From IMG/VR virus record IMGVR_UViG_3300045739_000092, positions 1-60,525 of that record: a stretch of 60,525 bases of DNA; one strand, written 5' to 3'. Positions 1 through 60,525 of this stretch are shown piece after piece (the stretch's first letter is position 1; each line of letters opens with the position of its first letter). A program made the translations under genes and the position numbers. The notes beneath the pieces are model-generated. The model did no database searches, was not told where the DNA came from, and worked only from the letters and a program-made list of their open reading frames with translations. This DNA comes from a virus. Lineage: Duplodnaviria; Caudoviricetes.

Positions 1-1086
1 ACCGACCTCTCCCCTACCATCAAGCACCTGTACGGCACCGGGTTCCGGAATAAGAACATCGGTTTCCGTTGCGGGCAGGACGGCCGCATGGTCCGCACCG
101 AGGACGGCGGGGTCTCCTTCGTTATACAGACCTCCAGCACCGGGGTTGATCTCTACGATGTCAGCCATCCCGCGGCGTCGTTCGCCTATTCCTGTGGACA
201 TGGTGGAGTCATCGTCGCTACTTCAGATGATGGCGACACATGGAACACTCAGACCTCCGGCACTGCCCAGAATCTGCGGGGCATCCACTTCCCCCACGAC
301 GAGGAAGTCGGTTACGTCGTCGGTGATGCGGGCACCATCCTCAAAACGACGGACCTCGGCGTCACATGGAATGCCCAGACCTCTGGCACCGCCGAGCACC
401 TGCGAGGGGTTTACTTCCTCGACAACGAGCAGGACGGTTGGGCCGTCGGGAACGCGGGCACCATTCTCGCCACCGAAGACGGAGGCACTACCTGGGTCGC
501 CCAGACTTCAGGTACCGCCAACGATCTCTACGATGTCGAGTTCAAGGACGGGAACACGGGATGGGCTGTAGGTGAAGCGGGAACCATTCTCAAAACGACC
601 GATGGAGGAACGACCTGGGCGGCTCAGACCTCTGGAGTAGCTGTGATCCTTCAGTCGGTCTCGGTTCGTTCCTCTACGAAGGTCTGGGCCTGCGGCATGG
701 CCGACACCATCCTCGTCACCACTGACGGCGGGACCACCTGGAACACCCAGACCTCCCCGCTCTCCGGCAAGGACCTGTACGCCATCTCGTTCCACTACGA
801 CGACAACCAGGGCATCACCTGCGGAGAGTCCGGCGCTGTTCTCCGCACCGTCGACGCCGGTGTTACCTGGACCCAGCCCAGTCCCGGGACCAAGGTGGCG
901 CTGTCCGCCTTTTCCCACCCCGACAACGCCATGTACGTCTTCGGTCCCCACAACGGTCTCCACAAGGACTTCATCCAGCCTGACTACCACGTCTACATCG
1001 ATGGCCTTACCGGCGACCCCGATGTCCGTGACGCGGTGACGATGGTTCTACTAGACAGGTTCGACCAGCATCCTTCGGAGCCGTAA
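1..1086 (+). CDS. 5'-truncated allele A of the SPOUT-like/YCF48 beta-propeller protein (full gene at 59184-60524)
   Basis: TxDGGxTW repeats; 19 aa differences from the copy at the window end. Confidence 0.85.
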   Translation, partial: TDLSPTIKHLYGTGFRNKNIGFRCGQDGRMVRTEDGGVSFVIQTSSTGVDLYDVSHPAASFAYSCGHGGVIVATSDDGDTWNTQTSGTAQNLRGIHFPHDEEVGYVVGDAGTILKTTDLGVTWNAQTSGTAEHLRGVYFLDNEQDGWAVGNAGTILATEDGGTTWVAQTSGTANDLYDVEFKDGNTGWAVGEAGTILKTTDGGTTWAAQTSGVAVILQSVSVRSSTKVWACGMADTILVTTDGGTTWNTQTSPLSGKDLYAISFHYDDNQGITCGESGAVLRTVDAGVTWTQPSPGTKVALSAFSHPDNAMYVFGPHNGLHKDFIQPDYHVYIDGLTGDPDVRDAVTMVLLDRFDQHPSEP

Positions 1087-1087
1087 T
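1..1087. repeat. Imperfect terminal direct repeat, copy A (matches 59439-60525)
   Basis: Colinear with the last 1087 bp, no indels seen; first 110 bp identical, then many mostly third-position substitutions. Confidence 0.95.
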
Positions 1088-2675
1088 GGCCGCTGTAACC
1101 GTTGCCTTCATCGGTACGAAGGCGGTCCAGGCCGAGTCCACCACCGGTTGGAACGCGGGCAACCTCGACACCGACATCTTCGTTGAGGGGAACTCCTCCG
1201 TTGGGGCCAAGACCTCCAACACGACGGCGGACTTCTACGACCTCTCCATCACCGGCAGCCCCTATGACTTCTCCTCGGGGGGAGCCGACGAGGGCAAGCA
1301 CATCTTCGCCTGGTTCAACACCCTGACGCCGGTGTCTCTCCACGGCATCATCGCCGTGGACGACCTCGCCACGGACTCCCTCGGCTACTGGGCCGTGGGA
1401 CCCCCTACCGGATACGGCGGTGGGTGGATCAACTACGTCATCGACCCGGCCAACAACGCGCTGTTCACGGTCATCACCGCGGGGACCGGATCGTGGACCG
1501 GCAGCGGTAACCCGGCGCAACTCTCCGGGGTGGACGGGTTCGGGGGTCGTCACACCACCTCCACGTCCATCATGGGTAACTTCAACAACGCCCTGGTTGA
1601 TGCAGTTTCCGTCGGTACCGGTTACCGGATCTATGGAGGAGATGGGGTCGACCCAGATGCCGTGTTCGCTGACCTCATCTCCTACGAGCAGATAACCGCC
1701 AATCGCTTCGGTGGGCTACGAGCTCCTGGTGGCGGGGTCCTCCTCATGATGAGCAAGATCCTTCTCGGTAACGGAGCAGCGGCCACTGACTTCACCGATT
1801 CGGGCTTCACCGTTGTCTGGCTAGATGCTCCTGTCGCCACCACTTTCTACGAGTTCGCCGTTGATCCCGGAGCCTCTGGAACGATCAACCTCTCCCTCTC
1901 GAACGGACTCCTCGCGGATGAGGCCGGCGGATTCCTCACCTGCGACTTCCGCAACTTGACCCAGTGCATTCTCAACACCGTCAACATCGACGGGGCGAAG
2001 GCCGTCTACCTCCAAACAGACATGACCATCACCAACGGGGTGTGGACCGGACTGGCTGAACCCGTCTACGTCGCTTCTGAGCAGCCATCCATAGACGGGT
2101 TGGCTCTTGTGAACCCTGTCGGTATCGGAATGCAGATCCAGTCGGCAGGAGCGATGACGAACATCTCTGGATTGCGTGTCAATGGCGCCGGTACATACAG
2201 CCTCGAAGTTGACATCGCCGGGGCCGGCCCCTTCGACATCTACCTCGATTCGTTCATCAGTCAGACTCCGGGGACCAACCACATCGTCATCCGTGCCAAC
2301 AACAATGCCGACTACACCTTCTACCTGACCGGATCGGGTACAGGGTTGAGCGTTGGGGATATCACCAACGAGGGAACCGGTACGGTCACGGTGGTAGCGT
2401 CCCGCACCCTATCCCTCATCAATCTCCCCGAGGGGTCTGAAGTGACCTTCGTCCGTGATGCCGACCTTGTCGAGCTCCACCACATCGAGAGTGTCGATGT
2501 GACTGGGATCGCTTCGTACACCTACTCGGCTGGAGACGCTGGGACCGTCATCTACATCAACGTTCTCCCCCCCGTGGATGCACAGGAGAACGACTACATC
2601 GAAGTTACGCTTGCCGCGACAGATCAGACCCTCATCTGGTCAGGACTTACCGAAAGGGTCTATTCCAATCCATGA
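1086..2675 (+). CDS. Putative virion structural/fibre protein, beta-rich, C-terminal ERVYSNP
   Basis: 529 aa Gly/Thr/Asn-rich ORF, TAATG-coupled to upstream gene. Confidence 0.65.
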   Translation: MAAVTVAFIGTKAVQAESTTGWNAGNLDTDIFVEGNSSVGAKTSNTTADFYDLSITGSPYDFSSGGADEGKHIFAWFNTLTPVSLHGIIAVDDLATDSLGYWAVGPPTGYGGGWINYVIDPANNALFTVITAGTGSWTGSGNPAQLSGVDGFGGRHTTSTSIMGNFNNALVDAVSVGTGYRIYGGDGVDPDAVFADLISYEQITANRFGGLRAPGGGVLLMMSKILLGNGAAATDFTDSGFTVVWLDAPVATTFYEFAVDPGASGTINLSLSNGLLADEAGGFLTCDFRNLTQCILNTVNIDGAKAVYLQTDMTITNGVWTGLAEPVYVASEQPSIDGLALVNPVGIGMQIQSAGAMTNISGLRVNGAGTYSLEVDIAGAGPFDIYLDSFISQTPGTNHIVIRANNNADYTFYLTGSGTGLSVGDITNEGTGTVTVVASRTLSLINLPEGSEVTFVRDADLVELHHIESVDVTGIASYTYSAGDAGTVIYINVLPPVDAQENDYIEVTLAATDQTLIWSGLTERVYSNP

Positions 2676-2708
2676 TGAACCCTCGCGGCCCATTACCATC
2701 GGAGAGCT

Positions 2709-4319
2709 ATGGCGAAGATCGTTGACCCAGACCAGTTGAACCAGGGCGTCGAGGTTGTCTTCAGCACCGGCGCTAAGACCTGGCAGTTGCTCGTAGCTGG
2801 CAATCTCGATGATGGTTCACCGGGAGCCATCTCGGGTGTTTCTCTCCAGGCCGGCTATTCCCACATGAAGGAAGAGTGGCGTATCGACGCCAGCCTGAAT
2901 AAGTTCAAGTTCCCCTTGAAGATGTTCGGTAAGACCGAAGGACTCTTCCAGAACGGTTGGGCGCCAGCAGACGCGCAGACTCGAGATCTGATAAGAGACG
3001 CCGGCTGGCAGGAGATAGATGGCTCGCAGCGAGCTGGCATCATCTCTCTTGGCGACTTCGACGCTGACACTGATCCTGGTTACTACCTCCAAGATCCAGG
3101 GACCACCACCCCGTTCGATGGCACTACCGCTTCCTTCGACAAGACGGGGGAGATCAACGAGGCCGTCGTAGTCCACGACGGCGGAGCTGGTGACTACACC
3201 GGGTTCCTCAAGCTCTTCAACAGGGTCCAGGGCAAGATCTACTCCGAGTACGAGATCGTTCGGGAGCAGAACCTCTCTGCTCTCGAGCCGATCGTCTTCA
3301 GGGCGCCGCTTACCTCTACCCCCAACCCGAACGTTGTCGCTTCCGACGTCACCATCGACGGCAACGCCCCCTACACGGGAATGTCGATCAGCTTCCTCAA
3401 AGGAAGTGGGTTCACCACCTGGGCCAACTCGACGGTCTACGCGGCCGGAGCAGTAGTCCAAGCCCTCACCGGTCGCTGGTTCTTCACCCCTGCCGGGGGG
3501 ACATCTTCGGGAACGGACGTTGGCGACGATGTCGGAGTGACCGACTGGGAGGCCTATGTCGGTGAGCGCCAGGTAGGTGCCAACTGGTACGCCTTCAATG
3601 TCATCATCGAAGGGAACAGCGGCACAGCCCAAGAGATCCACGAATACGAGCAGCGCCAGCTCCGCCAGACAGGCAACATCAACAACAACCTGTTGGGGAG
3701 TCCGAACCAGAACGCCTACGGTACTGTCAACGGGAACATCTGCAAGCAGTTGACACGGTTCGTGGGAGACAACCTCCATACGGGAGGAGCGGCCGGTTAC
3801 CCCGGCGGAGTCTTCATCGACAACATCTCAGCGGGAGATGTCAACAACATCACCTACTACGACATCACCGTCGATTCTGGTGGTCTGAACACATGGGATG
3901 AAGCTCCGGTCGTTTCTACCGCTCGGATCACTCCGTTCGTCTCCACGTACGACTTCAACTTCCTCCAGGCCGCGATAGACGATGTCAACGGGGAGTACAC
4001 GGTCTACTTCCTCAACAATGACACCGGTGACAACGATGGTTCCGACTTCGACACGGCGAACGCCATCATCGTCAACGACAACGGCGGTTCGCCACTTCAG
4101 GGCTTGTCCATCACGGCTCTCAAGCACAGCCACGACTTCGACTACGACGGGAACGTTCAGCGAGGAGCCGGGTCTGCAGGAACCGATGCCCCCATCGTCA
4201 TCCAGGTTGTCGGAGAGGACCAGATCGAGATTCTCGATGTTGAGTTCCTCATCACACGTAACGCAGGGCTGCAGTTCAACGTGAACACCCTCGCCGAGCG
4301 GGTCTACGCTAACCCGTAA
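2709..4319 (+). CDS. Putative virion structural protein, C-terminal ERVYANP
   Basis: 536 aa, GGAGAG RBS, WxxxTVYAAGAVV carbohydrate-binding-like motif, same C-terminal motif as previous gene. Confidence 0.65.
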   Translation: MAKIVDPDQLNQGVEVVFSTGAKTWQLLVAGNLDDGSPGAISGVSLQAGYSHMKEEWRIDASLNKFKFPLKMFGKTEGLFQNGWAPADAQTRDLIRDAGWQEIDGSQRAGIISLGDFDADTDPGYYLQDPGTTTPFDGTTASFDKTGEINEAVVVHDGGAGDYTGFLKLFNRVQGKIYSEYEIVREQNLSALEPIVFRAPLTSTPNPNVVASDVTIDGNAPYTGMSISFLKGSGFTTWANSTVYAAGAVVQALTGRWFFTPAGGTSSGTDVGDDVGVTDWEAYVGERQVGANWYAFNVIIEGNSGTAQEIHEYEQRQLRQTGNINNNLLGSPNQNAYGTVNGNICKQLTRFVGDNLHTGGAAGYPGGVFIDNISAGDVNNITYYDITVDSGGLNTWDEAPVVSTARITPFVSTYDFNFLQAAIDDVNGEYTVYFLNNDTGDNDGSDFDTANAIIVNDNGGSPLQGLSITALKHSHDFDYDGNVQRGAGSAGTDAPIVIQVVGEDQIEILDVEFLITRNAGLQFNVNTLAERVYANP

Positions 4320-4321
4320 GA

Positions 4322-4855
4322 GTGAGCGACTTCTCCCTAGAGACCTTCTTCACGCAGGTCGATGAAGCGGCGGGCATCAGTGAACTTCAGAATCTTTGGG
4401 GCTCGCTGGTGAGTCAAGAGGCTATCCCGCGACGATTGCGCGAACGGGGAGCTCTCAAGATTCGCAAGAGAGTCCGCTATCTCTGTTTCCGTATCGCCAA
4501 CGAGATGCAGGCCAAGACCAACATCGAAAGAGCCGTCGAGGCCGGCAAGATGACGAAGAAACAGGCCGCGGCCAGGTTGATCTCCACTCGAGCCCCCAAG
4601 ATGAAAGGGTTTCGACATCACTACGAATCTCTTCCCCAGTTCGAGGGATGGGACCAGTTCGCTAAGACCTGGGATATCAACTTGGATCAGGTTGATGCTC
4701 TCGATTTCTCGACTGTAGATCCGTTCGCTCTTCGCTACCGACTTCGTTCCGTCTACGACGAATGGGACGACGAGGTTCGCCGCGCATCCAGTCAGTCATT
4801 AGGTGCCCTCGTTATCAAGCACAAGCAGGAAGGGGATAGAGCCGCTGAGGGATAG
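4322..4855 (+). CDS. Hypothetical protein
   Basis: 177 aa ORF filling the operon gap. Confidence 0.6.
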   Translation: MSDFSLETFFTQVDEAAGISELQNLWGSLVSQEAIPRRLRERGALKIRKRVRYLCFRIANEMQAKTNIERAVEAGKMTKKQAAARLISTRAPKMKGFRHHYESLPQFEGWDQFAKTWDINLDQVDALDFSTVDPFALRYRLRSVYDEWDDEVRRASSQSLGALVIKHKQEGDRAAEG

Positions 4856-4882
4856 AGGGCGACCGTAAAGTAGGGGGCAGAA

Positions 4883-5443
4883 ATGTCCAGTGTCACCTTC
4901 GACCCCACATTGAAGCTCATCATCCCAGATGGCCCTATCGTCGGCGGGATCATCCAGGTTGACTTCCGCACAGAGGTCTACCTCGCGGGCAAGGCTGATT
5001 GGCGTACCGATCCCACACTGAATGAACGCAAGTTCCCTATCAGGGTAGAGATCGCTTCGACTGCCATCGCTACTGCCACCTTCGTTCTTGAGGAGGGATG
5101 GCAGATGCGTCACTTCGAGGGGGACTACACCCTCCAGGTCACCGGCATCGTTCGTACCGATGACAACAGGGCCATCATCCTTCCCTCGGTAGGAACGTTC
5201 TCCAACTCGGTCGAGTGGTTTGTCCCCGACCATGTAGTTACCGATCTCACCCTGCAGGGCAATGTCCAGGATCTCCACTGGGCCACCATGAACAGGAAGT
5301 TCACCGACCCCGTTACCGGCAAGTACAAGGTCTACGACCCCAATGATGCTCTATGGAAGCAGGCGGACGCCTGGGCCGATGACGGAACCACCCCATACGA
5401 TGGAGGGGATCTGGAGAGGGTCGATCGTCTGGTTGATCCCTGA
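4883..5443 (+). CDS. Putative structural protein, N-terminus paralogous to 2709-4319
   Basis: YLAGKADWRTDPTLNERKFP aligns with YSHMKEEWRIDASLNKFKFP. Confidence 0.6.
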   Translation: MSSVTFDPTLKLIIPDGPIVGGIIQVDFRTEVYLAGKADWRTDPTLNERKFPIRVEIASTAIATATFVLEEGWQMRHFEGDYTLQVTGIVRTDDNRAIILPSVGTFSNSVEWFVPDHVVTDLTLQGNVQDLHWATMNRKFTDPVTGKYKVYDPNDALWKQADAWADDGTTPYDGGDLERVDRLVDP

Positions 5444-6108
5444 TGGTCTGGCTACCGGCCGGAGGTCTCGGAACTAGACGGCCGTATGTCACCGGGGGCG
5501 TCGGAGCAGAGGTTCTCGTTGGGGCGTTCGTCGGCGTTGGCTCAGCCGCGTCATCCGGCGCTGGTTCCCTCACTGTCACCGAACAGATCATCTCTCTCGT
5601 TGGAGTCGGGTCCAACTCTTCAAGCGGTGAAGCTACTCCGACTATCAAGGTTCTTCTGGGGGGTGTTGGGTCCTCGTCCTCCATCGGAGGAGGGGCAGTT
5701 GACGTCATCGTCATCCTCCCCTCGGTTGGAGCATCTGCCGGCTCCGGTGCTGGCACCCTCACGGCTCAGTTGGCTCTCTCCGGTGTTGGGGCTGCCGCCA
5801 CGATCGGGCAAGGCTTCTTCGGGCCGAAGGTTCTCATCTCTGGAATCGGGTCCAGTTCCGGCTTCGGGGTGGGCGATTTCGAGTACTGGTTCTACCGGGT
5901 CATCAACCGCCAGCGTCGTACCGATCCTGCGCCCAACAACCGCTCTACCACTAGACCTCCAGCTCGCACCCCCTCCGGTGAGCTGGAACGTACCGCTACG
6001 GCTCCTGGTTGGGATAGGTCTCCGAAGCACCAGAGGCAGCTAGTTACAATCGGCGGGCCTGAGTTCAGCCCGCGAGAGGAAGACGAGGACGAAGAAGGAT
6101 GGCACTAG
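5443..6108 (+). CDS. Gly/Ser-repeat fibre-like protein, short paralogue of 53739-58442 C-terminus
   Basis: ~20 aa LxGxGxxSxxGxGxLT repeats and similar C-terminal segment. Confidence 0.6.
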   Translation: MVWLPAGGLGTRRPYVTGGVGAEVLVGAFVGVGSAASSGAGSLTVTEQIISLVGVGSNSSSGEATPTIKVLLGGVGSSSSIGGGAVDVIVILPSVGASAGSGAGTLTAQLALSGVGAAATIGQGFFGPKVLISGIGSSSGFGVGDFEYWFYRVINRQRRTDPAPNNRSTTRPPARTPSGELERTATAPGWDRSPKHQRQLVTIGGPEFSPREEDEDEEGWH

Positions 6109-6467
6109 CCGCTGAGATCATCTCATTGATCCGAGACGAGATCGGAACGGACCTCGACGTCACTGACAACGATCCCCCTCCGGCCAACGGGATCCAGGAC
6201 AGTCTCGAGAACATCTACACCGACCCTGACCGCGGCAACTCATCCATCTTCCTCACCGCTCTCATCGTGTGGCGTCGACGTCTTGCCAACCATCAGTCCA
6301 GGGCTTTCGACTTCTCCAAAGAGGGGAACTGGTTCGCCCGTAACCAGAAGTCCAAGTTCCTCAAAGGGATGGTGGACAAGTACGAACGCCTAGCGGGCCT
6401 GAGCGGCTCCGGTGCTCCCCACCGCAACGGGCAGATGACCTCTGCGGCTATGCGCGAGGCACCATAG
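6099..6467 (+). CDS. Putative head-tail adaptor
   Basis: Size, position before stopper, IRDEIG N-terminal motif. Confidence 0.55.
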   Translation: MALAAEIISLIRDEIGTDLDVTDNDPPPANGIQDSLENIYTDPDRGNSSIFLTALIVWRRRLANHQSRAFDFSKEGNWFARNQKSKFLKGMVDKYERLAGLSGSGAPHRNGQMTSAAMREAP

Positions 6468-6493
6468 GAGGTATATCTAACTTGATATACCTC
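6468..6493. promoter_or_regulatory. Perfect 10 bp inverted repeat GAGGTATATC-N6-GATATACCTC upstream of JAB gene
   Basis: Read directly; left arm overlaps GGAGG. Confidence 0.5.
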
Positions 6494-6498
6494 GAAGT

Positions 6499-6903
6499 GT
6501 GAAACTGACAGCGGAAGACGTCGAGACCATACGAAGACAGCAGGCCGCGAACCCGGCCGAAGAGGTCTGCGGTTTGGTTATGACCCATGGGCTCATCCCG
6601 CTCATCAATCAGGCTCGTTCCAACTCCCGCTTCGTTGTGGGGTGGCCCCAAGTGGCCGAGGCTCTTCAGGTCAACGACGATGACCCGATCTCGGAGATCC
6701 AGTCCAAGGTCGACAACGTCGTAGGCGTCTACCACACACACCCTTCAGGGGGGATCAAGGCATCTGCGGTAGACAAGGAGTGCATGGTTTCGATCTCCGA
6801 TGACTGGCCGGGCCGTTTCCACTACATCGTCTCCGGTAGTTCCTACTCTGTATGGGTAGTAGACGATGGCAAGGTGAGGATGACCGATGAGCAGCATCAC
6901 TGA
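6499..6903 (+). CDS. JAB/MPN (JAMM) metalloprotease
   Basis: EEVCG plus exact HxH-x7-S-x2-D motif (HTHPSGGIKASAVD). Confidence 0.85.
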   Translation: MKLTAEDVETIRRQQAANPAEEVCGLVMTHGLIPLINQARSNSRFVVGWPQVAEALQVNDDDPISEIQSKVDNVVGVYHTHPSGGIKASAVDKECMVSISDDWPGRFHYIVSGSSYSVWVVDDGKVRMTDEQHH

Positions 6904-7294
6904 CTTCGAGCTCGACTGCATGAGAGAAGATCAGGAAGCGGAGATGGACGATCAATGCATCATCGACTACATCTCCGATCGGGGGGCTCTGAACGAGGCG
7001 ACCTCTGAGTACGACAACCCCACCTGGACGACGGTCTACACCGGCAAGTGTTCTGTGTTTCCCATCGTGGCTCGCCGTGACCGGATGGACTCCCGTGGCG
7101 AACACTTCCTCCTACAACGCCAGTACCGGATTCACCTGCCATGGGATTCGGGGGACATCGCTCCCAAGATGAGATTCCGCGCCACTACCACCCAAGACCC
7201 TCAGCTTCTCAACCGTGACCTCGAAGTCCGTGACGTCTATCTAGTGTCTCAGCCCTCGCAGCGCAGGATCGTCGTACACGACATAGTCGGATGA
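6887..7294 (+). CDS. Head-to-tail stopper (DUF6093-like)
   Basis: MDDQCII...VYTGKC...Y.IHLP motifs typical of actinophage stoppers. Confidence 0.7.
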   Translation: MSSITDFELDCMREDQEAEMDDQCIIDYISDRGALNEATSEYDNPTWTTVYTGKCSVFPIVARRDRMDSRGEHFLLQRQYRIHLPWDSGDIAPKMRFRATTTQDPQLLNRDLEVRDVYLVSQPSQRRIVVHDIVG

Positions 7295-8208
7295 CTGATC
7301 GGTTCCTAGCTCCGCCGGGCAGACCTCCATACATCAGGCCGGCGGACTTCGCCAACATTCCTGTCTCAGTCGAAGGACCACGCTTCCCCAAGAGGTCCCT
7401 CGCTGCGGGGGTTGGCACAGTGGCCCGCCGGCCTGGGTCTTCTCAACGTTACTCACTGAACATCAAGATCCAGGGACTCAACACGCTCATCGAGCACTTC
7501 GACGCCATAGCGGAACTGACCCCTCAGTTGGTGTGGTCTGTCACCAACTATGCCGGAGAGCTCGTCGTCCAGGAGGGGAAGGCTCGAGTCCGTGTCGACA
7601 CTGGGGCTACCCAACGGTCCATCCACCACAATATGTTCACGGATCAAGAAGGGATAGGGATGGAGGCTGGTCCCACCACCTTCTACTCCCCCTTCTTGGA
7701 GTTCGGTACTGTCCGTATGGGTCCCTTCCCCTTCATGTTCCCTGCAGCCGACATCGTGGCTGGCGACGAGACCCATGGTTGGATCAACGCCATGATCCAG
7801 ATCGCCGGTATGGCGGACCAGCTCCAGACTATTCCCCCTCCATACGATGCCGACGACCACACCCGCCAACTCATCACCCGTCTCCGTTCTCGCCTCTACT
7901 CCTACGAGAAGGCTCTTGGCGACATCTCGGTACTGGGTGGTCGTTCCGTTATCTCCCCATTCCGAGGCGGGATCCTCGCCCTGGCTCGAGCCCTCGGCGA
8001 CCTGACATCTGCGATGTCGGGAACCATCAACCAACGGCTTGTGACCCGGCTGCGAGGCCAGATAACTGGTAGGGCTATCGGTGCTGGACACTTCACTATC
8101 GCTGGGTCTCGGGAATACTCGTCGTTCCCGGGTGGTGCCGCTGGGTCAAGGGTCTACCAACGCCTCCTGGGTCGGTACTCTGGAGTCAGCCGAGGTATGA
8201 ACTTCTGA
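7291..8208 (+). CDS. HK97 gp10-like tail component with C-terminal extension
   Basis: VDTGATQRSI and YSPFLEFGTVRMGPFPFMFPA motifs. Confidence 0.8.
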   Translation: MTDRFLAPPGRPPYIRPADFANIPVSVEGPRFPKRSLAAGVGTVARRPGSSQRYSLNIKIQGLNTLIEHFDAIAELTPQLVWSVTNYAGELVVQEGKARVRVDTGATQRSIHHNMFTDQEGIGMEAGPTTFYSPFLEFGTVRMGPFPFMFPAADIVAGDETHGWINAMIQIAGMADQLQTIPPPYDADDHTRQLITRLRSRLYSYEKALGDISVLGGRSVISPFRGGILALARALGDLTSAMSGTINQRLVTRLRGQITGRAIGAGHFTIAGSREYSSFPGGAAGSRVYQRLLGRYSGVSRGMNF

Positions 8209-8645
8209 TGGATCAGACCCCCGTAAACATCAAGCACCATGTTGATGCTGTTGTAGCCAACCTCCGCGCCTCCCTTCCCTCCCCTCTGAAAGATCGTGTT
8301 GGGGTCGCCTATGGGGGTGACCACGAACACCAAACGTTCGTGACACCCTACGTCGTGGTGCACCTACTCGGCGGAGGAAACATGGGCGGCCCCATCACGG
8401 ATCCGCAGGTAGATGTTCAGGTCAGGATTCAGGTCAACTCCATTGGCGATACCGCCGAGCAGGCGATGAACACAGCCGAGTTGGTCAATGCCCTCATGGT
8501 CAAATCGAACATCACTATCACCGGCCGGGCTGTTCTCAAGGTTCCGAAAGAGACGACCTCTGATGGCATCGTCAGAGACGACGACATCTCGCCTCCTCTC
8601 TTCTATGCTTATGACGTCTGGAGACTCTGGACAACGCCGTCGTAA
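8208..8645 (+). CDS. Tail terminator
   Basis: PYVVV motif, size, position before major tail gene. Confidence 0.65.
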   Translation: MDQTPVNIKHHVDAVVANLRASLPSPLKDRVGVAYGGDHEHQTFVTPYVVVHLLGGGNMGGPITDPQVDVQVRIQVNSIGDTAEQAMNTAELVNALMVKSNITITGRAVLKVPKETTSDGIVRDDDISPPLFYAYDVWRLWTTPS

Positions 8646-8656
8646 AGGAAGTTCAC

Positions 8657-8854
8657 GTGGCAGACGAGACAGTCGAGATCTACCACCCGAACATCGAAGG
8701 CTCTGCCATGACGACTTTCGAGTCGCGCTTCAAGATCATGGAGAAGCGGGGCTGGATGAAGGTGGGATCAGAACACCCCACCAATCAGGCACCGGCCGAG
8801 GAAGAGCCACTCCCCGAGAAGGACTTCGGTGAGTGGGAGGAAGACACTCCGTAG
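8657..8854 (+). CDS. Small hypothetical protein
   Basis: AAGGAAG RBS; 65 aa. Confidence 0.6.
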   Translation: MADETVEIYHPNIEGSAMTTFESRFKIMEKRGWMKVGSEHPTNQAPAEEEPLPEKDFGEWEEDTP

Positions 8855-8918
8855 TTCTTCCGCATCTTCTCGGCCCCGCGTATGATTGGGTTCGTTCCTG
8901 ACATAAGGAGAAAGGCTC

Positions 8919-9386
8919 ATGGCTCGAACCATCCCAGATGGAGTCATGCAACTGTTCGTTGTGGATTCCATCGCAAGTCCGTCCGCCCCGACCGTCGCAG
9001 AGATCACGGCCGGGTCGGAAGTCACCGGTGAGCTCATCTCATTGGCGACACCGCTCGATGGCGATGCGGTGGCGTCGAACGACATGAGCTCGGCTTTCAA
9101 CAAGTCCATCGAGGGCACCTACGGAGGCGGCGCCACTGCCGTCTTCTACCGAGACGCCGCGGCTGAGACGGCCTACGGGCTGCTCCCCCGCAGCACCGAA
9201 ACCCATCTGGTGCTGGCTCGGTTCGGTTTCACCGGTGGAACGCCCACGATCGCGGACACCTGCGAGGTCTGGCCCGTTCGGGTCATCACCCGCTCCCCCG
9301 CCGATCTGGTGTCGAACACCCCCCAACAGTTCACCGTCAACTTGGCGACCACCGACGAACCCACACTCGCCGCCACCGTCGCCTAG
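8919..9386 (+). CDS. Major tail (tube) protein
   Basis: IASPSAPTVAEITAG N-terminus typical of actinophage tail tube proteins; AAGGAG RBS. Confidence 0.8.
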   Translation: MARTIPDGVMQLFVVDSIASPSAPTVAEITAGSEVTGELISLATPLDGDAVASNDMSSAFNKSIEGTYGGGATAVFYRDAAAETAYGLLPRSTETHLVLARFGFTGGTPTIADTCEVWPVRVITRSPADLVSNTPQQFTVNLATTDEPTLAATVA

Positions 9387-9412
9387 TAACAGCCGGTCCT
9401 ATGTTGGGAACC

Positions 9413-9485
9413 ATGGGAGCCCAGCGACCTTCCTAGCTTGTTAGCAAAGTGCTCCGCTAACATGAAGGTTGCTGGGCTCACCCAT
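9413..9485 (+). promoter_or_regulatory. Long stem-loop between major tail and chaperone genes
   Basis: GAGCCCAGCGACCTTC pairs with GAAGGTTGCTGGGCTC (one G-U); inner TGTTAGC/GCTAACA. Confidence 0.55.
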
Positions 9486-9495
9486 TGGAGAGAAG

Positions 9496-10104
9496 ATGAC
9501 TCGCAAGTTCACATCAGATAGTCCCTCGATGGAAGAGATCATGTCGGTGAAGAAACCGACGCAACGCTCTACGCGAATCTGCCTCCGTCCCGATCTGGTG
9601 GAGGAGCTCAACAACCTCCATGCCAAGAACTTCGATCGCTCCTCTCGTTTCAAGAGCCTGGCCGAAGCTCCCCCGGATACTCGGTATCAAGAGGCCATCG
9701 AGGCTCTACAGGCCGAGATAGAGGAGGCCACCGTCACCTTCGTCTTCCAGGGGGTCGGGCGTCGCAACTTCGAGCTGATGATGCAAGCTCACCCCCCGAC
9801 AGACGAACAGCAGGAGCGTCACAAGGCAGATACGGGCGAAGATCTCGTTTGGAACACAGATACCTTCCCGCCGGCCCTGGTCGCCGCTTCTTCCCTCACT
9901 CCCAAGATCTCCAAAGAGGAGGCCGTCAAGATCTTCGAGGACTGGGACGGACCAGACCTTCTCGACATCTTCAACGCAGCCTTCGCTGCCAATCAGTCGA
10001 AAGTCAACGCCCCTTTTTTCAAGCGAGATATAGGCGAGATCCTGTCTTCCGACTCGAGCTTGATTACTGCGCTGAACGAGGAATCCCCCATTCAGAGTTC
10101 CTGA
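9496..10104 (+). CDS. Tail assembly chaperone (gpG-like)
   Basis: Position; HPPTDEQ and NTDTFPPALVAAS motifs. Confidence 0.8.
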   Translation: MTRKFTSDSPSMEEIMSVKKPTQRSTRICLRPDLVEELNNLHAKNFDRSSRFKSLAEAPPDTRYQEAIEALQAEIEEATVTFVFQGVGRRNFELMMQAHPPTDEQQERHKADTGEDLVWNTDTFPPALVAASSLTPKISKEEAVKIFEDWDGPDLLDIFNAAFAANQSKVNAPFFKRDIGEILSSDSSLITALNEESPIQSS

Positions 10105-10373
10105 GTTGGCCTGACTCAGATCAAGAGAAGGTCATAGCCTGGGCCATCGAGCAGCGGCTCACCTGTCATGAGTGCGGTACTCGGTACGATGAGTGGAATC
10201 CCCATGAAGGGGGGAACCTACACGCGTACGACGCGGAAGCCTTCATCTGTCGAGGCTGTCAGGAACGGGACGCCGTCCTCTACGAGAAGGCCGAGCAGAA
10301 TCGGAAGTTCCAGGCTGCCAACCATGGGTTGAAGGTCAGGCTGAACCGCAGAGAACCCAAGCCCCTCCAGTAA
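10011..10373 (+). CDS. -1 frameshift extension of tail assembly chaperone (gpGT-like)
   Basis: Slippery C CCT TTT / T TTT TTC at 10011-10020; overlapping -1 ORF with CxxC...CxxC. Confidence 0.8.
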   Translation, partial: PFFQARYRRDPVFRLELDYCAERGIPHSEFLSWPDSDQEKVIAWAIEQRLTCHECGTRYDEWNPHEGGNLHAYDAEAFICRGCQERDAVLYEKAEQNRKFQAANHGLKVRLNRREPKPLQ

Positions 10374-10386
10374 TCTCCTAGGTGGT

Positions 10387-13300
10387 ATGGCTGACAAGAC
10401 AGTAGTCGTCAAGTTCATTGCCCAGACCTCTGGTTACGTAAGCCAGGTCAACGGCCTCAACGCTGCGACCAGGAGCATCGGCAATGAGGCCGCTACTGCA
10501 GCGGCCAAAGCGAAGTCGGCGACCCAGCAACTCGCCGCTGCCTCCATCGTCGCCTCCAAGATCGTCCTATTGGGTCTTGGTGGTGCTCTGGCCTTGTCTG
10601 CGAAGGCTGCCATTGATTTCGAGTCTTCCTTCGCCGGCGTCCGCAAGACCGTCCAGGCCTCCGAACCTGAGTTCGCTGCCCTGGCTTCACGGATCCGTGA
10701 GCTCGCCACTCGCATACCGGTCAACGTCAACGAGCTGAATCGAATCGCTGAGATTGGTGGTCAGCTAGGCATCGGGATCGAGGACCTAGAAGGCTTTGTC
10801 GAAGTGGTAGCTGCTCTGGGAGTGACCACCAACCTCTCTACCGAACAGGCTGCTACCGGTCTGGCCCGCCTGGCGAACATCATGGGTACCAGTCGAGGGG
10901 ATTTCGACCGCCTGGGCTCCATCATTGTTGACCTCGGGAACAACTTCGCCACCACCGAGTCCGAGATCCTCTCGATGGGCCTGCGTCTGGCACCCATCGG
11001 GGCCACTCTGGGAGCTTCCGAAGAGGCCGTGTTGGGCCTTGCCGCGGCCCTCACCGCAGTAGGGATCCCAGCCGAACGTGGTTCTACATCTATCCAGCGA
11101 CTCTTCATCGAGATGGCGGCTGCGGTAGAGGAGGGCGACGCCAAGCTCGCTACCTTCGCTCGTACTGCAGGTATGACCGCAGATGAGTTCGCTTCCCTCT
11201 TCGGGGAAGACCCCACTCGTGCCTACCTCGAGTTCGTCAAGGGGATAGACAGGGTCAAAGAGGCCGGTGGCGATGTCTTCCGCATCTTCTCTGACCTAGA
11301 TATCTCACAGCAACGCTCCATCGCGACCATCTTGGCCTCTGCCAATGCCAACCAGGATCTCGAAAGCGCCCTCGATAGAGCGAAGGAAGCTGGCGAGGAG
11401 AACACCGCCATGTGGGAAGAAGCTGCGAAGCGGTACGGCACCACTGCTTCTCAGATCCAGATCATGGCGAACAACTTCACCGATCTCCGCATCACTCTCG
11501 GCCAGTCTGCCGTTGGTGCGATCGCCGCTGCTCTGGAGTGGATCAACGCCCTCATCGACGGCATCAAGAACAACATCGAGACCGTGAAACAGCTCGGATC
11601 GGCCTTCTTGTGGTTGGCAGGAGCCCGTGTTGGTCTGGCATTTGTCATGTGGGTAGGCAAGAGCATCTCCCAGGTTTGGGCTCTAGTGTCCTCTATGGGT
11701 GCTGCCGTCACAGCTACCAAGCTGGCAGCCGCAGCTCTCGGCGCCTTCAACATCGTTGCTGCTGGACTCACCCTCATCACTATCGGCCTCATCGGGAAGT
11801 GGACCGAGGCGGCTCAGAAGGCCCGGGCGTTGGAGACAGCCGTGCGTGCCATCAATGATGCTTGGGAGGAGCAGGGTCAGTTAGAAGCTCTGAATCAGTT
11901 CCGCACCCAGATCTCTGACATGAAGACCTTCACCACCGAGATCCAGGACTTCCTGCTAGGCCAAGGGGTGACCCGTCTCGATCTTGCCAAGGCAACCCTC
12001 TTCGGAGATCCCGAGTCTCTCGAGAAGATCAATGCAGCTCTGGAAGTGATGAAGGGACGCCTGGCTGATATCCCCTCGATCGCTCCGACTGTGGGGGAGT
12101 GGGGCAACGTGCAGTACGTTCCCGATCAGGACATGCTCGTCGCTCAGATCTCAGAGGCGGAAGGGAACTTGTCTGACCTCGAGGACTTCTACGTTGAGCT
12201 CGGTCTACTCGGAGAGGGTGTCCTCGAAGAGCGGCGCCGACGACAACTGGAGCGTGTCCTCGACCTCAACTTCACCTATCCAGACCTGGCTCTCCGCAAC
12301 ATGGCGAAGTCCCTTGGTGCTCTCAGGACCTCCTACAGACAGACCGTGGATGACATAGAGGATCGACCGTTCACCTTCGCCGACATGATGGCAGAGGCCA
12401 CAGAAGAGGGTCTCGACGCCATGCAGGACTTCAGGGAAGACGCTGCTGACATCTGGGATGGTTTCCGAACTGACATTCGTGACACCTTCTACGACCTGGA
12501 GGCCGACCTCCTCGATAGCTTGCCTGTCTTCGATGAGTACGAGGGCGCCCTTGAAACCAGCCTTGGAGACATTCGCAAATCGCTGGAGCTCTTCACCGGT
12601 GACCTCCAGGCTTGGGTGGATACCAGAGCCGAGATCCTCGCTCGGTCGGATATCGGGGCAGCGGAGATAGCGATCTTCGATGAGTTCGATCTGGCCGAGA
12701 AGGCGTTCATCTCCTCTCTGAGTGAATCGGAGCTCGATGAGTTCATCGCTGATATCTTCCTTCCGGCCTTCGAGTCCACGAAGCAATCCGCTAAGGAACT
12801 CTTCATGCAGGATCTCCCCCGCATCATGGGGGACGGGATAACTTCGGTCAAAGAGCAGCTCATAGCCCGGGCACAGGAACTTGGGGAGGCCGGGCTCGAG
12901 CCCAAGCTGGCGTTCGAGCAAGCGGTGAAGGAAGGATTCGAGGCTCTCGGTATCGACATCGACCCCTCAGTAGTGAGTGAGGTTGCCGACGAACTCGCTC
13001 TGGATCCATCATGGTTCACAAGTGGTGGAGCTGCAGCCCTGGAGTTCGGTCGAGGGTTCTTCGCCTTCTGGGCTTCGATCTTCGGGCCTGAGTTCTTCGC
13101 AAATCTGGGGTTCGCTCCAAGGAACTTCTCTATTGACGACCTGCGATCCACATTGGGGAACCTCCCCGGAGACACACCTTCATCCGCTCCACCCCGCACC
13201 ATCACCGGTGCCTACGTCCCGGCTCCCGGCTACAACGTTACAGCCGGCTTGACCGGTGGGGGAAGTGGCGACACCTCTACTTCTGGGGGACCCACTCCCC

Positions 13301-13407
13301 GCAGCCTCGAGCTCACCATCGTCAATCCTCAGACGAACAACCTCTCTGAAGATGTACAGTCTGGTCTGTTGCTGGACAACTTGATCGAGGAACTGAGTCC
13401 TCGCTGA
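10387..13407 (+). CDS. Tape measure protein
   Basis: 1006 aa Ala-rich helical; AIDFESSFAGVRKTV TP901-like core. Confidence 0.95.
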   Translation: MADKTVVVKFIAQTSGYVSQVNGLNAATRSIGNEAATAAAKAKSATQQLAAASIVASKIVLLGLGGALALSAKAAIDFESSFAGVRKTVQASEPEFAALASRIRELATRIPVNVNELNRIAEIGGQLGIGIEDLEGFVEVVAALGVTTNLSTEQAATGLARLANIMGTSRGDFDRLGSIIVDLGNNFATTESEILSMGLRLAPIGATLGASEEAVLGLAAALTAVGIPAERGSTSIQRLFIEMAAAVEEGDAKLATFARTAGMTADEFASLFGEDPTRAYLEFVKGIDRVKEAGGDVFRIFSDLDISQQRSIATILASANANQDLESALDRAKEAGEENTAMWEEAAKRYGTTASQIQIMANNFTDLRITLGQSAVGAIAAALEWINALIDGIKNNIETVKQLGSAFLWLAGARVGLAFVMWVGKSISQVWALVSSMGAAVTATKLAAAALGAFNIVAAGLTLITIGLIGKWTEAAQKARALETAVRAINDAWEEQGQLEALNQFRTQISDMKTFTTEIQDFLLGQGVTRLDLAKATLFGDPESLEKINAALEVMKGRLADIPSIAPTVGEWGNVQYVPDQDMLVAQISEAEGNLSDLEDFYVELGLLGEGVLEERRRRQLERVLDLNFTYPDLALRNMAKSLGALRTSYRQTVDDIEDRPFTFADMMAEATEEGLDAMQDFREDAADIWDGFRTDIRDTFYDLEADLLDSLPVFDEYEGALETSLGDIRKSLELFTGDLQAWVDTRAEILARSDIGAAEIAIFDEFDLAEKAFISSLSESELDEFIADIFLPAFESTKQSAKELFMQDLPRIMGDGITSVKEQLIARAQELGEAGLEPKLAFEQAVKEGFEALGIDIDPSVVSEVADELALDPSWFTSGGAAALEFGRGFFAFWASIFGPEFFANLGFAPRNFSIDDLRSTLGNLPGDTPSSAPPRTITGAYVPAPGYNVTAGLTGGGSGDTSTSGGPTPRSLELTIVNPQTNNLSEDVQSGLLLDNLIEELSPR

Positions 13408-14135
13408 TGGCTAACTGGGACTACGCGTGGCAAGTTGATGGGCAAGCACTTTCCGACTACTGCGTCATGGTCAGACTTCCCTCTGAGTTCGCCATGCCTC
13501 GTCGGGGTCAGCACGTTGAGATTCCATTCCACCACGGCAACCGTCGTCCCTCTGGCCTGCATCTAGCTGGCGGTCAGTTCGGTCTCGAGACCACCATCCG
13601 GATGACCAATCCTTCGGGGGCTATCACCCACCCTGATGGTGCTGCCGGCCACGCCTACGAGAACTTCGGTAAGCTCAAAGAACTCTTCACCGGTAAGGGA
13701 GGCGCTTCTCCCCTCTTGCGCCGCACTGCTCCCCATCAAGGGACGGTGGAGATCCCAGTGGACCTTCTCTCTCAAGTTCAGAGTTCACAGAATCGTTTCA
13801 CCTTCCTGTGGCTTCTCTCTGCGGCAGACCCCTTCTGGTCTTCTACTTCTGTGGTCAACGAGACTGGTCCCGGTTCCTTCTCGGTAGGAGGCGACGCCCC
13901 CGTCAATGACATGATTATCACCTTCAACGCTGGCGGAACGGTGGGCCTCTCTGGTTCCTTGCACGCCCTCACGGGTACCTCTGGCATGGTGGTGGACGTT
14001 GGGGCTCGCAAGGTGACGACCGGCTCTGAGGCTGATCTTGTGCCCGCCACCCCCGAGTGGATGGAGTTCTATCCGGGCTCCGTCACCCTGACCGGTGTGT
14101 CAGTGAACGTCGACTTCTACGAGAAATGGCTCTGA
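13407..14135 (+). CDS. Distal tail (Dit-like) protein
   Basis: Directly after TMP; AADPFW motif. Confidence 0.7.
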   Translation: MANWDYAWQVDGQALSDYCVMVRLPSEFAMPRRGQHVEIPFHHGNRRPSGLHLAGGQFGLETTIRMTNPSGAITHPDGAAGHAYENFGKLKELFTGKGGASPLLRRTAPHQGTVEIPVDLLSQVQSSQNRFTFLWLLSAADPFWSSTSVVNETGPGSFSVGGDAPVNDMIITFNAGGTVGLSGSLHALTGTSGMVVDVGARKVTTGSEADLVPATPEWMEFYPGSVTLTGVSVNVDFYEKWL

Positions 14136-14138
14136 GAG

Positions 14139-17100
14139 ATGGCCTACAGCAAGGATTGGTGGGTAGAAGCCTGGACCTTGCCGGGTGTCGGGAGCTTCCA
14201 ACGTAAGGTTGCCAAGGTCGAAGCCATCTCAGCCTCGGTAGGCGATGGTGTGACGACTAAGGGCTCTGGCTCCATCGAAGTTCGTGCTCAGTACGACCGT
14301 CTCGATGAGATCTGCGATCCCAAGAACAACGTAGAGAGCCTTCTTCGCCTCTATGTCGATGGCAACGTGGTCTCCGAGTTCTACGCTCGGACACTCTCGT
14401 TCCCCTACGGGGAGAGTGGGAACAAGGTCATCAAGATCTCTGGTCCCGGGCTCGCAGATGCTCTCGACCACGCCATCGTCTTCCCCTACGACTACCCCAA
14501 AGCTCCTACCCGTGATCCTGACTGGATCTTCGGTTCCGAAGAGAACGCCATGGGCAACGCAGGGGCAGAAGACTATGGAGAGAGTGGCCTGCAGAACCCT
14601 GGTGCCGAGACGGGGACCATTGTCCCTTGGTTCACTACCTCTGCTGCCCTTATCGCCGATCAGACCTTCGTCCGAACGGGTTCCTGGTCCTTTCGGGTAA
14701 CGTCTGACATAGAAGAAGGCGGCGCTTCTCAGATCTTCTCGGTGCTTCCTGGCGCCCAGTACACGGTGACCGGATACGTGTTTGGAGTCGCTGGCGACAA
14801 GGTCCAAATGGGTCTCACCACTGATCCTGATGGGCAACCGAAGTTCACCTACACCCGTTTCAATGTAGTCGACCCTGAAACTGAGTGGCCTACTGAGACC
14901 GAGGTCCAACTCGACCACACCATCGCGGTAACGAATACCTGGGAGCAGGTACAACTCACCCTCATCACCGGTCGCCAGCAGACGAGGATGAAGCTGTCGT
15001 TCCGCGGGCTGAACGTCTCGCAACCGCAGGTGTTCCGTTTCGATGACGTAGATGCCAACGGCCCCTCGCTGGGAGCCGAACCGTGGATCTTCTCTCACCC
15101 ATCAGATCTGGCGAGTACCACCTTCGAGGCTACATCTGAGCAAGCTCGCACAGATACCCACTCCCTCAAGCTCACATGCAAGCAACAGCAGTATGTCTAC
15201 CAGCGGATCACCGGGATCACCCCTGGGGCCACCTACACCGCTACGGCCTACCTTCGCAACTCCATCGGTGATGTTTGGGAGTTTGTTCTCATGGACCCGA
15301 TGGGGAACATTCTGGCTCGAGACCAGCACACTCTCCCTGTCAACTCTTGGGACAAGTACGAGATTGTCACCACCCTCCCAGACACCATCTATGGGAACAA
15401 CCAAGACGTCCCTCCCGACACGGAGGTCTGGCTCGGGATTCGATACGTCAGCCCCAACGTCACTTCGACTGTGTACATAGATGATGTTTCGTTCGCCCCC
15501 GGGCTCCCGGGAACCACCTTCGGCGACATCATGACACAGCTCATGGACGATGCCGCGGTAGATCACATCGCCGATGGAAGGACATCGGCGGGCGGAGCGG
15601 GACACCTCGCATGGATCAAGTACGACTCCTGGAGCAACTCCCTCGATTCTGCCGGCAACACTTGGAACGACGCCAGTCTTTCGGTAGAGATCAGCAGGGG
15701 TCAGACCTACCTGCAGTTCCTCGAACAGATCGCTCGAAAGTTCGGTTACGAGTGGCGCCTGGCCTGGAATGGTTCTCAACACGAACTGAAGCTCTACAAC
15801 CCCTACGACCCGGCCACCAAGACTGGTGGTATGGGTACGGACCTCACCGCCACAGTCGGAATCGTTGAGGGCCAACCTGAGTCTGGGGACATCATCAAGT
15901 CCAATAGGGGAAGCTCGGCGGTCTTCGGAGAAGGGGCAGAAGGGCTCTACGACGAACAAACCGACGCCGGCCTCATCTCTGCCTATGGGCGTCGAGAACG
16001 CTACGTTGGTCTGAAGGAAGCCCTCGCTCTCTCTACCGTCCAGTCCCTCACAACAGAGGAGCTCAGCAAAGAGTCCGTTGACTCTGCGGAGCTCAAGCTG
16101 ACTTTCTGGGGAGGCCAGGACGTGCTCCCCTACACCGATTTCAACATCGGTGACACAGTGAGAATGGTTCTCAAAGAGTCAGAACAGATAGGGGATGAGC
16201 ACCGGGCGGTTCAGTTCTCTGTCAGGCTCACCGAGGAGGTCAGAGTCGACGTCGACTTCGGTGGCATCGTCTACCACCGTCCTGTCTGGTCAGGACCCCT
16301 ACCAGTAGCTCGAGGGGGCGGAGGGGCATCTTCTGGCCTGACCGAAGTTGTCTCTCGGCTGCATCGAGCTTTCAAGTCCCCGTTTGAGAGAGAACGCCCC
16401 AAGCTCTCTAACTCCACCCCCGTCCTCTTCGATCCTTCGTCGTCCCCTCCAACAGTCTTCGTGGCGGCATCAGACAGCAGCCAGCTTGACAAGAACAGAG
16501 CAGACTTCGTCTGTGATGGCACCGACGACCACGACGAGATCAACGCCGCCATTCTCTCAGGGATCGAGGGGCTCAGCGGCCTAGTAGCTCCTCGCATCTT
16601 CCTCGCTGAAGGGAACTACGTTGCAAACGGCGTGATAGGAGACTCAACGTGGGGTCCCTACATCTTGGAAGGCTTCGGGCGCTACAACACCCACATCATC
16701 AACAACTATGGGGGGACTGAGCAGCTTTGGCTCCCATCGGGTTCTGTCATGCGTGCTCTTGGGTACCAAGCTCACGCCACAATCACGGGATATGCCATCA
16801 AGGGGGTCGGTACCGATTCCCGATTGTTGATAGAGGATTGCCGGCTCTTCACATCAGAAGACGACTTCGTAGATGGGGGGCACCTTCTCCAGTACGACTC
16901 TTGGGCTGTGGTCATCAGGGACAGCACCCTTGCTACCACCGCGGACAACCGGTGTATCACGCACGGAGGACCAGAAGGCATCATCACCGGCAACGTCTTC
17001 GAGTCGGGGGCTGCCATCTATGTAGAGAGTCTCATAGGTACAGATGAGCTCTTCGTAGTCGGCAACATGGATCTCGGAGGACAAGAGTTCATCGAAGTTG

Positions 17101-17531
17101 CCGCTGGTCAGACCGGGAAGGTCATCGAGCGGGCCAACTACTACTCCGGGACCATCATCGGAGGTTCCGCCTCCATCGAACCCGGGACTCGAGACACCGA
17201 TCAGTTCTCTCAAGCTGGCGTCTTGTCTGTTGGGGCCGGCTCCTTCCGCCTTCCGGTGGTTGATGTGCGGAGAGTTCTCAAGGTGAGGGCGATGGTGGGA
17301 ACTGCCCCTGTTGGGGCCAGCGTCACCATCGACATCAACAAGAACGGGAGCACCATCTTCACCACACAGGGGAACAGGCCGACCATAGCTTCAGGGCAGA
17401 ACGATTCAGGAACGGCCGTTCCGGATATCACTGATCTGGCTCCTGGCGATTATGTCACTGTCGACATCGACACGGTGGGGGCACCTGGGACCGAAGGTGA
17501 AGATCTGGTAGTGACCCTGGTCACTGACTGA
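14139..17531 (+). CDS. Tail tip/hub protein with carbohydrate-binding-like modules and beta-helix-like region
   Basis: 1130 aa; NPGAE-type CBM-like repeats; ADFVCDGTDDHDEINAAI precedes a pectin-lyase-like region. Confidence 0.75.
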   Translation: MAYSKDWWVEAWTLPGVGSFQRKVAKVEAISASVGDGVTTKGSGSIEVRAQYDRLDEICDPKNNVESLLRLYVDGNVVSEFYARTLSFPYGESGNKVIKISGPGLADALDHAIVFPYDYPKAPTRDPDWIFGSEENAMGNAGAEDYGESGLQNPGAETGTIVPWFTTSAALIADQTFVRTGSWSFRVTSDIEEGGASQIFSVLPGAQYTVTGYVFGVAGDKVQMGLTTDPDGQPKFTYTRFNVVDPETEWPTETEVQLDHTIAVTNTWEQVQLTLITGRQQTRMKLSFRGLNVSQPQVFRFDDVDANGPSLGAEPWIFSHPSDLASTTFEATSEQARTDTHSLKLTCKQQQYVYQRITGITPGATYTATAYLRNSIGDVWEFVLMDPMGNILARDQHTLPVNSWDKYEIVTTLPDTIYGNNQDVPPDTEVWLGIRYVSPNVTSTVYIDDVSFAPGLPGTTFGDIMTQLMDDAAVDHIADGRTSAGGAGHLAWIKYDSWSNSLDSAGNTWNDASLSVEISRGQTYLQFLEQIARKFGYEWRLAWNGSQHELKLYNPYDPATKTGGMGTDLTATVGIVEGQPESGDIIKSNRGSSAVFGEGAEGLYDEQTDAGLISAYGRRERYVGLKEALALSTVQSLTTEELSKESVDSAELKLTFWGGQDVLPYTDFNIGDTVRMVLKESEQIGDEHRAVQFSVRLTEEVRVDVDFGGIVYHRPVWSGPLPVARGGGGASSGLTEVVSRLHRAFKSPFERERPKLSNSTPVLFDPSSSPPTVFVAASDSSQLDKNRADFVCDGTDDHDEINAAILSGIEGLSGLVAPRIFLAEGNYVANGVIGDSTWGPYILEGFGRYNTHIINNYGGTEQLWLPSGSVMRALGYQAHATITGYAIKGVGTDSRLLIEDCRLFTSEDDFVDGGHLLQYDSWAVVIRDSTLATTADNRCITHGGPEGIITGNVFESGAAIYVESLIGTDELFVVGNMDLGGQEFIEVAAGQTGKVIERANYYSGTIIGGSASIEPGTRDTDQFSQAGVLSVGAGSFRLPVVDVRRVLKVRAMVGTAPVGASVTIDINKNGSTIFTTQGNRPTIASGQNDSGTAVPDITDLAPGDYVTVDIDTVGAPGTEGEDLVVTLVTD

Positions 17532-18820
17532 TGGGCAACTACAACCAGCGGATCACTAACGCCTCGGACGAGGGCTACGCCGTCGCCGAGACCAGTTCCT
17601 TCAACAACGCCGTCAATCCCCAGCTTGGGGTCGTAGCAGCGGGAGCGCCATGGGGTCGTCTCCGCAACTATGCCTGGTTCCGCTTTCCGAATGTCACCAT
17701 CCCGCAGGGGGCTGATGTTCACCGTGCCTACATCATGTTCAAGACCACCAACCGGAGTACTTCTCCATACGGTGACATCTACTCCAACATCTACGCTGTC
17801 GATGAGGACAACCACGCAGCCCCGACATCGTTCTCAGAATGGAACACGGATCACGGCCTCCACACCACTGCTTCTGTCGCCTGGGGTCCTTTCGCAGCTT
17901 GGGGGACAGTGGGTATCGGGCTCCGGTTCAAGACTCCGAACATCGCCCCAGTCATAGACGAGGTTGTGAAGAGGGGGGGATGGTCGTCAGGAAACGCCAT
18001 CGGGATCCATATCGAGGGAGACCCAACCGCTCAGACTGAGAACCACTGGTGCGAGGTAGAGGACGTCGAGAACTCTGGGACTTCAGCAGCTCGCCTCTAC
18101 ATCGAGTGGGGAGAAGACCACTTCATCGAAGTCCATGGAGACATCGAGCTCCCTACCTACCAGGAACACGTTTCACCAGACGATGGCTACGACACCGAGA
18201 GCGCCATCAACTACACCAACACCCTGACCCTGGCGGGACGCCAGAACGCCAACTACCTCACTGGGCTGTTGGGGTTCATCTGCCACGCCCCTCAAGGGGC
18301 CACCATCGACAGTGCCTTCGTCCGCTTCCTCACCGTATCGGCAGCCGGCGCTGGCAACACTGTCGACATCGACATCTTCGGGCTGAAGAAGGATGACCAC
18401 ACTTCCCCTACCACTCACGCTGAGGTCGTCACCGATCACGGGCTGCATACCACTGCTTCCGCTCATTGGACTTTCGTCGCCAATAACACAGCAGGGGTTA
18501 CCCAGGACACTCCTGATATCTCGGCTGTCATCCAGGAGATAGTCGATAGACCGGGCTGGGCTCCCGGCAACACCCTTGGTCTGCACATCGAAGGAGTGTC
18601 CCCAACTCCGTCTCTGACATTCCAGCGATGGCAGACCTACGAGACGAACTTCTTCTCAGATGGGAAGGTTGAGCTCGAGCTCTACATTCAGTGGAGCCTC
18701 ACTGGTCCTATCCAGTTGGCGGGGTCGGGGAAAGCAGCCGCTCAGGGAGAAGGCGACTTGACCATTCTCGGCCAACCCTCCACCACCCTAATCGGTTGGG
18801 GTATCCCTATCGGAGCTTAG
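17531..18820 (+). CDS. Minor tail protein with internally duplicated domain
   Basis: Two copies of PQGA...DHGLHTTAS...TPxI..VI.E.V.R.GW..GN..G.HIEG. Confidence 0.75.
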   Translation: MGNYNQRITNASDEGYAVAETSSFNNAVNPQLGVVAAGAPWGRLRNYAWFRFPNVTIPQGADVHRAYIMFKTTNRSTSPYGDIYSNIYAVDEDNHAAPTSFSEWNTDHGLHTTASVAWGPFAAWGTVGIGLRFKTPNIAPVIDEVVKRGGWSSGNAIGIHIEGDPTAQTENHWCEVEDVENSGTSAARLYIEWGEDHFIEVHGDIELPTYQEHVSPDDGYDTESAINYTNTLTLAGRQNANYLTGLLGFICHAPQGATIDSAFVRFLTVSAAGAGNTVDIDIFGLKKDDHTSPTTHAEVVTDHGLHTTASAHWTFVANNTAGVTQDTPDISAVIQEIVDRPGWAPGNTLGLHIEGVSPTPSLTFQRWQTYETNFFSDGKVELELYIQWSLTGPIQLAGSGKAAAQGEGDLTILGQPSTTLIGWGIPIGA

Positions 18821-19177
18821 GTGTAGGTTCAGGGGGGCGGGGGGATGCCAGTTGGGGATCATGCCAGCGTCTACCAGTTGATGATGCAGTCGGTCACACC
18901 CCTCTCGGTACATACGAACTCGGTTCTCGAGGTCGGTGAGTCGAGTTCTCATGTAGTCGTTATCGGTTCTCAGCCGCTCCAGGTCGCGCTCGAGCGCCTC
19001 GATTCGTCCCTGGTCGATAGCCGCGTAGGTAGACGTCGCCTGAGCTCGAGCTAGGTCGTAGTCGCCCTCGGACTTCCTTCTACTGAACCACGCCGTCAAC
19101 CAACCCCCGCTGGCTGTCAGTATCCCCAAGACAACTGCAACAAGGGCCTGGTCGATCCCATCACTCACGATCGCCAT
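18788..19177 (-). CDS. Membrane-anchored coiled-coil protein (lysis-associated type)
   Basis: N-terminal TM then heptad coiled coil. Confidence 0.65.
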   Translation of the reverse strand: MAIVSDGIDQALVAVVLGILTASGGWLTAWFSRRKSEGDYDLARAQATSTYAAIDQGRIEALERDLERLRTDNDYMRTRLTDLENRVRMYREGCDRLHHQLVDAGMIPNWHPPAPLNLHLSSDRDTPTD

Positions 19178-19487
19178 TCCCACGCTCAATGAGCGAGCGG
19201 CTCATGAATCGGAAGCCGAGCCACATCGAATAAACGACTGCCAAGACTCCGACCCGTTGAGCGGTTCGGATTTCTTCTGGAACTGGGTTGTGCAAGAAAG
19301 CTGCCACGATGTAGGTCAATCCAAGGAAGCTGGTCGTTGCCCAAAGGAACTGCATGTAGGGCAGAGCCTTCGGCCTGTACGCGTGGTGAGCAACCCGGGT
19401 GCCGTAGTAACCGATGTAAATCAGTGCTGCTCCGGCGAGAATCCTCGTCCAGAATCCAAAACCCCAGAGATGGTGGAGAGCTACCAC
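19161..19487 (-). CDS. Three-TM membrane protein
   Basis: Three hydrophobic segments; TACTAT -10 six nt upstream of GTG. Confidence 0.65.
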   Translation of the reverse strand: MVALHHLWGFGFWTRILAGAALIYIGYYGTRVAHHAYRPKALPYMQFLWATTSFLGLTYIVAAFLHNPVPEEIRTAQRVGVLAVVYSMWLGFRFMSRSLIERGNGDRE

Positions 19488-19520
19488 GGATGGATAGTAG
19501 AACGTGGTAGCCTCAGATTC
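19480..19520. promoter_or_regulatory. Back-to-back putative leaderless promoters within a 9 bp inverted repeat
   Basis: TG-N-TAGCCT (19508-19513, +) 7 nt before GTG 19521; TACTAT (19499-19494, -) 6 nt before GTG 19487; GCTACCACG/CGTGGTAGC. Confidence 0.5.
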
Positions 19521-20273
19521 GTGGCTTGGCAGCTAAGCGGATACGACGCCATCGAGCCGTTCAAGGGACCATGGCGAGTGGGGGAATCCATCAAGGTTCT
19601 CGCCCTAGCCATCGACGCCCTTGCCCCGGATCGGAACAGGAGCTCCGATGGCACCAAGGGGAACGAGGCCCACCAGACGTACCGCTCCGACCACAACCCC
19701 TGGGTGAAGGACGGAACTACCGGGGTAGTAACGGCTATCGACATCACCCACGATCCTGACGGTGGTGCCGACATGGGGGCCATCACCGAGAGGGTCCGCC
19801 TGGCTCGCCACCCTGTGGTGAAATACGTAATCCACGCGTCGAAGATCTTCGCGTCGTACCACAGGGACCACCGACCGGCCTGGGAGTGGGGACCGTATAC
19901 AGGTTCGTCTCCTCACACACATCACGCTCACTTCTCTGTACTCTCAGACAACTTCGATGACACCACACCTTGGCCGCTGACCGAGGAGGAAGGCGACGAC
20001 ATGGCAACATTCGTGGATAGCATCACTGCCATCACGTGGCACCAGATGGGGCGGCTCTTTCCCGAAGACCCCAACTTCGGCTCCTACTACTCACCGGGAG
20101 GTGGGGTCGAGGCCGAAGCTGACCCAACGGCCTCGCGCGTCAACGCCTACAATGTCTGGATGCAGCGGTTGTCTGCGAGAGACAACACCCTTCCTCCTCA
20201 CTCCCATCCCCTCCCCGCTCACAACCATGTCCTCCCTGCCCATTCTCACAATGTCTCAGGAAAGGCAACCTAA
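19521..20273 (+). CDS. Endolysin, M15-like zinc peptidase
   Basis: SDH-x-AxD and HxHxS motifs; adjacent to holin. Confidence 0.75.
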   Translation: MAWQLSGYDAIEPFKGPWRVGESIKVLALAIDALAPDRNRSSDGTKGNEAHQTYRSDHNPWVKDGTTGVVTAIDITHDPDGGADMGAITERVRLARHPVVKYVIHASKIFASYHRDHRPAWEWGPYTGSSPHTHHAHFSVLSDNFDDTTPWPLTEEEGDDMATFVDSITAITWHQMGRLFPEDPNFGSYYSPGGGVEAEADPTASRVNAYNVWMQRLSARDNTLPPHSHPLPAHNHVLPAHSHNVSGKAT

Positions 20274-20579
20274 ATGGCTGATCTAGCGTTCCTGTCGGCG
20301 GTCGTGTATGCGATCGTCTATGCCCTGAAGGAGCAGTTCGGACTCCAAGGGCACTACACCCGCCTGGCGGCTATCGCTTTGGGCCTCCTCATCGCCTTCA
20401 CGGCGGAGGTTCGGATGCTGACCGAGTACTCGGTCCCCTACTGGGTGGACGCATTCTTCACCGGACTAGCGATCGGACTGGGCCTCCCCAGTGTGTTCCA
20501 CAAGGCCACCCAGGCTGTGTCGAGAGTTGGCGAGTTCGCCTCCGGATCCTTCATAGTCGGAGAAACCGAAACGGACTAG
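20274..20579 (+). CDS. Holin
   Basis: 101 aa, 2-3 TM segments, directly after endolysin. Confidence 0.7.
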   Translation: MADLAFLSAVVYAIVYALKEQFGLQGHYTRLAAIALGLLIAFTAEVRMLTEYSVPYWVDAFFTGLAIGLGLPSVFHKATQAVSRVGEFASGSFIVGETETD

Positions 20580-21517
20580 CTGACTACCACACCGTCGACG
20601 TTGGTCTTGATGGTGTGGATGGCACGAAGCATCGTCATATTGATCTGACGAGCGCGTCCGAGCATCCCGATACGGAGGAGCTCTTCAAGAGAGTAGCGGG
20701 GATAGTTGAGGCTGGACACTGAGGAGGGAACCTTGGTGGTTTCGTCCTTCGTGACTACCAACTTGTCGGAGAGTATGGCTGAGTAGAGAATGGCCCATCC
20801 CTGTTTGGAGATGGCTTCTGAGAAGTCCCTCTTCTCTATCTCTATTGACCTGGGGACCAGCTCTGACGGCCAGGAGAGGGGCTCGTAACCATCGAGGATC
20901 TTCTTGGCTAGAGCCATGTCTTCCCCGAGTTCAGAGTAGTCGCCCATACGGAGGTAATAGGCAGGGTGCTTCATGGGGAGAACGAGCCGACCTTCTCGGA
21001 AGACCGGTTTGCCCCTCACTGCCCCGATGTTGACCTCCGATTCGAGGACTCGCCGGGTAGCGACAGCGCCCATAGGGATGACCAACCAGGCACCAGAGAT
21101 GTCTAGTTGCTGCTCGAAGAAGGGACGACAGGCTCGGACCTCCTCGAGATTGGGATCCCGGTTCTTGGGGGGTCGGCAGCAAACCGTGTTCATGACGAAC
21201 ACTTCCTTGCGCTTGATCCCTACCTGCTTCAAGGTGTTGTCCAGTAACTTCCCCGACCTCCCTACGAACGGTATTCCCTTCATGTCCTCGTTGTACCCAG
21301 GTCCCTCCCCGATGATGGCGATGGGCCACGGGCCATGAATAGGACCTGACCATGGCACCGCTTGGGATCGAGACTCACTGAGAGGGCAGAGCTCGCATTC
21401 TTCAATGGCACGGCGGAGCTTGTTTCCTTTGAGCTCCCTCATGTAGTGCTTCCTCTTGTCGGGTGAGGGGGTGAGCTTGGCAGCCTTGAGAAGTTGAGCG
21501 TCACTCAGAAATGCCAT
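20576..21517 (-). CDS. udg: Family 4 uracil-DNA glycosylase with C-terminal extension
   Basis: CELC Fe-S ligands, GEGPG..ED..G.PFVGRSG, N..CCRPP, HPAY motifs. Confidence 0.9.
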   Translation of the reverse strand: MAFLSDAQLLKAAKLTPSPDKRKHYMRELKGNKLRRAIEECELCPLSESRSQAVPWSGPIHGPWPIAIIGEGPGYNEDMKGIPFVGRSGKLLDNTLKQVGIKRKEVFVMNTVCCRPPKNRDPNLEEVRACRPFFEQQLDISGAWLVIPMGAVATRRVLESEVNIGAVRGKPVFREGRLVLPMKHPAYYLRMGDYSELGEDMALAKKILDGYEPLSWPSELVPRSIEIEKRDFSEAISKQGWAILYSAILSDKLVVTKDETTKVPSSVSSLNYPRYSLEELLRIGMLGRARQINMTMLRAIHTIKTNVDGVVVS

Positions 21518-22074
21518 TGCGACCCATCTGGTTGGCAGACCCAATGCCCCCAGTTGGGAGCTGACCCGGCTCGAGGATGGCCCTGCGTCCATATCGACGC
21601 TGCTAGGGCGATGTTCTGCTCTGGATCGAAAGGGTCGAAACCCGATGTGTGCCAGAGGCCAACTATCTGGAACAATCCAGAAGCCCCGCTCGGGTTGTAG
21701 GCGTTGGGATCGCCTCGGCTCTCACACCACAGGACGTTGAGAGCTCCATCTACTGCCCATGCGGGGAAGTACTGCGAGACCAGATCCCGCCAGGCTTCGG
21801 CCCCGCCGGCAGGTGGTGAAGTGTTCCGAATAGGTGTCTGTTTCACGTCACGCGAAACAGCAGGGGGAGACGGAACGAAGTAGGGGCCGTTGAGCTCCTC
21901 GAGAGCCTGCCGCTCCTTCAACCTGTCATAGTGTTCGAGCCGTGCCTCGAGACGCTCGGTTGTCAAGACCCCTTCGTCGGGCTCGGTCTCATAGTAGGAG
22001 AAGGCACTCTCAGCCGGCCGGCACATGACCAACACCAGAACGAGAGCGAAGAACCAGACGAACAAGAGCCTCAT
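21505..22074 (-). CDS. Secreted/membrane-anchored lytic transglycosylase (SLT family)
   Basis: Signal/TM N-terminus; ESRGDPNAYNPSGASGLFQ catalytic motif. Confidence 0.85.
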   Translation of the reverse strand: MRLLFVWFFALVLVLVMCRPAESAFSYYETEPDEGVLTTERLEARLEHYDRLKERQALEELNGPYFVPSPPAVSRDVKQTPIRNTSPPAGGAEAWRDLVSQYFPAWAVDGALNVLWCESRGDPNAYNPSGASGLFQIVGLWHTSGFDPFDPEQNIALAASIWTQGHPRAGSAPNWGHWVCQPDGSQWHF

Positions 22075-22154
22075 CTGGTGAGCAGCCAGACCAGACCAAC
22101 AGCGCAACCGATGAACCACGCGTAGATGAGAATGGTTTGGTGTAGGGGCTCCAC
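22071..22154 (-). CDS. 27 aa membrane micro-protein
   Basis: GGAGG RBS, MEPLHQTILIYAWFIGCAVGLVWLLTR, ATGA overlap with SLT. Confidence 0.5.
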   Translation of the reverse strand: MEPLHQTILIYAWFIGCAVGLVWLLTR

Positions 22155-22197
22155 GGATACCTCCGTGAGTGGAGAGAACCCCAGTTTAGGAGGGGAG

Positions 22198-22380
22198 TCA
22201 TCGGCCAAGAGCGTTTGCTGCTCGCATCCCAAGTTCCCAAGACATTAGAAAGTCAGCCACGACTACAACGACCACCTTCCCGTAGCGTTGGTTGTCGACC
22301 CATGTGAGGGAGTAGTCCTCTCCCTTATAGGTCCCAGACGAGTACCACAGTCGATAGTTATCTGATTCTGCCTTTGGCAT
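22198..22380 (-). CDS. Hypothetical protein
   Basis: Overlaps upstream stop; fills operon. Confidence 0.45.
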   Translation of the reverse strand: MPKAESDNYRLWYSSGTYKGEDYSLTWVDNQRYGKVVVVVVADFLMSWELGMRAANALGR

Positions 22381-22837
22381 GAAGTTCTCTGACATAGGAG
22401 AAGTAGGTTCTTCCTGGCACAAGATCGAACTGAGGAAGGATCTCAGCAGTAGAGCTCACTCCGGTCTTGGTCTCGAAATCGGTTGGGGTATCGCAGTCCA
22501 GTACGTTCCAGATCCCTTCTACCCCATCATCCAAACAGGCGCCACCGCCTAGGTCTACAGCCCCTTCCTCCAACACTGGAACCTGGCAGTTGGTACACCA
22601 CTGAGGAGCCACGGGTGTCTGGTCGGCAGCAGGAGCTTCGCCCCACCCTGGAGGCAGGCTCAACAGGGTGTGGTGCTCGCTGCCCTCAACATTCCCGGTC
22701 ATGAGCGGGATCGGGCCGAACGCCGCCAGAAGGCACACAAGGGCTAGCCAGAGTCGATCCCGGTACACAACGAACGTCGCCGCCAGCGCACACCACACCA
22801 GGGTCCACAGCAGTCCGACGACGATGAGGATGGTCAT
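22358..22837 (-). CDS. Two-TM membrane protein with Cys-containing C-terminal domain
   Basis: AAGGAG RBS; two hydrophobic helices. Confidence 0.6.
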   Translation of the reverse strand: MTILIVVGLLWTLVWCALAATFVVYRDRLWLALVCLLAAFGPIPLMTGNVEGSEHHTLLSLPPGWGEAPAADQTPVAPQWCTNCQVPVLEEGAVDLGGGACLDDGVEGIWNVLDCDTPTDFETKTGVSSTAEILPQFDLVPGRTYFSYVRELHAKGRIR

Positions 22838-22968
22838 TGAGAACACTCCTTCGTGTGTCCTGTTACCCCCCCACATTCGTCGCACTCTCCCCTCGTGCCT
22901 ACATGGACAAGTGCCCAGGCGAAGATGAGCCCACCTAGCCACGCTCCGATGATGGTGGGTATCGTCAT
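22834..22968 (-). CDS. 44 aa membrane micro-protein with CxxC..H..C
   Basis: Starts in last junction repeat; MTIPTIIGAWLGGLIFAWALVHVGTRGECDECGGVTGHTKECSQ. Confidence 0.55.
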   Translation of the reverse strand: MTIPTIIGAWLGGLIFAWALVHVGTRGECDECGGVTGHTKECSQ

Positions 22969-23171
22969 TTCTCGCTCCCTTCGATGATGCCCAGTCGCTC
23001 GCGCAGGTCATGGGGAAGACCCTGGTCGTCCTCGGCCCACGCCAAGACCTCCACCCAGTCAGCCCACGGCAGCACAGCGTAGATGCCAGAACCGCCCTCT
23101 ATCTCTAGCACGTAATGCTCCTGCCCTTCGCTGATGCCGTCCAGTATCGCCTCGACCTTCTTGACGCTCAT
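22965..23171 (-). CDS. Array micro-protein ending IIEGSEK
   Basis: Start and stop both within junction repeats. Confidence 0.75.
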   Translation of the reverse strand: MSVKKVEAILDGISEGQEHYVLEIEGGSGIYAVLPWADWVEVLAWAEDDQGLPHDLRERLGIIEGSEK

Positions 23172-23395
23172 TCCTCGCTCCCTTCGATGATGCGGTAGTT
23201 CGACCGACGCAGCGACCGCAGCCGCCGTTGAGCCTTCCACTCAGCCCGGCGACGACTTCGGTACAGAATGGGAGACCCGGTGTGGCTCCATGTCTTCCAC
23301 GAATCGCCCCCAGCGGACCAGCGGACCAGCGGGGCGTCCGCTACAGGTTGCCACCTCACGTGGCCCTCGTCGTTCACCCACTTCCTGACACTCAC
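23168..23395 (-). CDS. Array micro-protein ending IIEGSEE
   Basis: Start and stop both within junction repeats. Confidence 0.75.
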   Translation of the reverse strand: MSVRKWVNDEGHVRWQPVADAPLVRWSAGGDSWKTWSHTGSPILYRSRRRAEWKAQRRLRSLRRSNYRIIEGSEE

Positions 23396-23652
23396 TCCTC
23401 GCTCCCTTCGATGATGGCGATGACCTCCTCCACTTGACTGTTGCTCAGCCCACCCGGAACATTCCCTGCTCTGAGTGTCTCCACCGCCTTCTTGATGCGG
23501 TTGCGCTCCGCCTCTCGTACATCGCCCACCAAGTTCTGATTGTGTCCCTCCGGCACGATGTAGTAGGTGCCGGGGGGTACGTCTACCTCGATGCGATATC
23601 CGGTTTCTGATAGGCCAAACAGTGTCGCCTTGACCTTCCTCACCTCACTCAT
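23392..23652 (-). CDS. Array micro-protein with ERNRIKKAVE module, ending IIEGSEE
   Basis: Start and stop both within junction repeats. Confidence 0.75.
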   Translation of the reverse strand: MSEVRKVKATLFGLSETGYRIEVDVPPGTYYIVPEGHNQNLVGDVREAERNRIKKAVETLRAGNVPGGLSNSQVEEVIAIIEGSEE

Positions 23653-23887
23653 CCCTCGCTCCCTTCGATGATGGCGAAGTCCTCGTTCCCTTCGGGGGGA
23701 AGTGCCGCCAGCACACATCTTTGGAGGGTCCATCTGTGACGCGACCTGACTTCTCGTAGCGCCATCCGTGTATCCTCGCCCGCCGCCGAGCCTGGGGAAC
23801 GTCGTTGGCCCCCGGCACGCGCCTGCTTTGGCCGCACACATCGCAGATGAGGGTGATGCGAACGTACGTCGTCTTCTGGTAGCTCAC
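23645..23887 (-). CDS. Array micro-protein, CxxC...C..H zinc-binding type; repeat read out of frame (SSKGARDE)
   Basis: GTG start in repeat; CDVC and DVCWRH motifs. Confidence 0.7.
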   Translation of the reverse strand: MSYQKTTYVRITLICDVCGQSRRVPGANDVPQARRRARIHGWRYEKSGRVTDGPSKDVCWRHFPPKGTRTSPSSKGARDE

Positions 23888-24090
23888 TCCTCGCTCCCTT
23901 CAATGAGTACAGCGAGGGCCGCATACGAGGTATCAGACCCCAGGTGGACAAGTGGCCGGGGGTCAGGCTGACTACCTGAAACGCCACGGTCGGGCTTGCC
24001 CGCACCGCCGCCGTCCCCCCCGCCCGCCATTGGGCGGGGCAGATAGTCCAAGGCTTGTCCCATTCGCTCTACGGCCCTCGCTCTACTCAC
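23884..24090 (-). CDS. Array micro-protein ending LIEGSEE
   Basis: GTGA overlap start, stop in repeat. Confidence 0.65.
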   Translation of the reverse strand: MSRARAVERMGQALDYLPRPMAGGGDGGGAGKPDRGVSGSQPDPRPLVHLGSDTSYAALAVLIEGSEE

Positions 24091-24275
24091 TTCTCTTCTC
24101 GCAACCAGCTTCGTACCACGTTGAACGGTTCCCCGACGATCTTGGCGATGTCTGCGATCTTCATACCGTGTTCATAACGTAGATGCTTCGCCAGGGGGGG
24201 CTTCCAGTAGCCGCCATCATGGGGGTTGCCACTCATGTTGGCCCACGGTGTTCCTGTGTATCCGTCAGGACTCAT
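24087..24275 (-). CDS. Small HTH protein within array
   Basis: GMKIADIAKIVGEPFNVVRSWL helix-turn-helix; start in repeat. Confidence 0.7.
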   Translation of the reverse strand: MSPDGYTGTPWANMSGNPHDGGYWKPPLAKHLRYEHGMKIADIAKIVGEPFNVVRSWLREEK

Positions 24276-24537
24276 CCTCGCTCCCTTCGCTCGGCCATCC
24301 ATTGATGATGGCGAGGGCGTCACCAAGGGCGCAGTCACGGCAATCACACCCTGCTGCTCCCACGGGGGACTGCCGATACTCCTCCACCGCCTTCTTGATC
24401 CGCTGGCGCTCGTCGGCGCGGCCCTTGTCGTAGGCCGCTTGGTACGGGTTCACTCCTCGCCGGGGCCTCCGGGACTTTCCTTCTGCTAGTCCGTCATCGA
24501 ATCCCCGCTGGTAGTCGGCGTTCGCTGCTGTCCTCAT
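24265..24537 (-). CDS. Array micro-protein with ERQRIKKAVE module and CxCxxC, ending AIINGWPSEGSEDES
   Basis: Start in repeat; interrupted repeat at end. Confidence 0.7.
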   Translation of the reverse strand: MRTAANADYQRGFDDGLAEGKSRRPRRGVNPYQAAYDKGRADERQRIKKAVEEYRQSPVGAAGCDCRDCALGDALAIINGWPSEGSEDES

Positions 24538-24773
24538 TCCTCGCTCCCTTCGATGGCGGCTGGCATCGTTCCCCGAACCAAGGCAGCGAACATAGGCATT
24601 CGACGCATCGCCTCCGATATCGGGACATACTCCCACTCCGTTCCGAACGGCCCTGCGCCCGTGGGTAGAACCTCGACTAGGGAGTGGCATGACAGCGACT
24701 CGCCGCAACTCTCGCAGTGGTCGAGAGATTGTCCCATCCACGAGAAGCCATGAACACTTCGATTCCTACTCAC
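24534..24773 (-). CDS. Array micro-protein with CxxC..H, ending AIEGSEE
   Basis: Start and stop within repeats. Confidence 0.7.
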   Translation of the reverse strand: MSRNRSVHGFSWMGQSLDHCESCGESLSCHSLVEVLPTGAGPFGTEWEYVPISEAMRRMPMFAALVRGTMPAAIEGSEE

Positions 24774-24973
24774 TCCTCGCTCCCTTCGATGGCGACCAGA
24801 GCCACCGGCCCAGCGTCGTGTTCCTCACCGAAAGGGCAGAAGAGGGCTTGCCGCTTGTGGCGGTAGCACCACCACGTCGTCGGGGCGGCGCTGCGAATGC
24901 GCTCCCGCTCGTCCCGCCGGGCCTCGGCCACCTTGCGGGCGACGTACTCCCAGTTGTACCACCTCCGAATCAC
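24770..24973 (-). CDS. Array micro-protein with EYVARK..ERERIR module, ending AIEGSEE
   Basis: Start and stop within repeats. Confidence 0.75.
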   Translation of the reverse strand: MIRRWYNWEYVARKVAEARRDERERIRSAAPTTWWCYRHKRQALFCPFGEEHDAGPVALVAIEGSEE

Positions 24974-25188
24974 TCCTCGCTCCCTTCGATGATGGCGATG
25001 ACTTGACCGTAGGCCACCATCGCACCGAACGCCTGCGCCTTATGGGGCTTGTCGATGGCAGCGTGGCGATGTTCCCACACCGCATCGGCCTCGGCCTGCT
25101 CCACCGCCTTCCTGATCCGCTGGCGTTCGGCCTTCCTGGCCTCGGCCATCTTGCGAGCGACGTACTCCTCGTCGTGCCTACCCATCAC
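24970..25188 (-). CDS. First array micro-protein with EYVARK..ERQRIRKAVE module, ending IIEGSEE
   Basis: Stop in repeat; shares DNA similarity with next gene. Confidence 0.75.
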   Translation of the reverse strand: MMGRHDEEYVARKMAEARKAERQRIRKAVEQAEADAVWEHRHAAIDKPHKAQAFGAMVAYGQVIAIIEGSEE

Positions 25189-25693
25189 ATGGCCTCAGAG
25201 CATCAGCCGACTGGTTGAGCATGAAGTTCCCCTCCGTCAAGAGGAGGACAGCTTCATCCAAGAGGTCCGCGTCCACCGCCAACATTCCTTCACCTGCCGT
25301 TCGGTACCCATCAGCGAACAGGACATACGCATGATGGAATAGCTCCATAGCCTCTCTCCACTCTGATGGCGGAGTCCCGAGAGCACGAACATCATCGTTG
25401 ATGGATCGGAACTCATCAGCTAGCTCCAACAGTTCAAGACCCCCATCAGTCCAGTCCATCCTGCCGTCCATGACAGCCGTGGTGACATAAACCCCAAAGT
25501 CGATCATGCCATCTACCGGGTCGGTGATGAGCACGACCCGACTGGCGTAGTCCTCACAGTCTGTGGACTTGGAGATCCCTACAACATTGGGGCTGTAGTC
25601 CTTTACGGTCGCATCCGTAGCACATGCGCCCAGCATCAGAGCCAAGAGCAACATCATTGCTGTTCGTTTCACCCGTTTCGCCCTTTCACCCAT
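25178..25693 (-). CDS. Putative lipoprotein
   Basis: Basic N-terminus, hydrophobic stretch, lipobox LGAC. Confidence 0.7.
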   Translation of the reverse strand: MGERAKRVKRTAMMLLLALMLGACATDATVKDYSPNVVGISKSTDCEDYASRVVLITDPVDGMIDFGVYVTTAVMDGRMDWTDGGLELLELADEFRSINDDVRALGTPPSEWREAMELFHHAYVLFADGYRTAGEGMLAVDADLLDEAVLLLTEGNFMLNQSADALRPCDG

Positions 25694-25787
25694 CGTTCAT
25701 ATCCCTTCCTGCCCAGGCCCACATGCGGACCAGCCAGTAGAGGCTGGCGATGGTGCCCCCAGCGATGAACGCCAGAAGCTCACTCAC
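25686..25787 (-). CDS. 33 aa membrane micro-protein
   Basis: MSELLAFIAGGTIASLYWLVRMWAWAGRDMNDG; overlaps neighbours. Confidence 0.45.
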   Translation of the reverse strand: MSELLAFIAGGTIASLYWLVRMWAWAGRDMNDG

Positions 25788-26022
25788 TCTCCGGCTCCTC
25801 CTCGCCGGTCAGCATCCTCTTGTAGCCTTCCACAACCTGACCAATGGCCGAGGCGACCGCCTTACGGTCCATCCACATCACCCAGGTCATCAGCAGGATG
25901 GTCGCCAGGACCGCCGCGCCCACGATGATCATGCTTTCCATGAAGCTGAGCCGCACGGCATCGAGCGCTGCCTCTAGATCGGTGTCGGTCAGCCTCACCA
26001 CGGTCGGTGTCGTCTGGTACAT
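25780..26022 (-). CDS. Single-TM protein
   Basis: AAGGAG RBS; central hydrophobic helix. Confidence 0.6.
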   Translation of the reverse strand: MYQTTPTVVRLTDTDLEAALDAVRLSFMESMIIVGAAVLATILLMTWVMWMDRKAVASAIGQVVEGYKRMLTGEEEPESE

Positions 26023-26085
26023 GTGTGCTCCTTTCGCAATAACACAGAGTGATGAGTCCGCACTTGACGCACCACCCTCCTCCAG

Positions 26086-26745
26086 TCACTTCCTCTTCAG
26101 AGCTTGTATCAGCTTCTGAGCTCTACCCTTCCCGACTCCCTTCACTCCCTGAAGATCAGTCTCCCCTACCGACCACTCCAGGGGTGCCCCCCCGAAGTGG
26201 TCGTAGATGGCGCCAGCAACTTCCGGCCCGATCCCCTCGAACGATTGCAGTAGGTGGATCCCCCAATCCCTGTTGGTGACCTTTCCCCATGGACTAGTAG
26301 GTCCTGGGCGTCGGAGCAGCGATGTGTGTTTCGTCTTCTTCGACCACCGCTGGATAGACAAGATGGCGGCTACGGTCTCGTCTAGGTTCCTCACCCTCAT
26401 GGTGGGTACGTTGAACTCGAGGGCCATCGTCATCAGAAGGGGGTAGAACTGGTCACGATGGAACTGCCGGCGATCATCCATCAGATGCCCATCCACCGTC
26501 CATTGACCGAACCCCTCGATTATCAGAACCACATGATCGAGAGCCGCCATCTGGTGGAGCTCCTTCGAGAGCCTGTTGTCATAGACCGACGAGAGGAAAT
26601 CAGCGGGGAACTGCTTGCGCTGGATTCCGAACTTCCGGCGCTTAGCTGCCCAGAAGATGTCAACCCCATAACGCTCAGGCGTAGAAGACGTCTTGCCGAG
26701 AGCCTTGATTTCATCCGGCTCAGTCGGTGATATCAAGAGACTCAT
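26086..26745 (-). CDS. ERCC4/XPF-type nuclease with HhH motifs
   Basis: VD...IQRK...DFLSS..D.RL, LIIEG, GIGP and GVGKG HhH. Confidence 0.85.
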   Translation of the reverse strand: MSLLISPTEPDEIKALGKTSSTPERYGVDIFWAAKRRKFGIQRKQFPADFLSSVYDNRLSKELHQMAALDHVVLIIEGFGQWTVDGHLMDDRRQFHRDQFYPLLMTMALEFNVPTMRVRNLDETVAAILSIQRWSKKTKHTSLLRRPGPTSPWGKVTNRDWGIHLLQSFEGIGPEVAGAIYDHFGGAPLEWSVGETDLQGVKGVGKGRAQKLIQALKRK

Positions 26746-26954
26746 CCTTCTAGTGGAGGAGCAGCAGAGAACCAGGCCTTGGCGTCGTGATCCCTATCAC
26801 GCTGAGGGTCGAGATGAATCCACCCCACTCTGAAGTCTGCCATCGAGAACCCGTCGTAGCGTCGGCTCCTTTTCGGGAGTTCCTCAAGAGGGATCCACTT
26901 GATGAGCTGATTACAGACCATGCAGGGCTTCGTCGTGGTTTCGGGAGTCGTCAC
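26742..26954 (-). CDS. Hypothetical CxxC protein
   Basis: Coupled overlaps both sides. Confidence 0.55.
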   Translation of the reverse strand: MTTPETTTKPCMVCNQLIKWIPLEELPKRSRRYDGFSMADFRVGWIHLDPQRDRDHDAKAWFSAAPPLEG

Positions 26955-27775
26955 TCTTCCTCCTCTTCATCTCCCGCCCGCCCTACTTTCCATCCAGCTA
27001 TCTTCAGTAGGTACTCCTTGGCAAAGCTCTTGCCAGAGAGATCCCTGTTGGTGACAACTTCCCGTTCTCGATCCTTGACGGTGGTGAAGGCCCACTCATC
27101 CTCCCCCTTAGACCTCATGTGGAGGATGGTGTGGGGGTAATGGGCAGTTCTCTTCTCGCCTTCTGGCTTGAACCCAATGGAGTCGAAGACCTCGATGATC
27201 TCCTTCTTGTCGGCCCAGGCACCGGAGCGGCTGAGAGGTTTCTGGCCTGTGGTGATGAGGACGTGAGCCTTGTTCCGCAAGAGAACTTGCTCGGCGAACC
27301 TCTTGTAGAGGGGCTTGATGACTCCCCAATCGGATGCCCCCTCGAACCCCTCATCGCTCTTCTTTGACTTCGATGCCTTCGCCGCTGCAGCCTTCCTTTC
27401 CAGGAAGTAATCGGCCATGTCCTTGCCGTAGGTCTCTTGGCTGAAGTAGTTCTGGGCTTCTTCCCAAGCATTCGAGAAGAGGTCACAGATGATCCAGTCT
27501 CCCCTAGCCGCCTGCGGCCTGATTTCGGCAATGGCCTCCATGTACTCATCGAAGCTGTCGACCTCCCAAACTTCTAGGTTGTCGAGCTTCCCGAAGCTCT
27601 TCGATTGCAGCATCCGATCGACGGCGTAGTCGGTGTCGATGACGTACATCTTGGACGAGCTTCTCGTCTTCTGTAGCAACTTGGCTACCGACAACCAGGC
27701 TCGGGTCTTGCCGGCTCCTGGGCCACCCATGAGCAAGATCCGTTCACGTGCTTTCCCCGGGGGGTGTATCGGCAT
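26951..27775 (-). CDS. RecA-fold P-loop ATPase (Sak4/AAA_24-like)
   Basis: GGPGAGKT Walker A, VIDTD, WIICD; located between exonuclease and nuclease. Confidence 0.8.
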   Translation of the reverse strand: MPIHPPGKARERILLMGGPGAGKTRAWLSVAKLLQKTRSSSKMYVIDTDYAVDRMLQSKSFGKLDNLEVWEVDSFDEYMEAIAEIRPQAARGDWIICDLFSNAWEEAQNYFSQETYGKDMADYFLERKAAAAKASKSKKSDEGFEGASDWGVIKPLYKRFAEQVLLRNKAHVLITTGQKPLSRSGAWADKKEIIEVFDSIGFKPEGEKRTAHYPHTILHMRSKGEDEWAFTTVKDREREVVTNRDLSGKSFAKEYLLKIAGWKVGRAGDEEEEE

Positions 27776-28740
27776 CAGTCCTTCTCCTTTGCCGTGACTC
27801 GGAGAACATCGAATGGTTCTCCTGTGGTGATGAATCGACCGAAGACTTCATCCCCGAGTTCGGCCCTGGCCCTGGCCTTGTCGAAGCGTTCAGCACCCTT
27901 CTGTTTGTGGACACTGAACTTGTACTCGTCGGTCTCTGACTTGATAGGTTCCCCTTCATGGGCCTCTCCGCCGGCCTTGATGATGCTGGCTATCCGGTTC
28001 CGGAGTTCGTTCTTCTTCTCTTCCATGTCTGCGAGGACCGACTTCACCGTCAGGTACTCAGCAGCCAAGGAATCGAGTTGGATGGCGGTGATCCCAGAGG
28101 GAGGAAGCAAGTCGCTGTCGGGCGCCTCGTCGTGGAGGAACCAGTACTGGCAGGGGAACCGCTCTGGATCGCACTCTGGCATGTCACCCAAGCCGAAAGC
28201 CTTGAAGACCTTCATGGCCTTGGCCTTGATCTCGCGTAGGGGGATGGGGGGTTTCTGGATAACGAACGTATCTAGGAAGCCATCGTCTCTTCGCTTCACG
28301 GCGTAGAGCGCATCTCGGGCGCCGCTCCCATACATGTAGGCAGAGATCTGCCAGGCGTACTCGGGTCTAGCAGCGAACTTCCCATCCATCCATTTGTCGA
28401 ACGCTGCTCGGGACATGGACTTAGCCTCGAAGATCCTGTTCGGGATGCCCTTGACTCGTCCGTCAAGATGGCCCACGATGACTAGCTTCTGTGGAATCAC
28501 CCAAAGCTCGACCTCCTCCTGATCGTCAACGATCTCGATACCGTCAAGGGCCAGCGATTCCTTGATGGCAGCTTCGTGGAGGTCTCCCTCAGCGAATATC
28601 CGCTTCGTGTTCTCGGAATGGGGTTCGGGATCAACCCCGGATAGGGATGCCCACAGGGCTCGAGAGCAGTACCCGAGGGACGATCCACGAATAACCGTGA
28701 CTCCATCGGGACGAACGTATGCCATGCCGGCGTCACTCAT
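27775..28740 (-). CDS. PD-(D/E)xK Cas4/RecB-like exonuclease
   Basis: SSLGYCSR, G.LHE, GHLDG, FEAKS, QISAYM, C-terminal Cys. Confidence 0.85.
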   Translation of the reverse strand: MSDAGMAYVRPDGVTVIRGSSLGYCSRALWASLSGVDPEPHSENTKRIFAEGDLHEAAIKESLALDGIEIVDDQEEVELWVIPQKLVIVGHLDGRVKGIPNRIFEAKSMSRAAFDKWMDGKFAARPEYAWQISAYMYGSGARDALYAVKRRDDGFLDTFVIQKPPIPLREIKAKAMKVFKAFGLGDMPECDPERFPCQYWFLHDEAPDSDLLPPSGITAIQLDSLAAEYLTVKSVLADMEEKKNELRNRIASIIKAGGEAHEGEPIKSETDEYKFSVHKQKGAERFDKARARAELGDEVFGRFITTGEPFDVLRVTAKEKD

Positions 28741-28759
28741 GATGACCTTCCTCCGGGGA

Positions 28760-28792
28760 GGGAGCGGGGTAAGGGGAAAGAACCCCGCTCCC
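28760..28792 (-). terminator. GC-rich hairpin downstream of SSB-like gene
   Basis: GGGAGCGGGGT / ACCCCGCTCCC. Confidence 0.5.
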
Positions 28793-28803
28793 CCTCACCG
28801 GAT

Positions 28804-29514
28804 CTATTCCTCGATCTCAGACCAGATGCCGTCGTCCTCATCGAGAACATCGGCATGGAGCTCTTCGTTCGAGGGATCTTCGATCTCCGGGTACTTCTCG
28901 TAAACGGCAGTCACGAAATCATCGTGATCGTCGCCGGCTTCGCTGACCTTGTTCGCCAGCTTGACGAGCTTGCTGCGGAGACCCTTCCCCTTCGAGGAGC
29001 CGGATCTACCGGCTTCAGCTTTTGGGGACTTCTTCTTCTTCTTCGAGTCGCCGTTCCCCTCCACATACGAGGTCGGGAGGAGGACCTCGAAGTCCCCGAG
29101 TCCCTTGCGCTCGATGAGGACACGCTCCATGTGGAAGGTGAGCCCCTCCCAGATCTCGGCGTTGTCGGGAGTTCCCCGCTCCATCAAGACGTCGTTGGCC
29201 TCTGTGTCCAGAGCAGCCTTGATGAAGGCCATGTAGTTGGTCGAAGAGCGGAACCCGCTCAGACCATCATCGCTCACCGCCGTCTTGCCGCGGTCCTCCG
29301 TATCCCACCCGGAGCCAACCGAGTAGAACTGCCGAACGAAGTTGCCCTCTGCCTCTGAGTCGGGGGAGGTTCCCTCGAGGATCATGAGGAGGACTTCACC
29401 GTTCTGGTAGCCATCGTCGTAGCCGAACCGGGCCTTCTCGATCGTGAAGTCGAAGTCATCGAGCAGGCCGGTCGACACGACCGGATCCCACCCGACTCCT
29501 GTGTTCTTCGCCAA
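28804..29514 (-). CDS. Putative ssDNA-binding protein
   Basis: Beta-rich core, acidic C-terminus, position in recombination module. Confidence 0.5.
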   Translation of the reverse strand: MAKNTGVGWDPVVSTGLLDDFDFTIEKARFGYDDGYQNGEVLLMILEGTSPDSEAEGNFVRQFYSVGSGWDTEDRGKTAVSDDGLSGFRSSTNYMAFIKAALDTEANDVLMERGTPDNAEIWEGLTFHMERVLIERKGLGDFEVLLPTSYVEGNGDSKKKKKSPKAEAGRSGSSKGKGLRSKLVKLANKVSEAGDDHDDFVTAVYEKYPEIEDPSNEELHADVLDEDDGIWSEIEE

Positions 29515-29608
29515 TGTGTTTCCTTTCGTCAGAGACCCTGCGCTGTCCTTCTTCTACCTCTGGGCCACCCAGCAGAGTCTCGAGAGTGGCCGACCCATGA
29601 GGAGAGTG

Positions 29609-31753
29609 TCATGATGCCCCTAGTGCTTTGTCCCCCTTTCGCTTGCCGCGAAGCACTAGTGCCTTCTTCCACCATTCGGGAAGCATGGCCTTGCGCTTTC
29701 GGTAGATCTTCTCCATGAACTGCGAATCCAATATGTAGATCTCGCAGTAGTCGTCGGCGGTACGCATGGCCCGCCCTGACATCTGTACCAAGGTGCGAAT
29801 CGTCTGCATGTCGTACCACGCCTGGCCCTGACTCCGAGGCTTCGAGTAGAGACGAGCAGAGATCTGTTTGTCTCCGAGGTTCGGGAAAGGAATCTTGACG
29901 ATGACGACGACTCGGCAGGCGTCTCCGGCCAGGTCGATACCACGGTCGAAGCTAGGAGCCAACATCACTCCATTGGCTGACTCGAGGAACCTGTTCAGGG
30001 CACCCTCTCTCTCCCGGGCGTTCTTGTAGGTGAAGAGGCGACCCGAGTGGCCGGTCCTAGAGAGATAGTCGTAGGTGTGGGCGGTGAGCTCGTATGAGAC
30101 TGTGTGTATGAGGACACGTTCGTCTGGGTAGTCGTCCAACAGGTCGTTGATGCTGCTCATCATCGGCGGGTAGGACGTGGCCTTGTTCTTGTGGCTCATG
30201 GGGGCGATGTTCTCGATGTAGATAGGCCGGCGACGTGGGTCGAAGTTGGAGTCGATAGAGACTACTGCCCACTCATGATCCTCCAGGCCAAGGTTCTGCG
30301 CTTCGATCTCTGGGCTGATAATGGTGGCCGACATCAAGAGCCATCTCTTCGCCTTCTCCCACAGCAACTTCCGGGCGTAGCCGTCCACTCTGATCGGCTT
30401 GAAGTGGACTCCCCTATCTCCCGTGTAGACCCAACCCTCCTCCAGTTCGATGTAGTCGTACCCATCGTCATCGGTCTTGACTCGGCTGAGATCGGTGAAG
30501 CGTTGGTGGAGATTCGCCCACTTGCTGTGCTCTCGACGTTCGTTGTGGTCTTTGCTGTTGGGACTGAGGAGGTTGCGCTTATGGGCGATGGCCGGGAGGG
30601 CGTCTTGGGAAGCCCATTCCACCCATGAGGAGGGGATCGTCTTGCGCCTCGGTGGGCCGATACCGAGTTGTTTCAGCATCCTGTCGGAAAGGACTACTTC
30701 CACGTAGCGCATGATCTCCTGTTCCAGCATGTCGGCCTCGTCAACGATGACCAGCGGCATCCCGGTGAAGATGGCGTTGTACGCGTTGGATTCGTAGAGG
30801 AGATAGGAAGTGTTCGCTACCGCCAACTGAGCCGTGGCGGCTTCGGTCTTAGCGACTTGGTAGGGGCAGGCAGCGAAGGGATGGCATTGGGAGCAGTGGC
30901 GAACCTCTTTGTCGAAGAGAGCCTCATTGGGGGGGCAGGAAGAGCACGCCGGGTACCTCGACAGAGCAGCGTCGCATGTCTCCGCCGTGATGGTCGGGAA
31001 GTCATCTGGGCGATCAAAGGTGGGGTAGTTCGAGCGTCCCTTGATGACCCTGGCATAGGGGAAGTCCCGTAGGACCTGATCCTGGAGTGTCTTCGTAGTG
31101 CAGGTGTAGACACACCAATCACGCTCTGTCGTCCGATACCGTTCCTGTAGTACCCGCCGAACACTGTCGGCTATCAGGGTCTTGCCCGCACCGGTGTTGG
31201 CATCCAGGAAGACCGCCCGCTTCCCGTTGGAGAAGTGCTGAACGACTTCCTGGATGCCCTCCCATTGATGGGGGAAGAAAGACTTCACCCAGGGCGGGAA
31301 CACCGGCTGCCCCGGATAAAGAAGGACCTCCGGGGCGGGAACGTCGACGTCCAGATCGACAGCGGTATCAGCGGGAGCGGGCAGATCTGCCCCCGGTGCT
31401 GCCTCTCTACTCTCCTCGACGCCGACGTTCCCTTCATCCTCACTGTCAGGGTGGTCGATGAGGGCTATACGCCCTTTCCTGGCGAGGATGACATAGAGAA
31501 TGTGTGAACAGATCTGGCGATACTCCCCGCCGTGGTGGTTCTGGCAGGAACAGCGGTAATGGTTGGAGTCCATCGGCATGGTGACGTAGTACTTGGGGTA
31601 CTTGTCGGAGAGACCTGAGTCTCCCAGCACCACCCAGGAGGATCCCTCTTTGGTCTCGTACCCGGTTCTCTTCTTGGCACGATCGACCAGTGTCTTGCGG
31701 AACTTCGCCTCGATGGGACGATGTTCTACTGCTTCCCACCCAACCTTGCTCAT
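29609..31753 (-). CDS. DinG/XPD-like SF2 helicase with N-terminal SWIM zinc finger
   Basis: CSC-x9-CSH; TGAGKT; KGRSNY; DEAD; GIDL; QMSGRAMR. Confidence 0.9.
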   Translation of the reverse strand: MSKVGWEAVEHRPIEAKFRKTLVDRAKKRTGYETKEGSSWVVLGDSGLSDKYPKYYVTMPMDSNHYRCSCQNHHGGEYRQICSHILYVILARKGRIALIDHPDSEDEGNVGVEESREAAPGADLPAPADTAVDLDVDVPAPEVLLYPGQPVFPPWVKSFFPHQWEGIQEVVQHFSNGKRAVFLDANTGAGKTLIADSVRRVLQERYRTTERDWCVYTCTTKTLQDQVLRDFPYARVIKGRSNYPTFDRPDDFPTITAETCDAALSRYPACSSCPPNEALFDKEVRHCSQCHPFAACPYQVAKTEAATAQLAVANTSYLLYESNAYNAIFTGMPLVIVDEADMLEQEIMRYVEVVLSDRMLKQLGIGPPRRKTIPSSWVEWASQDALPAIAHKRNLLSPNSKDHNERREHSKWANLHQRFTDLSRVKTDDDGYDYIELEEGWVYTGDRGVHFKPIRVDGYARKLLWEKAKRWLLMSATIISPEIEAQNLGLEDHEWAVVSIDSNFDPRRRPIYIENIAPMSHKNKATSYPPMMSSINDLLDDYPDERVLIHTVSYELTAHTYDYLSRTGHSGRLFTYKNAREREGALNRFLESANGVMLAPSFDRGIDLAGDACRVVVIVKIPFPNLGDKQISARLYSKPRSQGQAWYDMQTIRTLVQMSGRAMRTADDYCEIYILDSQFMEKIYRKRKAMLPEWWKKALVLRGKRKGDKALGAS

Positions 31754-32007
31754 GAGCGTAGGTTGCGGAGGTTGGCGATGATGTTGCCGAGCTCGGAGAC
31801 GGCGTGCTGGACACCATGGAGTTCGTTGCGGGTGTTGCGGAGAAGTCGAACCCGTTCGTTGGATACCGCGGCCACATTGGCAGCACCTTCGTCTGCCTCG
31901 CCCAACTGGAAGCGGAGGATCCTGAGTTCCTCACGGAGCTCCGTGTTCTCATCGTGGAGACGAGCGATCGTCTCGATGAGCTCAGTTACGTCCTTGTGTT
32001 CCACCAC
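31750..32007 (-). CDS. Coiled-coil protein
   Basis: Heptad pattern; AAGGGG RBS. Confidence 0.6.
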   Translation of the reverse strand: MVEHKDVTELIETIARLHDENTELREELRILRFQLGEADEGAANVAAVSNERVRLLRNTRNELHGVQHAVSELGNIIANLRNLRS

Positions 32008-32106
32008 ATTCCCCTTGTTCCTAGTGAGGGACTTGGATTATGCCACAGACTGGCCGCTACCACAAGTCATTATTGACTACAGTTCGGGACTACCCTCACA
32101 GCAGGG

Positions 32107-32613
32107 CTAGAACCCGCCGATGGTCTTGATCTTGCCCTCGAGGAGAGCGATGTAGCGGCTGCGATGTTCGATGGGGACGACGTGGGCCTTGTTGAGCATG
32201 TCCTCGCAGTACTCCCGGAGGCGTTCGTGCTCGCCGGCCGTCTGGTAGTGGGTGCAGTTGGTCTCGATGATCTGCAGCATCTCCCGGAACTGTTCCCGCT
32301 GGTCAGAGATCCTCTTGTTGTCGTGGTAGAGGACCGTCAGGTTGAGGACTCGCTGGAGTTCGCCTGACCTGATCTTCGATTGAAGAGTGTGGAGCCGGTG
32401 GACTATGGCGTCTCGTACCAGATCGGATGCTGTCTGGTAGTCAGGGATGATGTTCGACTCGATGATCTTGCTGATCTCGGCTCGAACCTCTGTTGGTACC
32501 TGAGTCCGTATCTCCTTGCCGTGCCCCTGGCGATCGGAGGCCGACGTGTAGAACTGATTGGGGTCGTATGTCCCTTTGCCACCAACGGGATCCCACCCGA
32601 CCTTGCTCGTCAT
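32107..32613 (-). CDS. Ribbon-helix-helix (CopG-like) regulator with helical C-terminus
   Basis: IRTQVP...ISKII....YQTASDLVRDAI. Confidence 0.65.
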   Translation of the reverse strand: MTSKVGWDPVGGKGTYDPNQFYTSASDRQGHGKEIRTQVPTEVRAEISKIIESNIIPDYQTASDLVRDAIVHRLHTLQSKIRSGELQRVLNLTVLYHDNKRISDQREQFREMLQIIETNCTHYQTAGEHERLREYCEDMLNKAHVVPIEHRSRYIALLEGKIKTIGGF

Positions 32614-32743
32614 GTCCCACTCCTTCCTTCTCAGTGAGGGCTCGGAGGATAGGGCATCGACCGGCCTCGATGGTGCATTGCCCCCAAGGTCGGGAAATCA
32701 AGTCTTATCCTCCTTTGGTCACCCTAGGTAGGAGGGTCAGCCA

Positions 32744-33058
32744 TTGCCGGTATCAGACCTCGTACCCGAGCGGCCACGCATAGGTCGCCTATGCGCTACC
32801 GCCGTGGTACTTGACCAACTCTCCGGACTCTTCGATACCGACCAAGAAGGAAATCCAACTCAGCCCTTGGCTGGAGTAGTGGATGGTCTTCTCCGTGAAC
32901 AGAACGTGAGCGGGGAATGGGTCATATCGTTACCCCAAGCCCGGAGATTCATACTCAACGTCTTCGAGGAGTACGAGATGGAGCTCGAAGGGGTACTCCC
33001 TACTCCGAGCACCATCGGACGGCACCGACGAGGCGAGTGCCAGTGTGAGCCGCGCTAG
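32744..33058 (+). CDS. Hypothetical protein, C-terminal STIGRHRRGECQC (start uncertain)
   Basis: Overlaps exonuclease start; HTH-like end. Confidence 0.5.
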   Translation: MPVSDLVPERPRIGRLCATAVVLDQLSGLFDTDQEGNPTQPLAGVVDGLLREQNVSGEWVISLPQARRFILNVFEEYEMELEGVLPTPSTIGRHRRGECQCEPR

Positions 33059-33929
33059 CAAGCTCGCTGAGCAGTTTCGGAAACGTAAGGGACCCGTTCG
33101 GAAACTGTCGACGGCGAACGTCCCCGACCTTGTCCTCCCACCAGAGGACGGGCCACGGATCCTCTTCTACGACATCGAGACGGCGCCGGCTCTGGCGTGG
33201 GTGTGGGATGCCTACGACACCAACATCATCGACGTAGAGAAGGAGTGGTACCTTCTCTGCGTCGCCTTCAGGTGGCTAGGAGAAGAAGAGACTCACTTCA
33301 TCTCCATCTTCCAGTCCCCCACCTTCCGACCCGACAAGGTCGATGACATGTACGTAGCACGTCGCCTAGCGGTGCTCTTCGACCAGGCTGACGTCGTGAT
33401 CGCCCACAACGGGGATCGTTTCGACAAGCGGAAGGCCAACGCCCGCTTCCTAGCTAACGGACTCGACCCCCCATCTCCCTATGAGTCCGTGGATACCAAG
33501 AAGCTCGCCAAGCGTGAGTTCGCTCACCTCAAGAACAACCTCGACTACCTCTCTCATCTACACGGTATGGGGAACAAGCTCCCGACCCAGGGCTTCCATC
33601 TCTGGCGAGGCTGCATGACCGGAGACCCCGAGGCGTGGCGGATCATGGAGGAGTACAACAGGCGTGACGTCGAGCTCCTCGAAGAGATCTACTACAAGCT
33701 GGCTCCTTGGGTGGCCCCCGGGAGCTCGTTGCTCCCCAACGTGGGACACTGGGGTCCCAAGGGACAACCCATCTGCCCCATCTGCGGTTCAGACGAGATG
33801 AATCCACGGGGGATGAAGCGAACCAAGGTGTCAGAGTTCCAGGCTTGGCAGTGCCAGAACTGTCGCGGATACGCTCGCTCGAGGGAGAGGAAGTCCCAGT
33901 GGGGGAACCAGGGAGTGAAGATCAGGTAG
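33045..33929 (+). CDS. DEDD/RNase H-like 3'-5' exonuclease with C-terminal zinc ribbon
   Basis: YDIET, AHNGDRFD, YNRRDV; CPIC...CQNC. Confidence 0.9.
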   Translation: MSRASKLAEQFRKRKGPVRKLSTANVPDLVLPPEDGPRILFYDIETAPALAWVWDAYDTNIIDVEKEWYLLCVAFRWLGEEETHFISIFQSPTFRPDKVDDMYVARRLAVLFDQADVVIAHNGDRFDKRKANARFLANGLDPPSPYESVDTKKLAKREFAHLKNNLDYLSHLHGMGNKLPTQGFHLWRGCMTGDPEAWRIMEEYNRRDVELLEEIYYKLAPWVAPGSSLLPNVGHWGPKGQPICPICGSDEMNPRGMKRTKVSEFQAWQCQNCRGYARSRERKSQWGNQGVKIR

Positions 33930-34051
33930 GGGCGACCACCCCACCCGCGACCACTGGGAGCCCGTAGGAGGAGGAACTTCTCGGGCTGTCTCCCGCAAGG
34001 GGATGGGTCCTACCAGACCCCGGGAGCAGGTCGGCGAGTGGGGTGGTGCCT

Positions 34052-34294
34052 CTACCCACTAGACCGTTCGGAGGGAGAATCCTTACGGTCGAGCAGCTCG
34101 GAGAGAAGCGCGGGTACTGGCCGGCGTGTGTCTCGGGGATCCCAGGAAGGCACCCCGGAGAGCTCGTCAAAGGTGATGGAGTCTGGTCGGAGACCCCTGA
34201 TGGGGGTGGTGATGACTCGTCGGCGCGTTCTCCGCCAGAGGTAGAGACCCATTCCAGAAACTAGCAGAATCAGGAGAATCTTGGTAGTTATCAT
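34052..34294 (-). CDS. Small membrane-anchored protein
   Basis: N-terminal TM followed by Arg cluster. Confidence 0.45.
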   Translation of the reverse strand: MITTKILLILLVSGMGLYLWRRTRRRVITTPIRGLRPDSITFDELSGVPSWDPRDTRRPVPALLSELLDRKDSPSERSSG

Positions 34295-34471
34295 GCTATA
34301 TACTACCTACCTACCTGCCTTGTTATCTTGATATGCCGGATACCCGGATGCCCTGTCTACACCACGCCGGATATCCATGATACTATGATAGCAAGGAGGA
34401 CTCCCCTAGCGGCTCCGGGGGGTGCCTTGAGGCTAGCAACGGATGGCCGCGTTTCCAAATCAGGAGGCAAG

Positions 34472-34756
34472 ATGGATGATGAGACCGTTGGCGCGGTTCC
34501 CGTGCCGCGCCGGCAACTGAGCTTCGATGACTTCCAGCGGTGGCTTGCCGACCAGGGCATCCGTACCGACATGATCGTGCAGATAGAGATCGTCGCCGAG
34601 TTCCCGGGCAATGACGGCAACGGAATGATGGCCCTCAAGGTGGTCCGCCATGCCGACTCCTTCATGCACTTGGGTACTCCCCTCATAACTCATCTCGGCC
34701 CGCAGACGGTCACGGAGATCCACCCCATCTTCGACAACATCGGACTCGGTTCCTGA
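34472..34756 (+). CDS. Hypothetical protein
   Basis: AGGAGG RBS before ATG 34472. Confidence 0.6.
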   Translation: MDDETVGAVPVPRRQLSFDDFQRWLADQGIRTDMIVQIEIVAEFPGNDGNGMMALKVVRHADSFMHLGTPLITHLGPQTVTEIHPIFDNIGLGS

Positions 34757-34950
34757 TGGACTATGAGGGGATGCAATCTCGAGCCCAAGGTCCCAAGAAG
34801 CTCTACGGAGACAGGGTGCAGATGCCCATTCGGATCTCCAAGGGTTTGAGAAACGCACTTCGGAGGAAGGCCGGCCACCGCAACGTGAACCGAGTGGTTA
34901 CGGAGTTGGTGAAGGGTTACGTGGTGGGGAAGTACGAGGTTGAGGACTAG
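34756..34950 (+). CDS. Arc/MetJ-like ribbon-helix-helix protein
   Basis: VQMPIRISKGLRNALRRKAG..NVNRVVTELV. Confidence 0.7.
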   Translation: MDYEGMQSRAQGPKKLYGDRVQMPIRISKGLRNALRRKAGHRNVNRVVTELVKGYVVGKYEVED

Positions 34951-34965
34951 CTCCCCCATTAGGGA

Positions 34966-35244
34966 TTAGGCATTCTGCCCGCGTCTGTTGATCTCGGCGC
35001 GTCTGGCGGTGTAGTAATCCTCCAGGAGTTCGGGTCTGTTTAGAGCGACCCAGGTGACGACGGAGCCCCAACGCCACTTCAGGCGAATGCCGTATCGACG
35101 TCGACCCGTCTTGCCCCCCTTGGGGTGGTCGTAAGGAGGGAATCCCATCGTGGCGGACGTTGCCCATCTCTTGACAGTGGACTCGGTGACGCCGAGCCGC
35201 TGGGCGATCTCGTTGTAGCCGAGTAGAACTTCTGATTCTGACAT
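34966..35244 (-). CDS. AlpA/excisionase-like HTH protein
   Basis: LLGYNEIAQRLGVTESTVKRW...FP...W. Confidence 0.8.
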   Translation of the reverse strand: MSESEVLLGYNEIAQRLGVTESTVKRWATSATMGFPPYDHPKGGKTGRRRYGIRLKWRWGSVVTWVALNRPELLEDYYTARRAEINRRGQNA

Positions 35245-35341
35245 TCTCGTTCTCCCTCTCTATACTGCTCGACTGTCAAGTGGGTTTCCCACCCATCCAC
35301 TTGCAAGACCTACGCACGGCGATGGCGTAGACAGTGAGGAC

Positions 35342-35382
35342 GTAGGGGGGGTTGGGTCTCATCCATGCCCAACCCCCCCTAC
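35342..35382. terminator. 15 bp perfect hairpin
   Basis: GTAGGGGGGGTTGGG / CCCAACCCCCCCTAC just after a - strand stop. Confidence 0.65.
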
Positions 35383-35385
35383 TTG

Positions 35386-35502
35386 TCAGAAGTGGAACTC
35401 CTCGACGGTAGCCGAGAAGATCTCGTACCCTCGCAAGATGAACGACAGGACGATGAGGGTGATGATGACCGCGATGAAGTAGCTCCAGAAGTTTCTACTC
35501 AT
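35386..35502 (-). CDS. 38 aa membrane micro-protein
   Basis: ATGA overlap; MSRNFWSYFIAVIITLIVLSFILRGYEIFSATVEEFHF. Confidence 0.5.
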   Translation of the reverse strand: MSRNFWSYFIAVIITLIVLSFILRGYEIFSATVEEFHF

Positions 35503-35732
35503 CGAAGAAGCTCCGGCCTGTTGTCCCGCACCCACTTGGCGACTCGACCCCAACGCCAGTACTTCTTCTGGCCGCGTCCGAAGTTGCGGCGGTCGGCATT
35601 GCGCGGTCTGTCGGGGTTGGGGAAACCATGACGGTCAGAGTTGTACCAACGGACCACGGTACGGGGATGCACCCTTAGCCGGCGTGCTATCTCTAGTCGG
35701 TCGATGAGCTCGAAGTCGCTTTGTGGTTTCAT
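35499..35732 (-). CDS. AlpA-like HTH protein, paralogue of 34966-35244
   Basis: EIARRLRVHPRTVVRW; shared WRWG.V..WV..NRPELL. Confidence 0.8.
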   Translation of the reverse strand: MKPQSDFELIDRLEIARRLRVHPRTVVRWYNSDRHGFPNPDRPRNADRRNFGRGQKKYWRWGRVAKWVRDNRPELLR

Positions 35733-35741
35733 TGGTTCCTT

Positions 35742-35978
35742 TCATGCTTTCCGCACTCTCAACACTTCAGCATCGACCACTTCACTGAGATCTAGCTCCC
35801 CCTTCTCGATTTCGGCGATGAGGTCCTCTGCGACGTCACGTTGGGAGTACGAATCATCGAGCCCTTCGACCAGGACACGACAGGTGAGCGATACGTCCAG
35901 CTCATAGACACCTTCGGTGCCCTCCCACTTTCGGATGGTGCTGAGCCCTTCGGTGATGAGGCCGATCCGGTCGGTCAT
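35742..35978 (-). CDS. Acidic hypothetical protein
   Basis: ATGA overlap. Confidence 0.55.
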   Translation of the reverse strand: MTDRIGLITEGLSTIRKWEGTEGVYELDVSLTCRVLVEGLDDSYSQRDVAEDLIAEIEKGELDLSEVVDAEVLRVRKA

Positions 35979-36649
35979 TGCCGCACCGACATGAGAACGC
36001 CGTAGTAGTCCGCTTCGCCGTACTTGCGTCGGTTGACCACCATCGGCTTGCCGGCTTCCTGTAGCCGAACCGCGAATGGAACCGAGTACTCCACGGCGGA
36101 CAACCCAGCAGCGTCGATGAGCTTCTTGAGGTAGGCGCCGTTGAAGTGCTGGGCGTCTTCGTCGTTGGCGATGAACTTCCGGTAGTCGGGGAAAGTTGCG
36201 TCGATCGAACGGAGGGAGACAGTCTGTACCTCCGTGTTGGGGTCGATAAACCCACTCACCTTGACGAGCCGAGGGTCGGAAACGTCGATCACCACCATGC
36301 CCATATCGTTAGTCCACTCCTCGGCGAACCGCTTCTCCATCGCAACCAACGCTTGGGCGAGCTGCTTCGCTGGGACCAGAACGGATCCAGCGACGATCTT
36401 CCCAACCAGGGTGATTGGGGCTTGCTGTGTCCCCTTACTCGTCATCTTCTCCAGGTCTGGGTAGTGGGGAGCATCATCGACCTTGCGACAGGAGAGGAAG
36501 TAGGAGTTGGTCGTAACGATCGAAACCTCTCCCTCAGTGTTCCACTCGATGCTCATACCGGTGAGGACCGGCCTGGCCTTGTCGGTGCCAGAGCTCTTGA
36601 CCAACGCGGCCACTTGCTTTGCCGTTGTGCGGTTCAGTACCACTTGCAT
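35975..36649 (-). CDS. Short DNA polymerase beta-clamp-like protein
   Basis: DKARPVLTG, TNSYFL, FPDYRKFI, FNGAYL, VLMSVR resemble DnaN. Confidence 0.7.
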   Translation of the reverse strand: MQVVLNRTTAKQVAALVKSSGTDKARPVLTGMSIEWNTEGEVSIVTTNSYFLSCRKVDDAPHYPDLEKMTSKGTQQAPITLVGKIVAGSVLVPAKQLAQALVAMEKRFAEEWTNDMGMVVIDVSDPRLVKVSGFIDPNTEVQTVSLRSIDATFPDYRKFIANDEDAQHFNGAYLKKLIDAAGLSAVEYSVPFAVRLQEAGKPMVVNRRKYGEADYYGVLMSVRQ

Positions 36650-36688
36650 AGTTGTTTCCCCTTTCAGGATTGCCATTCTTTGCCGGAC

Positions 36689-36949
36689 TTATACTAGGTT
36701 ATCACCATCCTCGCGTGCGACTTCCAGGATCCTTGCCACCACTGCCGAGAACTGCCGCCAGAAGTAGTCCTCTGAGAGAACCTTGATAGCCGCGTTGGTG
36801 AGCTCGGCGTCGGTGAGGTCGGTGACGATGGTGCCGGCCGTCACCGATAGGTGCTGACGGACAGCTTCGGGCGTGTAGTGGACGGTGAGTAGGCCGCGGT
36901 CTCTTTGGATCTTGGCTACCCGCGACGCGACTTCCTCTGGGTACTCCAC
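36689..36949 (-). CDS. Hypothetical protein
   Basis: Operon packing. Confidence 0.55.
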   Translation of the reverse strand: MEYPEEVASRVAKIQRDRGLLTVHYTPEAVRQHLSVTAGTIVTDLTDAELTNAAIKVLSEDYFWRQFSAVVARILEVAREDGDNLV

Positions 36950-37203
36950 TAGAAGATCACCACCCTCTCGATTTCGTGCCAGGGGAAGAACCGTGAAGTT
37001 CCATCCTCTAGCTCAATTTCCAGACCGTAGGCACCGTCGCCTGAGTAGGTTGAGCTGCACGTCCCCTCTACTCCATTGACCTCGATGGTGTACCCAACCG
37101 TGAGGTGCCCGAATACGCCGTACCACGTATCGTCGTCGGTGCCTTCACCGAAGATCACGTTGACTCCCCGAGTTTCCTCCTTCAACCTTCCTCCTTCAAC
37201 CAC
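36949..37203 (-). CDS. Hypothetical protein
   Basis: Operon packing; start uncertain. Confidence 0.5.
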   Translation of the reverse strand: MVEGGRLKEETRGVNVIFGEGTDDDTWYGVFGHLTVGYTIEVNGVEGTCSSTYSGDGAYGLEIELEDGTSRFFPWHEIERVVIF

Positions 37204-37367
37204 ATTCGCTCGATCCAGACCTCATCCGTCGACGGATCGAACCATTCCTCCGGCAATCCCTCCGCCATCCCGGCGACCACGCCGGCGAAGTTCGGCTTAG
37301 GGCTGTCTTCCCACCACCGCACTTCGACTAGAACCGCGATGATCGCTCTTTTGTACTCACCCTCCAT
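37182..37367 (-). CDS. Hypothetical protein
   Basis: AAGGAAAG RBS. Confidence 0.5.
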   Translation of the reverse strand: MEGEYKRAIIAVLVEVRWWEDSPKPNFAGVVAGMAEGLPEEWFDPSTDEVWIERMWLKEEG

Positions 37368-37380
37368 GCCTACTTTCCTT

Positions 37381-37575
37381 TCACGATGTATAGGGCACTT
37401 CTTCCTGTGTCTCCGGGTCGTGGCGGTATGCCGGCTTGTAGATTTCTTCCCATCCCTCTCGACAGTCCAAGCATCGAACCTGCTGGACAACCGCATAGTC
37501 GTCTATCTCAAGATCGCCGCCCTCGATATCGTTGCTTCCACAGTATGGGCACCGATACCACGGTGTGATTTCCAT
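37381..37575 (-). CDS. Zinc-ribbon protein
   Basis: CPYC...CLDC; GAGG RBS. Confidence 0.65.
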   Translation of the reverse strand: MEITPWYRCPYCGSNDIEGGDLEIDDYAVVQQVRCLDCREGWEEIYKPAYRHDPETQEEVPYTS

Positions 37576-37577
37576 GC

Positions 37578-38339
37578 CTACTTCCTCCCCTTCACGAAAC
37601 AACGACCGCAGATCGCCGTACCGTCGTCGTTGAACGTCACTGTCTCGGGGTGCTCGGAGCAAACCTCTGTCCGCTTCGCCCATCCCTCTTTGCCGTACTC
37701 GCGCTCTCGGTAGAAGGTGCGATAACGCTGCAGGTAGGTCTTCTCGTCTTTGCAGTGTGCGATCACTGCCGAGATCGTGGCGTGGCACCCACTGAGCACC
37801 CACTTCTTGCGTGGCGTCCAGTCCTCCGCCATTCTTGGAAGATGGCAGAAGTGCAGTGGTGGGAGCTCGCCCAAGAGCATGTACGCCTCGGCGATATCTT
37901 CGGTGAGATCCATCCCCCCGCCGGTGAGAGCCAGGTGCGGTTTGTCATCCAGCATGATGATGCAGACGGCGCCTCCCCGAGCGTAGAGAATCGCTTGGGC
38001 GTCTTCGGGCTCGACGCGAGTGTCAATCGGATAGGCGTAGTTCATGACGGGCTCGCCGACCAGGGTGCCGGTGTCTAGGAAGGCTTCGGAGATCTCAAAG
38101 CTCTCGGGCTCTGGATCGTCGGGGAGTCGGTCGCCGAAGGCTTCGTCAACGACGCGGGCTCGCTCGCCGGCCGTGAGCGCGTCCCAGTTGGCACCAACGA
38201 GCTCGACGCGCCCATTGGGGTCGATGTCGACATAGCCAGCTTCGGACCAATCGACGTGGATAGGTTGGCAGAACAAGTTCCGCCGGTGCATTTGTGTCGG
38301 ATTCATTCGTCCGGGCTTCGCGGTTTCCTTTACCGCCAT
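37578..38339 (-). CDS. Hypothetical protein
   Basis: 253 aa; LALTGGGMDL motif; C-terminal CxxH..CxxC. Confidence 0.65.
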   Translation of the reverse strand: MAVKETAKPGRMNPTQMHRRNLFCQPIHVDWSEAGYVDIDPNGRVELVGANWDALTAGERARVVDEAFGDRLPDDPEPESFEISEAFLDTGTLVGEPVMNYAYPIDTRVEPEDAQAILYARGGAVCIIMLDDKPHLALTGGGMDLTEDIAEAYMLLGELPPLHFCHLPRMAEDWTPRKKWVLSGCHATISAVIAHCKDEKTYLQRYRTFYREREYGKEGWAKRTEVCSEHPETVTFNDDGTAICGRCFVKGRK

Positions 38340-38340
38340 T

Positions 38341-38607
38341 TCATCTCTCCTTTCCGGGTTTCAGTGTTTCGTATGGGTTGCCCGGCACCATGAGAGCGAA
38401 GGGGGTCATGTGATACTCGCTCCCATCGAACACGATGGCCGTGACAACGGCCACTCGCGTGCCTGCAGGAATGTCAACGGCCAGCTCGCATTCCAGTAGT
38501 CCTTGAGCTCCGTCCCCGAAGACTTTCTCCAGGGTTTGGAAGTTCTTCTTCTCAGCTCTTGTCAACAACGCGTGTCCCCTTTCTGGCCGCTTCTGAGCAT
38601 TCGGCAC
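38341..38607 (-). CDS. Hypothetical protein (start uncertain)
   Basis: Operon packing. Confidence 0.55.
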   Translation of the reverse strand: MPNAQKRPERGHALLTRAEKKNFQTLEKVFGDGAQGLLECELAVDIPAGTRVAVVTAIVFDGSEYHMTPFALMVPGNPYETLKPGKER

Positions 38608-38821
38608 ACGGACATAGCTGCCCAGGTGCGAGCTCGTCGGCTGGATCTACTTCGATTCTGTACTTCGGTCTTGGGGTCACTCCCCACCATGCCGCGGACC
38701 ACGTAGTTAGGTGCGCGTTTAGTAGGGCGAGCTCCACTTCCTCATCGGTGCCGGCGAGAGGTCCGGTGATCCAGTGAACGGTGACGAAAGTTCCGTGCCG
38801 GTAGCGTTTGGCAGTGGTCAT
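38552..38821 (-). CDS. Hypothetical protein with CxCxxC
   Basis: GAAAGGAA RBS. Confidence 0.55.
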   Translation of the reverse strand: MTTAKRYRHGTFVTVHWITGPLAGTDEEVELALLNAHLTTWSAAWWGVTPRPKYRIEVDPADELAPGQLCPCAECSEAARKGTRVVDKS

Positions 38822-38846
38822 TTCGTCGTTCCTTTCTCTACGGTCC

Positions 38847-39035
38847 TCAGACATATTCCACTTTGGTGATGTCGGTGCGGAGCTCACCACACTCACACCA
38901 ATATTCGGTTTCCGATTCACTCTCTCCCGAACTGGCGGAGCTCAGCTCGATTACCAGGGTGTCTCCATCCCAGTGGGTATCGTGTTTGTAGGGCACGTTC
39001 CACCATGCAAAGACTTCATGTCCTTCATGCATCAT
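38847..39035 (-). CDS. Hypothetical protein flanked by direct repeats
   Basis: Same GAAAGGAACGACGAAATG start as next gene. Confidence 0.55.
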   Translation of the reverse strand: MMHEGHEVFAWWNVPYKHDTHWDGDTLVIELSSASSGESESETEYWCECGELRTDITKVEYV

Positions 39036-39067
39036 TTCGTCGTTCCTTTCCCTGCGTTTGGCAGTGG

Positions 39068-39769
39068 TCATTGGTCCCGCCACGTAGCGAGTAGGTCGTC
39101 GTCGCGGGCACTAGCGATTCTCTCTACGGTGTCCGCTGCGGACGCCAGAGCTTCCCCGATGAGGTCGCAATCCCAAACGATTGACTCGGCGATGTATCGG
39201 GCCCGCGCGGTTGGGGTGTCTCTTGGATCTGGATCCAATCCCCCTATCGAACTTGCTCCCACTTCGGCGCCGGCGTAGTAGACCGTGACGTCGGCCACGT
39301 AGCTTTCGCCACTTGCCACCACCCATTGCTGACTACGTACCGCTTCGGTGATTCGTTCTTGGATTCGTCCTCGCGACATTCCAGCTTTGCGGTAGTAGTC
39401 CTCTAGGCCGTCAAGACCGCTGGGCACGAACCAATCGGGGAGCTCGCTCGGATTGTGTTGCGTGTAGCCTGCGAGCGGGGGTCCCACTTCGGGCAGTCGT
39501 GGCACGGCGCCCGGTTCCCACTTGTGGGAGAACTCCCCGGCGTAGCTGAGATCTGGATTGAGATCCCTCTCCACGCGGATCGTTACGGTGGTGCCGGCGA
39601 TTTCGAGGATGGTGGCGCGCCCGGTGCCGATGTCCGAAGCGATGGCGTCGACCCATTCGCGTTCGGTGTCGGTGCGCTTGTCTTCGGTGCGTGCCCAACG
39701 GAGCCGTGTCCCCGCCGGCGCGTCTGGGTAGGTCTTGGCGTATTCGTGAGCTCTTGCGATGGTGGTCAT
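39068..39769 (-). CDS. Hypothetical protein
   Basis: ATGA overlap start. Confidence 0.6.
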   Translation of the reverse strand: MTTIARAHEYAKTYPDAPAGTRLRWARTEDKRTDTEREWVDAIASDIGTGRATILEIAGTTVTIRVERDLNPDLSYAGEFSHKWEPGAVPRLPEVGPPLAGYTQHNPSELPDWFVPSGLDGLEDYYRKAGMSRGRIQERITEAVRSQQWVVASGESYVADVTVYYAGAEVGASSIGGLDPDPRDTPTARARYIAESIVWDCDLIGEALASAADTVERIASARDDDLLATWRDQ

Positions 39770-40098
39770 GACGCCTCGCAGTCGTGCCCGTAGGCCCATT
39801 CTCCGGCGTCGGTGCCGTCGTTTAGGTCGAAGATCCGTCCGCATTCGGGACACTTGACCATCATGTGATTCCCCTTTCCGGTTGTCGTTAGCCAATCGGC
39901 GACTTGCGGCCAGAGGTAGACCCCACCGCGCGACGACCCGACTACCTTCGCGGGGAAGGGTGTCGGGCAGTGGTGGCAACCCTGGCACATTGGATCTTTG
40001 GCGTAGCGGGCGATCCAGTTAGATACTGCCGCTGAGGTGACGCCGGCGCGCTTTGCAATCTCGGTGATCGTCACAAGGTCGTCTGTGTTGACTATCAC
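39766..40098 (-). CDS. AlpA-like HTH protein fused in frame to a CxxC micro-gene with its own RBS (39864)
   Basis: LVTITEIAKRAGVTSAAVSNW; internal AAAGGGGAATCAC-ATG. Confidence 0.7.
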   Translation of the reverse strand: MIVNTDDLVTITEIAKRAGVTSAAVSNWIARYAKDPMCQGCHHCPTPFPAKVVGSSRGGVYLWPQVADWLTTTGKGNHMMVKCPECGRIFDLNDGTDAGEWAYGHDCEAS

Positions 40099-40283
40099 CG
40101 ACTCGCCCTTCCCCGATCAGCAACCCCGACCGATACGAAGGCATTTAGGGGGAAGAGGTAGAAGATAGCCTCTTGAGCTAGGTCCGGGTAGGCCACGATC
40201 TCCACTTTGTCCCTGTGGTGGCGAACTGCCACGACGGGGACACCTCGAAGTGTGTCGCCCGGCTTCACGAATCCAGCTCGCAT
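40095..40283 (-). CDS. Hypothetical protein
   Basis: VKPGD motif; operon packing. Confidence 0.45.
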   Translation of the reverse strand: MRAGFVKPGDTLRGVPVVAVRHHRDKVEIVAYPDLAQEAIFYLFPLNAFVSVGVADRGRASR

Positions 40284-40297
40284 CTTGACGGTGCCCC

Positions 40298-40510
40298 TCA
40301 CTTGCCCGCTCCCCGCTTCCACGCCGCGAAGTTCCGCCGGCGCGTTCGCTCTCTCTCAACCCCGTCCCACCATCGCGCCGGTAGTGCATGTGGAGGCCAT
40401 TGGTCACAGGTGATCGCGTGCTCGGTGAGCTCCGAGAACGCTAGGTGACTTGACCCCATTACGCGCCCGGTTGCGTAGTTCTCATTGGCGTCGGTGCATG
40501 TGAATGCCAT
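40298..40510 (-). CDS. Hypothetical protein
   Basis: TAATG coupling. Confidence 0.45.
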   Translation of the reverse strand: MAFTCTDANENYATGRVMGSSHLAFSELTEHAITCDQWPPHALPARWWDGVERERTRRRNFAAWKRGAGK

Positions 40511-40746
40511 TAGGAACCTCTCTCGGATTGCAGCTTCCGTAGGGCAGTGTCGATGTGGGCATCGGTGTAGTTCCACTCATATGGGAATGGCATTCGGCCG
40601 GCGTCGACCGCGTCCCACATCGCGTCCCACCGATACCGCATCGGGCAATCGTGCCGAGATCCGATGCGATCGTGATTGCATTCACCGTGCATTGGCGCCG
40701 TTATGGCACGTCGCATGATGTTTAGGTGTGCATCGGTGATCTTCAC
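40510..40746 (-). CDS. Hypothetical protein
   Basis: RYRWD...Y.D.HIDTALRK motif; AAAGGGGG RBS. Confidence 0.6.
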   Translation of the reverse strand: MKITDAHLNIMRRAITAPMHGECNHDRIGSRHDCPMRYRWDAMWDAVDAGRMPFPYEWNYTDAHIDTALRKLQSERGS

Positions 40747-41018
40747 AGATCCCCCTTTCGCGCGACGTCGGTGACCGACTTGACCAACGTGACGTCGGGG
40801 TGTGTGTCCACGTACTGCCACAACGGTTCACCGGTGTAGTCGGGGAGCTTGCCGGCGTCGGCGAGGATTTCGGCGCCCGTCACCAACCATTGGTCCCCGT
40901 AACCGTAGGTCATTGGGGATTTGCCGACTAGCTCCCCGTCCGCGTAGGCGACGGTTGTGTGGTAGGTATTGCCGCCGGTGCGGTCGAACCACCGTCGACC
41001 CAAGATCGTCAAGACCAT
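40743..41018 (-). CDS. Hypothetical early protein
   Basis: RWFDR..GNTYH...YGYGDQ motif; AAAGGGG RBS. Confidence 0.7.
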   Translation of the reverse strand: MVLTILGRRWFDRTGGNTYHTTVAYADGELVGKSPMTYGYGDQWLVTGAEILADAGKLPDYTGEPLWQYVDTHPDVTLVKSVTDVARKGDL

Positions 41019-41071
41019 TTACGTATTCCCCTTTCTCTGAGTCGCATTATGGCAAAGAATGGCGAAGGTTG

Positions 41072-41863
41072 TCAAGTGATTTCTCGGTCGGCGATCAGAC
41101 GCCGGCGGAGGTAGCGGCGAACCTCTCGCCGAATGTCGCCGCCACCGCGCTTCCCCGTGGCGAGGGCTTGCAAGTCGACTCCCGCTACCAACGCAGGGTG
41201 CGGATACCTATCCGCGTACGCGTTTCGTATTAGGGATTGCATGTAATACCTCTCGGCCAGGTGTGACCGAAGGTGGTCCGTGTTGCCGATTTCGTCGCCG
41301 AGAGGTTTCCCGCTGCCGGTGTCGCGTAGTAGGCAGTAGAAACAATCCCCCGCCGGCGCGCTTGCCAAGATCTCACCCGCCGTGGTGGCGTCGATCCCCT
41401 TCACGTAATCCGCGATGAGTCGTTCCGTGGCCGCGTTCTCAGCGTCGATGGTGTCGAAGTTGGGCGCGTCTTCGGGATTGGTCACGGTGCCGGCGTCGGC
41501 GTCGACCGTCATGCCGTCGAAGTATTCCACGTGCCTACCGTGGTCGAAGTCGCTTGACTCGCCGGCGTCGCCGATCCGGGCGAACCATTTGCCCGCACGC
41601 GAGTACACGTAGAAACCGATTGGGGTGAATCGGTTTATGCGGTCTTTCGTGGTGACGGTGCGGTATCCACCGCTATCGACCGTGAAGCTGCCGCCGGTGT
41701 GGTGGGTCACAACGTCGGTAGCGTGAAGTTGCACCGCGATGTCGGTGGATCCCCGGCGAACTAGGCGCGTATTACGTGCCACGATTCGACTGTGCATTCT
41801 GGCGCCGGTGCCGCGATGGTGTAAGGCGGCGTCGGCGTCGGTGTACGTTCTCGGGTCGGTCAT
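41072..41863 (-). CDS. Hypothetical early protein
   Basis: LHATDV...SGGYRTVTTKDRIN motif; AAAGGGG RBS. Confidence 0.7.
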   Translation of the reverse strand: MTDPRTYTDADAALHHRGTGARMHSRIVARNTRLVRRGSTDIAVQLHATDVVTHHTGGSFTVDSGGYRTVTTKDRINRFTPIGFYVYSRAGKWFARIGDAGESSDFDHGRHVEYFDGMTVDADAGTVTNPEDAPNFDTIDAENAATERLIADYVKGIDATTAGEILASAPAGDCFYCLLRDTGSGKPLGDEIGNTDHLRSHLAERYYMQSLIRNAYADRYPHPALVAGVDLQALATGKRGGGDIRREVRRYLRRRLIADREIT

Positions 41864-41878
41864 GTATTCCCCTTTCAC

Positions 41879-42043
41879 TTAGGTGTCGTCGGTTGCACGG
41901 TTGTCGGTAGGATCTTTGCCGGCGTCTTCCGGCGTCTTCCCCGTGGCGCCGTCGAAGTACCGTTGGTGCCGAATGCAATAAAGCTCCCCGTCACCGGTGG
42001 CACGGTTGTCGGTAGGGCATTCGCGGTGGTCGGTCGTTCTCAT
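41879..42043 (-). CDS. Small hypothetical protein with duplicated PTDNRAT
   Basis: ATGA overlap. Confidence 0.45.
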   Translation of the reverse strand: MRTTDHRECPTDNRATGDGELYCIRHQRYFDGATGKTPEDAGKDPTDNRATDDT

Positions 42044-42228
42044 GACGTGCACCCTTCGTCGTCGTGGTCTTTCGCGTTGGCGCGCATACGGCGCCGAATG
42101 GCGTCGATAGCGTCGCCGTATTGGCGCCACGGTGCACCGACTAGCCTTGCCGCTTCACGTCGGTTGGCGAGTATGCGGATTTCGCCGGCCAGCTCCCGGC
42201 CGAGTCGCTTGTGGGCACAATCGGTCAT
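42040..42228 (-). CDS. Hypothetical protein
   Basis: ATGA overlaps both sides. Confidence 0.5.
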   Translation of the reverse strand: MTDCAHKRLGRELAGEIRILANRREAARLVGAPWRQYGDAIDAIRRRMRANAKDHDDEGCTS

Positions 42229-42431
42229 GGTGTCACCAACGTGCCGAAACCTTCCAGCATCGCCGGAAGACCATCGCGGCTAGGTCGATAGACCATCACG
42301 TGCACGGATCCGCGCGGATTCACCGCCACCCGCCCGGCGGCGAAGTTTCGCGCGTCGACCAACGTGACGTGCCCGTGCCATTCGAGTTGTCCGGTGCGAT
42401 ACCGGGTGCACGTGGAATAGTTCGCGGTCAT
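42225..42431 (-). CDS. Hypothetical protein
   Basis: AAAGGGG RBS, ATGA overlap. Confidence 0.55.
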   Translation of the reverse strand: MTANYSTCTRYRTGQLEWHGHVTLVDARNFAAGRVAVNPRGSVHVMVYRPSRDGLPAMLEGFGTLVTP

Positions 42432-42586
42432 GTAATCCCCTTTCTAGGTCGTGGTCGATAGGTGTCCGTCCGCCGGTGTCCGCAATACGCGCACCGGCGA
42501 ACGGTGACAAGTTTCTCCCGGCGGATGTCTAGACCTTGTGGGGTCCACCGGTGACGGTTGGCGACGGTGCACGGTTGTCGCTTCAC
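42428..42586 (-). CDS. Small Cys/His protein
   Basis: C....H.W...CAYC; GTGA overlap. Confidence 0.5.
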   Translation of the reverse strand: MKRQPCTVANRHRWTPQGLDIRREKLVTVRRCAYCGHRRTDTYRPRPRKGIT

Positions 42587-42708
42587 GGTGCCACCGATAC
42601 TGCCGGCGCCGTGGTGGTCGGTGCCGGCGGTGCACAATCGGTCGATAGGCCGGCGCCGACGATGGCGATGAGAACGACGGCGGCGACGTTACGCGCGAGT
42701 CGCTTCAC
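42583..42708 (-). CDS. 41 aa secreted/lipoprotein-like micro-protein flanked by 19 bp direct repeats
   Basis: MKRLARNVAAVVLIAIVGAGLSTDCAPPAPTTTAPAVSVAP. Confidence 0.5.
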   Translation of the reverse strand: MKRLARNVAAVVLIAIVGAGLSTDCAPPAPTTTAPAVSVAP

Positions 42709-43517
42709 GGTGCCACCATCGGTGCCGGCGCGTATGGGCGAATGACGCCGGCGTCGGTGTCGAAGTATCCGCCGTGCACCGAGTAACCGTTGGGCCGTAT
42801 CACCACGGTGAGCGTTGTCGCGACTTCGCGTGTATTGGGGTCGATCACGTTAGACCACTGTGTAAACCCGTGATCCCTCACGCGTTCTATTACGGCCGTG
42901 GTGTCGCCGGCGCCGGCGCGTTCCCACGCGGCGCCGTAGTCGGTGCACGTGACAATGGTGCGGGGAAGCCTTAGGGCACCGAGAAGGGTTTCGGCGTGAG
43001 CAAGTCTGGCGCCGAAGAGTATGTGCACGTCGACGTCGGCGAAGTATTGCCGGCGAAAGTCTTTCGGCAAGTGGTCGGTACGACCTATGTGGTCGGGGAG
43101 TCGGTGTCGGCCAGTGGTATAGGCGACTTCCGTGCCGGTGCCGTCGCACCCTCTACAGGGTATTAGCACCGGATAGGAACGTTGCCGGCCGGTGCCGTTG
43201 CAAGTGGCGCGTCCAGCGTAATCCTGGCACGGTTTCGCGGTTCCACGCGTCTTCCCCGACTTCGCCGAAGAGGGTGAACGGTAGGCTTCCCCCGACTTTC
43301 GGGTAATGCCGTACCCTTTGCACCGCGTGCACGTGACGACTTCGCCAACGTGCCGTGAGGCGTCTAGTTGGTACTCCGCCGGCGGGGAGTCGGTAGGACC
43401 GTATCGGTTGGCGTCGGTGTCGTTGCCGATTCCCCCACAATCGGTGCATGGCACTAGAGGGTAATCGGGGAGCTCATCGGTGATCGGCGCCGGCGCCGGC
43501 GTCGCGTTGTCGGTCAT
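42705..43517 (-). CDS. DnaJ-type zinc-finger (CxxCxGxG repeat) protein
   Basis: CTDCGGIG, CTRCKGYG, TCNGTG, CRGCDGTG. Confidence 0.7.
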   Translation of the reverse strand: MTDNATPAPAPITDELPDYPLVPCTDCGGIGNDTDANRYGPTDSPPAEYQLDASRHVGEVVTCTRCKGYGITRKSGEAYRSPSSAKSGKTRGTAKPCQDYAGRATCNGTGRQRSYPVLIPCRGCDGTGTEVAYTTGRHRLPDHIGRTDHLPKDFRRQYFADVDVHILFGARLAHAETLLGALRLPRTIVTCTDYGAAWERAGAGDTTAVIERVRDHGFTQWSNVIDPNTREVATTLTVVIRPNGYSVHGGYFDTDAGVIRPYAPAPMVAP

Positions 43518-43756
43518 GGTGTAGCCTTTCGTCGGTGGCGAAGGGTGAAGCGCTCGGCGTGTGGCGCGCATAGCTCACACTGCCGGCACGTATCGGTTGG
43601 TCGATAGGTGCCACGGAACAACAACGCGTACACGCACGCCGGCGAACACAGGCAACCGATGCACCTATTGCACGTGCACCCTAAGCCTTGTGCCGGAGAA
43701 CGTCGGCCGTGCCAGACGTCGCCGGTGGTGGTGGTGGTGGTGTCGGTGTCGGTCAT
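43514..43756 (-). CDS. Cys-rich hypothetical protein
   Basis: ATGA overlaps. Confidence 0.5.
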   Translation of the reverse strand: MTDTDTTTTTTGDVWHGRRSPAQGLGCTCNRCIGCLCSPACVYALLFRGTYRPTDTCRQCELCAPHAERFTLRHRRKATP

Positions 43757-44226
43757 GACGTCACCAAACCGGCGGCATCGGTGAAGCGCTCGGCGTCGAA
43801 CGTGTCGTTAGTGCCGGCAAGAACCTCCGCGAATCGTTCCACCAATCGCCGATGCCAGTCGGTGCCGGCGAAGTCGGCAAGGGTGCCGGCGATGAGCTCG
43901 AAGTGTTGGCGCGTCATGTTCGCCGGCGCCGGATCCGTCGGCCGTGACCATATCGGCCGATGGTCGGTCATGTACTGTGCACACTCACAGTCGGTGAGTA
44001 GGCCGCAGTAATGTTGCACCGCGTAGACTTCCCACAGGCTGCCGGCGCCGGGTCCATCGTTCGCCCATTCGGCGCCGAAGCGCGCAAGGGTGGCGTCGAC
44101 GTGTTCGCCGATAGGAACATCGCCGGCGAAAGCTTTGCCGTCTTCGTCGACGCACCATGTTTCCTCCGCGCCACCATCGCACACAAGCTGTAGCTCGGTG
44201 CAAGTGTTCGTCGGTGATCTAGTCAT
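43753..44226 (-). CDS. Hypothetical protein with C-terminal MTRQHFELIA...N..FD.ERF domain
   Basis: GGAGAG RBS; recognisable small-phage-protein motif. Confidence 0.6.
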   Translation of the reverse strand: MTRSPTNTCTELQLVCDGGAEETWCVDEDGKAFAGDVPIGEHVDATLARFGAEWANDGPGAGSLWEVYAVQHYCGLLTDCECAQYMTDHRPIWSRPTDPAPANMTRQHFELIAGTLADFAGTDWHRRLVERFAEVLAGTNDTFDAERFTDAAGLVTS

Positions 44227-44280
44227 GCCGTCACACTCTCCCTACTAGTTCGGTCGCCGGCGGAATGCCGACAACATCGG

Positions 44281-44995
44281 TAAGGGTGGAACGATCAGAC
44301 GCGCCGGAGTAGATAGGTGAGTGTTGGCGCCGGAGTGTTCCACCCTTGCCGATGGCGTCGGTATCGGTGGCGTCGGTCATGGCGCCTAATCTACGGCAAA
44401 GGGTGGCACAATGCAAGTAGAAAGATTTCGCGAAGATTTCGCCGGCGAAGGGTGGAAGGGTGGAAGGGTGGAAGGGTGGAAGGGTGGAAGGGTGCCAGGA
44501 TCTAGGCCGAAAGTCGGCGAAGGGTGAAGACGCCGACGCCGAAAGGGTGAAGACTGCCGGCAAGGGTGAGAATGCCGGCGAAGTCGAAAGGGTGGCGAAA
44601 GGGTGAAGGGTGGAGTGTGGTCGTCGCCACCCTTCCACCCTTACGGCATAGGAAGGGTGAAGGGTGAAGGGTGCCGGCGTCGCTGACTGTGAGCGCGTCG
44701 CCGGCGTGAGAATGGCGAAGGGTGAAGGGTGAAGGGTGGAGGGTGACGACTACAGGGTGAAGGGTGACCGATGCCGGCGAAGGGTGAAGGGTGGCGATGG
44801 CGTCGACGTTGCCGGCGCCGAATCCACGATGATCGGCGAAGGGTGGAAGGGTGCCGGCGAAGGGTGACGACTACAGGGTGAAGGGTGAAGGGTGGAAGAC
44901 GTCGCCGGCGTGGAAGGGTGGAAGGGTGAAGGGTGAAGACGCTAGCGGAGAGTAGGGGCACCCCCACCGAGGGTGGTCGACCCCACACAGGGTGG
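44281..44995 (+). repeat. GAAGGGT(G) short-repeat field at early/late divergence
   Basis: Six tandem GAAGGGTG at 44447-44494 and roughly 30 or more AGGGTG cores, nearly all on one strand. Confidence 0.95.
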
Positions 44996-45314
44996 TAGGA
45001 GTCCCACGCTACAACAACCCTGAACCCTTTTCGCCACTCTTTGCCATATTTCTGACTCAAGTTGCTAACTTGCTCGTTTGTTGGCACAACCCATCGAGTG
45101 TTTACACGCGTTCCCTTGTGCGGGGAGCGGGGTTCAGCCCCCCTCCTACGAGCAGCCGGTTGTGCTCCCGCAGTTGAGACAGGTGTGACAGCTTCCGGTA
45201 CGGATCAAGAGGCCACCGCAGGTTCCGCAGACCATGACTTTCCTTTCAGCGAGGGGGCAGGAATCCTACTCGCCGGTCTTGGGACGCCGAATGAAAGGTT
45301 GTTAGCATGTTCGC

Positions 45315-45479
45315 ATGGACGACAAGCCCCCCGTCGCCGACAGGACGAAGACCCTGACGGCTCGGGTGACGCCCGAACTCCACAAACAGGTCAAGTTGGC
45401 CGCTATCGAGGCCGACCTGTCGATGGAGGACTTCGTGAGAAGGGCGGTCAGCGAGAAGATGGCTCGCAAGAGGTCGTAA
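45315..45479 (+). CDS. 54 aa ribbon-helix-helix protein (not in ORF track)
   Basis: MDDKPPVADRTKTLTARVTPELHKQVKLAAIEADLSMEDFVRRAVSEKMARKRS; TAGCAT -10 six nt upstream. Confidence 0.75.
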   Translation: MDDKPPVADRTKTLTARVTPELHKQVKLAAIEADLSMEDFVRRAVSEKMARKRS

Positions 45480-45730
45480 TGGACGAAGCCGCGCTCCGTT
45501 TCGTGACCGTATTCAGCATCACGGTCATGATCGCCATCGCTCTGACCTTCCTGGGGATCGCTTTCTGGTTCCGCGACTACCACAACGGCCTCGAGAGCGA
45601 CAACAAGGAGCTCACCAAGCTCAATCGCGACCTCAAGAGGGAGAACGTGGCTCTTCTGGTCGAGAACAACCGCCTCCGCGACGAGTACATGACGATCCGG
45701 GCCAGATTCCACAAGATTCAAGGCCGATAG
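45479..45730 (+). CDS. TM plus coiled-coil protein
   Basis: TAATG coupling; hydrophobic helix then heptads. Confidence 0.65.
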   Translation: MDEAALRFVTVFSITVMIAIALTFLGIAFWFRDYHNGLESDNKELTKLNRDLKRENVALLVENNRLRDEYMTIRARFHKIQGR

Positions 45731-45768
45731 CCGCTTCTATAGCGGACTCGCTATAGTTCTGCCTACAC

Positions 45769-45840
45769 CGCGGGGTGGAGCAGAGGCAGCTCGCTTGGCT
45801 CATAACCAGGAGGTCGGGGGTTCGAGTCCCCTCCCCGCTA
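45769..45840 (+). tRNA. tRNA-Met(CAT), initiator-like, no encoded CCA
   Basis: Cloverleaf: CGCGGGG/CCCCGCT acceptor with C1:U72 mismatch, A11-U24, loop CTCATAA, TTCGAGT T-loop. Confidence 0.9.
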
Positions 45841-46007
45841 CTAGGGCTTCTTCAAGCCCCAGACCTTCCGCAAGAGTTCCTCATCGGTTGGTGGCCTACG
45901 GATCCACCAGATGACCCACCCCACCAGCACCACCCATCCGGCAACAATCACGCTCATACTCCTTATGACCGTCGACTCTTCCGATCCTTACACTACCCTT
46001 TCTCTCT

Positions 46008-46742
46008 ATGGCAGATCTGGCCGTAGTTCCTAGCCAAGACAACGTCACCGTTGCTCAGTACCTCTCTCTCCCCGACGTCGTGGCATGGGAGAAGATCCCT
46101 CATGAGTCCAAAGAGCAGCACGACGCCTTTCTGGCCTACCTGGAGTTCCCTCCCCGCTCCATCACTGGCCTAGCCGAACAGATCGGCTCCCCAACTACCA
46201 CTCTCTACCGATGGGCGCGCCGTTTCTCTTGGGAGGATCGGGCTAGGGAGTTCGACATAGAGATGGACCGAGCCTTCGCCCGGGAGATGGCTCATCAGGC
46301 TCGAGAGACGGCTCGCCGACATTCCCAAGAAGCTCGAGACACCATCAAGACCCTTCTCGCTCCCGTCGAGGCCATGCGGCTCCGTTACGAGGAAGACCCC
46401 GAGCGGTTCATAGCCGAACTCAGTGAGAAGGATCTCAACACCCTCTTCTCGATGGTCAACAAGTCTGCAGCCAAGCTGCCCTCTATGATGAACGCCGAGC
46501 GTCTTGCACAAGGTTCGCCAACGGAGATCACCAAACGTCATGACGACCACTCACTCTCAGTCGATATCGGAGACCCAGCAAGAATCATCGACACGATCTC
46601 GGCGCTTGGAGGACTGGATTACCTCTCTCAACTCCTCAGAGCGGGAGATGCTGGGGAAGTCATTGAAGCCGAGGCTTACGAAGTACATACCGATCTATCC
46701 GACGCCTCGCCAGACAGCCTTCCTCCTGGCTCCCCAACGTGA
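46008..46742 (+). CDS. terS: Terminase small subunit
   Basis: HES...AF..Y, HTH (TTLYRWARRFSWEDRA); directly upstream of terL. Confidence 0.8.
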   Translation: MADLAVVPSQDNVTVAQYLSLPDVVAWEKIPHESKEQHDAFLAYLEFPPRSITGLAEQIGSPTTTLYRWARRFSWEDRAREFDIEMDRAFAREMAHQARETARRHSQEARDTIKTLLAPVEAMRLRYEEDPERFIAELSEKDLNTLFSMVNKSAAKLPSMMNAERLAQGSPTEITKRHDDHSLSVDIGDPARIIDTISALGGLDYLSQLLRAGDAGEVIEAEAYEVHTDLSDASPDSLPPGSPT

Positions 46743-47976
46743 GGTTCTCTACGGGGGCGCGGCCGGTGGTGGGAAGTCGTTCGGGCTCCTCATGGGGGCT
46801 CTCCAGCACGTAGACATTCCTGGCTACTCGGCCGGCATCTTCCGTCGCACCTTCCAGGATCTCGCCCTTCCTGGTGCCCTCATGGCTCTTTCCAAGGAGT
46901 GGCTCATGAACACCGATGCTTCCTGGAACGCCGAGCGTTACGTCTGGACCTTCCCTTCGGGCGCCACCATCATGTTCGGCTACCTCAAATCCATTGACGA
47001 CAAGTTCCGCTACCAGGGATCGCGTTTCCACTACATCGCTTTCGATGAGCTCACCCAGTTCGAGGCCGAGCAGTACCTCTATCTCTTCTCCCGCAACCGC
47101 AGAGAGGACCATGAGACCACGAACTCCCCTGCAGCCCAGATCCCCCTACGGATGAGGGCCGCGACCAACCCCGGCGGTGTCGGTCATGAATGGGTCAAGA
47201 AGCGGTTCATCGGGACGGCCCGCAAGCCCGTTCGCAAGAAGTCTCGCCTCTTCATCCCCGCCTTCTTGTCGGACAACCCCTACCTCGATCAACACAGCTA
47301 CCGCGAGTCCCTCGAGGAGCTCGACATAGTCACCAAGGCCCAACTTCTCCGCGGTGACTGGGAGGCCGATGCCAGGGGCGGCATGTTCAAGCCCCACTGG
47401 TTCAACATCTCAGAAGATCCTCCCCACCGCTTCTCCTACCTCATCCGTTACTGGGATATGGCCGGGACCTCTGCCAGACGCGGTCGTTCCCCCGACTACA
47501 CGGTGGGGACCAAGCTCGGTCTCGACCAACAGGGCACCTACTGGGTCCTAGATGTCCGCCGCTTTCGAGAAGAGCCGCCCGACACCGAACGGCTCATCTA
47601 TGAAACCGCAATAGCAGATGGCCCCGGGGTCGACATCTTCATGGAGAGGCAGCCGGGTTCCGCGGGCAAGGGCGAGATCTCGAACTACGCCCGCAATGTC
47701 CTCCCGGGGTTCGCCTTCCGTCAGCACCAGACCACCGGCGACAAATCCATTCGCGCCAAGCCCGTGTCCACAGCAGCAGAGAACGGTCTCGTCAGCATCC
47801 TCTACGCTGAGTGGAACGAATCCTTCCTCGATGAGCTGTCCCTCTTCCCCGATGGTTCGTTCGATGACCAAGTTGACTCTCTTTCTGGTGCCTTCGACGT
47901 GATCTTCCGTCGAGTCCAGGTCGCCAAGCGAGGACAGGGTAAACAGACCTCACGCTTCGCCAGCAGACGACGATGA
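46606..47976 (+). CDS. terL: Terminase large subunit (start uncertain: 46606 TTG or 46648 ATG)
   Basis: YGGAAGGGKS, FDELTQF, ATNPGG, YWD.A, DDQVD. Confidence 0.95.
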   Translation: MEDWITSLNSSEREMLGKSLKPRLTKYIPIYPTPRQTAFLLAPQREVLYGGAAGGGKSFGLLMGALQHVDIPGYSAGIFRRTFQDLALPGALMALSKEWLMNTDASWNAERYVWTFPSGATIMFGYLKSIDDKFRYQGSRFHYIAFDELTQFEAEQYLYLFSRNRREDHETTNSPAAQIPLRMRAATNPGGVGHEWVKKRFIGTARKPVRKKSRLFIPAFLSDNPYLDQHSYRESLEELDIVTKAQLLRGDWEADARGGMFKPHWFNISEDPPHRFSYLIRYWDMAGTSARRGRSPDYTVGTKLGLDQQGTYWVLDVRRFREEPPDTERLIYETAIADGPGVDIFMERQPGSAGKGEISNYARNVLPGFAFRQHQTTGDKSIRAKPVSTAAENGLVSILYAEWNESFLDELSLFPDGSFDDQVDSLSGAFDVIFRRVQVAKRGQGKQTSRFASRRR

Positions 47977-48200
47977 AATACCTCAACAAGCTCCATTGCC
48001 GTCTAGCCGGTCATTATTGGCTCGGGGGGCAAGAGGTAGTTCCTCTTGCGACCTGGCCCATCTATCGCTACACCCCGACCTACATAGGACACCAAGTATG
48101 CGGTAGATGTTCCATCAAACGCAAGGTCAGATTGCGAGCAAGTCCTCAGCCGCGTACCGGAGGTCGCTTATCCTTGCCTCGAGAATCGACGGAGGCTTAG
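47973..48200 (+). CDS. Small Cys/His protein
   Basis: CRLAGH.W...CGRC; ATGA overlap. Confidence 0.55.
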   Translation: MKYLNKLHCRLAGHYWLGGQEVVPLATWPIYRYTPTYIGHQVCGRCSIKRKVRLRASPQPRTGGRLSLPRESTEA

Positions 48201-49664
48201 TTGGCTCTACCCCCCCAGGTCGTTCCCCGCGGCAGAGATGTTCCTCCGGGTCCCTTCGATGTCGAGATCATCCTTCAACTGATCCGACACGAAGAGGGAC
48301 TCTTGGGAACCGAGCTCGAGGATCTCGACCGCTACCGCGACTACTACGAAGGAACTCAGTCACTCGTCTTCGCTACCCAGGAGTTCCAAGAAGCCTTCGG
48401 CGAAACATTCCAGGGCTTCCGCGACAACTGGTGCGAGGTCGTTGTGGATACGGTGGAGGACCGTCTCGACGTTCAGCGGATCTCCTTGCGTGACGAGTCT
48501 TCAGATGACCCCCTCAATCCAGATGACGATCCTGTCTGGCAGGTCTTCCTCAACAACGAGTTCGAGGAGATCCAATCGGAGCTCTACAACAACGCGTTGG
48601 TCGAGGGTCGTTCCGCCATTCTGGTCTGGCCTGACGACGAGCTCGGCGCCCGCATCGACGCTCAGGTAGCTCAGAACTTCAAGGTCACCTATCACCCCGA
48701 CGACAAGCGGCGTCCCATCTGGGCCATCAAGCGATGGTTCACCGAGGCCGGGGAAGCTCGGATGACGGTCTACTTCTCGGACTTCATCTACAAGTTCCGA
48801 ACGGATGGGAACTTCAACATCATCAACAACGTTGTCACTTTCCCCAACACCGGATCCTCGTGGGTGATACGTCCGCCGCAAGAGACCGGTGATCCCTCTT
48901 GGCCTCTCCCCAATCCACTCGGCATGGTCCCCATAGTCGAGTTCCGCAACCGCGGCGATGTCTCTGAGATCATCAACGTCATCCCCCAGCAAGATGCTCT
49001 CAACAAGTCCATCGTCAACATGATGGTCGCTTCCGAGTTCCACGGCTTCCCTCAGCGTTACATCATCTCTTCCAACAAGGCGCCGGCGGAGGGTTGGGCT
49101 TCTGGCCCCGGCACCATCTGGGAGATCGAACCCGAAGTAGACATCGACGGCAAATCGCTTCCCACTGAGGTCGGCTCCCTCGATGCGGCTGACCCCTCCT
49201 CCTACATCAAGATCATCGAGTTCTTCAAGGAGGACATCGCCGCGACCTCCCGAACCCCGATAGATGTCTTCGGCGTTTCTTCCCAGCGGGGACAGCGGGG
49301 AGACGCTCCATCTGGGGAATCTCGCCGCGTGGGCGAAGGTGGTCTCATCAAGAAGGTCGAGAAGCTCCAAGCCCGTTGGTCGAAGCGTTGGGTCATGGTT
49401 GCTCGCTTGGTAGCAGCGGCTCTCGGCGACGCCGATGCCTCTGTCACCCGCGGAGATGTCATCTGGGCCAACCCTCAAGCTCATTACTACATGCTGCTTC
49501 TCGAAGAGGGCCGTAAGATGATCCAGGAGTTGGGTCTTCCCCCAGAGATGGCTTGGAAGCGTCTCGGGATGGACGAAGCCGAAATCGCTGATGCCTTGGC
49601 CTACTTCAAGGAACGAGAGGCCAGAGAGGAGCGAATGGACAAGATCGACCCAGAGATGCCGTGA
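48201..49664 (+). CDS. Portal protein (SPP1 gp6-like)
   Basis: YYEG.Q, NWCEVVVD, NPLGMVPIVEF.N, PQRY, SGES. Confidence 0.9.
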   Translation: MALPPQVVPRGRDVPPGPFDVEIILQLIRHEEGLLGTELEDLDRYRDYYEGTQSLVFATQEFQEAFGETFQGFRDNWCEVVVDTVEDRLDVQRISLRDESSDDPLNPDDDPVWQVFLNNEFEEIQSELYNNALVEGRSAILVWPDDELGARIDAQVAQNFKVTYHPDDKRRPIWAIKRWFTEAGEARMTVYFSDFIYKFRTDGNFNIINNVVTFPNTGSSWVIRPPQETGDPSWPLPNPLGMVPIVEFRNRGDVSEIINVIPQQDALNKSIVNMMVASEFHGFPQRYIISSNKAPAEGWASGPGTIWEIEPEVDIDGKSLPTEVGSLDAADPSSYIKIIEFFKEDIAATSRTPIDVFGVSSQRGQRGDAPSGESRRVGEGGLIKKVEKLQARWSKRWVMVARLVAAALGDADASVTRGDVIWANPQAHYYMLLLEEGRKMIQELGLPPEMAWKRLGMDEAEIADALAYFKEREAREERMDKIDPEMP

Positions 49665-49915
49665 ACGGTTGATAGCACCCTTCCCGGATCCTCCTACCCG
49701 GCTCACCCTCAAGCCCTCTTCGCCGTTCTTCCAATCCGCCCACGGAGAAGAGGCCAGCGCACAGAGGCGGGAAGCACTACGGGGAGGGTGCTATCAACCG
49801 GTTATTGTCAACAACTTCGCCCAGTTGCTACTCTGGCTCGCGTGAGAAACTTCCTGAGCGTGCCAGGTCATGCACGCACCGGTAGCTGGCTCCGGTCAAC
49901 GCGAGCACCGATACC

Positions 49916-50572
49916 GTGGAGGTAGACGTGGACGATCTTCGACGCCGATTGATTCCCACCCTGTATGGAGCCGATGAGGAAGATGCTGAGTCACCTTCCG
50001 AAGAGACTCCACCGCAGACCCAAGAACTATCAGCAGAGGAGCTCGAGAAGATGGCAGCTCGGGCGAGCGATCGTGGAGGCCGCAAGGCCGTAAACAAGCT
50101 CACCGAGGAAGCAGGTTTCTCCTCGAGACAGGAGATGCTCGACTACATCAAGGCTCAGCGAGAGCGAGAGGATTCGGAGAAATCCGAACTCGAGAAAGCT
50201 CAGACCGTGGCCCAGTCGAAACTCTCAGAGGCCCAATCGCTTGTGGAGTCGGTCCAGGCAGAACGCTTCGATCTCGCGATCGAGCGTCGTGTCATCAGGG
50301 CCGGCGTCGCCGACGAGAAGGTCGAGCGTATCGTCACACTCATCAAGTCCGAGATCGGGGACACCGATCCTGACGCCTGGAACGAAGACATCGAAGCAGC
50401 ACTCGAGTCAGTCAGAGAAGATCTGCCTGAGCTCTTCGGCAAGTCGTCTTCCGCCACCACTGGATCCGGGGATGGTGGGGTGCCAACGAGCCCCCCGCCG
50501 CCACCTGTAGACCAAGTGAACAAGCAAGTGGAAGAGCTTCTCTCCCGAGGGAGAGTCCGCCTTCCCGGCTAG
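49916..50572 (+). CDS. Capsid scaffolding protein
   Basis: Acidic coiled coil, KSELEKAQ, PELF motif. Confidence 0.8.
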   Translation: MEVDVDDLRRRLIPTLYGADEEDAESPSEETPPQTQELSAEELEKMAARASDRGGRKAVNKLTEEAGFSSRQEMLDYIKAQREREDSEKSELEKAQTVAQSKLSEAQSLVESVQAERFDLAIERRVIRAGVADEKVERIVTLIKSEIGDTDPDAWNEDIEAALESVREDLPELFGKSSSATTGSGDGGVPTSPPPPPVDQVNKQVEELLSRGRVRLPG

Positions 50573-50593
50573 TTCCCCGAGTAAGGAAAGGCA

Positions 50594-51010
50594 ATGGCTC
50601 GACTAGACAAGACATTTGTCGAGGTCCGAGCGACGGTGAAGTCGGATACGGCGATCGCTGGTGTCTTCGGTGATGACACAAACCCCAACCTGGCCTGCGT
50701 GGCCCTCGACGCAAACGGTGAGCTCGTTCTCGCCGGCGAGGGTGCGGCCTTGGGAGTCATCGACACAACCGAAGGCAAGGCGGACTCCTCAGTCCCGGGC
50801 TTCCTCAGTGCCGCAGCCGGATCGGTGGTGACGGTGTTCAAGGTTGCCCAGTTCGTGGAAGTCACGGACGCAGGCTTGACCGCCGGTGATCCCATCTATT
50901 CGGCAGCCGCCGGTGACGTGGCTACGTCGCCCCCGGCGTCGGTACAGAAGATCGGTGACGTGATGAAGGAGTCAACCCGCATCATGTTCGACTTCTCCGC
51001 ACCCGCCTAG
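50594..51010 (+). CDS. Capsid decoration/cement protein
   Basis: 138 aa Ala/Gly-rich, between scaffold and capsid. Confidence 0.65.
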   Translation: MARLDKTFVEVRATVKSDTAIAGVFGDDTNPNLACVALDANGELVLAGEGAALGVIDTTEGKADSSVPGFLSAAAGSVVTVFKVAQFVEVTDAGLTAGDPIYSAAAGDVATSPPASVQKIGDVMKESTRIMFDFSAPA

Positions 51011-51021
51011 GAAGGAATGAG

Positions 51022-52212
51022 ATGAAGACGATCGTTGATCGCGAACTCTCACGTTCCGTCCTAGAGCGTGCGGCGTCGCGAGGAATCATCAGGCCGGCGC
51101 TGATCCCCGCACTCTTCGGCTCGGATGAGGGTGGCACCGGTCCAGCCGGTGTCCACGCTCGCGCCGATGTCGGTCCCCGAAACACGGTTGACGGAGTTCC
51201 GCTAGAAACCTTGTGGAACGAGTACAACACGCGTCTCGCAGCCTTCAATCGCACGGCCTCTCGTTTCGAGGCCATGCTCGCCTTCCAGACGAACAATCTC
51301 ACCCTTCGCATGGGTGTGCCTCGTCGGAAGCAGATGGAGCAGGCGACCGAGTACGGACAGCCGACTCGTATCCGCACCGAGCGTGTCGCGCGAGGTTTCG
51401 ACCTCAAGCACTATGACATCGGATTCGGCTTCACTCAGGAGTTCCTGGATGACGCCACAGCGGAAGAGATCGCGGCGATCCCGCCCCTGGCCGAGGAAGC
51501 ATGGAACGCCCGCAGGAAGAAGACCCTCCTGCAGCGCCTCATGCTTGAGAACAACTACACGGATCCCGAAGAGGGGATCGCTGTCAAGAAGCTCTACAAC
51601 GGAGACGGGGAGGTCCCCCCGGACTACCAGGAGTACTCCTTCGACGGCAACCACACGCACTACCTGTGGACGGCCTCCACGGCCGTCGCCCAGGCAGACC
51701 ACGAAGCCGCTGAGCTCCACCTGATCCACCACGGATACGGTGACCTGGCTCTCGACGGCCTCGGCGGTCAGATCCAGGCCCGAATGGATCGTGCGTTGGT
51801 GAAGACATTCCGCGGCTTCGCGGACTTCATCCCTGCTCAGTCCGCAACCGTGGCCTCGATCTTGCCGAACTCCGGTGTGGTCGTGGCCGGCAAGGCTCCT
51901 GGGGATGGGATCCAGGGCCACGTCGGGCAGACGGCAATCATCGAGGACCCGGGGATGCCCGCCGGTTACATTCTCTACACCGCTTCCGGTGGAGAGCTGT
52001 CCGGTCAGAACCCCGTGGGTATGCGCTCGCACCGGAACCCTTCGGCTCGCGGGCTCAGGCTCAACCCGGGACGCACCGACTACCCCATCTACGACTCGTT
52101 CTACGACGGGTACGTGGGTGGTGGCATCATGAACCGTGGTGCCGCTGTCGTGCTCTTCGAGGATGCTGGCGCGGCCGGCGCCTACGTCGATCCTGCCTCA
52201 CTGGCGGAGTAA
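51022..52212 (+). CDS. Major capsid protein
   Basis: 396 aa, position, strong RBS, followed by terminator hairpin. Confidence 0.8.
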   Translation: MKTIVDRELSRSVLERAASRGIIRPALIPALFGSDEGGTGPAGVHARADVGPRNTVDGVPLETLWNEYNTRLAAFNRTASRFEAMLAFQTNNLTLRMGVPRRKQMEQATEYGQPTRIRTERVARGFDLKHYDIGFGFTQEFLDDATAEEIAAIPPLAEEAWNARRKKTLLQRLMLENNYTDPEEGIAVKKLYNGDGEVPPDYQEYSFDGNHTHYLWTASTAVAQADHEAAELHLIHHGYGDLALDGLGGQIQARMDRALVKTFRGFADFIPAQSATVASILPNSGVVVAGKAPGDGIQGHVGQTAIIEDPGMPAGYILYTASGGELSGQNPVGMRSHRNPSARGLRLNPGRTDYPIYDSFYDGYVGGGIMNRGAAVVLFEDAGAAGAYVDPASLAE

Positions 52213-52221
52213 GACGATGAA

Positions 52222-52253
52222 CTTGGGGGGAGGGCTGAGTCCCTCCCCCCAAG
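52222..52253 (+). terminator. Hairpin after major capsid gene
   Basis: CTTGGGGGGAGGG / CCCTCCCCCCAAG. Confidence 0.7.
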
Positions 52254-52268
52254 CTCAGAGAGGAAACG

Positions 52269-52631
52269 ATGGAATACACGCCAGAACAGAACGGTCTTGT
52301 CATCCTCAAGAAGCGTGAGCTCCTACGGATGGGCAGACCAGAGATCGTCGCTCGTATCGACATGCAGATAGAAGCGGGAGTCCCTTTCGCTGAACTGCAG
52401 TTCCTCGATCCGACCGCTCAAGCCCCCAACGAGATCAGACCACAGACCAGCGTCGACGCCACCCAGCTCGAGACTCCTCCCCGTTCGGGGAAAGGGGCTA
52501 CCAAGGCAGCATGGCTCGATTTCGCACTGCTCACCATGGATATCGACCCTGATGTCTTGGCCGACTCATCTCGGGATGACATCATCGTCATGCTCGAGCA
52601 GGCAGAGATCATCCCCATCCTCGAGCCCTAG
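52269..52631 (+). CDS. Hypothetical protein, small helical C-terminal domain
   Basis: GAGG RBS; PPRSGKGATKAAW motif. Confidence 0.6.
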   Translation: MEYTPEQNGLVILKKRELLRMGRPEIVARIDMQIEAGVPFAELQFLDPTAQAPNEIRPQTSVDATQLETPPRSGKGATKAAWLDFALLTMDIDPDVLADSSRDDIIVMLEQAEIIPILEP

Positions 52632-52676
52632 GTTGCTACCCTCGCTGTTGACGAATCCGGTCACGAAAGGAAAGTC

Positions 52677-53288
52677 ATGACCCCTGTCATCTTGGGTCCG
52701 GCCAAGGAACTCCACTTCCCTCTCGCCGGGCTCGTTTTCACCCGTAACGACGAATCTGGCCTCTTCCTCGTGAAGAGGACCCACCAACCGAAGGCGGAGC
52801 GATTCCGTACCTTCATGAGACGCCTCGGACTCGACCAGACCGGTATGGCCGGCTGGGTGGACGAGCGAGAGGCTGCCATCCTCGAGGACTACTTCCGCAC
52901 CGGGAACAACGGCACCGCGTCGCACATCGCTCTCGGGACCACTGATCCCTCAGCCGATGACGAAGCCCTCACCGGATGGGCGGAGTGCGCCAACGCAGGC
53001 TCCTACGCCCGCCAGGCCTACACGCGCAACACGACCAACTGGGGCACCGCCACCGGGGCCGCTCCGAAGCAGGTAGCCAACCTCACGACCCTCACCTTCC
53101 CTCAGGCTTCGGCCTCTTGGGGAACGGTCTCCAACTGGGTCTATGTGACCTCGGCCACCTACGGGGCCGGTGTTGGCGAGTTCTGGGCCGCTCTCACCAC
53201 CCCCAAGGCCGTCGACAACGGCGACACCGCAGAGTTCGCCATCGGTTCGATGATCGCGAAGCTTGGCGATCCGGGAGATTCGTACTAG
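52677..53288 (+). CDS. Fibre-like structural protein with ~56 aa leader
   Basis: YARQA...W...N...TFPQASASWGTV motifs of a common phage structural family. Confidence 0.7.
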   Translation: MTPVILGPAKELHFPLAGLVFTRNDESGLFLVKRTHQPKAERFRTFMRRLGLDQTGMAGWVDEREAAILEDYFRTGNNGTASHIALGTTDPSADDEALTGWAECANAGSYARQAYTRNTTNWGTATGAAPKQVANLTTLTFPQASASWGTVSNWVYVTSATYGAGVGEFWAALTTPKAVDNGDTAEFAIGSMIAKLGDPGDSY

Positions 53289-53321
53289 AACTAGCTCCCC
53301 TCCTGCGCGGCAGCGCAGACT

Positions 53322-53354
53322 GAAGGCGGTGATCGGCTAACGGTCACCGCCTTC
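53322..53354 (+). terminator. Hairpin
   Basis: GAAGGCGGTGA / TCACCGCCTTC. Confidence 0.6.
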
Positions 53355-53367
53355 GTACATTTTGGGG

Positions 53368-53739
53368 GTGGAGCGCAAGCGACAGGTCATAGAACAGATG
53401 AAGGCTGGTACCTACACCTTGCCTGATCCCCTCCAAGTGGCAGATGCGATGATCGCCGACCCACGTTTCAGGAAGAAGGTGGAGTTCGTCTCCGACACCC
53501 GTAGGACCCCGCCCATCATCCGATGCAACCATTGTGGGCTACGCAAGAGAGAGTACGAGTTCTCCGACAACCCGGCCAAGCGCAACCTCCGCAACTCGTG
53601 GTGCCGCGAGTGCTCTCGGGTCGAGCACGACCACTGCGCCGTCGACCACCTCGCTGAGTTCTGGAACTGGCTCGCCAAGATCTTGGCCGACCGCCCTAGT
53701 CTCAACCTTTGGGCCTACGCTGGAAGGGAGGTTGACTAA
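53368..53739 (+). CDS. Zinc-finger protein with FlgM-like N-terminal segment
   Basis: CNHC...CREC; TACATT six nt upstream of GTG. Confidence 0.6.
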   Translation: MERKRQVIEQMKAGTYTLPDPLQVADAMIADPRFRKKVEFVSDTRRTPPIIRCNHCGLRKREYEFSDNPAKRNLRNSWCRECSRVEHDHCAVDHLAEFWNWLAKILADRPSLNLWAYAGREVD

Positions 53740-56700
53740 TGGCTGCCCTAGACGACGCTGAACTCCTCCTCCAAGCGAAGAACTACAGCGGGGCTGGGAA
53801 CTGGCTCGATGAGGCCAACGCCCACGACGGCACCATCACCAATGCCATCTTCAAGAAGTACCCCGACCCGATGTTCATCGGCAAGCCGGGGAACTCGGAC
53901 GGCTATGGGGAGATAGCCGACCACGCCAGCTTCGACCTCTCGGGGGACACCACCTGGTTCCTCGACATGGTGATAGACGAGGCGGTGGGCGAGCCGGGGA
54001 TGCTGGTGGGGCGTCGTGACGGCAGCGGCACACCGGGCAAGGTGTGGATTCTCTACATCAACACCGGCGGCAACTTTGGGATGGACAACTACGACGCCGA
54101 TGGAGTGTTCAAGTACGGGCACACCACTCCCTACTCAAACCTGGCCGCGGTCGGGGAGCGCGTTCAGATCAAGTTCGAGTACGAACCAGACAATGGCTCC
54201 TCGCAGGAGGAGTATTCGATTTACAAGCGGGCCTACCAGGGCCAAGACCTGCTCGACCCAACCGGGTGGACTCTGGTGAAGAACCAGACGGTGGGAACAG
54301 AGGCCCACACCTGGACCGCCGACGATGCGCCGTTGTGGTTCCACCGCTTCGAGTCCACCTACATTGACGACCAGGGGATCTTCCGCTTCGTCTGGAAGGA
54401 AGGGCTTGGCGAGAGTGGCACCACCATCGTCGACACCGATTTCACCAAGGTCACTGAGGCTGAGGAGGCGGCGGGGAGTTTCACCGAGGATGGCCCCAAC
54501 GCCCTGACCTGTTCGTTCAACGGCGATGGCGTCTACATACGCCGACCGCAGAAGTACGCCTACCTGCCAGGGGCGAGCACCGACTACATCGACACCCCGA
54601 CCTCGACCAACCTCGACCCGACCGACGATGTCACGTTCCTGCTCGACATACAGCTTGATGACTACACCCCGGCAGCCGACACCGGACTGGCTCGTCGCTA
54701 CATCACAACGGGTAACCATCGGCAGTGGCACATTCGTAGCCAGCCTGCGGGCAATATCCAACTCATCATCGGAGATGGGTCTGGTGCGTACCGCTATTCG
54801 TTCCAGCCGAATCCTGGCCTCACCGATGGGCAGCGATACCAAATCAAGATAGAACTCGATGCCGATAACGGCTCGACCCAGACCCAGTGCAACATGTTCT
54901 ATCGCCAGTACGGAGGCCAAGACCTCTGGACCGACGACACCGGATGGACCGACTTCAGTGGCGACCTGACAGTCGCAGGCACCCAGTCATGGAAGGCGGT
55001 GACGGCTCCGCTTGAAGTGGGGCGTGGCGATACCGCTAGCTACCCGACGGGCGACTTCTATCGCTTCATCCTCGCTGACGGCATCGGTGGTGGCCGCACC
55101 AAGATGGCCGATGTTGATCTCAACGACGACTCTGTAGCCGAGCCATTCTCCACCTTCACCGAGCAGAGCGCCAACGCAGCGACCATGACCATCAACCGCG
55201 CAGGTCGGGGCAACTTCGCCACCACCATCGTTGACCAGGCCATGTGGCTGTTCGACAGCAACACGACCTACATCACCATCCCCGACCACGCCAACCTGGA
55301 CATCGGAGCATCGGACGACGCCACCGTCGTCCTCGTCTATCGGCTGTACGACCTCTATGTAGGCACGCACGACCGGCTCCTGTTCAAGAAGTCGGTCAGT
55401 GGCTCGTCTGGTGTTGGGTGGGGAATGATGCGGACACTCAACGATTACGTCCAAGGGCTGCTGTCGGACGGCACCACGCAGGTCACCGACCAGAAGCAGA
55501 CAGTGGTGACGGCCAGGGAGCGCCACATCTCAGCGATGGTCGTCAACCGCACCGCTGACGAACTGACAACCTGGCTCGATGCCACCGAGGAGAACTCCCC
55601 AGGCACACCCGGCACCACCGACGCCAACACCACCGATGATGTTCTCGTCATGGCTCAGACCAACGCAGGGAACAGGGGTCACGGAGTCGTCATGGCGGTG
55701 GCGTTCTGGACGCGTGCTCTGTCCGATGCGGAGATCGCCGGTCTAGAGGATGAGTTCTTCCCGCCCGTCGTCAACTATGTCTCATTGGACGGCGCGGGCT
55801 CGGCAGCCTCATCCGGTGGGTTGCAATCCCGACTGATCCTTGATGGAGATGGCGATTCCATCACCACTCCTGACTCAGTTCCCCTGTCCGTCACGGGAGA
55901 CATCGACATTCGATTCGACGGGAGTGATGGTTGGGATGATGCTGCCATCTACACCCCGATACGCAAAGACTGGTATCTCCAGTTAGGGAATACAGGAACA
56001 CTCGCATTCGCGTGGTACGACTCTCTCGATAATTTCAACGCGAAGGAATCCACCACCGCGGTTCCTTTCGGAGCAGGCCGAGGAGCTGTCCGCGTAACTG
56101 TCGATGTCGATAACGGGGCTAGCGACGCTGAGGTCACTTTCTACACCGCTGACACCATCGCGGGACCATGGACACAACTGGGATCTGTTGTCCTAGTCGG
56201 TGCCACCACGGACTTTCGTGACAATGGAGTGGTTCTCCGCATCGGCGCGTTCTCCGCCACGCTGCAGGAGTGGCCTGGGACAGTATTCGCCAGCGAGATG
56301 TACGACGGGATCGACGGAACCCGCGTACTGAACTACCGAGGCGAAGATGACGGTCAGGCGGATTCCGAAGGCAACACCTGGAGCTTCTCGGGAGATGCCT
56401 ACGTCATCGGCGACAATGCCCTTTCTGTTACCCGCGGGATATCCGGGACTGGGTCTTCATCCTCGAGTGGGACTAGCTCGCTGACGATCGAGCGGCCTCT
56501 CGCTGGATCGGGAGCCGCCTCCTCGACAGGTTCGAGCTCACTGACCATCAAAGTTCTCCTCTCCGGGACTGGGTCATCTAGCTCCCAAGGGGATGCCGAT
56601 CTCACCGTGTTGGCCCTCCTTTCGGGGTCTGGATCAGCATCCGGTCAAGGGACGGGCGACCTCACAGTCATAGCCGGGGTGATCGACCTAGCTGGTACTG

Positions 56701-58442
56701 GGTCGTCATCCAGCTCTGCCTCTGGGGATCTTCTCGTCAAGGTCCTCCTATCAGGTACCGGATCTTCCTCCTCCGAAGGGGCTTCGACCGTCACGGTCTT
56801 CGTCCCGCTGGCGGGGTCTGGATCGTCCTCCTCCGATGGTTCCAGTGAGATCTCCGTCGTCATTCTGCTCGCTGGTATCGGTGCCTCTTCTGCCACGAGC
56901 TCCGCAGAGCTTTCTATCTTCGTACCACTAGATGGGTCCGCTGGTGCATCGTCCGATGCTTCTATCTCGGTTTCAGTCCAACGAGCCCTCTCGGGAACCG
57001 GAACTGCTTCATCCGAAGGTTCAGGAGACCTTTCGCCTCTCGTATCGCTCGGTGGGGTAGGTTCAGCGAGCTCACATAGCACATCGTCTATCACGCGTGT
57101 AAGGGCCGTTTCCGGTATCGGGTCATCGGCTTCTGTCGCGACCGGGATCATCTCCGTTGTCACCCCATTGGATGGCACGGGCTCCAGCGCCTCGAGCGGC
57201 ACAGCCACCCTCACCGTCAAGGTTGAGCTCGCTGGTATCGGTGCCTCATCAGCTTCCGGTTCCGTGACCCTTGTCGCCACGCGTTCCCTCGTTGGATTCG
57301 GTTCAGCTTCCAGCATCGGAGACGGTCTTCTCAAGACCGCGATAGACCTCGACGGTTCAGGAACGGGAGCATCGTCAGGTTCCGGGTCCCTCTCCGCGAC
57401 CTATTTCCTGGCGGGCACCGGTTCTACCTCGTCAACTAGCACTACCTCGATCACCATCGTCGTGCAGCTCGCCGGCCAGGGATCGAACACCAATATCGGC
57501 AAGGGGGACCTCGACGCTGGGACAACGAAGCTCTTGGCAGGCATTGGCTCGAGTTCCTCTGAGGGTTCCGCCGACCTAACCGCTACCTGGGCTCTATCGG
57601 GTTCGGGGGCGACTTCTTCGGAAGGGTCCGGTGATGTAACCCTCTTCACTCCCCTCTCCGGCTTCGGAAGTGCTTCCTCCGAAGCCTCGACCCAGTTGAG
57701 TGTTTCCCACTCGCTGGCCGGAATCGGGACCGCCTCTTCAGGCGGAGATGCTTCTCTCACCATCTTGGTTCTTCTCTCTGGAGCAGGGGACGAAGCCAGC
57801 GGGGGATCCGGCGATCTGGACGCTGGAGCCACCACGAACCTCATCGGCGTAGGAGCTATCGCATCGACAGGAACAAGTGACCTCTCGGTTACTTGGAATC
57901 TGGCTGGTACCGGATCTTCCAGCTCTGAGGGTTCTGGCAATCTCTTGCCGCTAGTCAGTATCGGAGGCGAAGGGTCCGCTTCCAGCTCTGGATCAGGGGC
58001 TATATCTCGCTCCCTAGCCCTTACCGGGTCGGCAGCTTCCGTCACCGCCGGGTCGGCAGGTATCACCATCACAGTCATCCTCGCGGGGACTGGCGTAGGA
58101 TCCTCCATCGGTTCGGGGGACCTTCTCTCCGGTCAAGGCGTTCTCCTCTCCGGTAGCGGAGCCGCAGCCTCCTTCGGATACGGTGCTATCCGCACAGATA
58201 CCGTTCAACTTGGTGGGATGGGGGCCATCTCCGCTGCGGGTGCTGGATCCCTTGAGTCTGTGTGGTATCTCATTCTCGACAAGAGGGATACGACTCCTGC
58301 GCCTAGCTATCGAGACCTCTCTGCGGCTCCTACTGCTCGAGTCACCGTTGGGGCGCCGGTGGCGAGAGACGCTGCCCTCTTCCCGCCCGACCCCGACGCT
58401 GCCACACCATACGACTATGAACCCGAGTACACACACGCCTGA
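53739..58442 (+). CDS. 1567 aa fibre/adhesin: several LamG/ConA-like domains plus ~30 Gly/Ser 20-aa repeats
   Basis: PDHANLDI and FWTRALSDAEI LamG-like motifs; LxGxGxxSSxGxxxLxV repeats from ~56420-58260. Confidence 0.8.
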   Translation: MAALDDAELLLQAKNYSGAGNWLDEANAHDGTITNAIFKKYPDPMFIGKPGNSDGYGEIADHASFDLSGDTTWFLDMVIDEAVGEPGMLVGRRDGSGTPGKVWILYINTGGNFGMDNYDADGVFKYGHTTPYSNLAAVGERVQIKFEYEPDNGSSQEEYSIYKRAYQGQDLLDPTGWTLVKNQTVGTEAHTWTADDAPLWFHRFESTYIDDQGIFRFVWKEGLGESGTTIVDTDFTKVTEAEEAAGSFTEDGPNALTCSFNGDGVYIRRPQKYAYLPGASTDYIDTPTSTNLDPTDDVTFLLDIQLDDYTPAADTGLARRYITTGNHRQWHIRSQPAGNIQLIIGDGSGAYRYSFQPNPGLTDGQRYQIKIELDADNGSTQTQCNMFYRQYGGQDLWTDDTGWTDFSGDLTVAGTQSWKAVTAPLEVGRGDTASYPTGDFYRFILADGIGGGRTKMADVDLNDDSVAEPFSTFTEQSANAATMTINRAGRGNFATTIVDQAMWLFDSNTTYITIPDHANLDIGASDDATVVLVYRLYDLYVGTHDRLLFKKSVSGSSGVGWGMMRTLNDYVQGLLSDGTTQVTDQKQTVVTARERHISAMVVNRTADELTTWLDATEENSPGTPGTTDANTTDDVLVMAQTNAGNRGHGVVMAVAFWTRALSDAEIAGLEDEFFPPVVNYVSLDGAGSAASSGGLQSRLILDGDGDSITTPDSVPLSVTGDIDIRFDGSDGWDDAAIYTPIRKDWYLQLGNTGTLAFAWYDSLDNFNAKESTTAVPFGAGRGAVRVTVDVDNGASDAEVTFYTADTIAGPWTQLGSVVLVGATTDFRDNGVVLRIGAFSATLQEWPGTVFASEMYDGIDGTRVLNYRGEDDGQADSEGNTWSFSGDAYVIGDNALSVTRGISGTGSSSSSGTSSLTIERPLAGSGAASSTGSSSLTIKVLLSGTGSSSSQGDADLTVLALLSGSGSASGQGTGDLTVIAGVIDLAGTGSSSSSASGDLLVKVLLSGTGSSSSEGASTVTVFVPLAGSGSSSSDGSSEISVVILLAGIGASSATSSAELSIFVPLDGSAGASSDASISVSVQRALSGTGTASSEGSGDLSPLVSLGGVGSASSHSTSSITRVRAVSGIGSSASVATGIISVVTPLDGTGSSASSGTATLTVKVELAGIGASSASGSVTLVATRSLVGFGSASSIGDGLLKTAIDLDGSGTGASSGSGSLSATYFLAGTGSTSSTSTTSITIVVQLAGQGSNTNIGKGDLDAGTTKLLAGIGSSSSEGSADLTATWALSGSGATSSEGSGDVTLFTPLSGFGSASSEASTQLSVSHSLAGIGTASSGGDASLTILVLLSGAGDEASGGSGDLDAGATTNLIGVGAIASTGTSDLSVTWNLAGTGSSSSEGSGNLLPLVSIGGEGSASSSGSGAISRSLALTGSAASVTAGSAGITITVILAGTGVGSSIGSGDLLSGQGVLLSGSGAAASFGYGAIRTDTVQLGGMGAISAAGAGSLESVWYLILDKRDTTPAPSYRDLSAAPTARVTVGAPVARDAALFPPDPDAATPYDYEPEYTHA

Positions 58443-58478
58443 CCTCTATGATGCTGAGGATCGAGATGAGAGGGCCAA

Positions 58479-58700
58479 GTGACTCCGTATACATGGGCAT
58501 GGATATTCTGGATCGCCCTCTTCTTCGTGATAGAGGTCCCAGCTATCTTGGATCGCTCAGCCCAAGGCACGCTCTCAGAACACGTGTGGCGCTGGTTCTC
58601 CATCAAAGAGAAATCCTCTGGCTATCGCCGCCGCCGTTTCGTCTTGACTACCTTCCTCGGGTGGCTCGTACTTCACCTTCTCACTGGAGGATGGGTATGA
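58479..58700 (+). CDS. Two-TM protein
   Basis: AW..WI..F...E and GTLSEHVWRWF motifs. Confidence 0.65.
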   Translation: MTPYTWAWIFWIALFFVIEVPAILDRSAQGTLSEHVWRWFSIKEKSSGYRRRRFVLTTFLGWLVLHLLTGGWV

Positions 58701-58736
58701 GGGGGAAACCGTATTTCCGGCTCTGAGGGGGAGATC

Positions 58737-58946
58737 ATGCCACAACAGGATGGATACCAGTTCCCTGACGTTGAATCTATGCTCGATGCGCTAGAAGAGG
58801 CTCTCTCTCAGGCGGAAAGTCGGAGAAACCCCAACGCCCCTATCCCGCTTCATGTAGCCATCCTGCGGCTCATCCCTACCGTTCTCAGGAATACCTCGGT
58901 ACGGTATTCTCTGGATCACTACCTGGCTCTGGAGTCTGATGGCTAA
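58737..58946 (+). CDS. Hypothetical protein
   Basis: GGGGAG RBS. Confidence 0.5.
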   Translation: MPQQDGYQFPDVESMLDALEEALSQAESRRNPNAPIPLHVAILRLIPTVLRNTSVRYSLDHYLALESDG

Positions 58947-59184
58947 TCCAGTGAACCTCCCCGCGATGACGGCATGGTGTAGTGGCTATGACGCCTTCCT
59001 GCTAGACCAGGGAACCTACCCCAACATGATCCAGGCTCACAGTTGGCACCACGCCATACTGGACGGTGTGGTGGAGTTCCGCTGCCTGGTTCACAACTCC
59101 CAGGCCGACGAGGGCCAGGTCGATTGCTACGTCGGCGGGGGTGGATGCGACATTCGACCCGGACGCTGGGTGGAGGTTGTCTGA
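58939..59184 (+). CDS. Cys/His hypothetical protein
   Basis: GGAG RBS; TGATG coupling to next gene. Confidence 0.5.
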   Translation: MANPVNLPAMTAWCSGYDAFLLDQGTYPNMIQAHSWHHAILDGVVEFRCLVHNSQADEGQVDCYVGGGGCDIRPGRWVEVV

Positions 59185-60524
59185 TGGCGAAGGTAGCCGC
59201 GGTCTTCATCGAGGATGCCCGCTACGTCGGCATCTGGCCCTCTTACGTCGAGAGCCTTCGCCTTCTCGTCAAGGCGCTGGGGAACGGTGACCTCTACGTC
59301 ATCGACCAGACCCCCGATGGTTGGTACGACGACGGAGCTTCCGAGGTCACCCGCTATCCCCTAACCGCCTACAATCCTGGTCCTATCCGCGAACTGGTCC
59401 CCCTGGGTCACACCCTCGTCGCCGTCGAGGATTCCGGCACCGACCTCTCCCCTACCATCAAGCACCTGTACGGCACCGGGTTCCGGAATAAGAACATCGG
59501 TTTCCGTTGCGGGCAGGACGGCCGCATGGTCCGCACCGAGGACGGCGGAGTCTCCTTCGTCATGCAGACCTCCGGCACCGGGGTCGATCTCTACGATGTC
59601 AGTCACCCCGCTGCTCTATTCGCTTACTCCTGCGGGCAATCCGGAACCATCGTCGCCACCTCGGACGACGGCGACAACTGGAACCCCCAGACCTCCGGCA
59701 CCGCTCAACACCTGCGAGCCATCCACTTCCCCCACGACGAGGAGGTCGGCTACGTCGTCGGTGAAGCAGGCACCATCCTCAAGACGACGGACCTCGGCGT
59801 TACCTGGAGCGCTCAGACTTCCGGCACCGTCGAGCACCTGCGGGGGGTCTACTTCCTCGACAACGAACAGGACGGTTGGGCCGTCGGGGACGCTGGGACC
59901 ATCCTCGCCACCGAGGACGGCGGCACCACCTGGGTCGCTCAGACCTCGGGTACCGCCAACGACCTCTACGATGTCGAGTTCAAGGACGGGAACACGGGAT
60001 GGGCCGTAGGTGAGCTAGGCACCATCCTCAAAACGACCGACGGGGGAACGACCTGGGTGGCTCAGACCTCCGGGGTGGCCGTGATCCTCCAGTCGGTCTC
60101 GGTCCGCTCCTCCACGAAGGTCTGGGCCTGCGGCATGGCCGACACCATCCTCGCCACCGCCGATGGCGGGACCACCTGGAACACCCAGACCTCCCCGCTC
60201 TCCGGCAAGGACCTGTACGCCATCTCGTTCCACTACGACGACAACCAGGGCATCACCTGCGGAGAGTCCGGCGCTGTTCTCCGCACCGTCGACGCCGGGG
60301 TCACCTGGACCCAGCCCAGTCCCGGCACCAAGGTGGCGCTGTCCGCCTTCTCCCACCCCGACAACGCCATGTACGTCTTCGGTCCCCACAACGGTCTCCA
60401 CAAGGACTTCATCCAGCCCGACTACCACGTCTACATCGATGGCCTTACCGGCAATCCCGATGTCCGTGACGCGGTTACGATGGTTCTACTAGACAGGTTC
60501 GACCAGCATCCTTCGGAGCCGTAA
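59184..60524 (+). CDS. SPOUT/TrmH-like fold interrupted by a 7-blade YCF48-like beta-propeller (allele B)
   Basis: N-part TLVAVE; seven TxDxGxxW blades; C-part FSHPDNAMYVFGP...VYI...AVTMVLLDR. Confidence 0.8.
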   Translation: MAKVAAVFIEDARYVGIWPSYVESLRLLVKALGNGDLYVIDQTPDGWYDDGASEVTRYPLTAYNPGPIRELVPLGHTLVAVEDSGTDLSPTIKHLYGTGFRNKNIGFRCGQDGRMVRTEDGGVSFVMQTSGTGVDLYDVSHPAALFAYSCGQSGTIVATSDDGDNWNPQTSGTAQHLRAIHFPHDEEVGYVVGEAGTILKTTDLGVTWSAQTSGTVEHLRGVYFLDNEQDGWAVGDAGTILATEDGGTTWVAQTSGTANDLYDVEFKDGNTGWAVGELGTILKTTDGGTTWVAQTSGVAVILQSVSVRSSTKVWACGMADTILATADGGTTWNTQTSPLSGKDLYAISFHYDDNQGITCGESGAVLRTVDAGVTWTQPSPGTKVALSAFSHPDNAMYVFGPHNGLHKDFIQPDYHVYIDGLTGNPDVRDAVTMVLLDRFDQHPSEP

Positions 60525-60525
60525 T
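59439..60525. repeat. Imperfect terminal direct repeat, copy B
   Basis: Colinear with 1-1087. Confidence 0.95.

What the first reader, a model, noticed from the sequence alone, without database searches (positions are those of the whole stretch)
22965..25188. Micro-gene cassette array joined by a repeat that is C-terminal tag, RBS and stop/start junction at once
Seen: ten consecutive - strand genes of ~60-90 aa, nine ending in the same ~25 bp element (ATCATC-GAAGGGAGCGAG-GA(G/A)TGAG), spaced ~200-260 bp (one 388 bp interval holds two genes). The element encodes (A)IIEGSE(E/K), provides the next gene's Shine-Dalgarno and forms the RTGA overlap. The 12 bp core is invariant even at synonymous positions and survives where it is read out of frame (23645-23887) or interrupted (24265-24537), so selection or homogenisation acts on the nucleic acid. 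Cargo between repeats is largely unrelated (Zn-binding, HTH, basic, acidic). Inference: a plug-and-play system in which recombination between junction repeats adds, deletes or reorders expression-ready micro-genes without an integrase. A Sak4-like ATPase, exonuclease, SSB-like and ERCC4 nuclease lie just upstream on the same strand. Mycobacteriophage start-associated sequences are the nearest known analogue, but they do not impose a shared C-terminal peptide.
Basis: partly seen in the sequence, partly recalled or inferred. Interest (0 to 1): 0.92.

Follow-up and report, generated by a model that had tools for sequence, protein, structure and literature searches.

The report
Repeated gene-junction adaptor in phage
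An uncultivated phage links about ten tiny genes with one near-identical 21-base junction that serves as ribosome-binding site, stop codon and next start codon, most likely a ribosome hand-over signal kept uniform within a duplicated gene family, not a proven gene-shuffling machine.

Summary
The window is a whole 60,525-bp virus record. Nine exact copies of GAAGGGAGCGAG, plus one degenerate copy, lie on the minus strand at 22,965-24,990. Each sits at a gene boundary.

My reading of the block (ATC)ATC-GAAGGGAGCGAG-GAR-TGA:
- It is this phage's usual Shine-Dalgarno type, followed by a fixed spacer and an RTGA stop/start overlap.
- Because the stop codon lies inside the fixed block, the shared peptide IEGSEE follows automatically.
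- The core is invariant at synonymous sites and uses minority codons, while another conserved motif in the same genes varies synonymously.
- The core survives out of frame (g7) and where the tag is interrupted (g4).

- Five of the ten genes are mosaic paralogues.
- The "...AIIE + acidic" ending is native to that family. Relatives elsewhere end AIIEEAEDE, AIIEEAENE and VIEGEET. The endings follow the genome, not the orthologue pairing, which suggests concerted evolution.

Cassette shuffling stays untested. I found no related array DNA and no informative reads.

Closest known: Cluster K start-associated sequences. This scan's earlier notes describe similar junction repeats on other phage DNA. 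I rate it a new variant of a known kind, interest about 0.5.

The parts
24970..24990 (-). Junction element 1 (g1 stop / g2 GTG start): ATCGAAGGGAGCGAGGAGTGA
24770..24790 (-). Junction element 2 (g2 stop / g3 GTG start)
   Evidence: An identical 151-nt contig spanning this junction is held in a second sample, X2.
24534..24554 (-). Junction element 3 (g3 stop / g4 ATG start)
24265..24288 (-). Junction element 4, variant form. The core is intact at 24277-24288. It is preceded by a 15-nt insert after ATCATC and followed by GATGAG, one base short of the canonical form. As a result g4 runs on to a TGA at 24265, and the g5 ATG (24273-24275) overlaps g4 by 11 nt.
23884..23904 (-). Junction element 5 (g6 stop / g7 GTG start); ATT replaces ATC before the core
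23682..23693 (-). Degenerate core GAAGGGAACGAG with no start or stop codon, 27 nt before element 6. It lies directly after a run of six C. It may be a scar of a lost unit or a slipped duplication.
23649..23669 (-). Junction element 6 (g7 end / g8 ATG start). g7 reads it out of frame (...PSSKGARDE*). The -1 frame from the C6 run would read ...EGNEDFAIIEGSEG*.
23392..23412 (-). Junction element 7 (g8 stop / g9 GTG start). It shares a 33-nt exact run with element 1.
23168..23188 (-). Junction element 8 (g9 stop / g10 ATG start)
22965..22985 (-). Junction element 9 (g10 stop / g11 ATG start); the core is followed by AAATGA
24970..25188 (-). g1, 71-72 aa. Family member with the EYVARKxAEAR..ERxRI module and an AIIEGSEE end. 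It is not preceded by the element.
24770..24973 (-). g2, 67 aa. Family member and paralogue of g1 (E 1.6e-10).
24534..24773 (-). g3, 79 aa, Cys/His-rich. It is unrelated to the family apart from its tag.
24265..24537 (-). g4, 90 aa. Family member with the ERQRIKKAVE module and an interrupted tag.
24087..24275 (-). g5, 62 aa. Weak helix-turn-helix-like matches below the family cut-offs. It has no tag and no element at its 3' end.
23884..24090 (-). g6, 68 aa, Gly/Pro-rich. It starts at a different GTGA junction (gagaagagaaGTGA) and ends LIEGSEE.
23645..23887 (-). g7, 80 aa, Cys-rich and zinc-ribbon-like. Residues 1-66 resemble 60-76-aa phage proteins in the Atlas (score 0.93, a lead only). The tag is read out of frame.
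23392..23652 (-). g8, 86 aa. Family member. Its orthologue P0039 (57% identity) lies on a 7491-nt metagenome contig.
23168..23395 (-). g9, 75 aa, basic and Trp-rich. It has no relative among 5.8 billion protein clusters by word search.
22965..23171 (-). g10, 68 aa. Its N-terminal part is a paralogue of the g8 N-terminus (E 3e-4). It ends IIEGSEK.
22834..22968 (-). g11, 44 aa, hydrophobic. It is the last gene served by the element and has no tag itself.

Best explanation
The repeat is a start-associated, translational-coupling junction. It consists of an extended Shine-Dalgarno site of this phage's usual type (GAAGGGAG), a fixed 6-nt spacer, and an RTGA overlap of the upstream stop with the downstream start.

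HOW IT WORKS (inferred). Ribosomes finishing one micro-gene are held by the Shine-Dalgarno pairing and restart on the next gene. The whole promoter-less run g1-g11 would then be translated as a chain from one early/replication-operon transcript.

WHERE THE BLOCK COMES FROM. It is embedded in the 3' end of a small, lineage-restricted helical protein family (EYVARKxAEAR..ERxRI ... (V/L)xAIIE + acidic tail) that has multiplied in tandem and exchanged modules.

WHY THE PEPTIDE IS SHARED. The common IEGSEE peptide is mostly a by-product. Its 'AIIE' part is the family's native ending. Its 'GSEE*' part is what the Shine-Dalgarno site plus spacer encodes, once the stop codon sits at a fixed distance.

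WHY IT STAYS UNIFORM. The block is kept letter-identical inside this genome by concerted evolution (gene conversion or unequal exchange between neighbouring copies), by selection on the RNA signal, or by both.

UNRELATED GENES. g3, g5-g6, g7, g9 and g11 have come to sit between copies and so inherit ready-made expression signals.

SHOWN VERSUS INFERRED. Shown: the anatomy, nucleotide-level invariance, the paralogy, and the genome-specific tag. Inferred: ribosome hand-over, gene conversion, and how the unrelated genes arrived.
For: (1) ANATOMY. Eight of nine junctions are RTGA overlaps, with the core ending 2 nt before the start codon.

(2) ORDINARY SHINE-DALGARNO TYPE. The commonest words in the 22 nt before 70 crudely called gene starts are AGGAA (14), GAAGG (11), AAAGG (11) and GAAAGG (9). 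GAAGGGAG also precedes the ATG of the 1567-aa gene at 53739. RTGA overlaps recur through the minus-strand operon, for example at 28740, 26954, 26745, 42431 and 40098.

(3) ONE OPERON. There are no promoter-like sites in 20000-33000, against 3.7 expected. Of the 7 terminator-like sites (7.7 expected), 6 lie on the + strand and the only minus-strand one (32873-32861) is far outside the array.

(4) NUCLEOTIDE-LEVEL CONSTRAINT. GAA-GGG-AGC-GAG uses codons with genome frequencies 0.31, 0.29, 0.13 and 0.69 in 14 long genes. Yet it is identical in all 8 in-frame copies. The ERxRIxxA motif of g1, g2, g4 and g8 shows synonymous differences in 5 of 5 invariant amino-acid columns.

(5) SIGNAL KEPT WHERE THE PEPTIDE IS NOT. 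This holds for g7 (out of frame) and g4 (15-nt insert and 1-nt deletion).

(6) THE FAMILY ENDING IS NATIVE. P0039 ends AIIEEAEDE, P0043 ends AIIEEAENE and P0045 ends VIEGEET.

(7) GENOME-SPECIFIC TAG. With tags trimmed, g8 pairs with P0039 (E 3e-26). g1 and g2 pair with P0043 (E about 4e-9). P0039 against P0043 is E 0.15. So the paralogue split predates the split of the two phages.

(8) PUBLISHED SUPPORT. Coupling at 4-nt overlaps, and a frequent but variable role of the intragenic Shine-Dalgarno site, have been shown experimentally in other organisms (PMC6728339, abstract and passages).
Against: - No expression or ribosome data exist, and the host is unknown, so pairing of the block with the host 16S rRNA was not computed.
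- Shine-Dalgarno function alone does not need 12-21 invariant bases. Other genes of this phage use varied sites and spacers, so something more must act: conversion, or a specific factor.
- That P0039 and P0043 lie on one contig is inferred only from equal contig length (7491) and source.
- The DNA of that contig was not seen, so its junction sequence is unknown.
- Shared exact runs between copies have a median of 18 nt and a maximum of 33 nt. That is short for classical homologous exchange.
- The AF2 model of g8, which places the tag at the end of a C-terminal helix, is of low confidence (pLDDT 56.6).
Confidence: 0.6

Rival explanations
1. Cassette-exchange system. The junction repeats exist mainly as recombination sites. 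The phage's own exonuclease and Sak4-like annealing proteins, or template switching, recombine copy with copy. This adds, deletes, reorders or circularises expression-ready micro-genes, as PeSL cassettes do in T4-type phages.
For: - Unrelated genes (g3, g7, g9, and the two-gene unit g5-g6) sit between identical blocks.
- The paralogues are mosaics: the g8 N-terminus matches g10, and the g8 middle matches g1, g2 and g4.
- A degenerate core with no start or stop lies 27 nt before element 6.
- The closest syntenic relative, L020 (49% Sak4-like identity; its ERCC4-like gene follows in the same order), has only two small ORFs where the window has the array. None of 14 relative loci has a comparable junction repeat.
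- A Cas4/RecE-like exonuclease and an AAA_24 protein lie 2-5 kb upstream.
- PeSL-mediated shuffling and mini-circles are documented (PMC2839356, abstract only).
Against: - No variant order, deletion or circle junction was seen. The only joint reported (25179 to 25688 in X2) lies outside the repeats, rests on one contig with a 28-nt side and 11 mismatches, and is probably foreign.
- No second genome with the same element exists in the three collections scanned. Viral contigs gave 11 loci with single hits. Metagenome contigs gave 3 loci, one of them (L036, unrelated and low-GC) with two copies. Genome contigs gave 2 loci.
- The homology is short: median 18 nt, maximum 33 nt.
- Half of the genes are explained by ordinary tandem duplication.
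- Element-to-element recombination should leave one clean copy, not the degenerate-plus-intact pair seen at g7/g8.
Confidence: 0.2
2. Binding site for a dedicated factor. The 12-21-nt block is recognised, as RNA or DNA, by a phage- or host-encoded protein or RNA that switches the whole array on or off. Such a factor has been proposed for Cluster K start-associated sequences, and Cluster A stoperators bind the repressor.
For: - The invariance extends to spacer positions (CGAG) that a generic Shine-Dalgarno site does not need, and this phage's other genes use varied sites.
- Pope et al. raise the same argument for SAS positions without rRNA pairing (passages).
- A tag or junction that differs between genomes but is uniform within each genome fits co-evolution with a genome-specific factor.
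- All copies are in one orientation.
Against: - No candidate factor was identified.
- The copies are confined to 2.2 kb instead of being spread over the genome like stoperators (PMC9283540, search listing only) or across the non-structural arm like SAS.
- There is no RNA structure at the junctions: z-scores run from -1.04 to +2.18 in 9 of 9 folds.
- No inverted repeats occur within 60 nt.
- No Rfam family reaches threshold.
Confidence: 0.12
3. Functional peptide tag. The C-terminal (A)IIEGSEE is what is selected, as a docking, oligomerisation or degradation signal shared by the array proteins. The nucleotide identity would then be secondary.
For: - The 'AIIE + acidic' ending is conserved at the protein level in family members from other contigs, whose residues differ at the GS positions (so some codons must differ; their DNA was not seen).
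- Seven of nine copies are read in the same frame.
- The low-confidence model places the tag at the end of a helix.
Against: - The reading frame is forced by the stop codon inside the block, so the in-frame reading gives no independent evidence.
- The peptide is lost in g7 and altered in g4 while the DNA core stays intact.
- The GS residues are not conserved in relatives (EA, or E in P0045), yet their codons are invariant here and are minority codons.
- g5 and g11 are served by the element but carry no tag.
Confidence: 0.06
4. Assembly artefact. The array is a mis-assembly of repeat-containing reads from mixed strains in a metagenome.
For: - The record is a metagenome assembly.
- Logan contigs of the likely source run break up across the array and have uneven depth (11-40 against 17.2 for the flanking 12.5-kb contig).
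Against: - Every ORF tiles exactly from junction to junction with coding-like GC by codon position.
- A second sample holds identical pieces, including one across the g2/g3 junction.
- The database independently holds the same proteins, for example g8, g4, g1 and g2 as P0038 and P0040-P0042, although these may come from the same assembly.
- Unique sequence between copies is 170-360 nt, longer than typical k-mers. The gene order could be wrong in places, but the elements themselves are not artefacts.
Confidence: 0.02

Closest known systems
Start-associated sequences (SAS) of Cluster K mycobacteriophages (Pope et al. 2011, PMC3203893, passages read; survey of 188 genomes in PMC12699233, passages read)
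   Same: - A short asymmetric repeat in about 10-20 copies, all in one orientation, in the non-structural part of the genome.
- It ends a few nt before start codons and contains a Shine-Dalgarno core plus further conserved positions.
- It precedes genes of different families.
- Upstream stop codons can lie inside it.
- Its function is still unknown; translation initiation or a bound factor has been proposed.
   Different: - The sequence is unrelated (the SAS consensus given in the paper is GGGATAGGAGCCC).
- Here the copies are packed into one 2.2-kb tandem run instead of being scattered over the right arm.
- The block always includes the stop codon and lies in coding sequence, so it fixes a peptide.
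- Starts are 5 ATG and 4 GTG, against 80 of 93 ATG for SAS.
- There is no ESAS-like inverted repeat.
- Half of the linked genes are paralogues whose native C-terminus carries the block.
SAS-like 26-bp repeat of Citrobacter myophage Mordin (PMC4611695, passage read)
   Same: [quoted passage not shown] It shows that start-associated repeats occur outside mycobacteriophages.
   Different: The sequence and phage type are different. The passage I read does not describe it as overlapping the upstream coding end or as imposing a peptide.
PeSL (promoter-early stem-loop) cassettes of T4-type phages (Arbiol et al. 2010, PMC2839356, abstract read)
   Same: Repeated regulatory cassettes lie between small non-essential genes in a hyperplastic region. 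Recombination between copies causes insertion, deletion and replacement of genes and produces mini-circles. This is the model for the cassette reading.
   Different: A PeSL is a promoter plus a terminator stem-loop, so it is a transcriptional unit. Here there is no promoter-like site, no stem-loop and no structure. The signal is translational and lies in coding sequence. Recombination has not been shown.
Termination-reinitiation coupling at ATGA/GTGA overlaps with an intragenic Shine-Dalgarno site (Huber et al. 2019, PMC6728339, abstract and passages read)
   Same: A four-base stop/start overlap preceded by a Shine-Dalgarno site inside the upstream gene. Strict coupling was shown in 13 of 14 tested pairs. 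Removing the Shine-Dalgarno site usually lowers reinitiation.
   Different: Ordinary overlaps are individually different. Here one 21-nt version is reused nine times and is invariant at synonymous sites.
Stoperators of Cluster A mycobacteriophages (PMC9283540, search listing only; described in a passage of PMC4319613)
   Same: A 13-bp asymmetric repeat, predominantly intergenic and oriented with transcription.
   Different: Stoperators are spread across the genome and bind the immunity repressor to stop transcription. Here the copies are confined to one array and carry translation signals. No repressor link was tested.

Membership tests
Cluster K start-associated sequences (SAS) | Short asymmetric repeat, 11-19 copies per genome, in one orientation | tested here: met
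   Nine exact 12-mers plus one degenerate copy, all on the minus strand. The criterion comes from passages of PMC3203893. Nine is just under the published range.
Cluster K start-associated sequences (SAS) | Lies within a few nt (typically 3-7) of the start codon of the downstream gene | tested here: met
   The core ends 1-2 nt before the ATG or GTG at 9 of 9 exact copies. This is slightly closer than for SAS.
Cluster K start-associated sequences (SAS) | Matches the consensus GGGATAGGAGCCC with at most 2 deviations | tested here: not met
   The core here is GAAGGGAGCGAG, a different sequence. It is therefore an analogue and not a member.
Cluster K start-associated sequences (SAS) | Contains a Shine-Dalgarno core plus conserved positions that cannot pair with 16S rRNA | tested here: inconclusive
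   GAAGGGAG fits the phage-wide upstream word set. The spacer CGAG is invariant. The host and its 16S rRNA are unknown, so pairing was not computed.
Cluster K start-associated sequences (SAS) | Scattered over the non-structural arm, upstream of genes of different families; about half accompanied by ESAS inverted repeats | tested here: not met
   The element does sit in the non-structural minus-strand operon and before unrelated genes. However, all copies lie within 2.2 kb, and there are no inverted repeats within 60 nt.
PeSL cassettes of T4-type phages | Strong sigma-70-like promoter followed by a terminator stem-loop | tested here: not met
   No promoter-like sites in 20000-33000 and no minus-strand terminator-like site in the array. 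Junction folds are no more stable than shuffles.
PeSL cassettes of T4-type phages | Recombination between copies produces indels, replacements and mini-circles | not testable with these tools
   Only Logan contigs were available and they break at the repeats. No related array DNA was found.
Termination-reinitiation overlap pairs | Co-directed genes whose stop and start overlap by 4 nt (ATGA/GTGA), with a Shine-Dalgarno site in the upstream gene | tested here: met
   Eight of nine junctions are RTGA overlaps with GAAGGGAG 6 nt before the start codon. The ninth (g4/g5) overlaps by 11 nt. Coupling itself was not tested.
Cluster A stoperators | Numerous sites distributed across the whole genome, bound by the immunity repressor | tested here: not met
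   No exact copy lies outside 22971-24987, and there are only three 1-mismatch copies elsewhere. Repressor binding was not tested.
Simple tandem paralogue array | Members align over their full length | tested here: not met
   Only g1, g2, g4, g8 and g10 are linked, and only by partial modules. With tags trimmed, g3, g5, g6, g7 and g9 have no significant match to them.

The most novel reading that the evidence does not exclude
The junction block is a self-homogenising 'expression adaptor'. Short-homology recombination by the phage's own exonuclease and annealing proteins would keep all copies identical. The same process would let foreign ORFs be spliced in between copies. Each captured ORF would at once gain a ribosome hand-over signal and a common C-terminal handle. 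That would make it an integrase-free gene-cassette array for small early genes, and one instance of a wider, undescribed class of junction adaptors in uncultivated phages. This scan's earlier notes report look-alikes on other phage DNA.
Probability: 0.2. Interest if true: 0.8.

Novelty: new variant of a known kind. Interest (0 to 1): 0.5.

Why it matters
Start-associated repeats in phages have been known since 2011, and what they do is still unexplained. This array is an unusually clean case:
- one block, nine copies, all at stop/start overlaps;
- an internal control (the ERxRI motif) showing that the invariance is at the nucleotide level;
- a relative whose family proteins carry a different but internally uniform ending.

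This turns three rival ideas into a directly testable comparison: strong ribosome-binding site, specific factor, or recombination and gene conversion. It also shows how a translation signal can dictate the C-terminus of several unrelated proteins, which matters when small phage proteins are grouped by shared motifs.

If the cassette reading holds, it would be a simple route by which phages assemble and renew sets of small early genes.

Tried and rejected
SEARCHES FOR THE SAME ELEMENT ELSEWHERE
- A 17-mer in viral contigs gave 11 loci with one hit each. None showed a junction-type start: L013 has a TTG 3 nt after the core opening a 172-codon ORF, with no stop/start overlap seen, and L012/L015/L016 and L018 have only an ATG opening short ORFs of 39 and 8 codons.
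- A 21-mer in metagenome contigs gave 3 loci, and in genome contigs 2 loci. Each is a single ordinary gene start.
- The exception is L036, a low-GC phage fragment where the 12-mer occurs twice, each time before an ATG. It is unrelated in sequence otherwise. I take it as showing that the word is a good ribosome-binding site and nothing more.

SEARCHES OF THE PHAGES COLLECTION
- No blastn match for the array.
- No tblastn match for the Sak4-like protein or for ORF 1086-2675.

RELATIVES VIA NEIGHBOURING GENES
- The ERCC4 protein gave no locus.
- A Sak4-like alignment gave 14 loci. None has 11-mers in 4 or more copies at junctions, or 3 or more RTGA junctions sharing an 8-mer. The 10-copy 11-mer of L026 was read only from the word list as a likely tandem repeat; its context was not examined.
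- The family profile found nothing in 5 of their whole records. The positive control on the window's own genome gave 4 matches.

FAMILY SEARCHES
- The profile against 1.84 billion representatives gave only 3 proteins outside the window.
- The word search with g8 gave P0039.
- The word search with g9 gave nothing but g9 itself.
- Viral-contig scans with P0039 and with alignment A4 found no relative.

PFAM AND PHROGS ON THE TEN MICRO-PROTEINS
- Nothing reached a cut-off.

READS
- No RNA holder is listed.
- Laying runs X1 and X2 gave only fragmented Logan contigs, with no joint between repeats. Parts without cover are uninformative.

RNA-LEVEL IDEAS
- No structure at the junctions.
- No inverted repeats.
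- One sub-threshold Rfam hit, the archaeal C/D-box sR28 at 24.9 bits against a gathering score of 39, across the g3/g4 junction. I take it as chance.

STRUCTURE AND ATLAS
- The AF2 model of g8 is of low confidence, so no fold search was made.
- Atlas look-ups gave leads only.

OTHER IDEAS SET ASIDE
- A link between the element and the GAAGGGTG repeat field at 44.3-45.0 kb. The field is on the other strand and shares only GAAGG(G), so I did not pursue it.
- g7 as a programmed -1 frameshift at its C6 run. This cannot be told apart from an indel or an assembly error.

NOT USED
- Complex prediction, because no binding claim is made.
- Supplementary files of papers. Figures S3-S4 and the tables of PMC3203893 may show how often SAS overlap upstream stop codons.

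Full report
WHAT THE WINDOW IS
The window is a complete 60,525-bp IMG/VR virus record with about 59% G+C. Structural genes lie on the + strand. A long minus-strand operon carries the replication and recombination genes:
- a DEAD/Helicase_C_2 helicase at 29609-31753;
- a Cas4/RecE-like exonuclease at 27775-28740;
- an AAA_24 / weakly Sak4-like protein at 26951-27775;
- an ERCC4+HhH nuclease at 26086-26745.

The phage has no match in the INPHARED phage collection, by DNA for the array or by protein for two genes.

- GAAGGGAGCGAG occurs nine times exactly, all on the minus strand between 22971 and 24987.
- A tenth copy with one mismatch lies at 23682-23693. With one mismatch allowed there are 13 hits in the window against 0.81 expected, and 0 of 100 shuffles reach 13.
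- The longer block ATCGAAGGGAGCGAGGAGTGA has eight copies within three mismatches against 0.00 expected.
- In register, conservation is 9/9 across the core, 8-9/9 for ATC before it and GA.TGA after it, and background beyond about 12 nt on either side.
- Ten ORFs of 62-90 aa tile the stretch exactly from junction to junction, with G+C by codon position like that of the phage's long genes.
- Nine carry the block at their end. Seven of these end ...IEGSE(E/K)*.
- In g4 the block is separated from ATCATC by 15 nt and lacks one base after the core, so the protein ends ...SEGSEDES*.
- g7 reads the block out of frame.
- A second sample holds a contig identical to 24717-24867, across the g2/g3 junction.

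WHAT THE BLOCK IS MADE OF
Seen from downstream, it is a start-associated sequence. Its core ends 1-2 nt before the start codons of g2, g3, g4, g5, g7, g8, g9, g10 and g11 (five ATG, four GTG). At eight of the nine junctions the start overlaps the upstream TGA as RTGA.

The first eight bases are a normal ribosome-binding word for this phage:
- The commonest words in the 22 nt before 70 crudely called gene starts are AGGAA, GAAGG, AAAGG and GAAAGG.
- GAAGGGAG itself precedes the ATG of the 1567-aa gene at 53739.
- RTGA overlaps are frequent along the same operon.

By recall, these words are complementary to the pyrimidine-rich 3' end of bacterial 16S rRNA (core CCUCC). The host is unknown, so I did not compute pairing.

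There is no promoter-like site in 20000-33000, and no minus-strand terminator-like site in the array. The junction RNAs are no more structured than shuffles, with z-scores from -1.04 to +2.18 in nine of nine folds. There are no nearby inverted repeats and no Rfam family above threshold. The simplest mechanism is therefore translational coupling by termination-reinitiation along one transcript. That mechanism has been shown experimentally for 4-nt overlaps in other organisms (PMC6728339).

WHY THE PEPTIDE IS SHARED
The stop codon is part of the fixed block, 15 nt after the core begins. Any upstream gene that ends there must read GAA GGG AGC GAG GAR as EGSE(E). The in-frame reading is therefore not independent evidence for a peptide function.

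The hydrophobic part before it (…VIAII / …LVAI) has a different origin. It is the native C-terminus of a protein family. g1, g2, g4 and g8 share an (EYVARKxAEAR)..ERxRI(K/R)xA(V)E module, and g8 shares its N-terminal part with g10.

Outside this genome the family is tiny. A profile search of 1.84 billion representative proteins found only three further proteins, and a word search found one more. These end:
- ...LAIIEEAEDE (P0039);
- ...LAIIEEAENE (P0043);
- ...LAVIEGEET (P0045).

So 'AIIE + acidic tail' is conserved as protein, while the 'GS' of the window is not.

NUCLEOTIDE-LEVEL CONSTRAINT
- The four core codons have frequencies 0.31, 0.29, 0.13 and 0.69 in 14 long genes of the phage. Even so, they are identical in all eight in-frame copies.
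- In the ERxRI module of the same four paralogues, all five invariant amino-acid columns show synonymous differences.
- The core is also intact where the peptide is lost (g7) or changed (g4).

A GENOME-SPECIFIC ENDING
With tags trimmed:
- g8 is the orthologue of P0039 (57% identity over 81 aa, E 3e-26).
- The N-terminus of P0043 is 85-94% identical to g1 and g2 (E about 4e-9).
- P0039 and P0043 barely match each other (E 0.15).

P0039 and P0043 are each recorded on a contig of 7491 nt from the same source. This suggests one contig but does not prove it.

If they do share a contig, the two paralogue types separated before the two phages did. Yet each phage has its own uniform ending: GSEE here, EAE(D/N)E there. 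That is the signature of concerted evolution, or of a junction that must match something specific to the genome. I could not see the DNA of that contig.

WHAT IS NOT SHOWN
The cassette-exchange mechanism is plausible but untested.

In its favour:
- g3, g7, g9 and the two-gene unit g5-g6 are unrelated to the family and lie between identical blocks.
- g9 has no relative at all by word search.
- g7 residues 1-66 resemble complete 60-76-aa phage proteins in the Atlas (score 0.93, a lead only).
- A degenerate core without start or stop sits 27 nt before the g7/g8 copy.
- The closest syntenic relative, L020, has only two small ORFs between its ERCC4-like gene and the converging lysis/structural genes.
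- None of 14 relative loci has a comparable junction repeat.
- A recombination module lies just upstream.

Against it:
- No variant, deletion or circle junction was seen. The reads available were Logan contigs that break at the repeats.
- Exact shared runs are short (median 18 nt, maximum 33 nt).
- Half of the genes are explained by tandem duplication.

COMPARISON WITH KNOWN SYSTEMS
The nearest described thing is the start-associated sequence of Cluster K mycobacteriophages:
- It is a 13-bp asymmetric repeat in 11-19 copies and one orientation.
- It lies in the non-structural half, 3-7 bp before starts.
- It contains AGGAG plus conserved positions without rRNA pairing, and it precedes genes of different families.
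- Its function is unknown (PMC3203893; PMC12699233).

That paper's Figure 14 legend notes that upstream stop codons can lie inside the SAS. A SAS-like 26-bp repeat before eight genes is also reported in Citrobacter phage Mordin (PMC4611695).

The present element is not a member of the SAS family, because its sequence differs. It also differs in being packed into one tandem run, in always containing the stop codon, and in sitting on a paralogue family's C-terminus.

PeSL cassettes (PMC2839356, abstract) are the model for shuffling, but they are promoter-terminator units, and those features were tested here and not met. Stoperators are genome-wide repressor sites, and that distribution is not met either.

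This scan's own earlier notes describe similar junction repeats in other uncultivated phages (e1-3438190, e1-4262239, e1-3817135). They are unchecked leads, but they suggest that the class is recurrent.

VERDICT
- The feature is real and clean.
- Best reading (about 0.6): a start-associated translational-coupling junction carried on the conserved 3' end of a tandemly expanded, mosaic small-protein family, kept uniform within the genome.
- Active cassette exchange: about 0.2.
- A dedicated binding factor: about 0.12.
- A functional peptide tag: about 0.06.
- An assembly artefact: about 0.02.
- Novelty: a new variant of a known kind. Interest: about 0.5.

Noticed in passing
window 44281-44995 (+ strand): An intergenic field between the divergent minus-strand and plus-strand gene blocks is packed with (G)AAGGGTG units. 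It includes six perfect tandem GAAGGGTG at about 44447-44494 and a few inverted copies near 44341 and 44628-44642. It looks like an iteron, origin or protein-binding array. It shares only GAAGG(G) with the junction core and lies on the other strand.
   Followed up: partly
window 23694-23699 (minus strand, within g7): A run of six C lies directly before the degenerate core. Read in frame 0, g7 ends ...HFPPKGTRTSPSSKGARDE*. A -1 shift on this run would give ...HFPPEGNEDFAIIEGSEG*, restoring the family-type tag. It could be a real indel, an assembly error in a homopolymer, or a slippery site.
   Followed up: partly
L036 525-536 and 878-889 (+): An unrelated, low-GC (46%) 1.9-kb metagenomic phage fragment carries the same 12-mer, GAAGGGAGCGAG, twice. 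One copy lies 4 nt and the other 2 nt before an ATG gene start. One copy again encodes ...EGSE in the upstream gene. The word seems to be a generally good ribosome-binding site.
   Followed up: partly
window 22358-22837 (minus strand): The membrane ORF that follows g11 contains the peptide NVEGSEHH internally, yet no copy of the DNA core lies there within one mismatch. It shows that EGSE can be encoded differently in this genome.
   Followed up: no
window 20576-21592 (minus strand): A 338-aa protein with a uracil-DNA glycosylase superfamily domain (PF03167, E 4e-26) sits at the end of the minus-strand operon, next to an SLT-domain lytic transglycosylase (21505-22119).
   Followed up: no
window 25178-25693 (minus strand): The 171-aa ORF just before the array starts with a lipoprotein-like signal (…LLLALMLGACATD…) and has no family match. 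In run X2 one low-quality contig skips 25179 to 25688, almost exactly this gene (side 28 nt, 11 mismatches). The contig is probably foreign DNA.
   Followed up: no
window 23395-23571 and 25688-25757: In the likely source run, short Logan contigs inside and just before the array have depths of 11-40, against 17.2 for the flanking 12.5-kb contig. This hints at more than one strain sharing pieces of this region.
   Followed up: no
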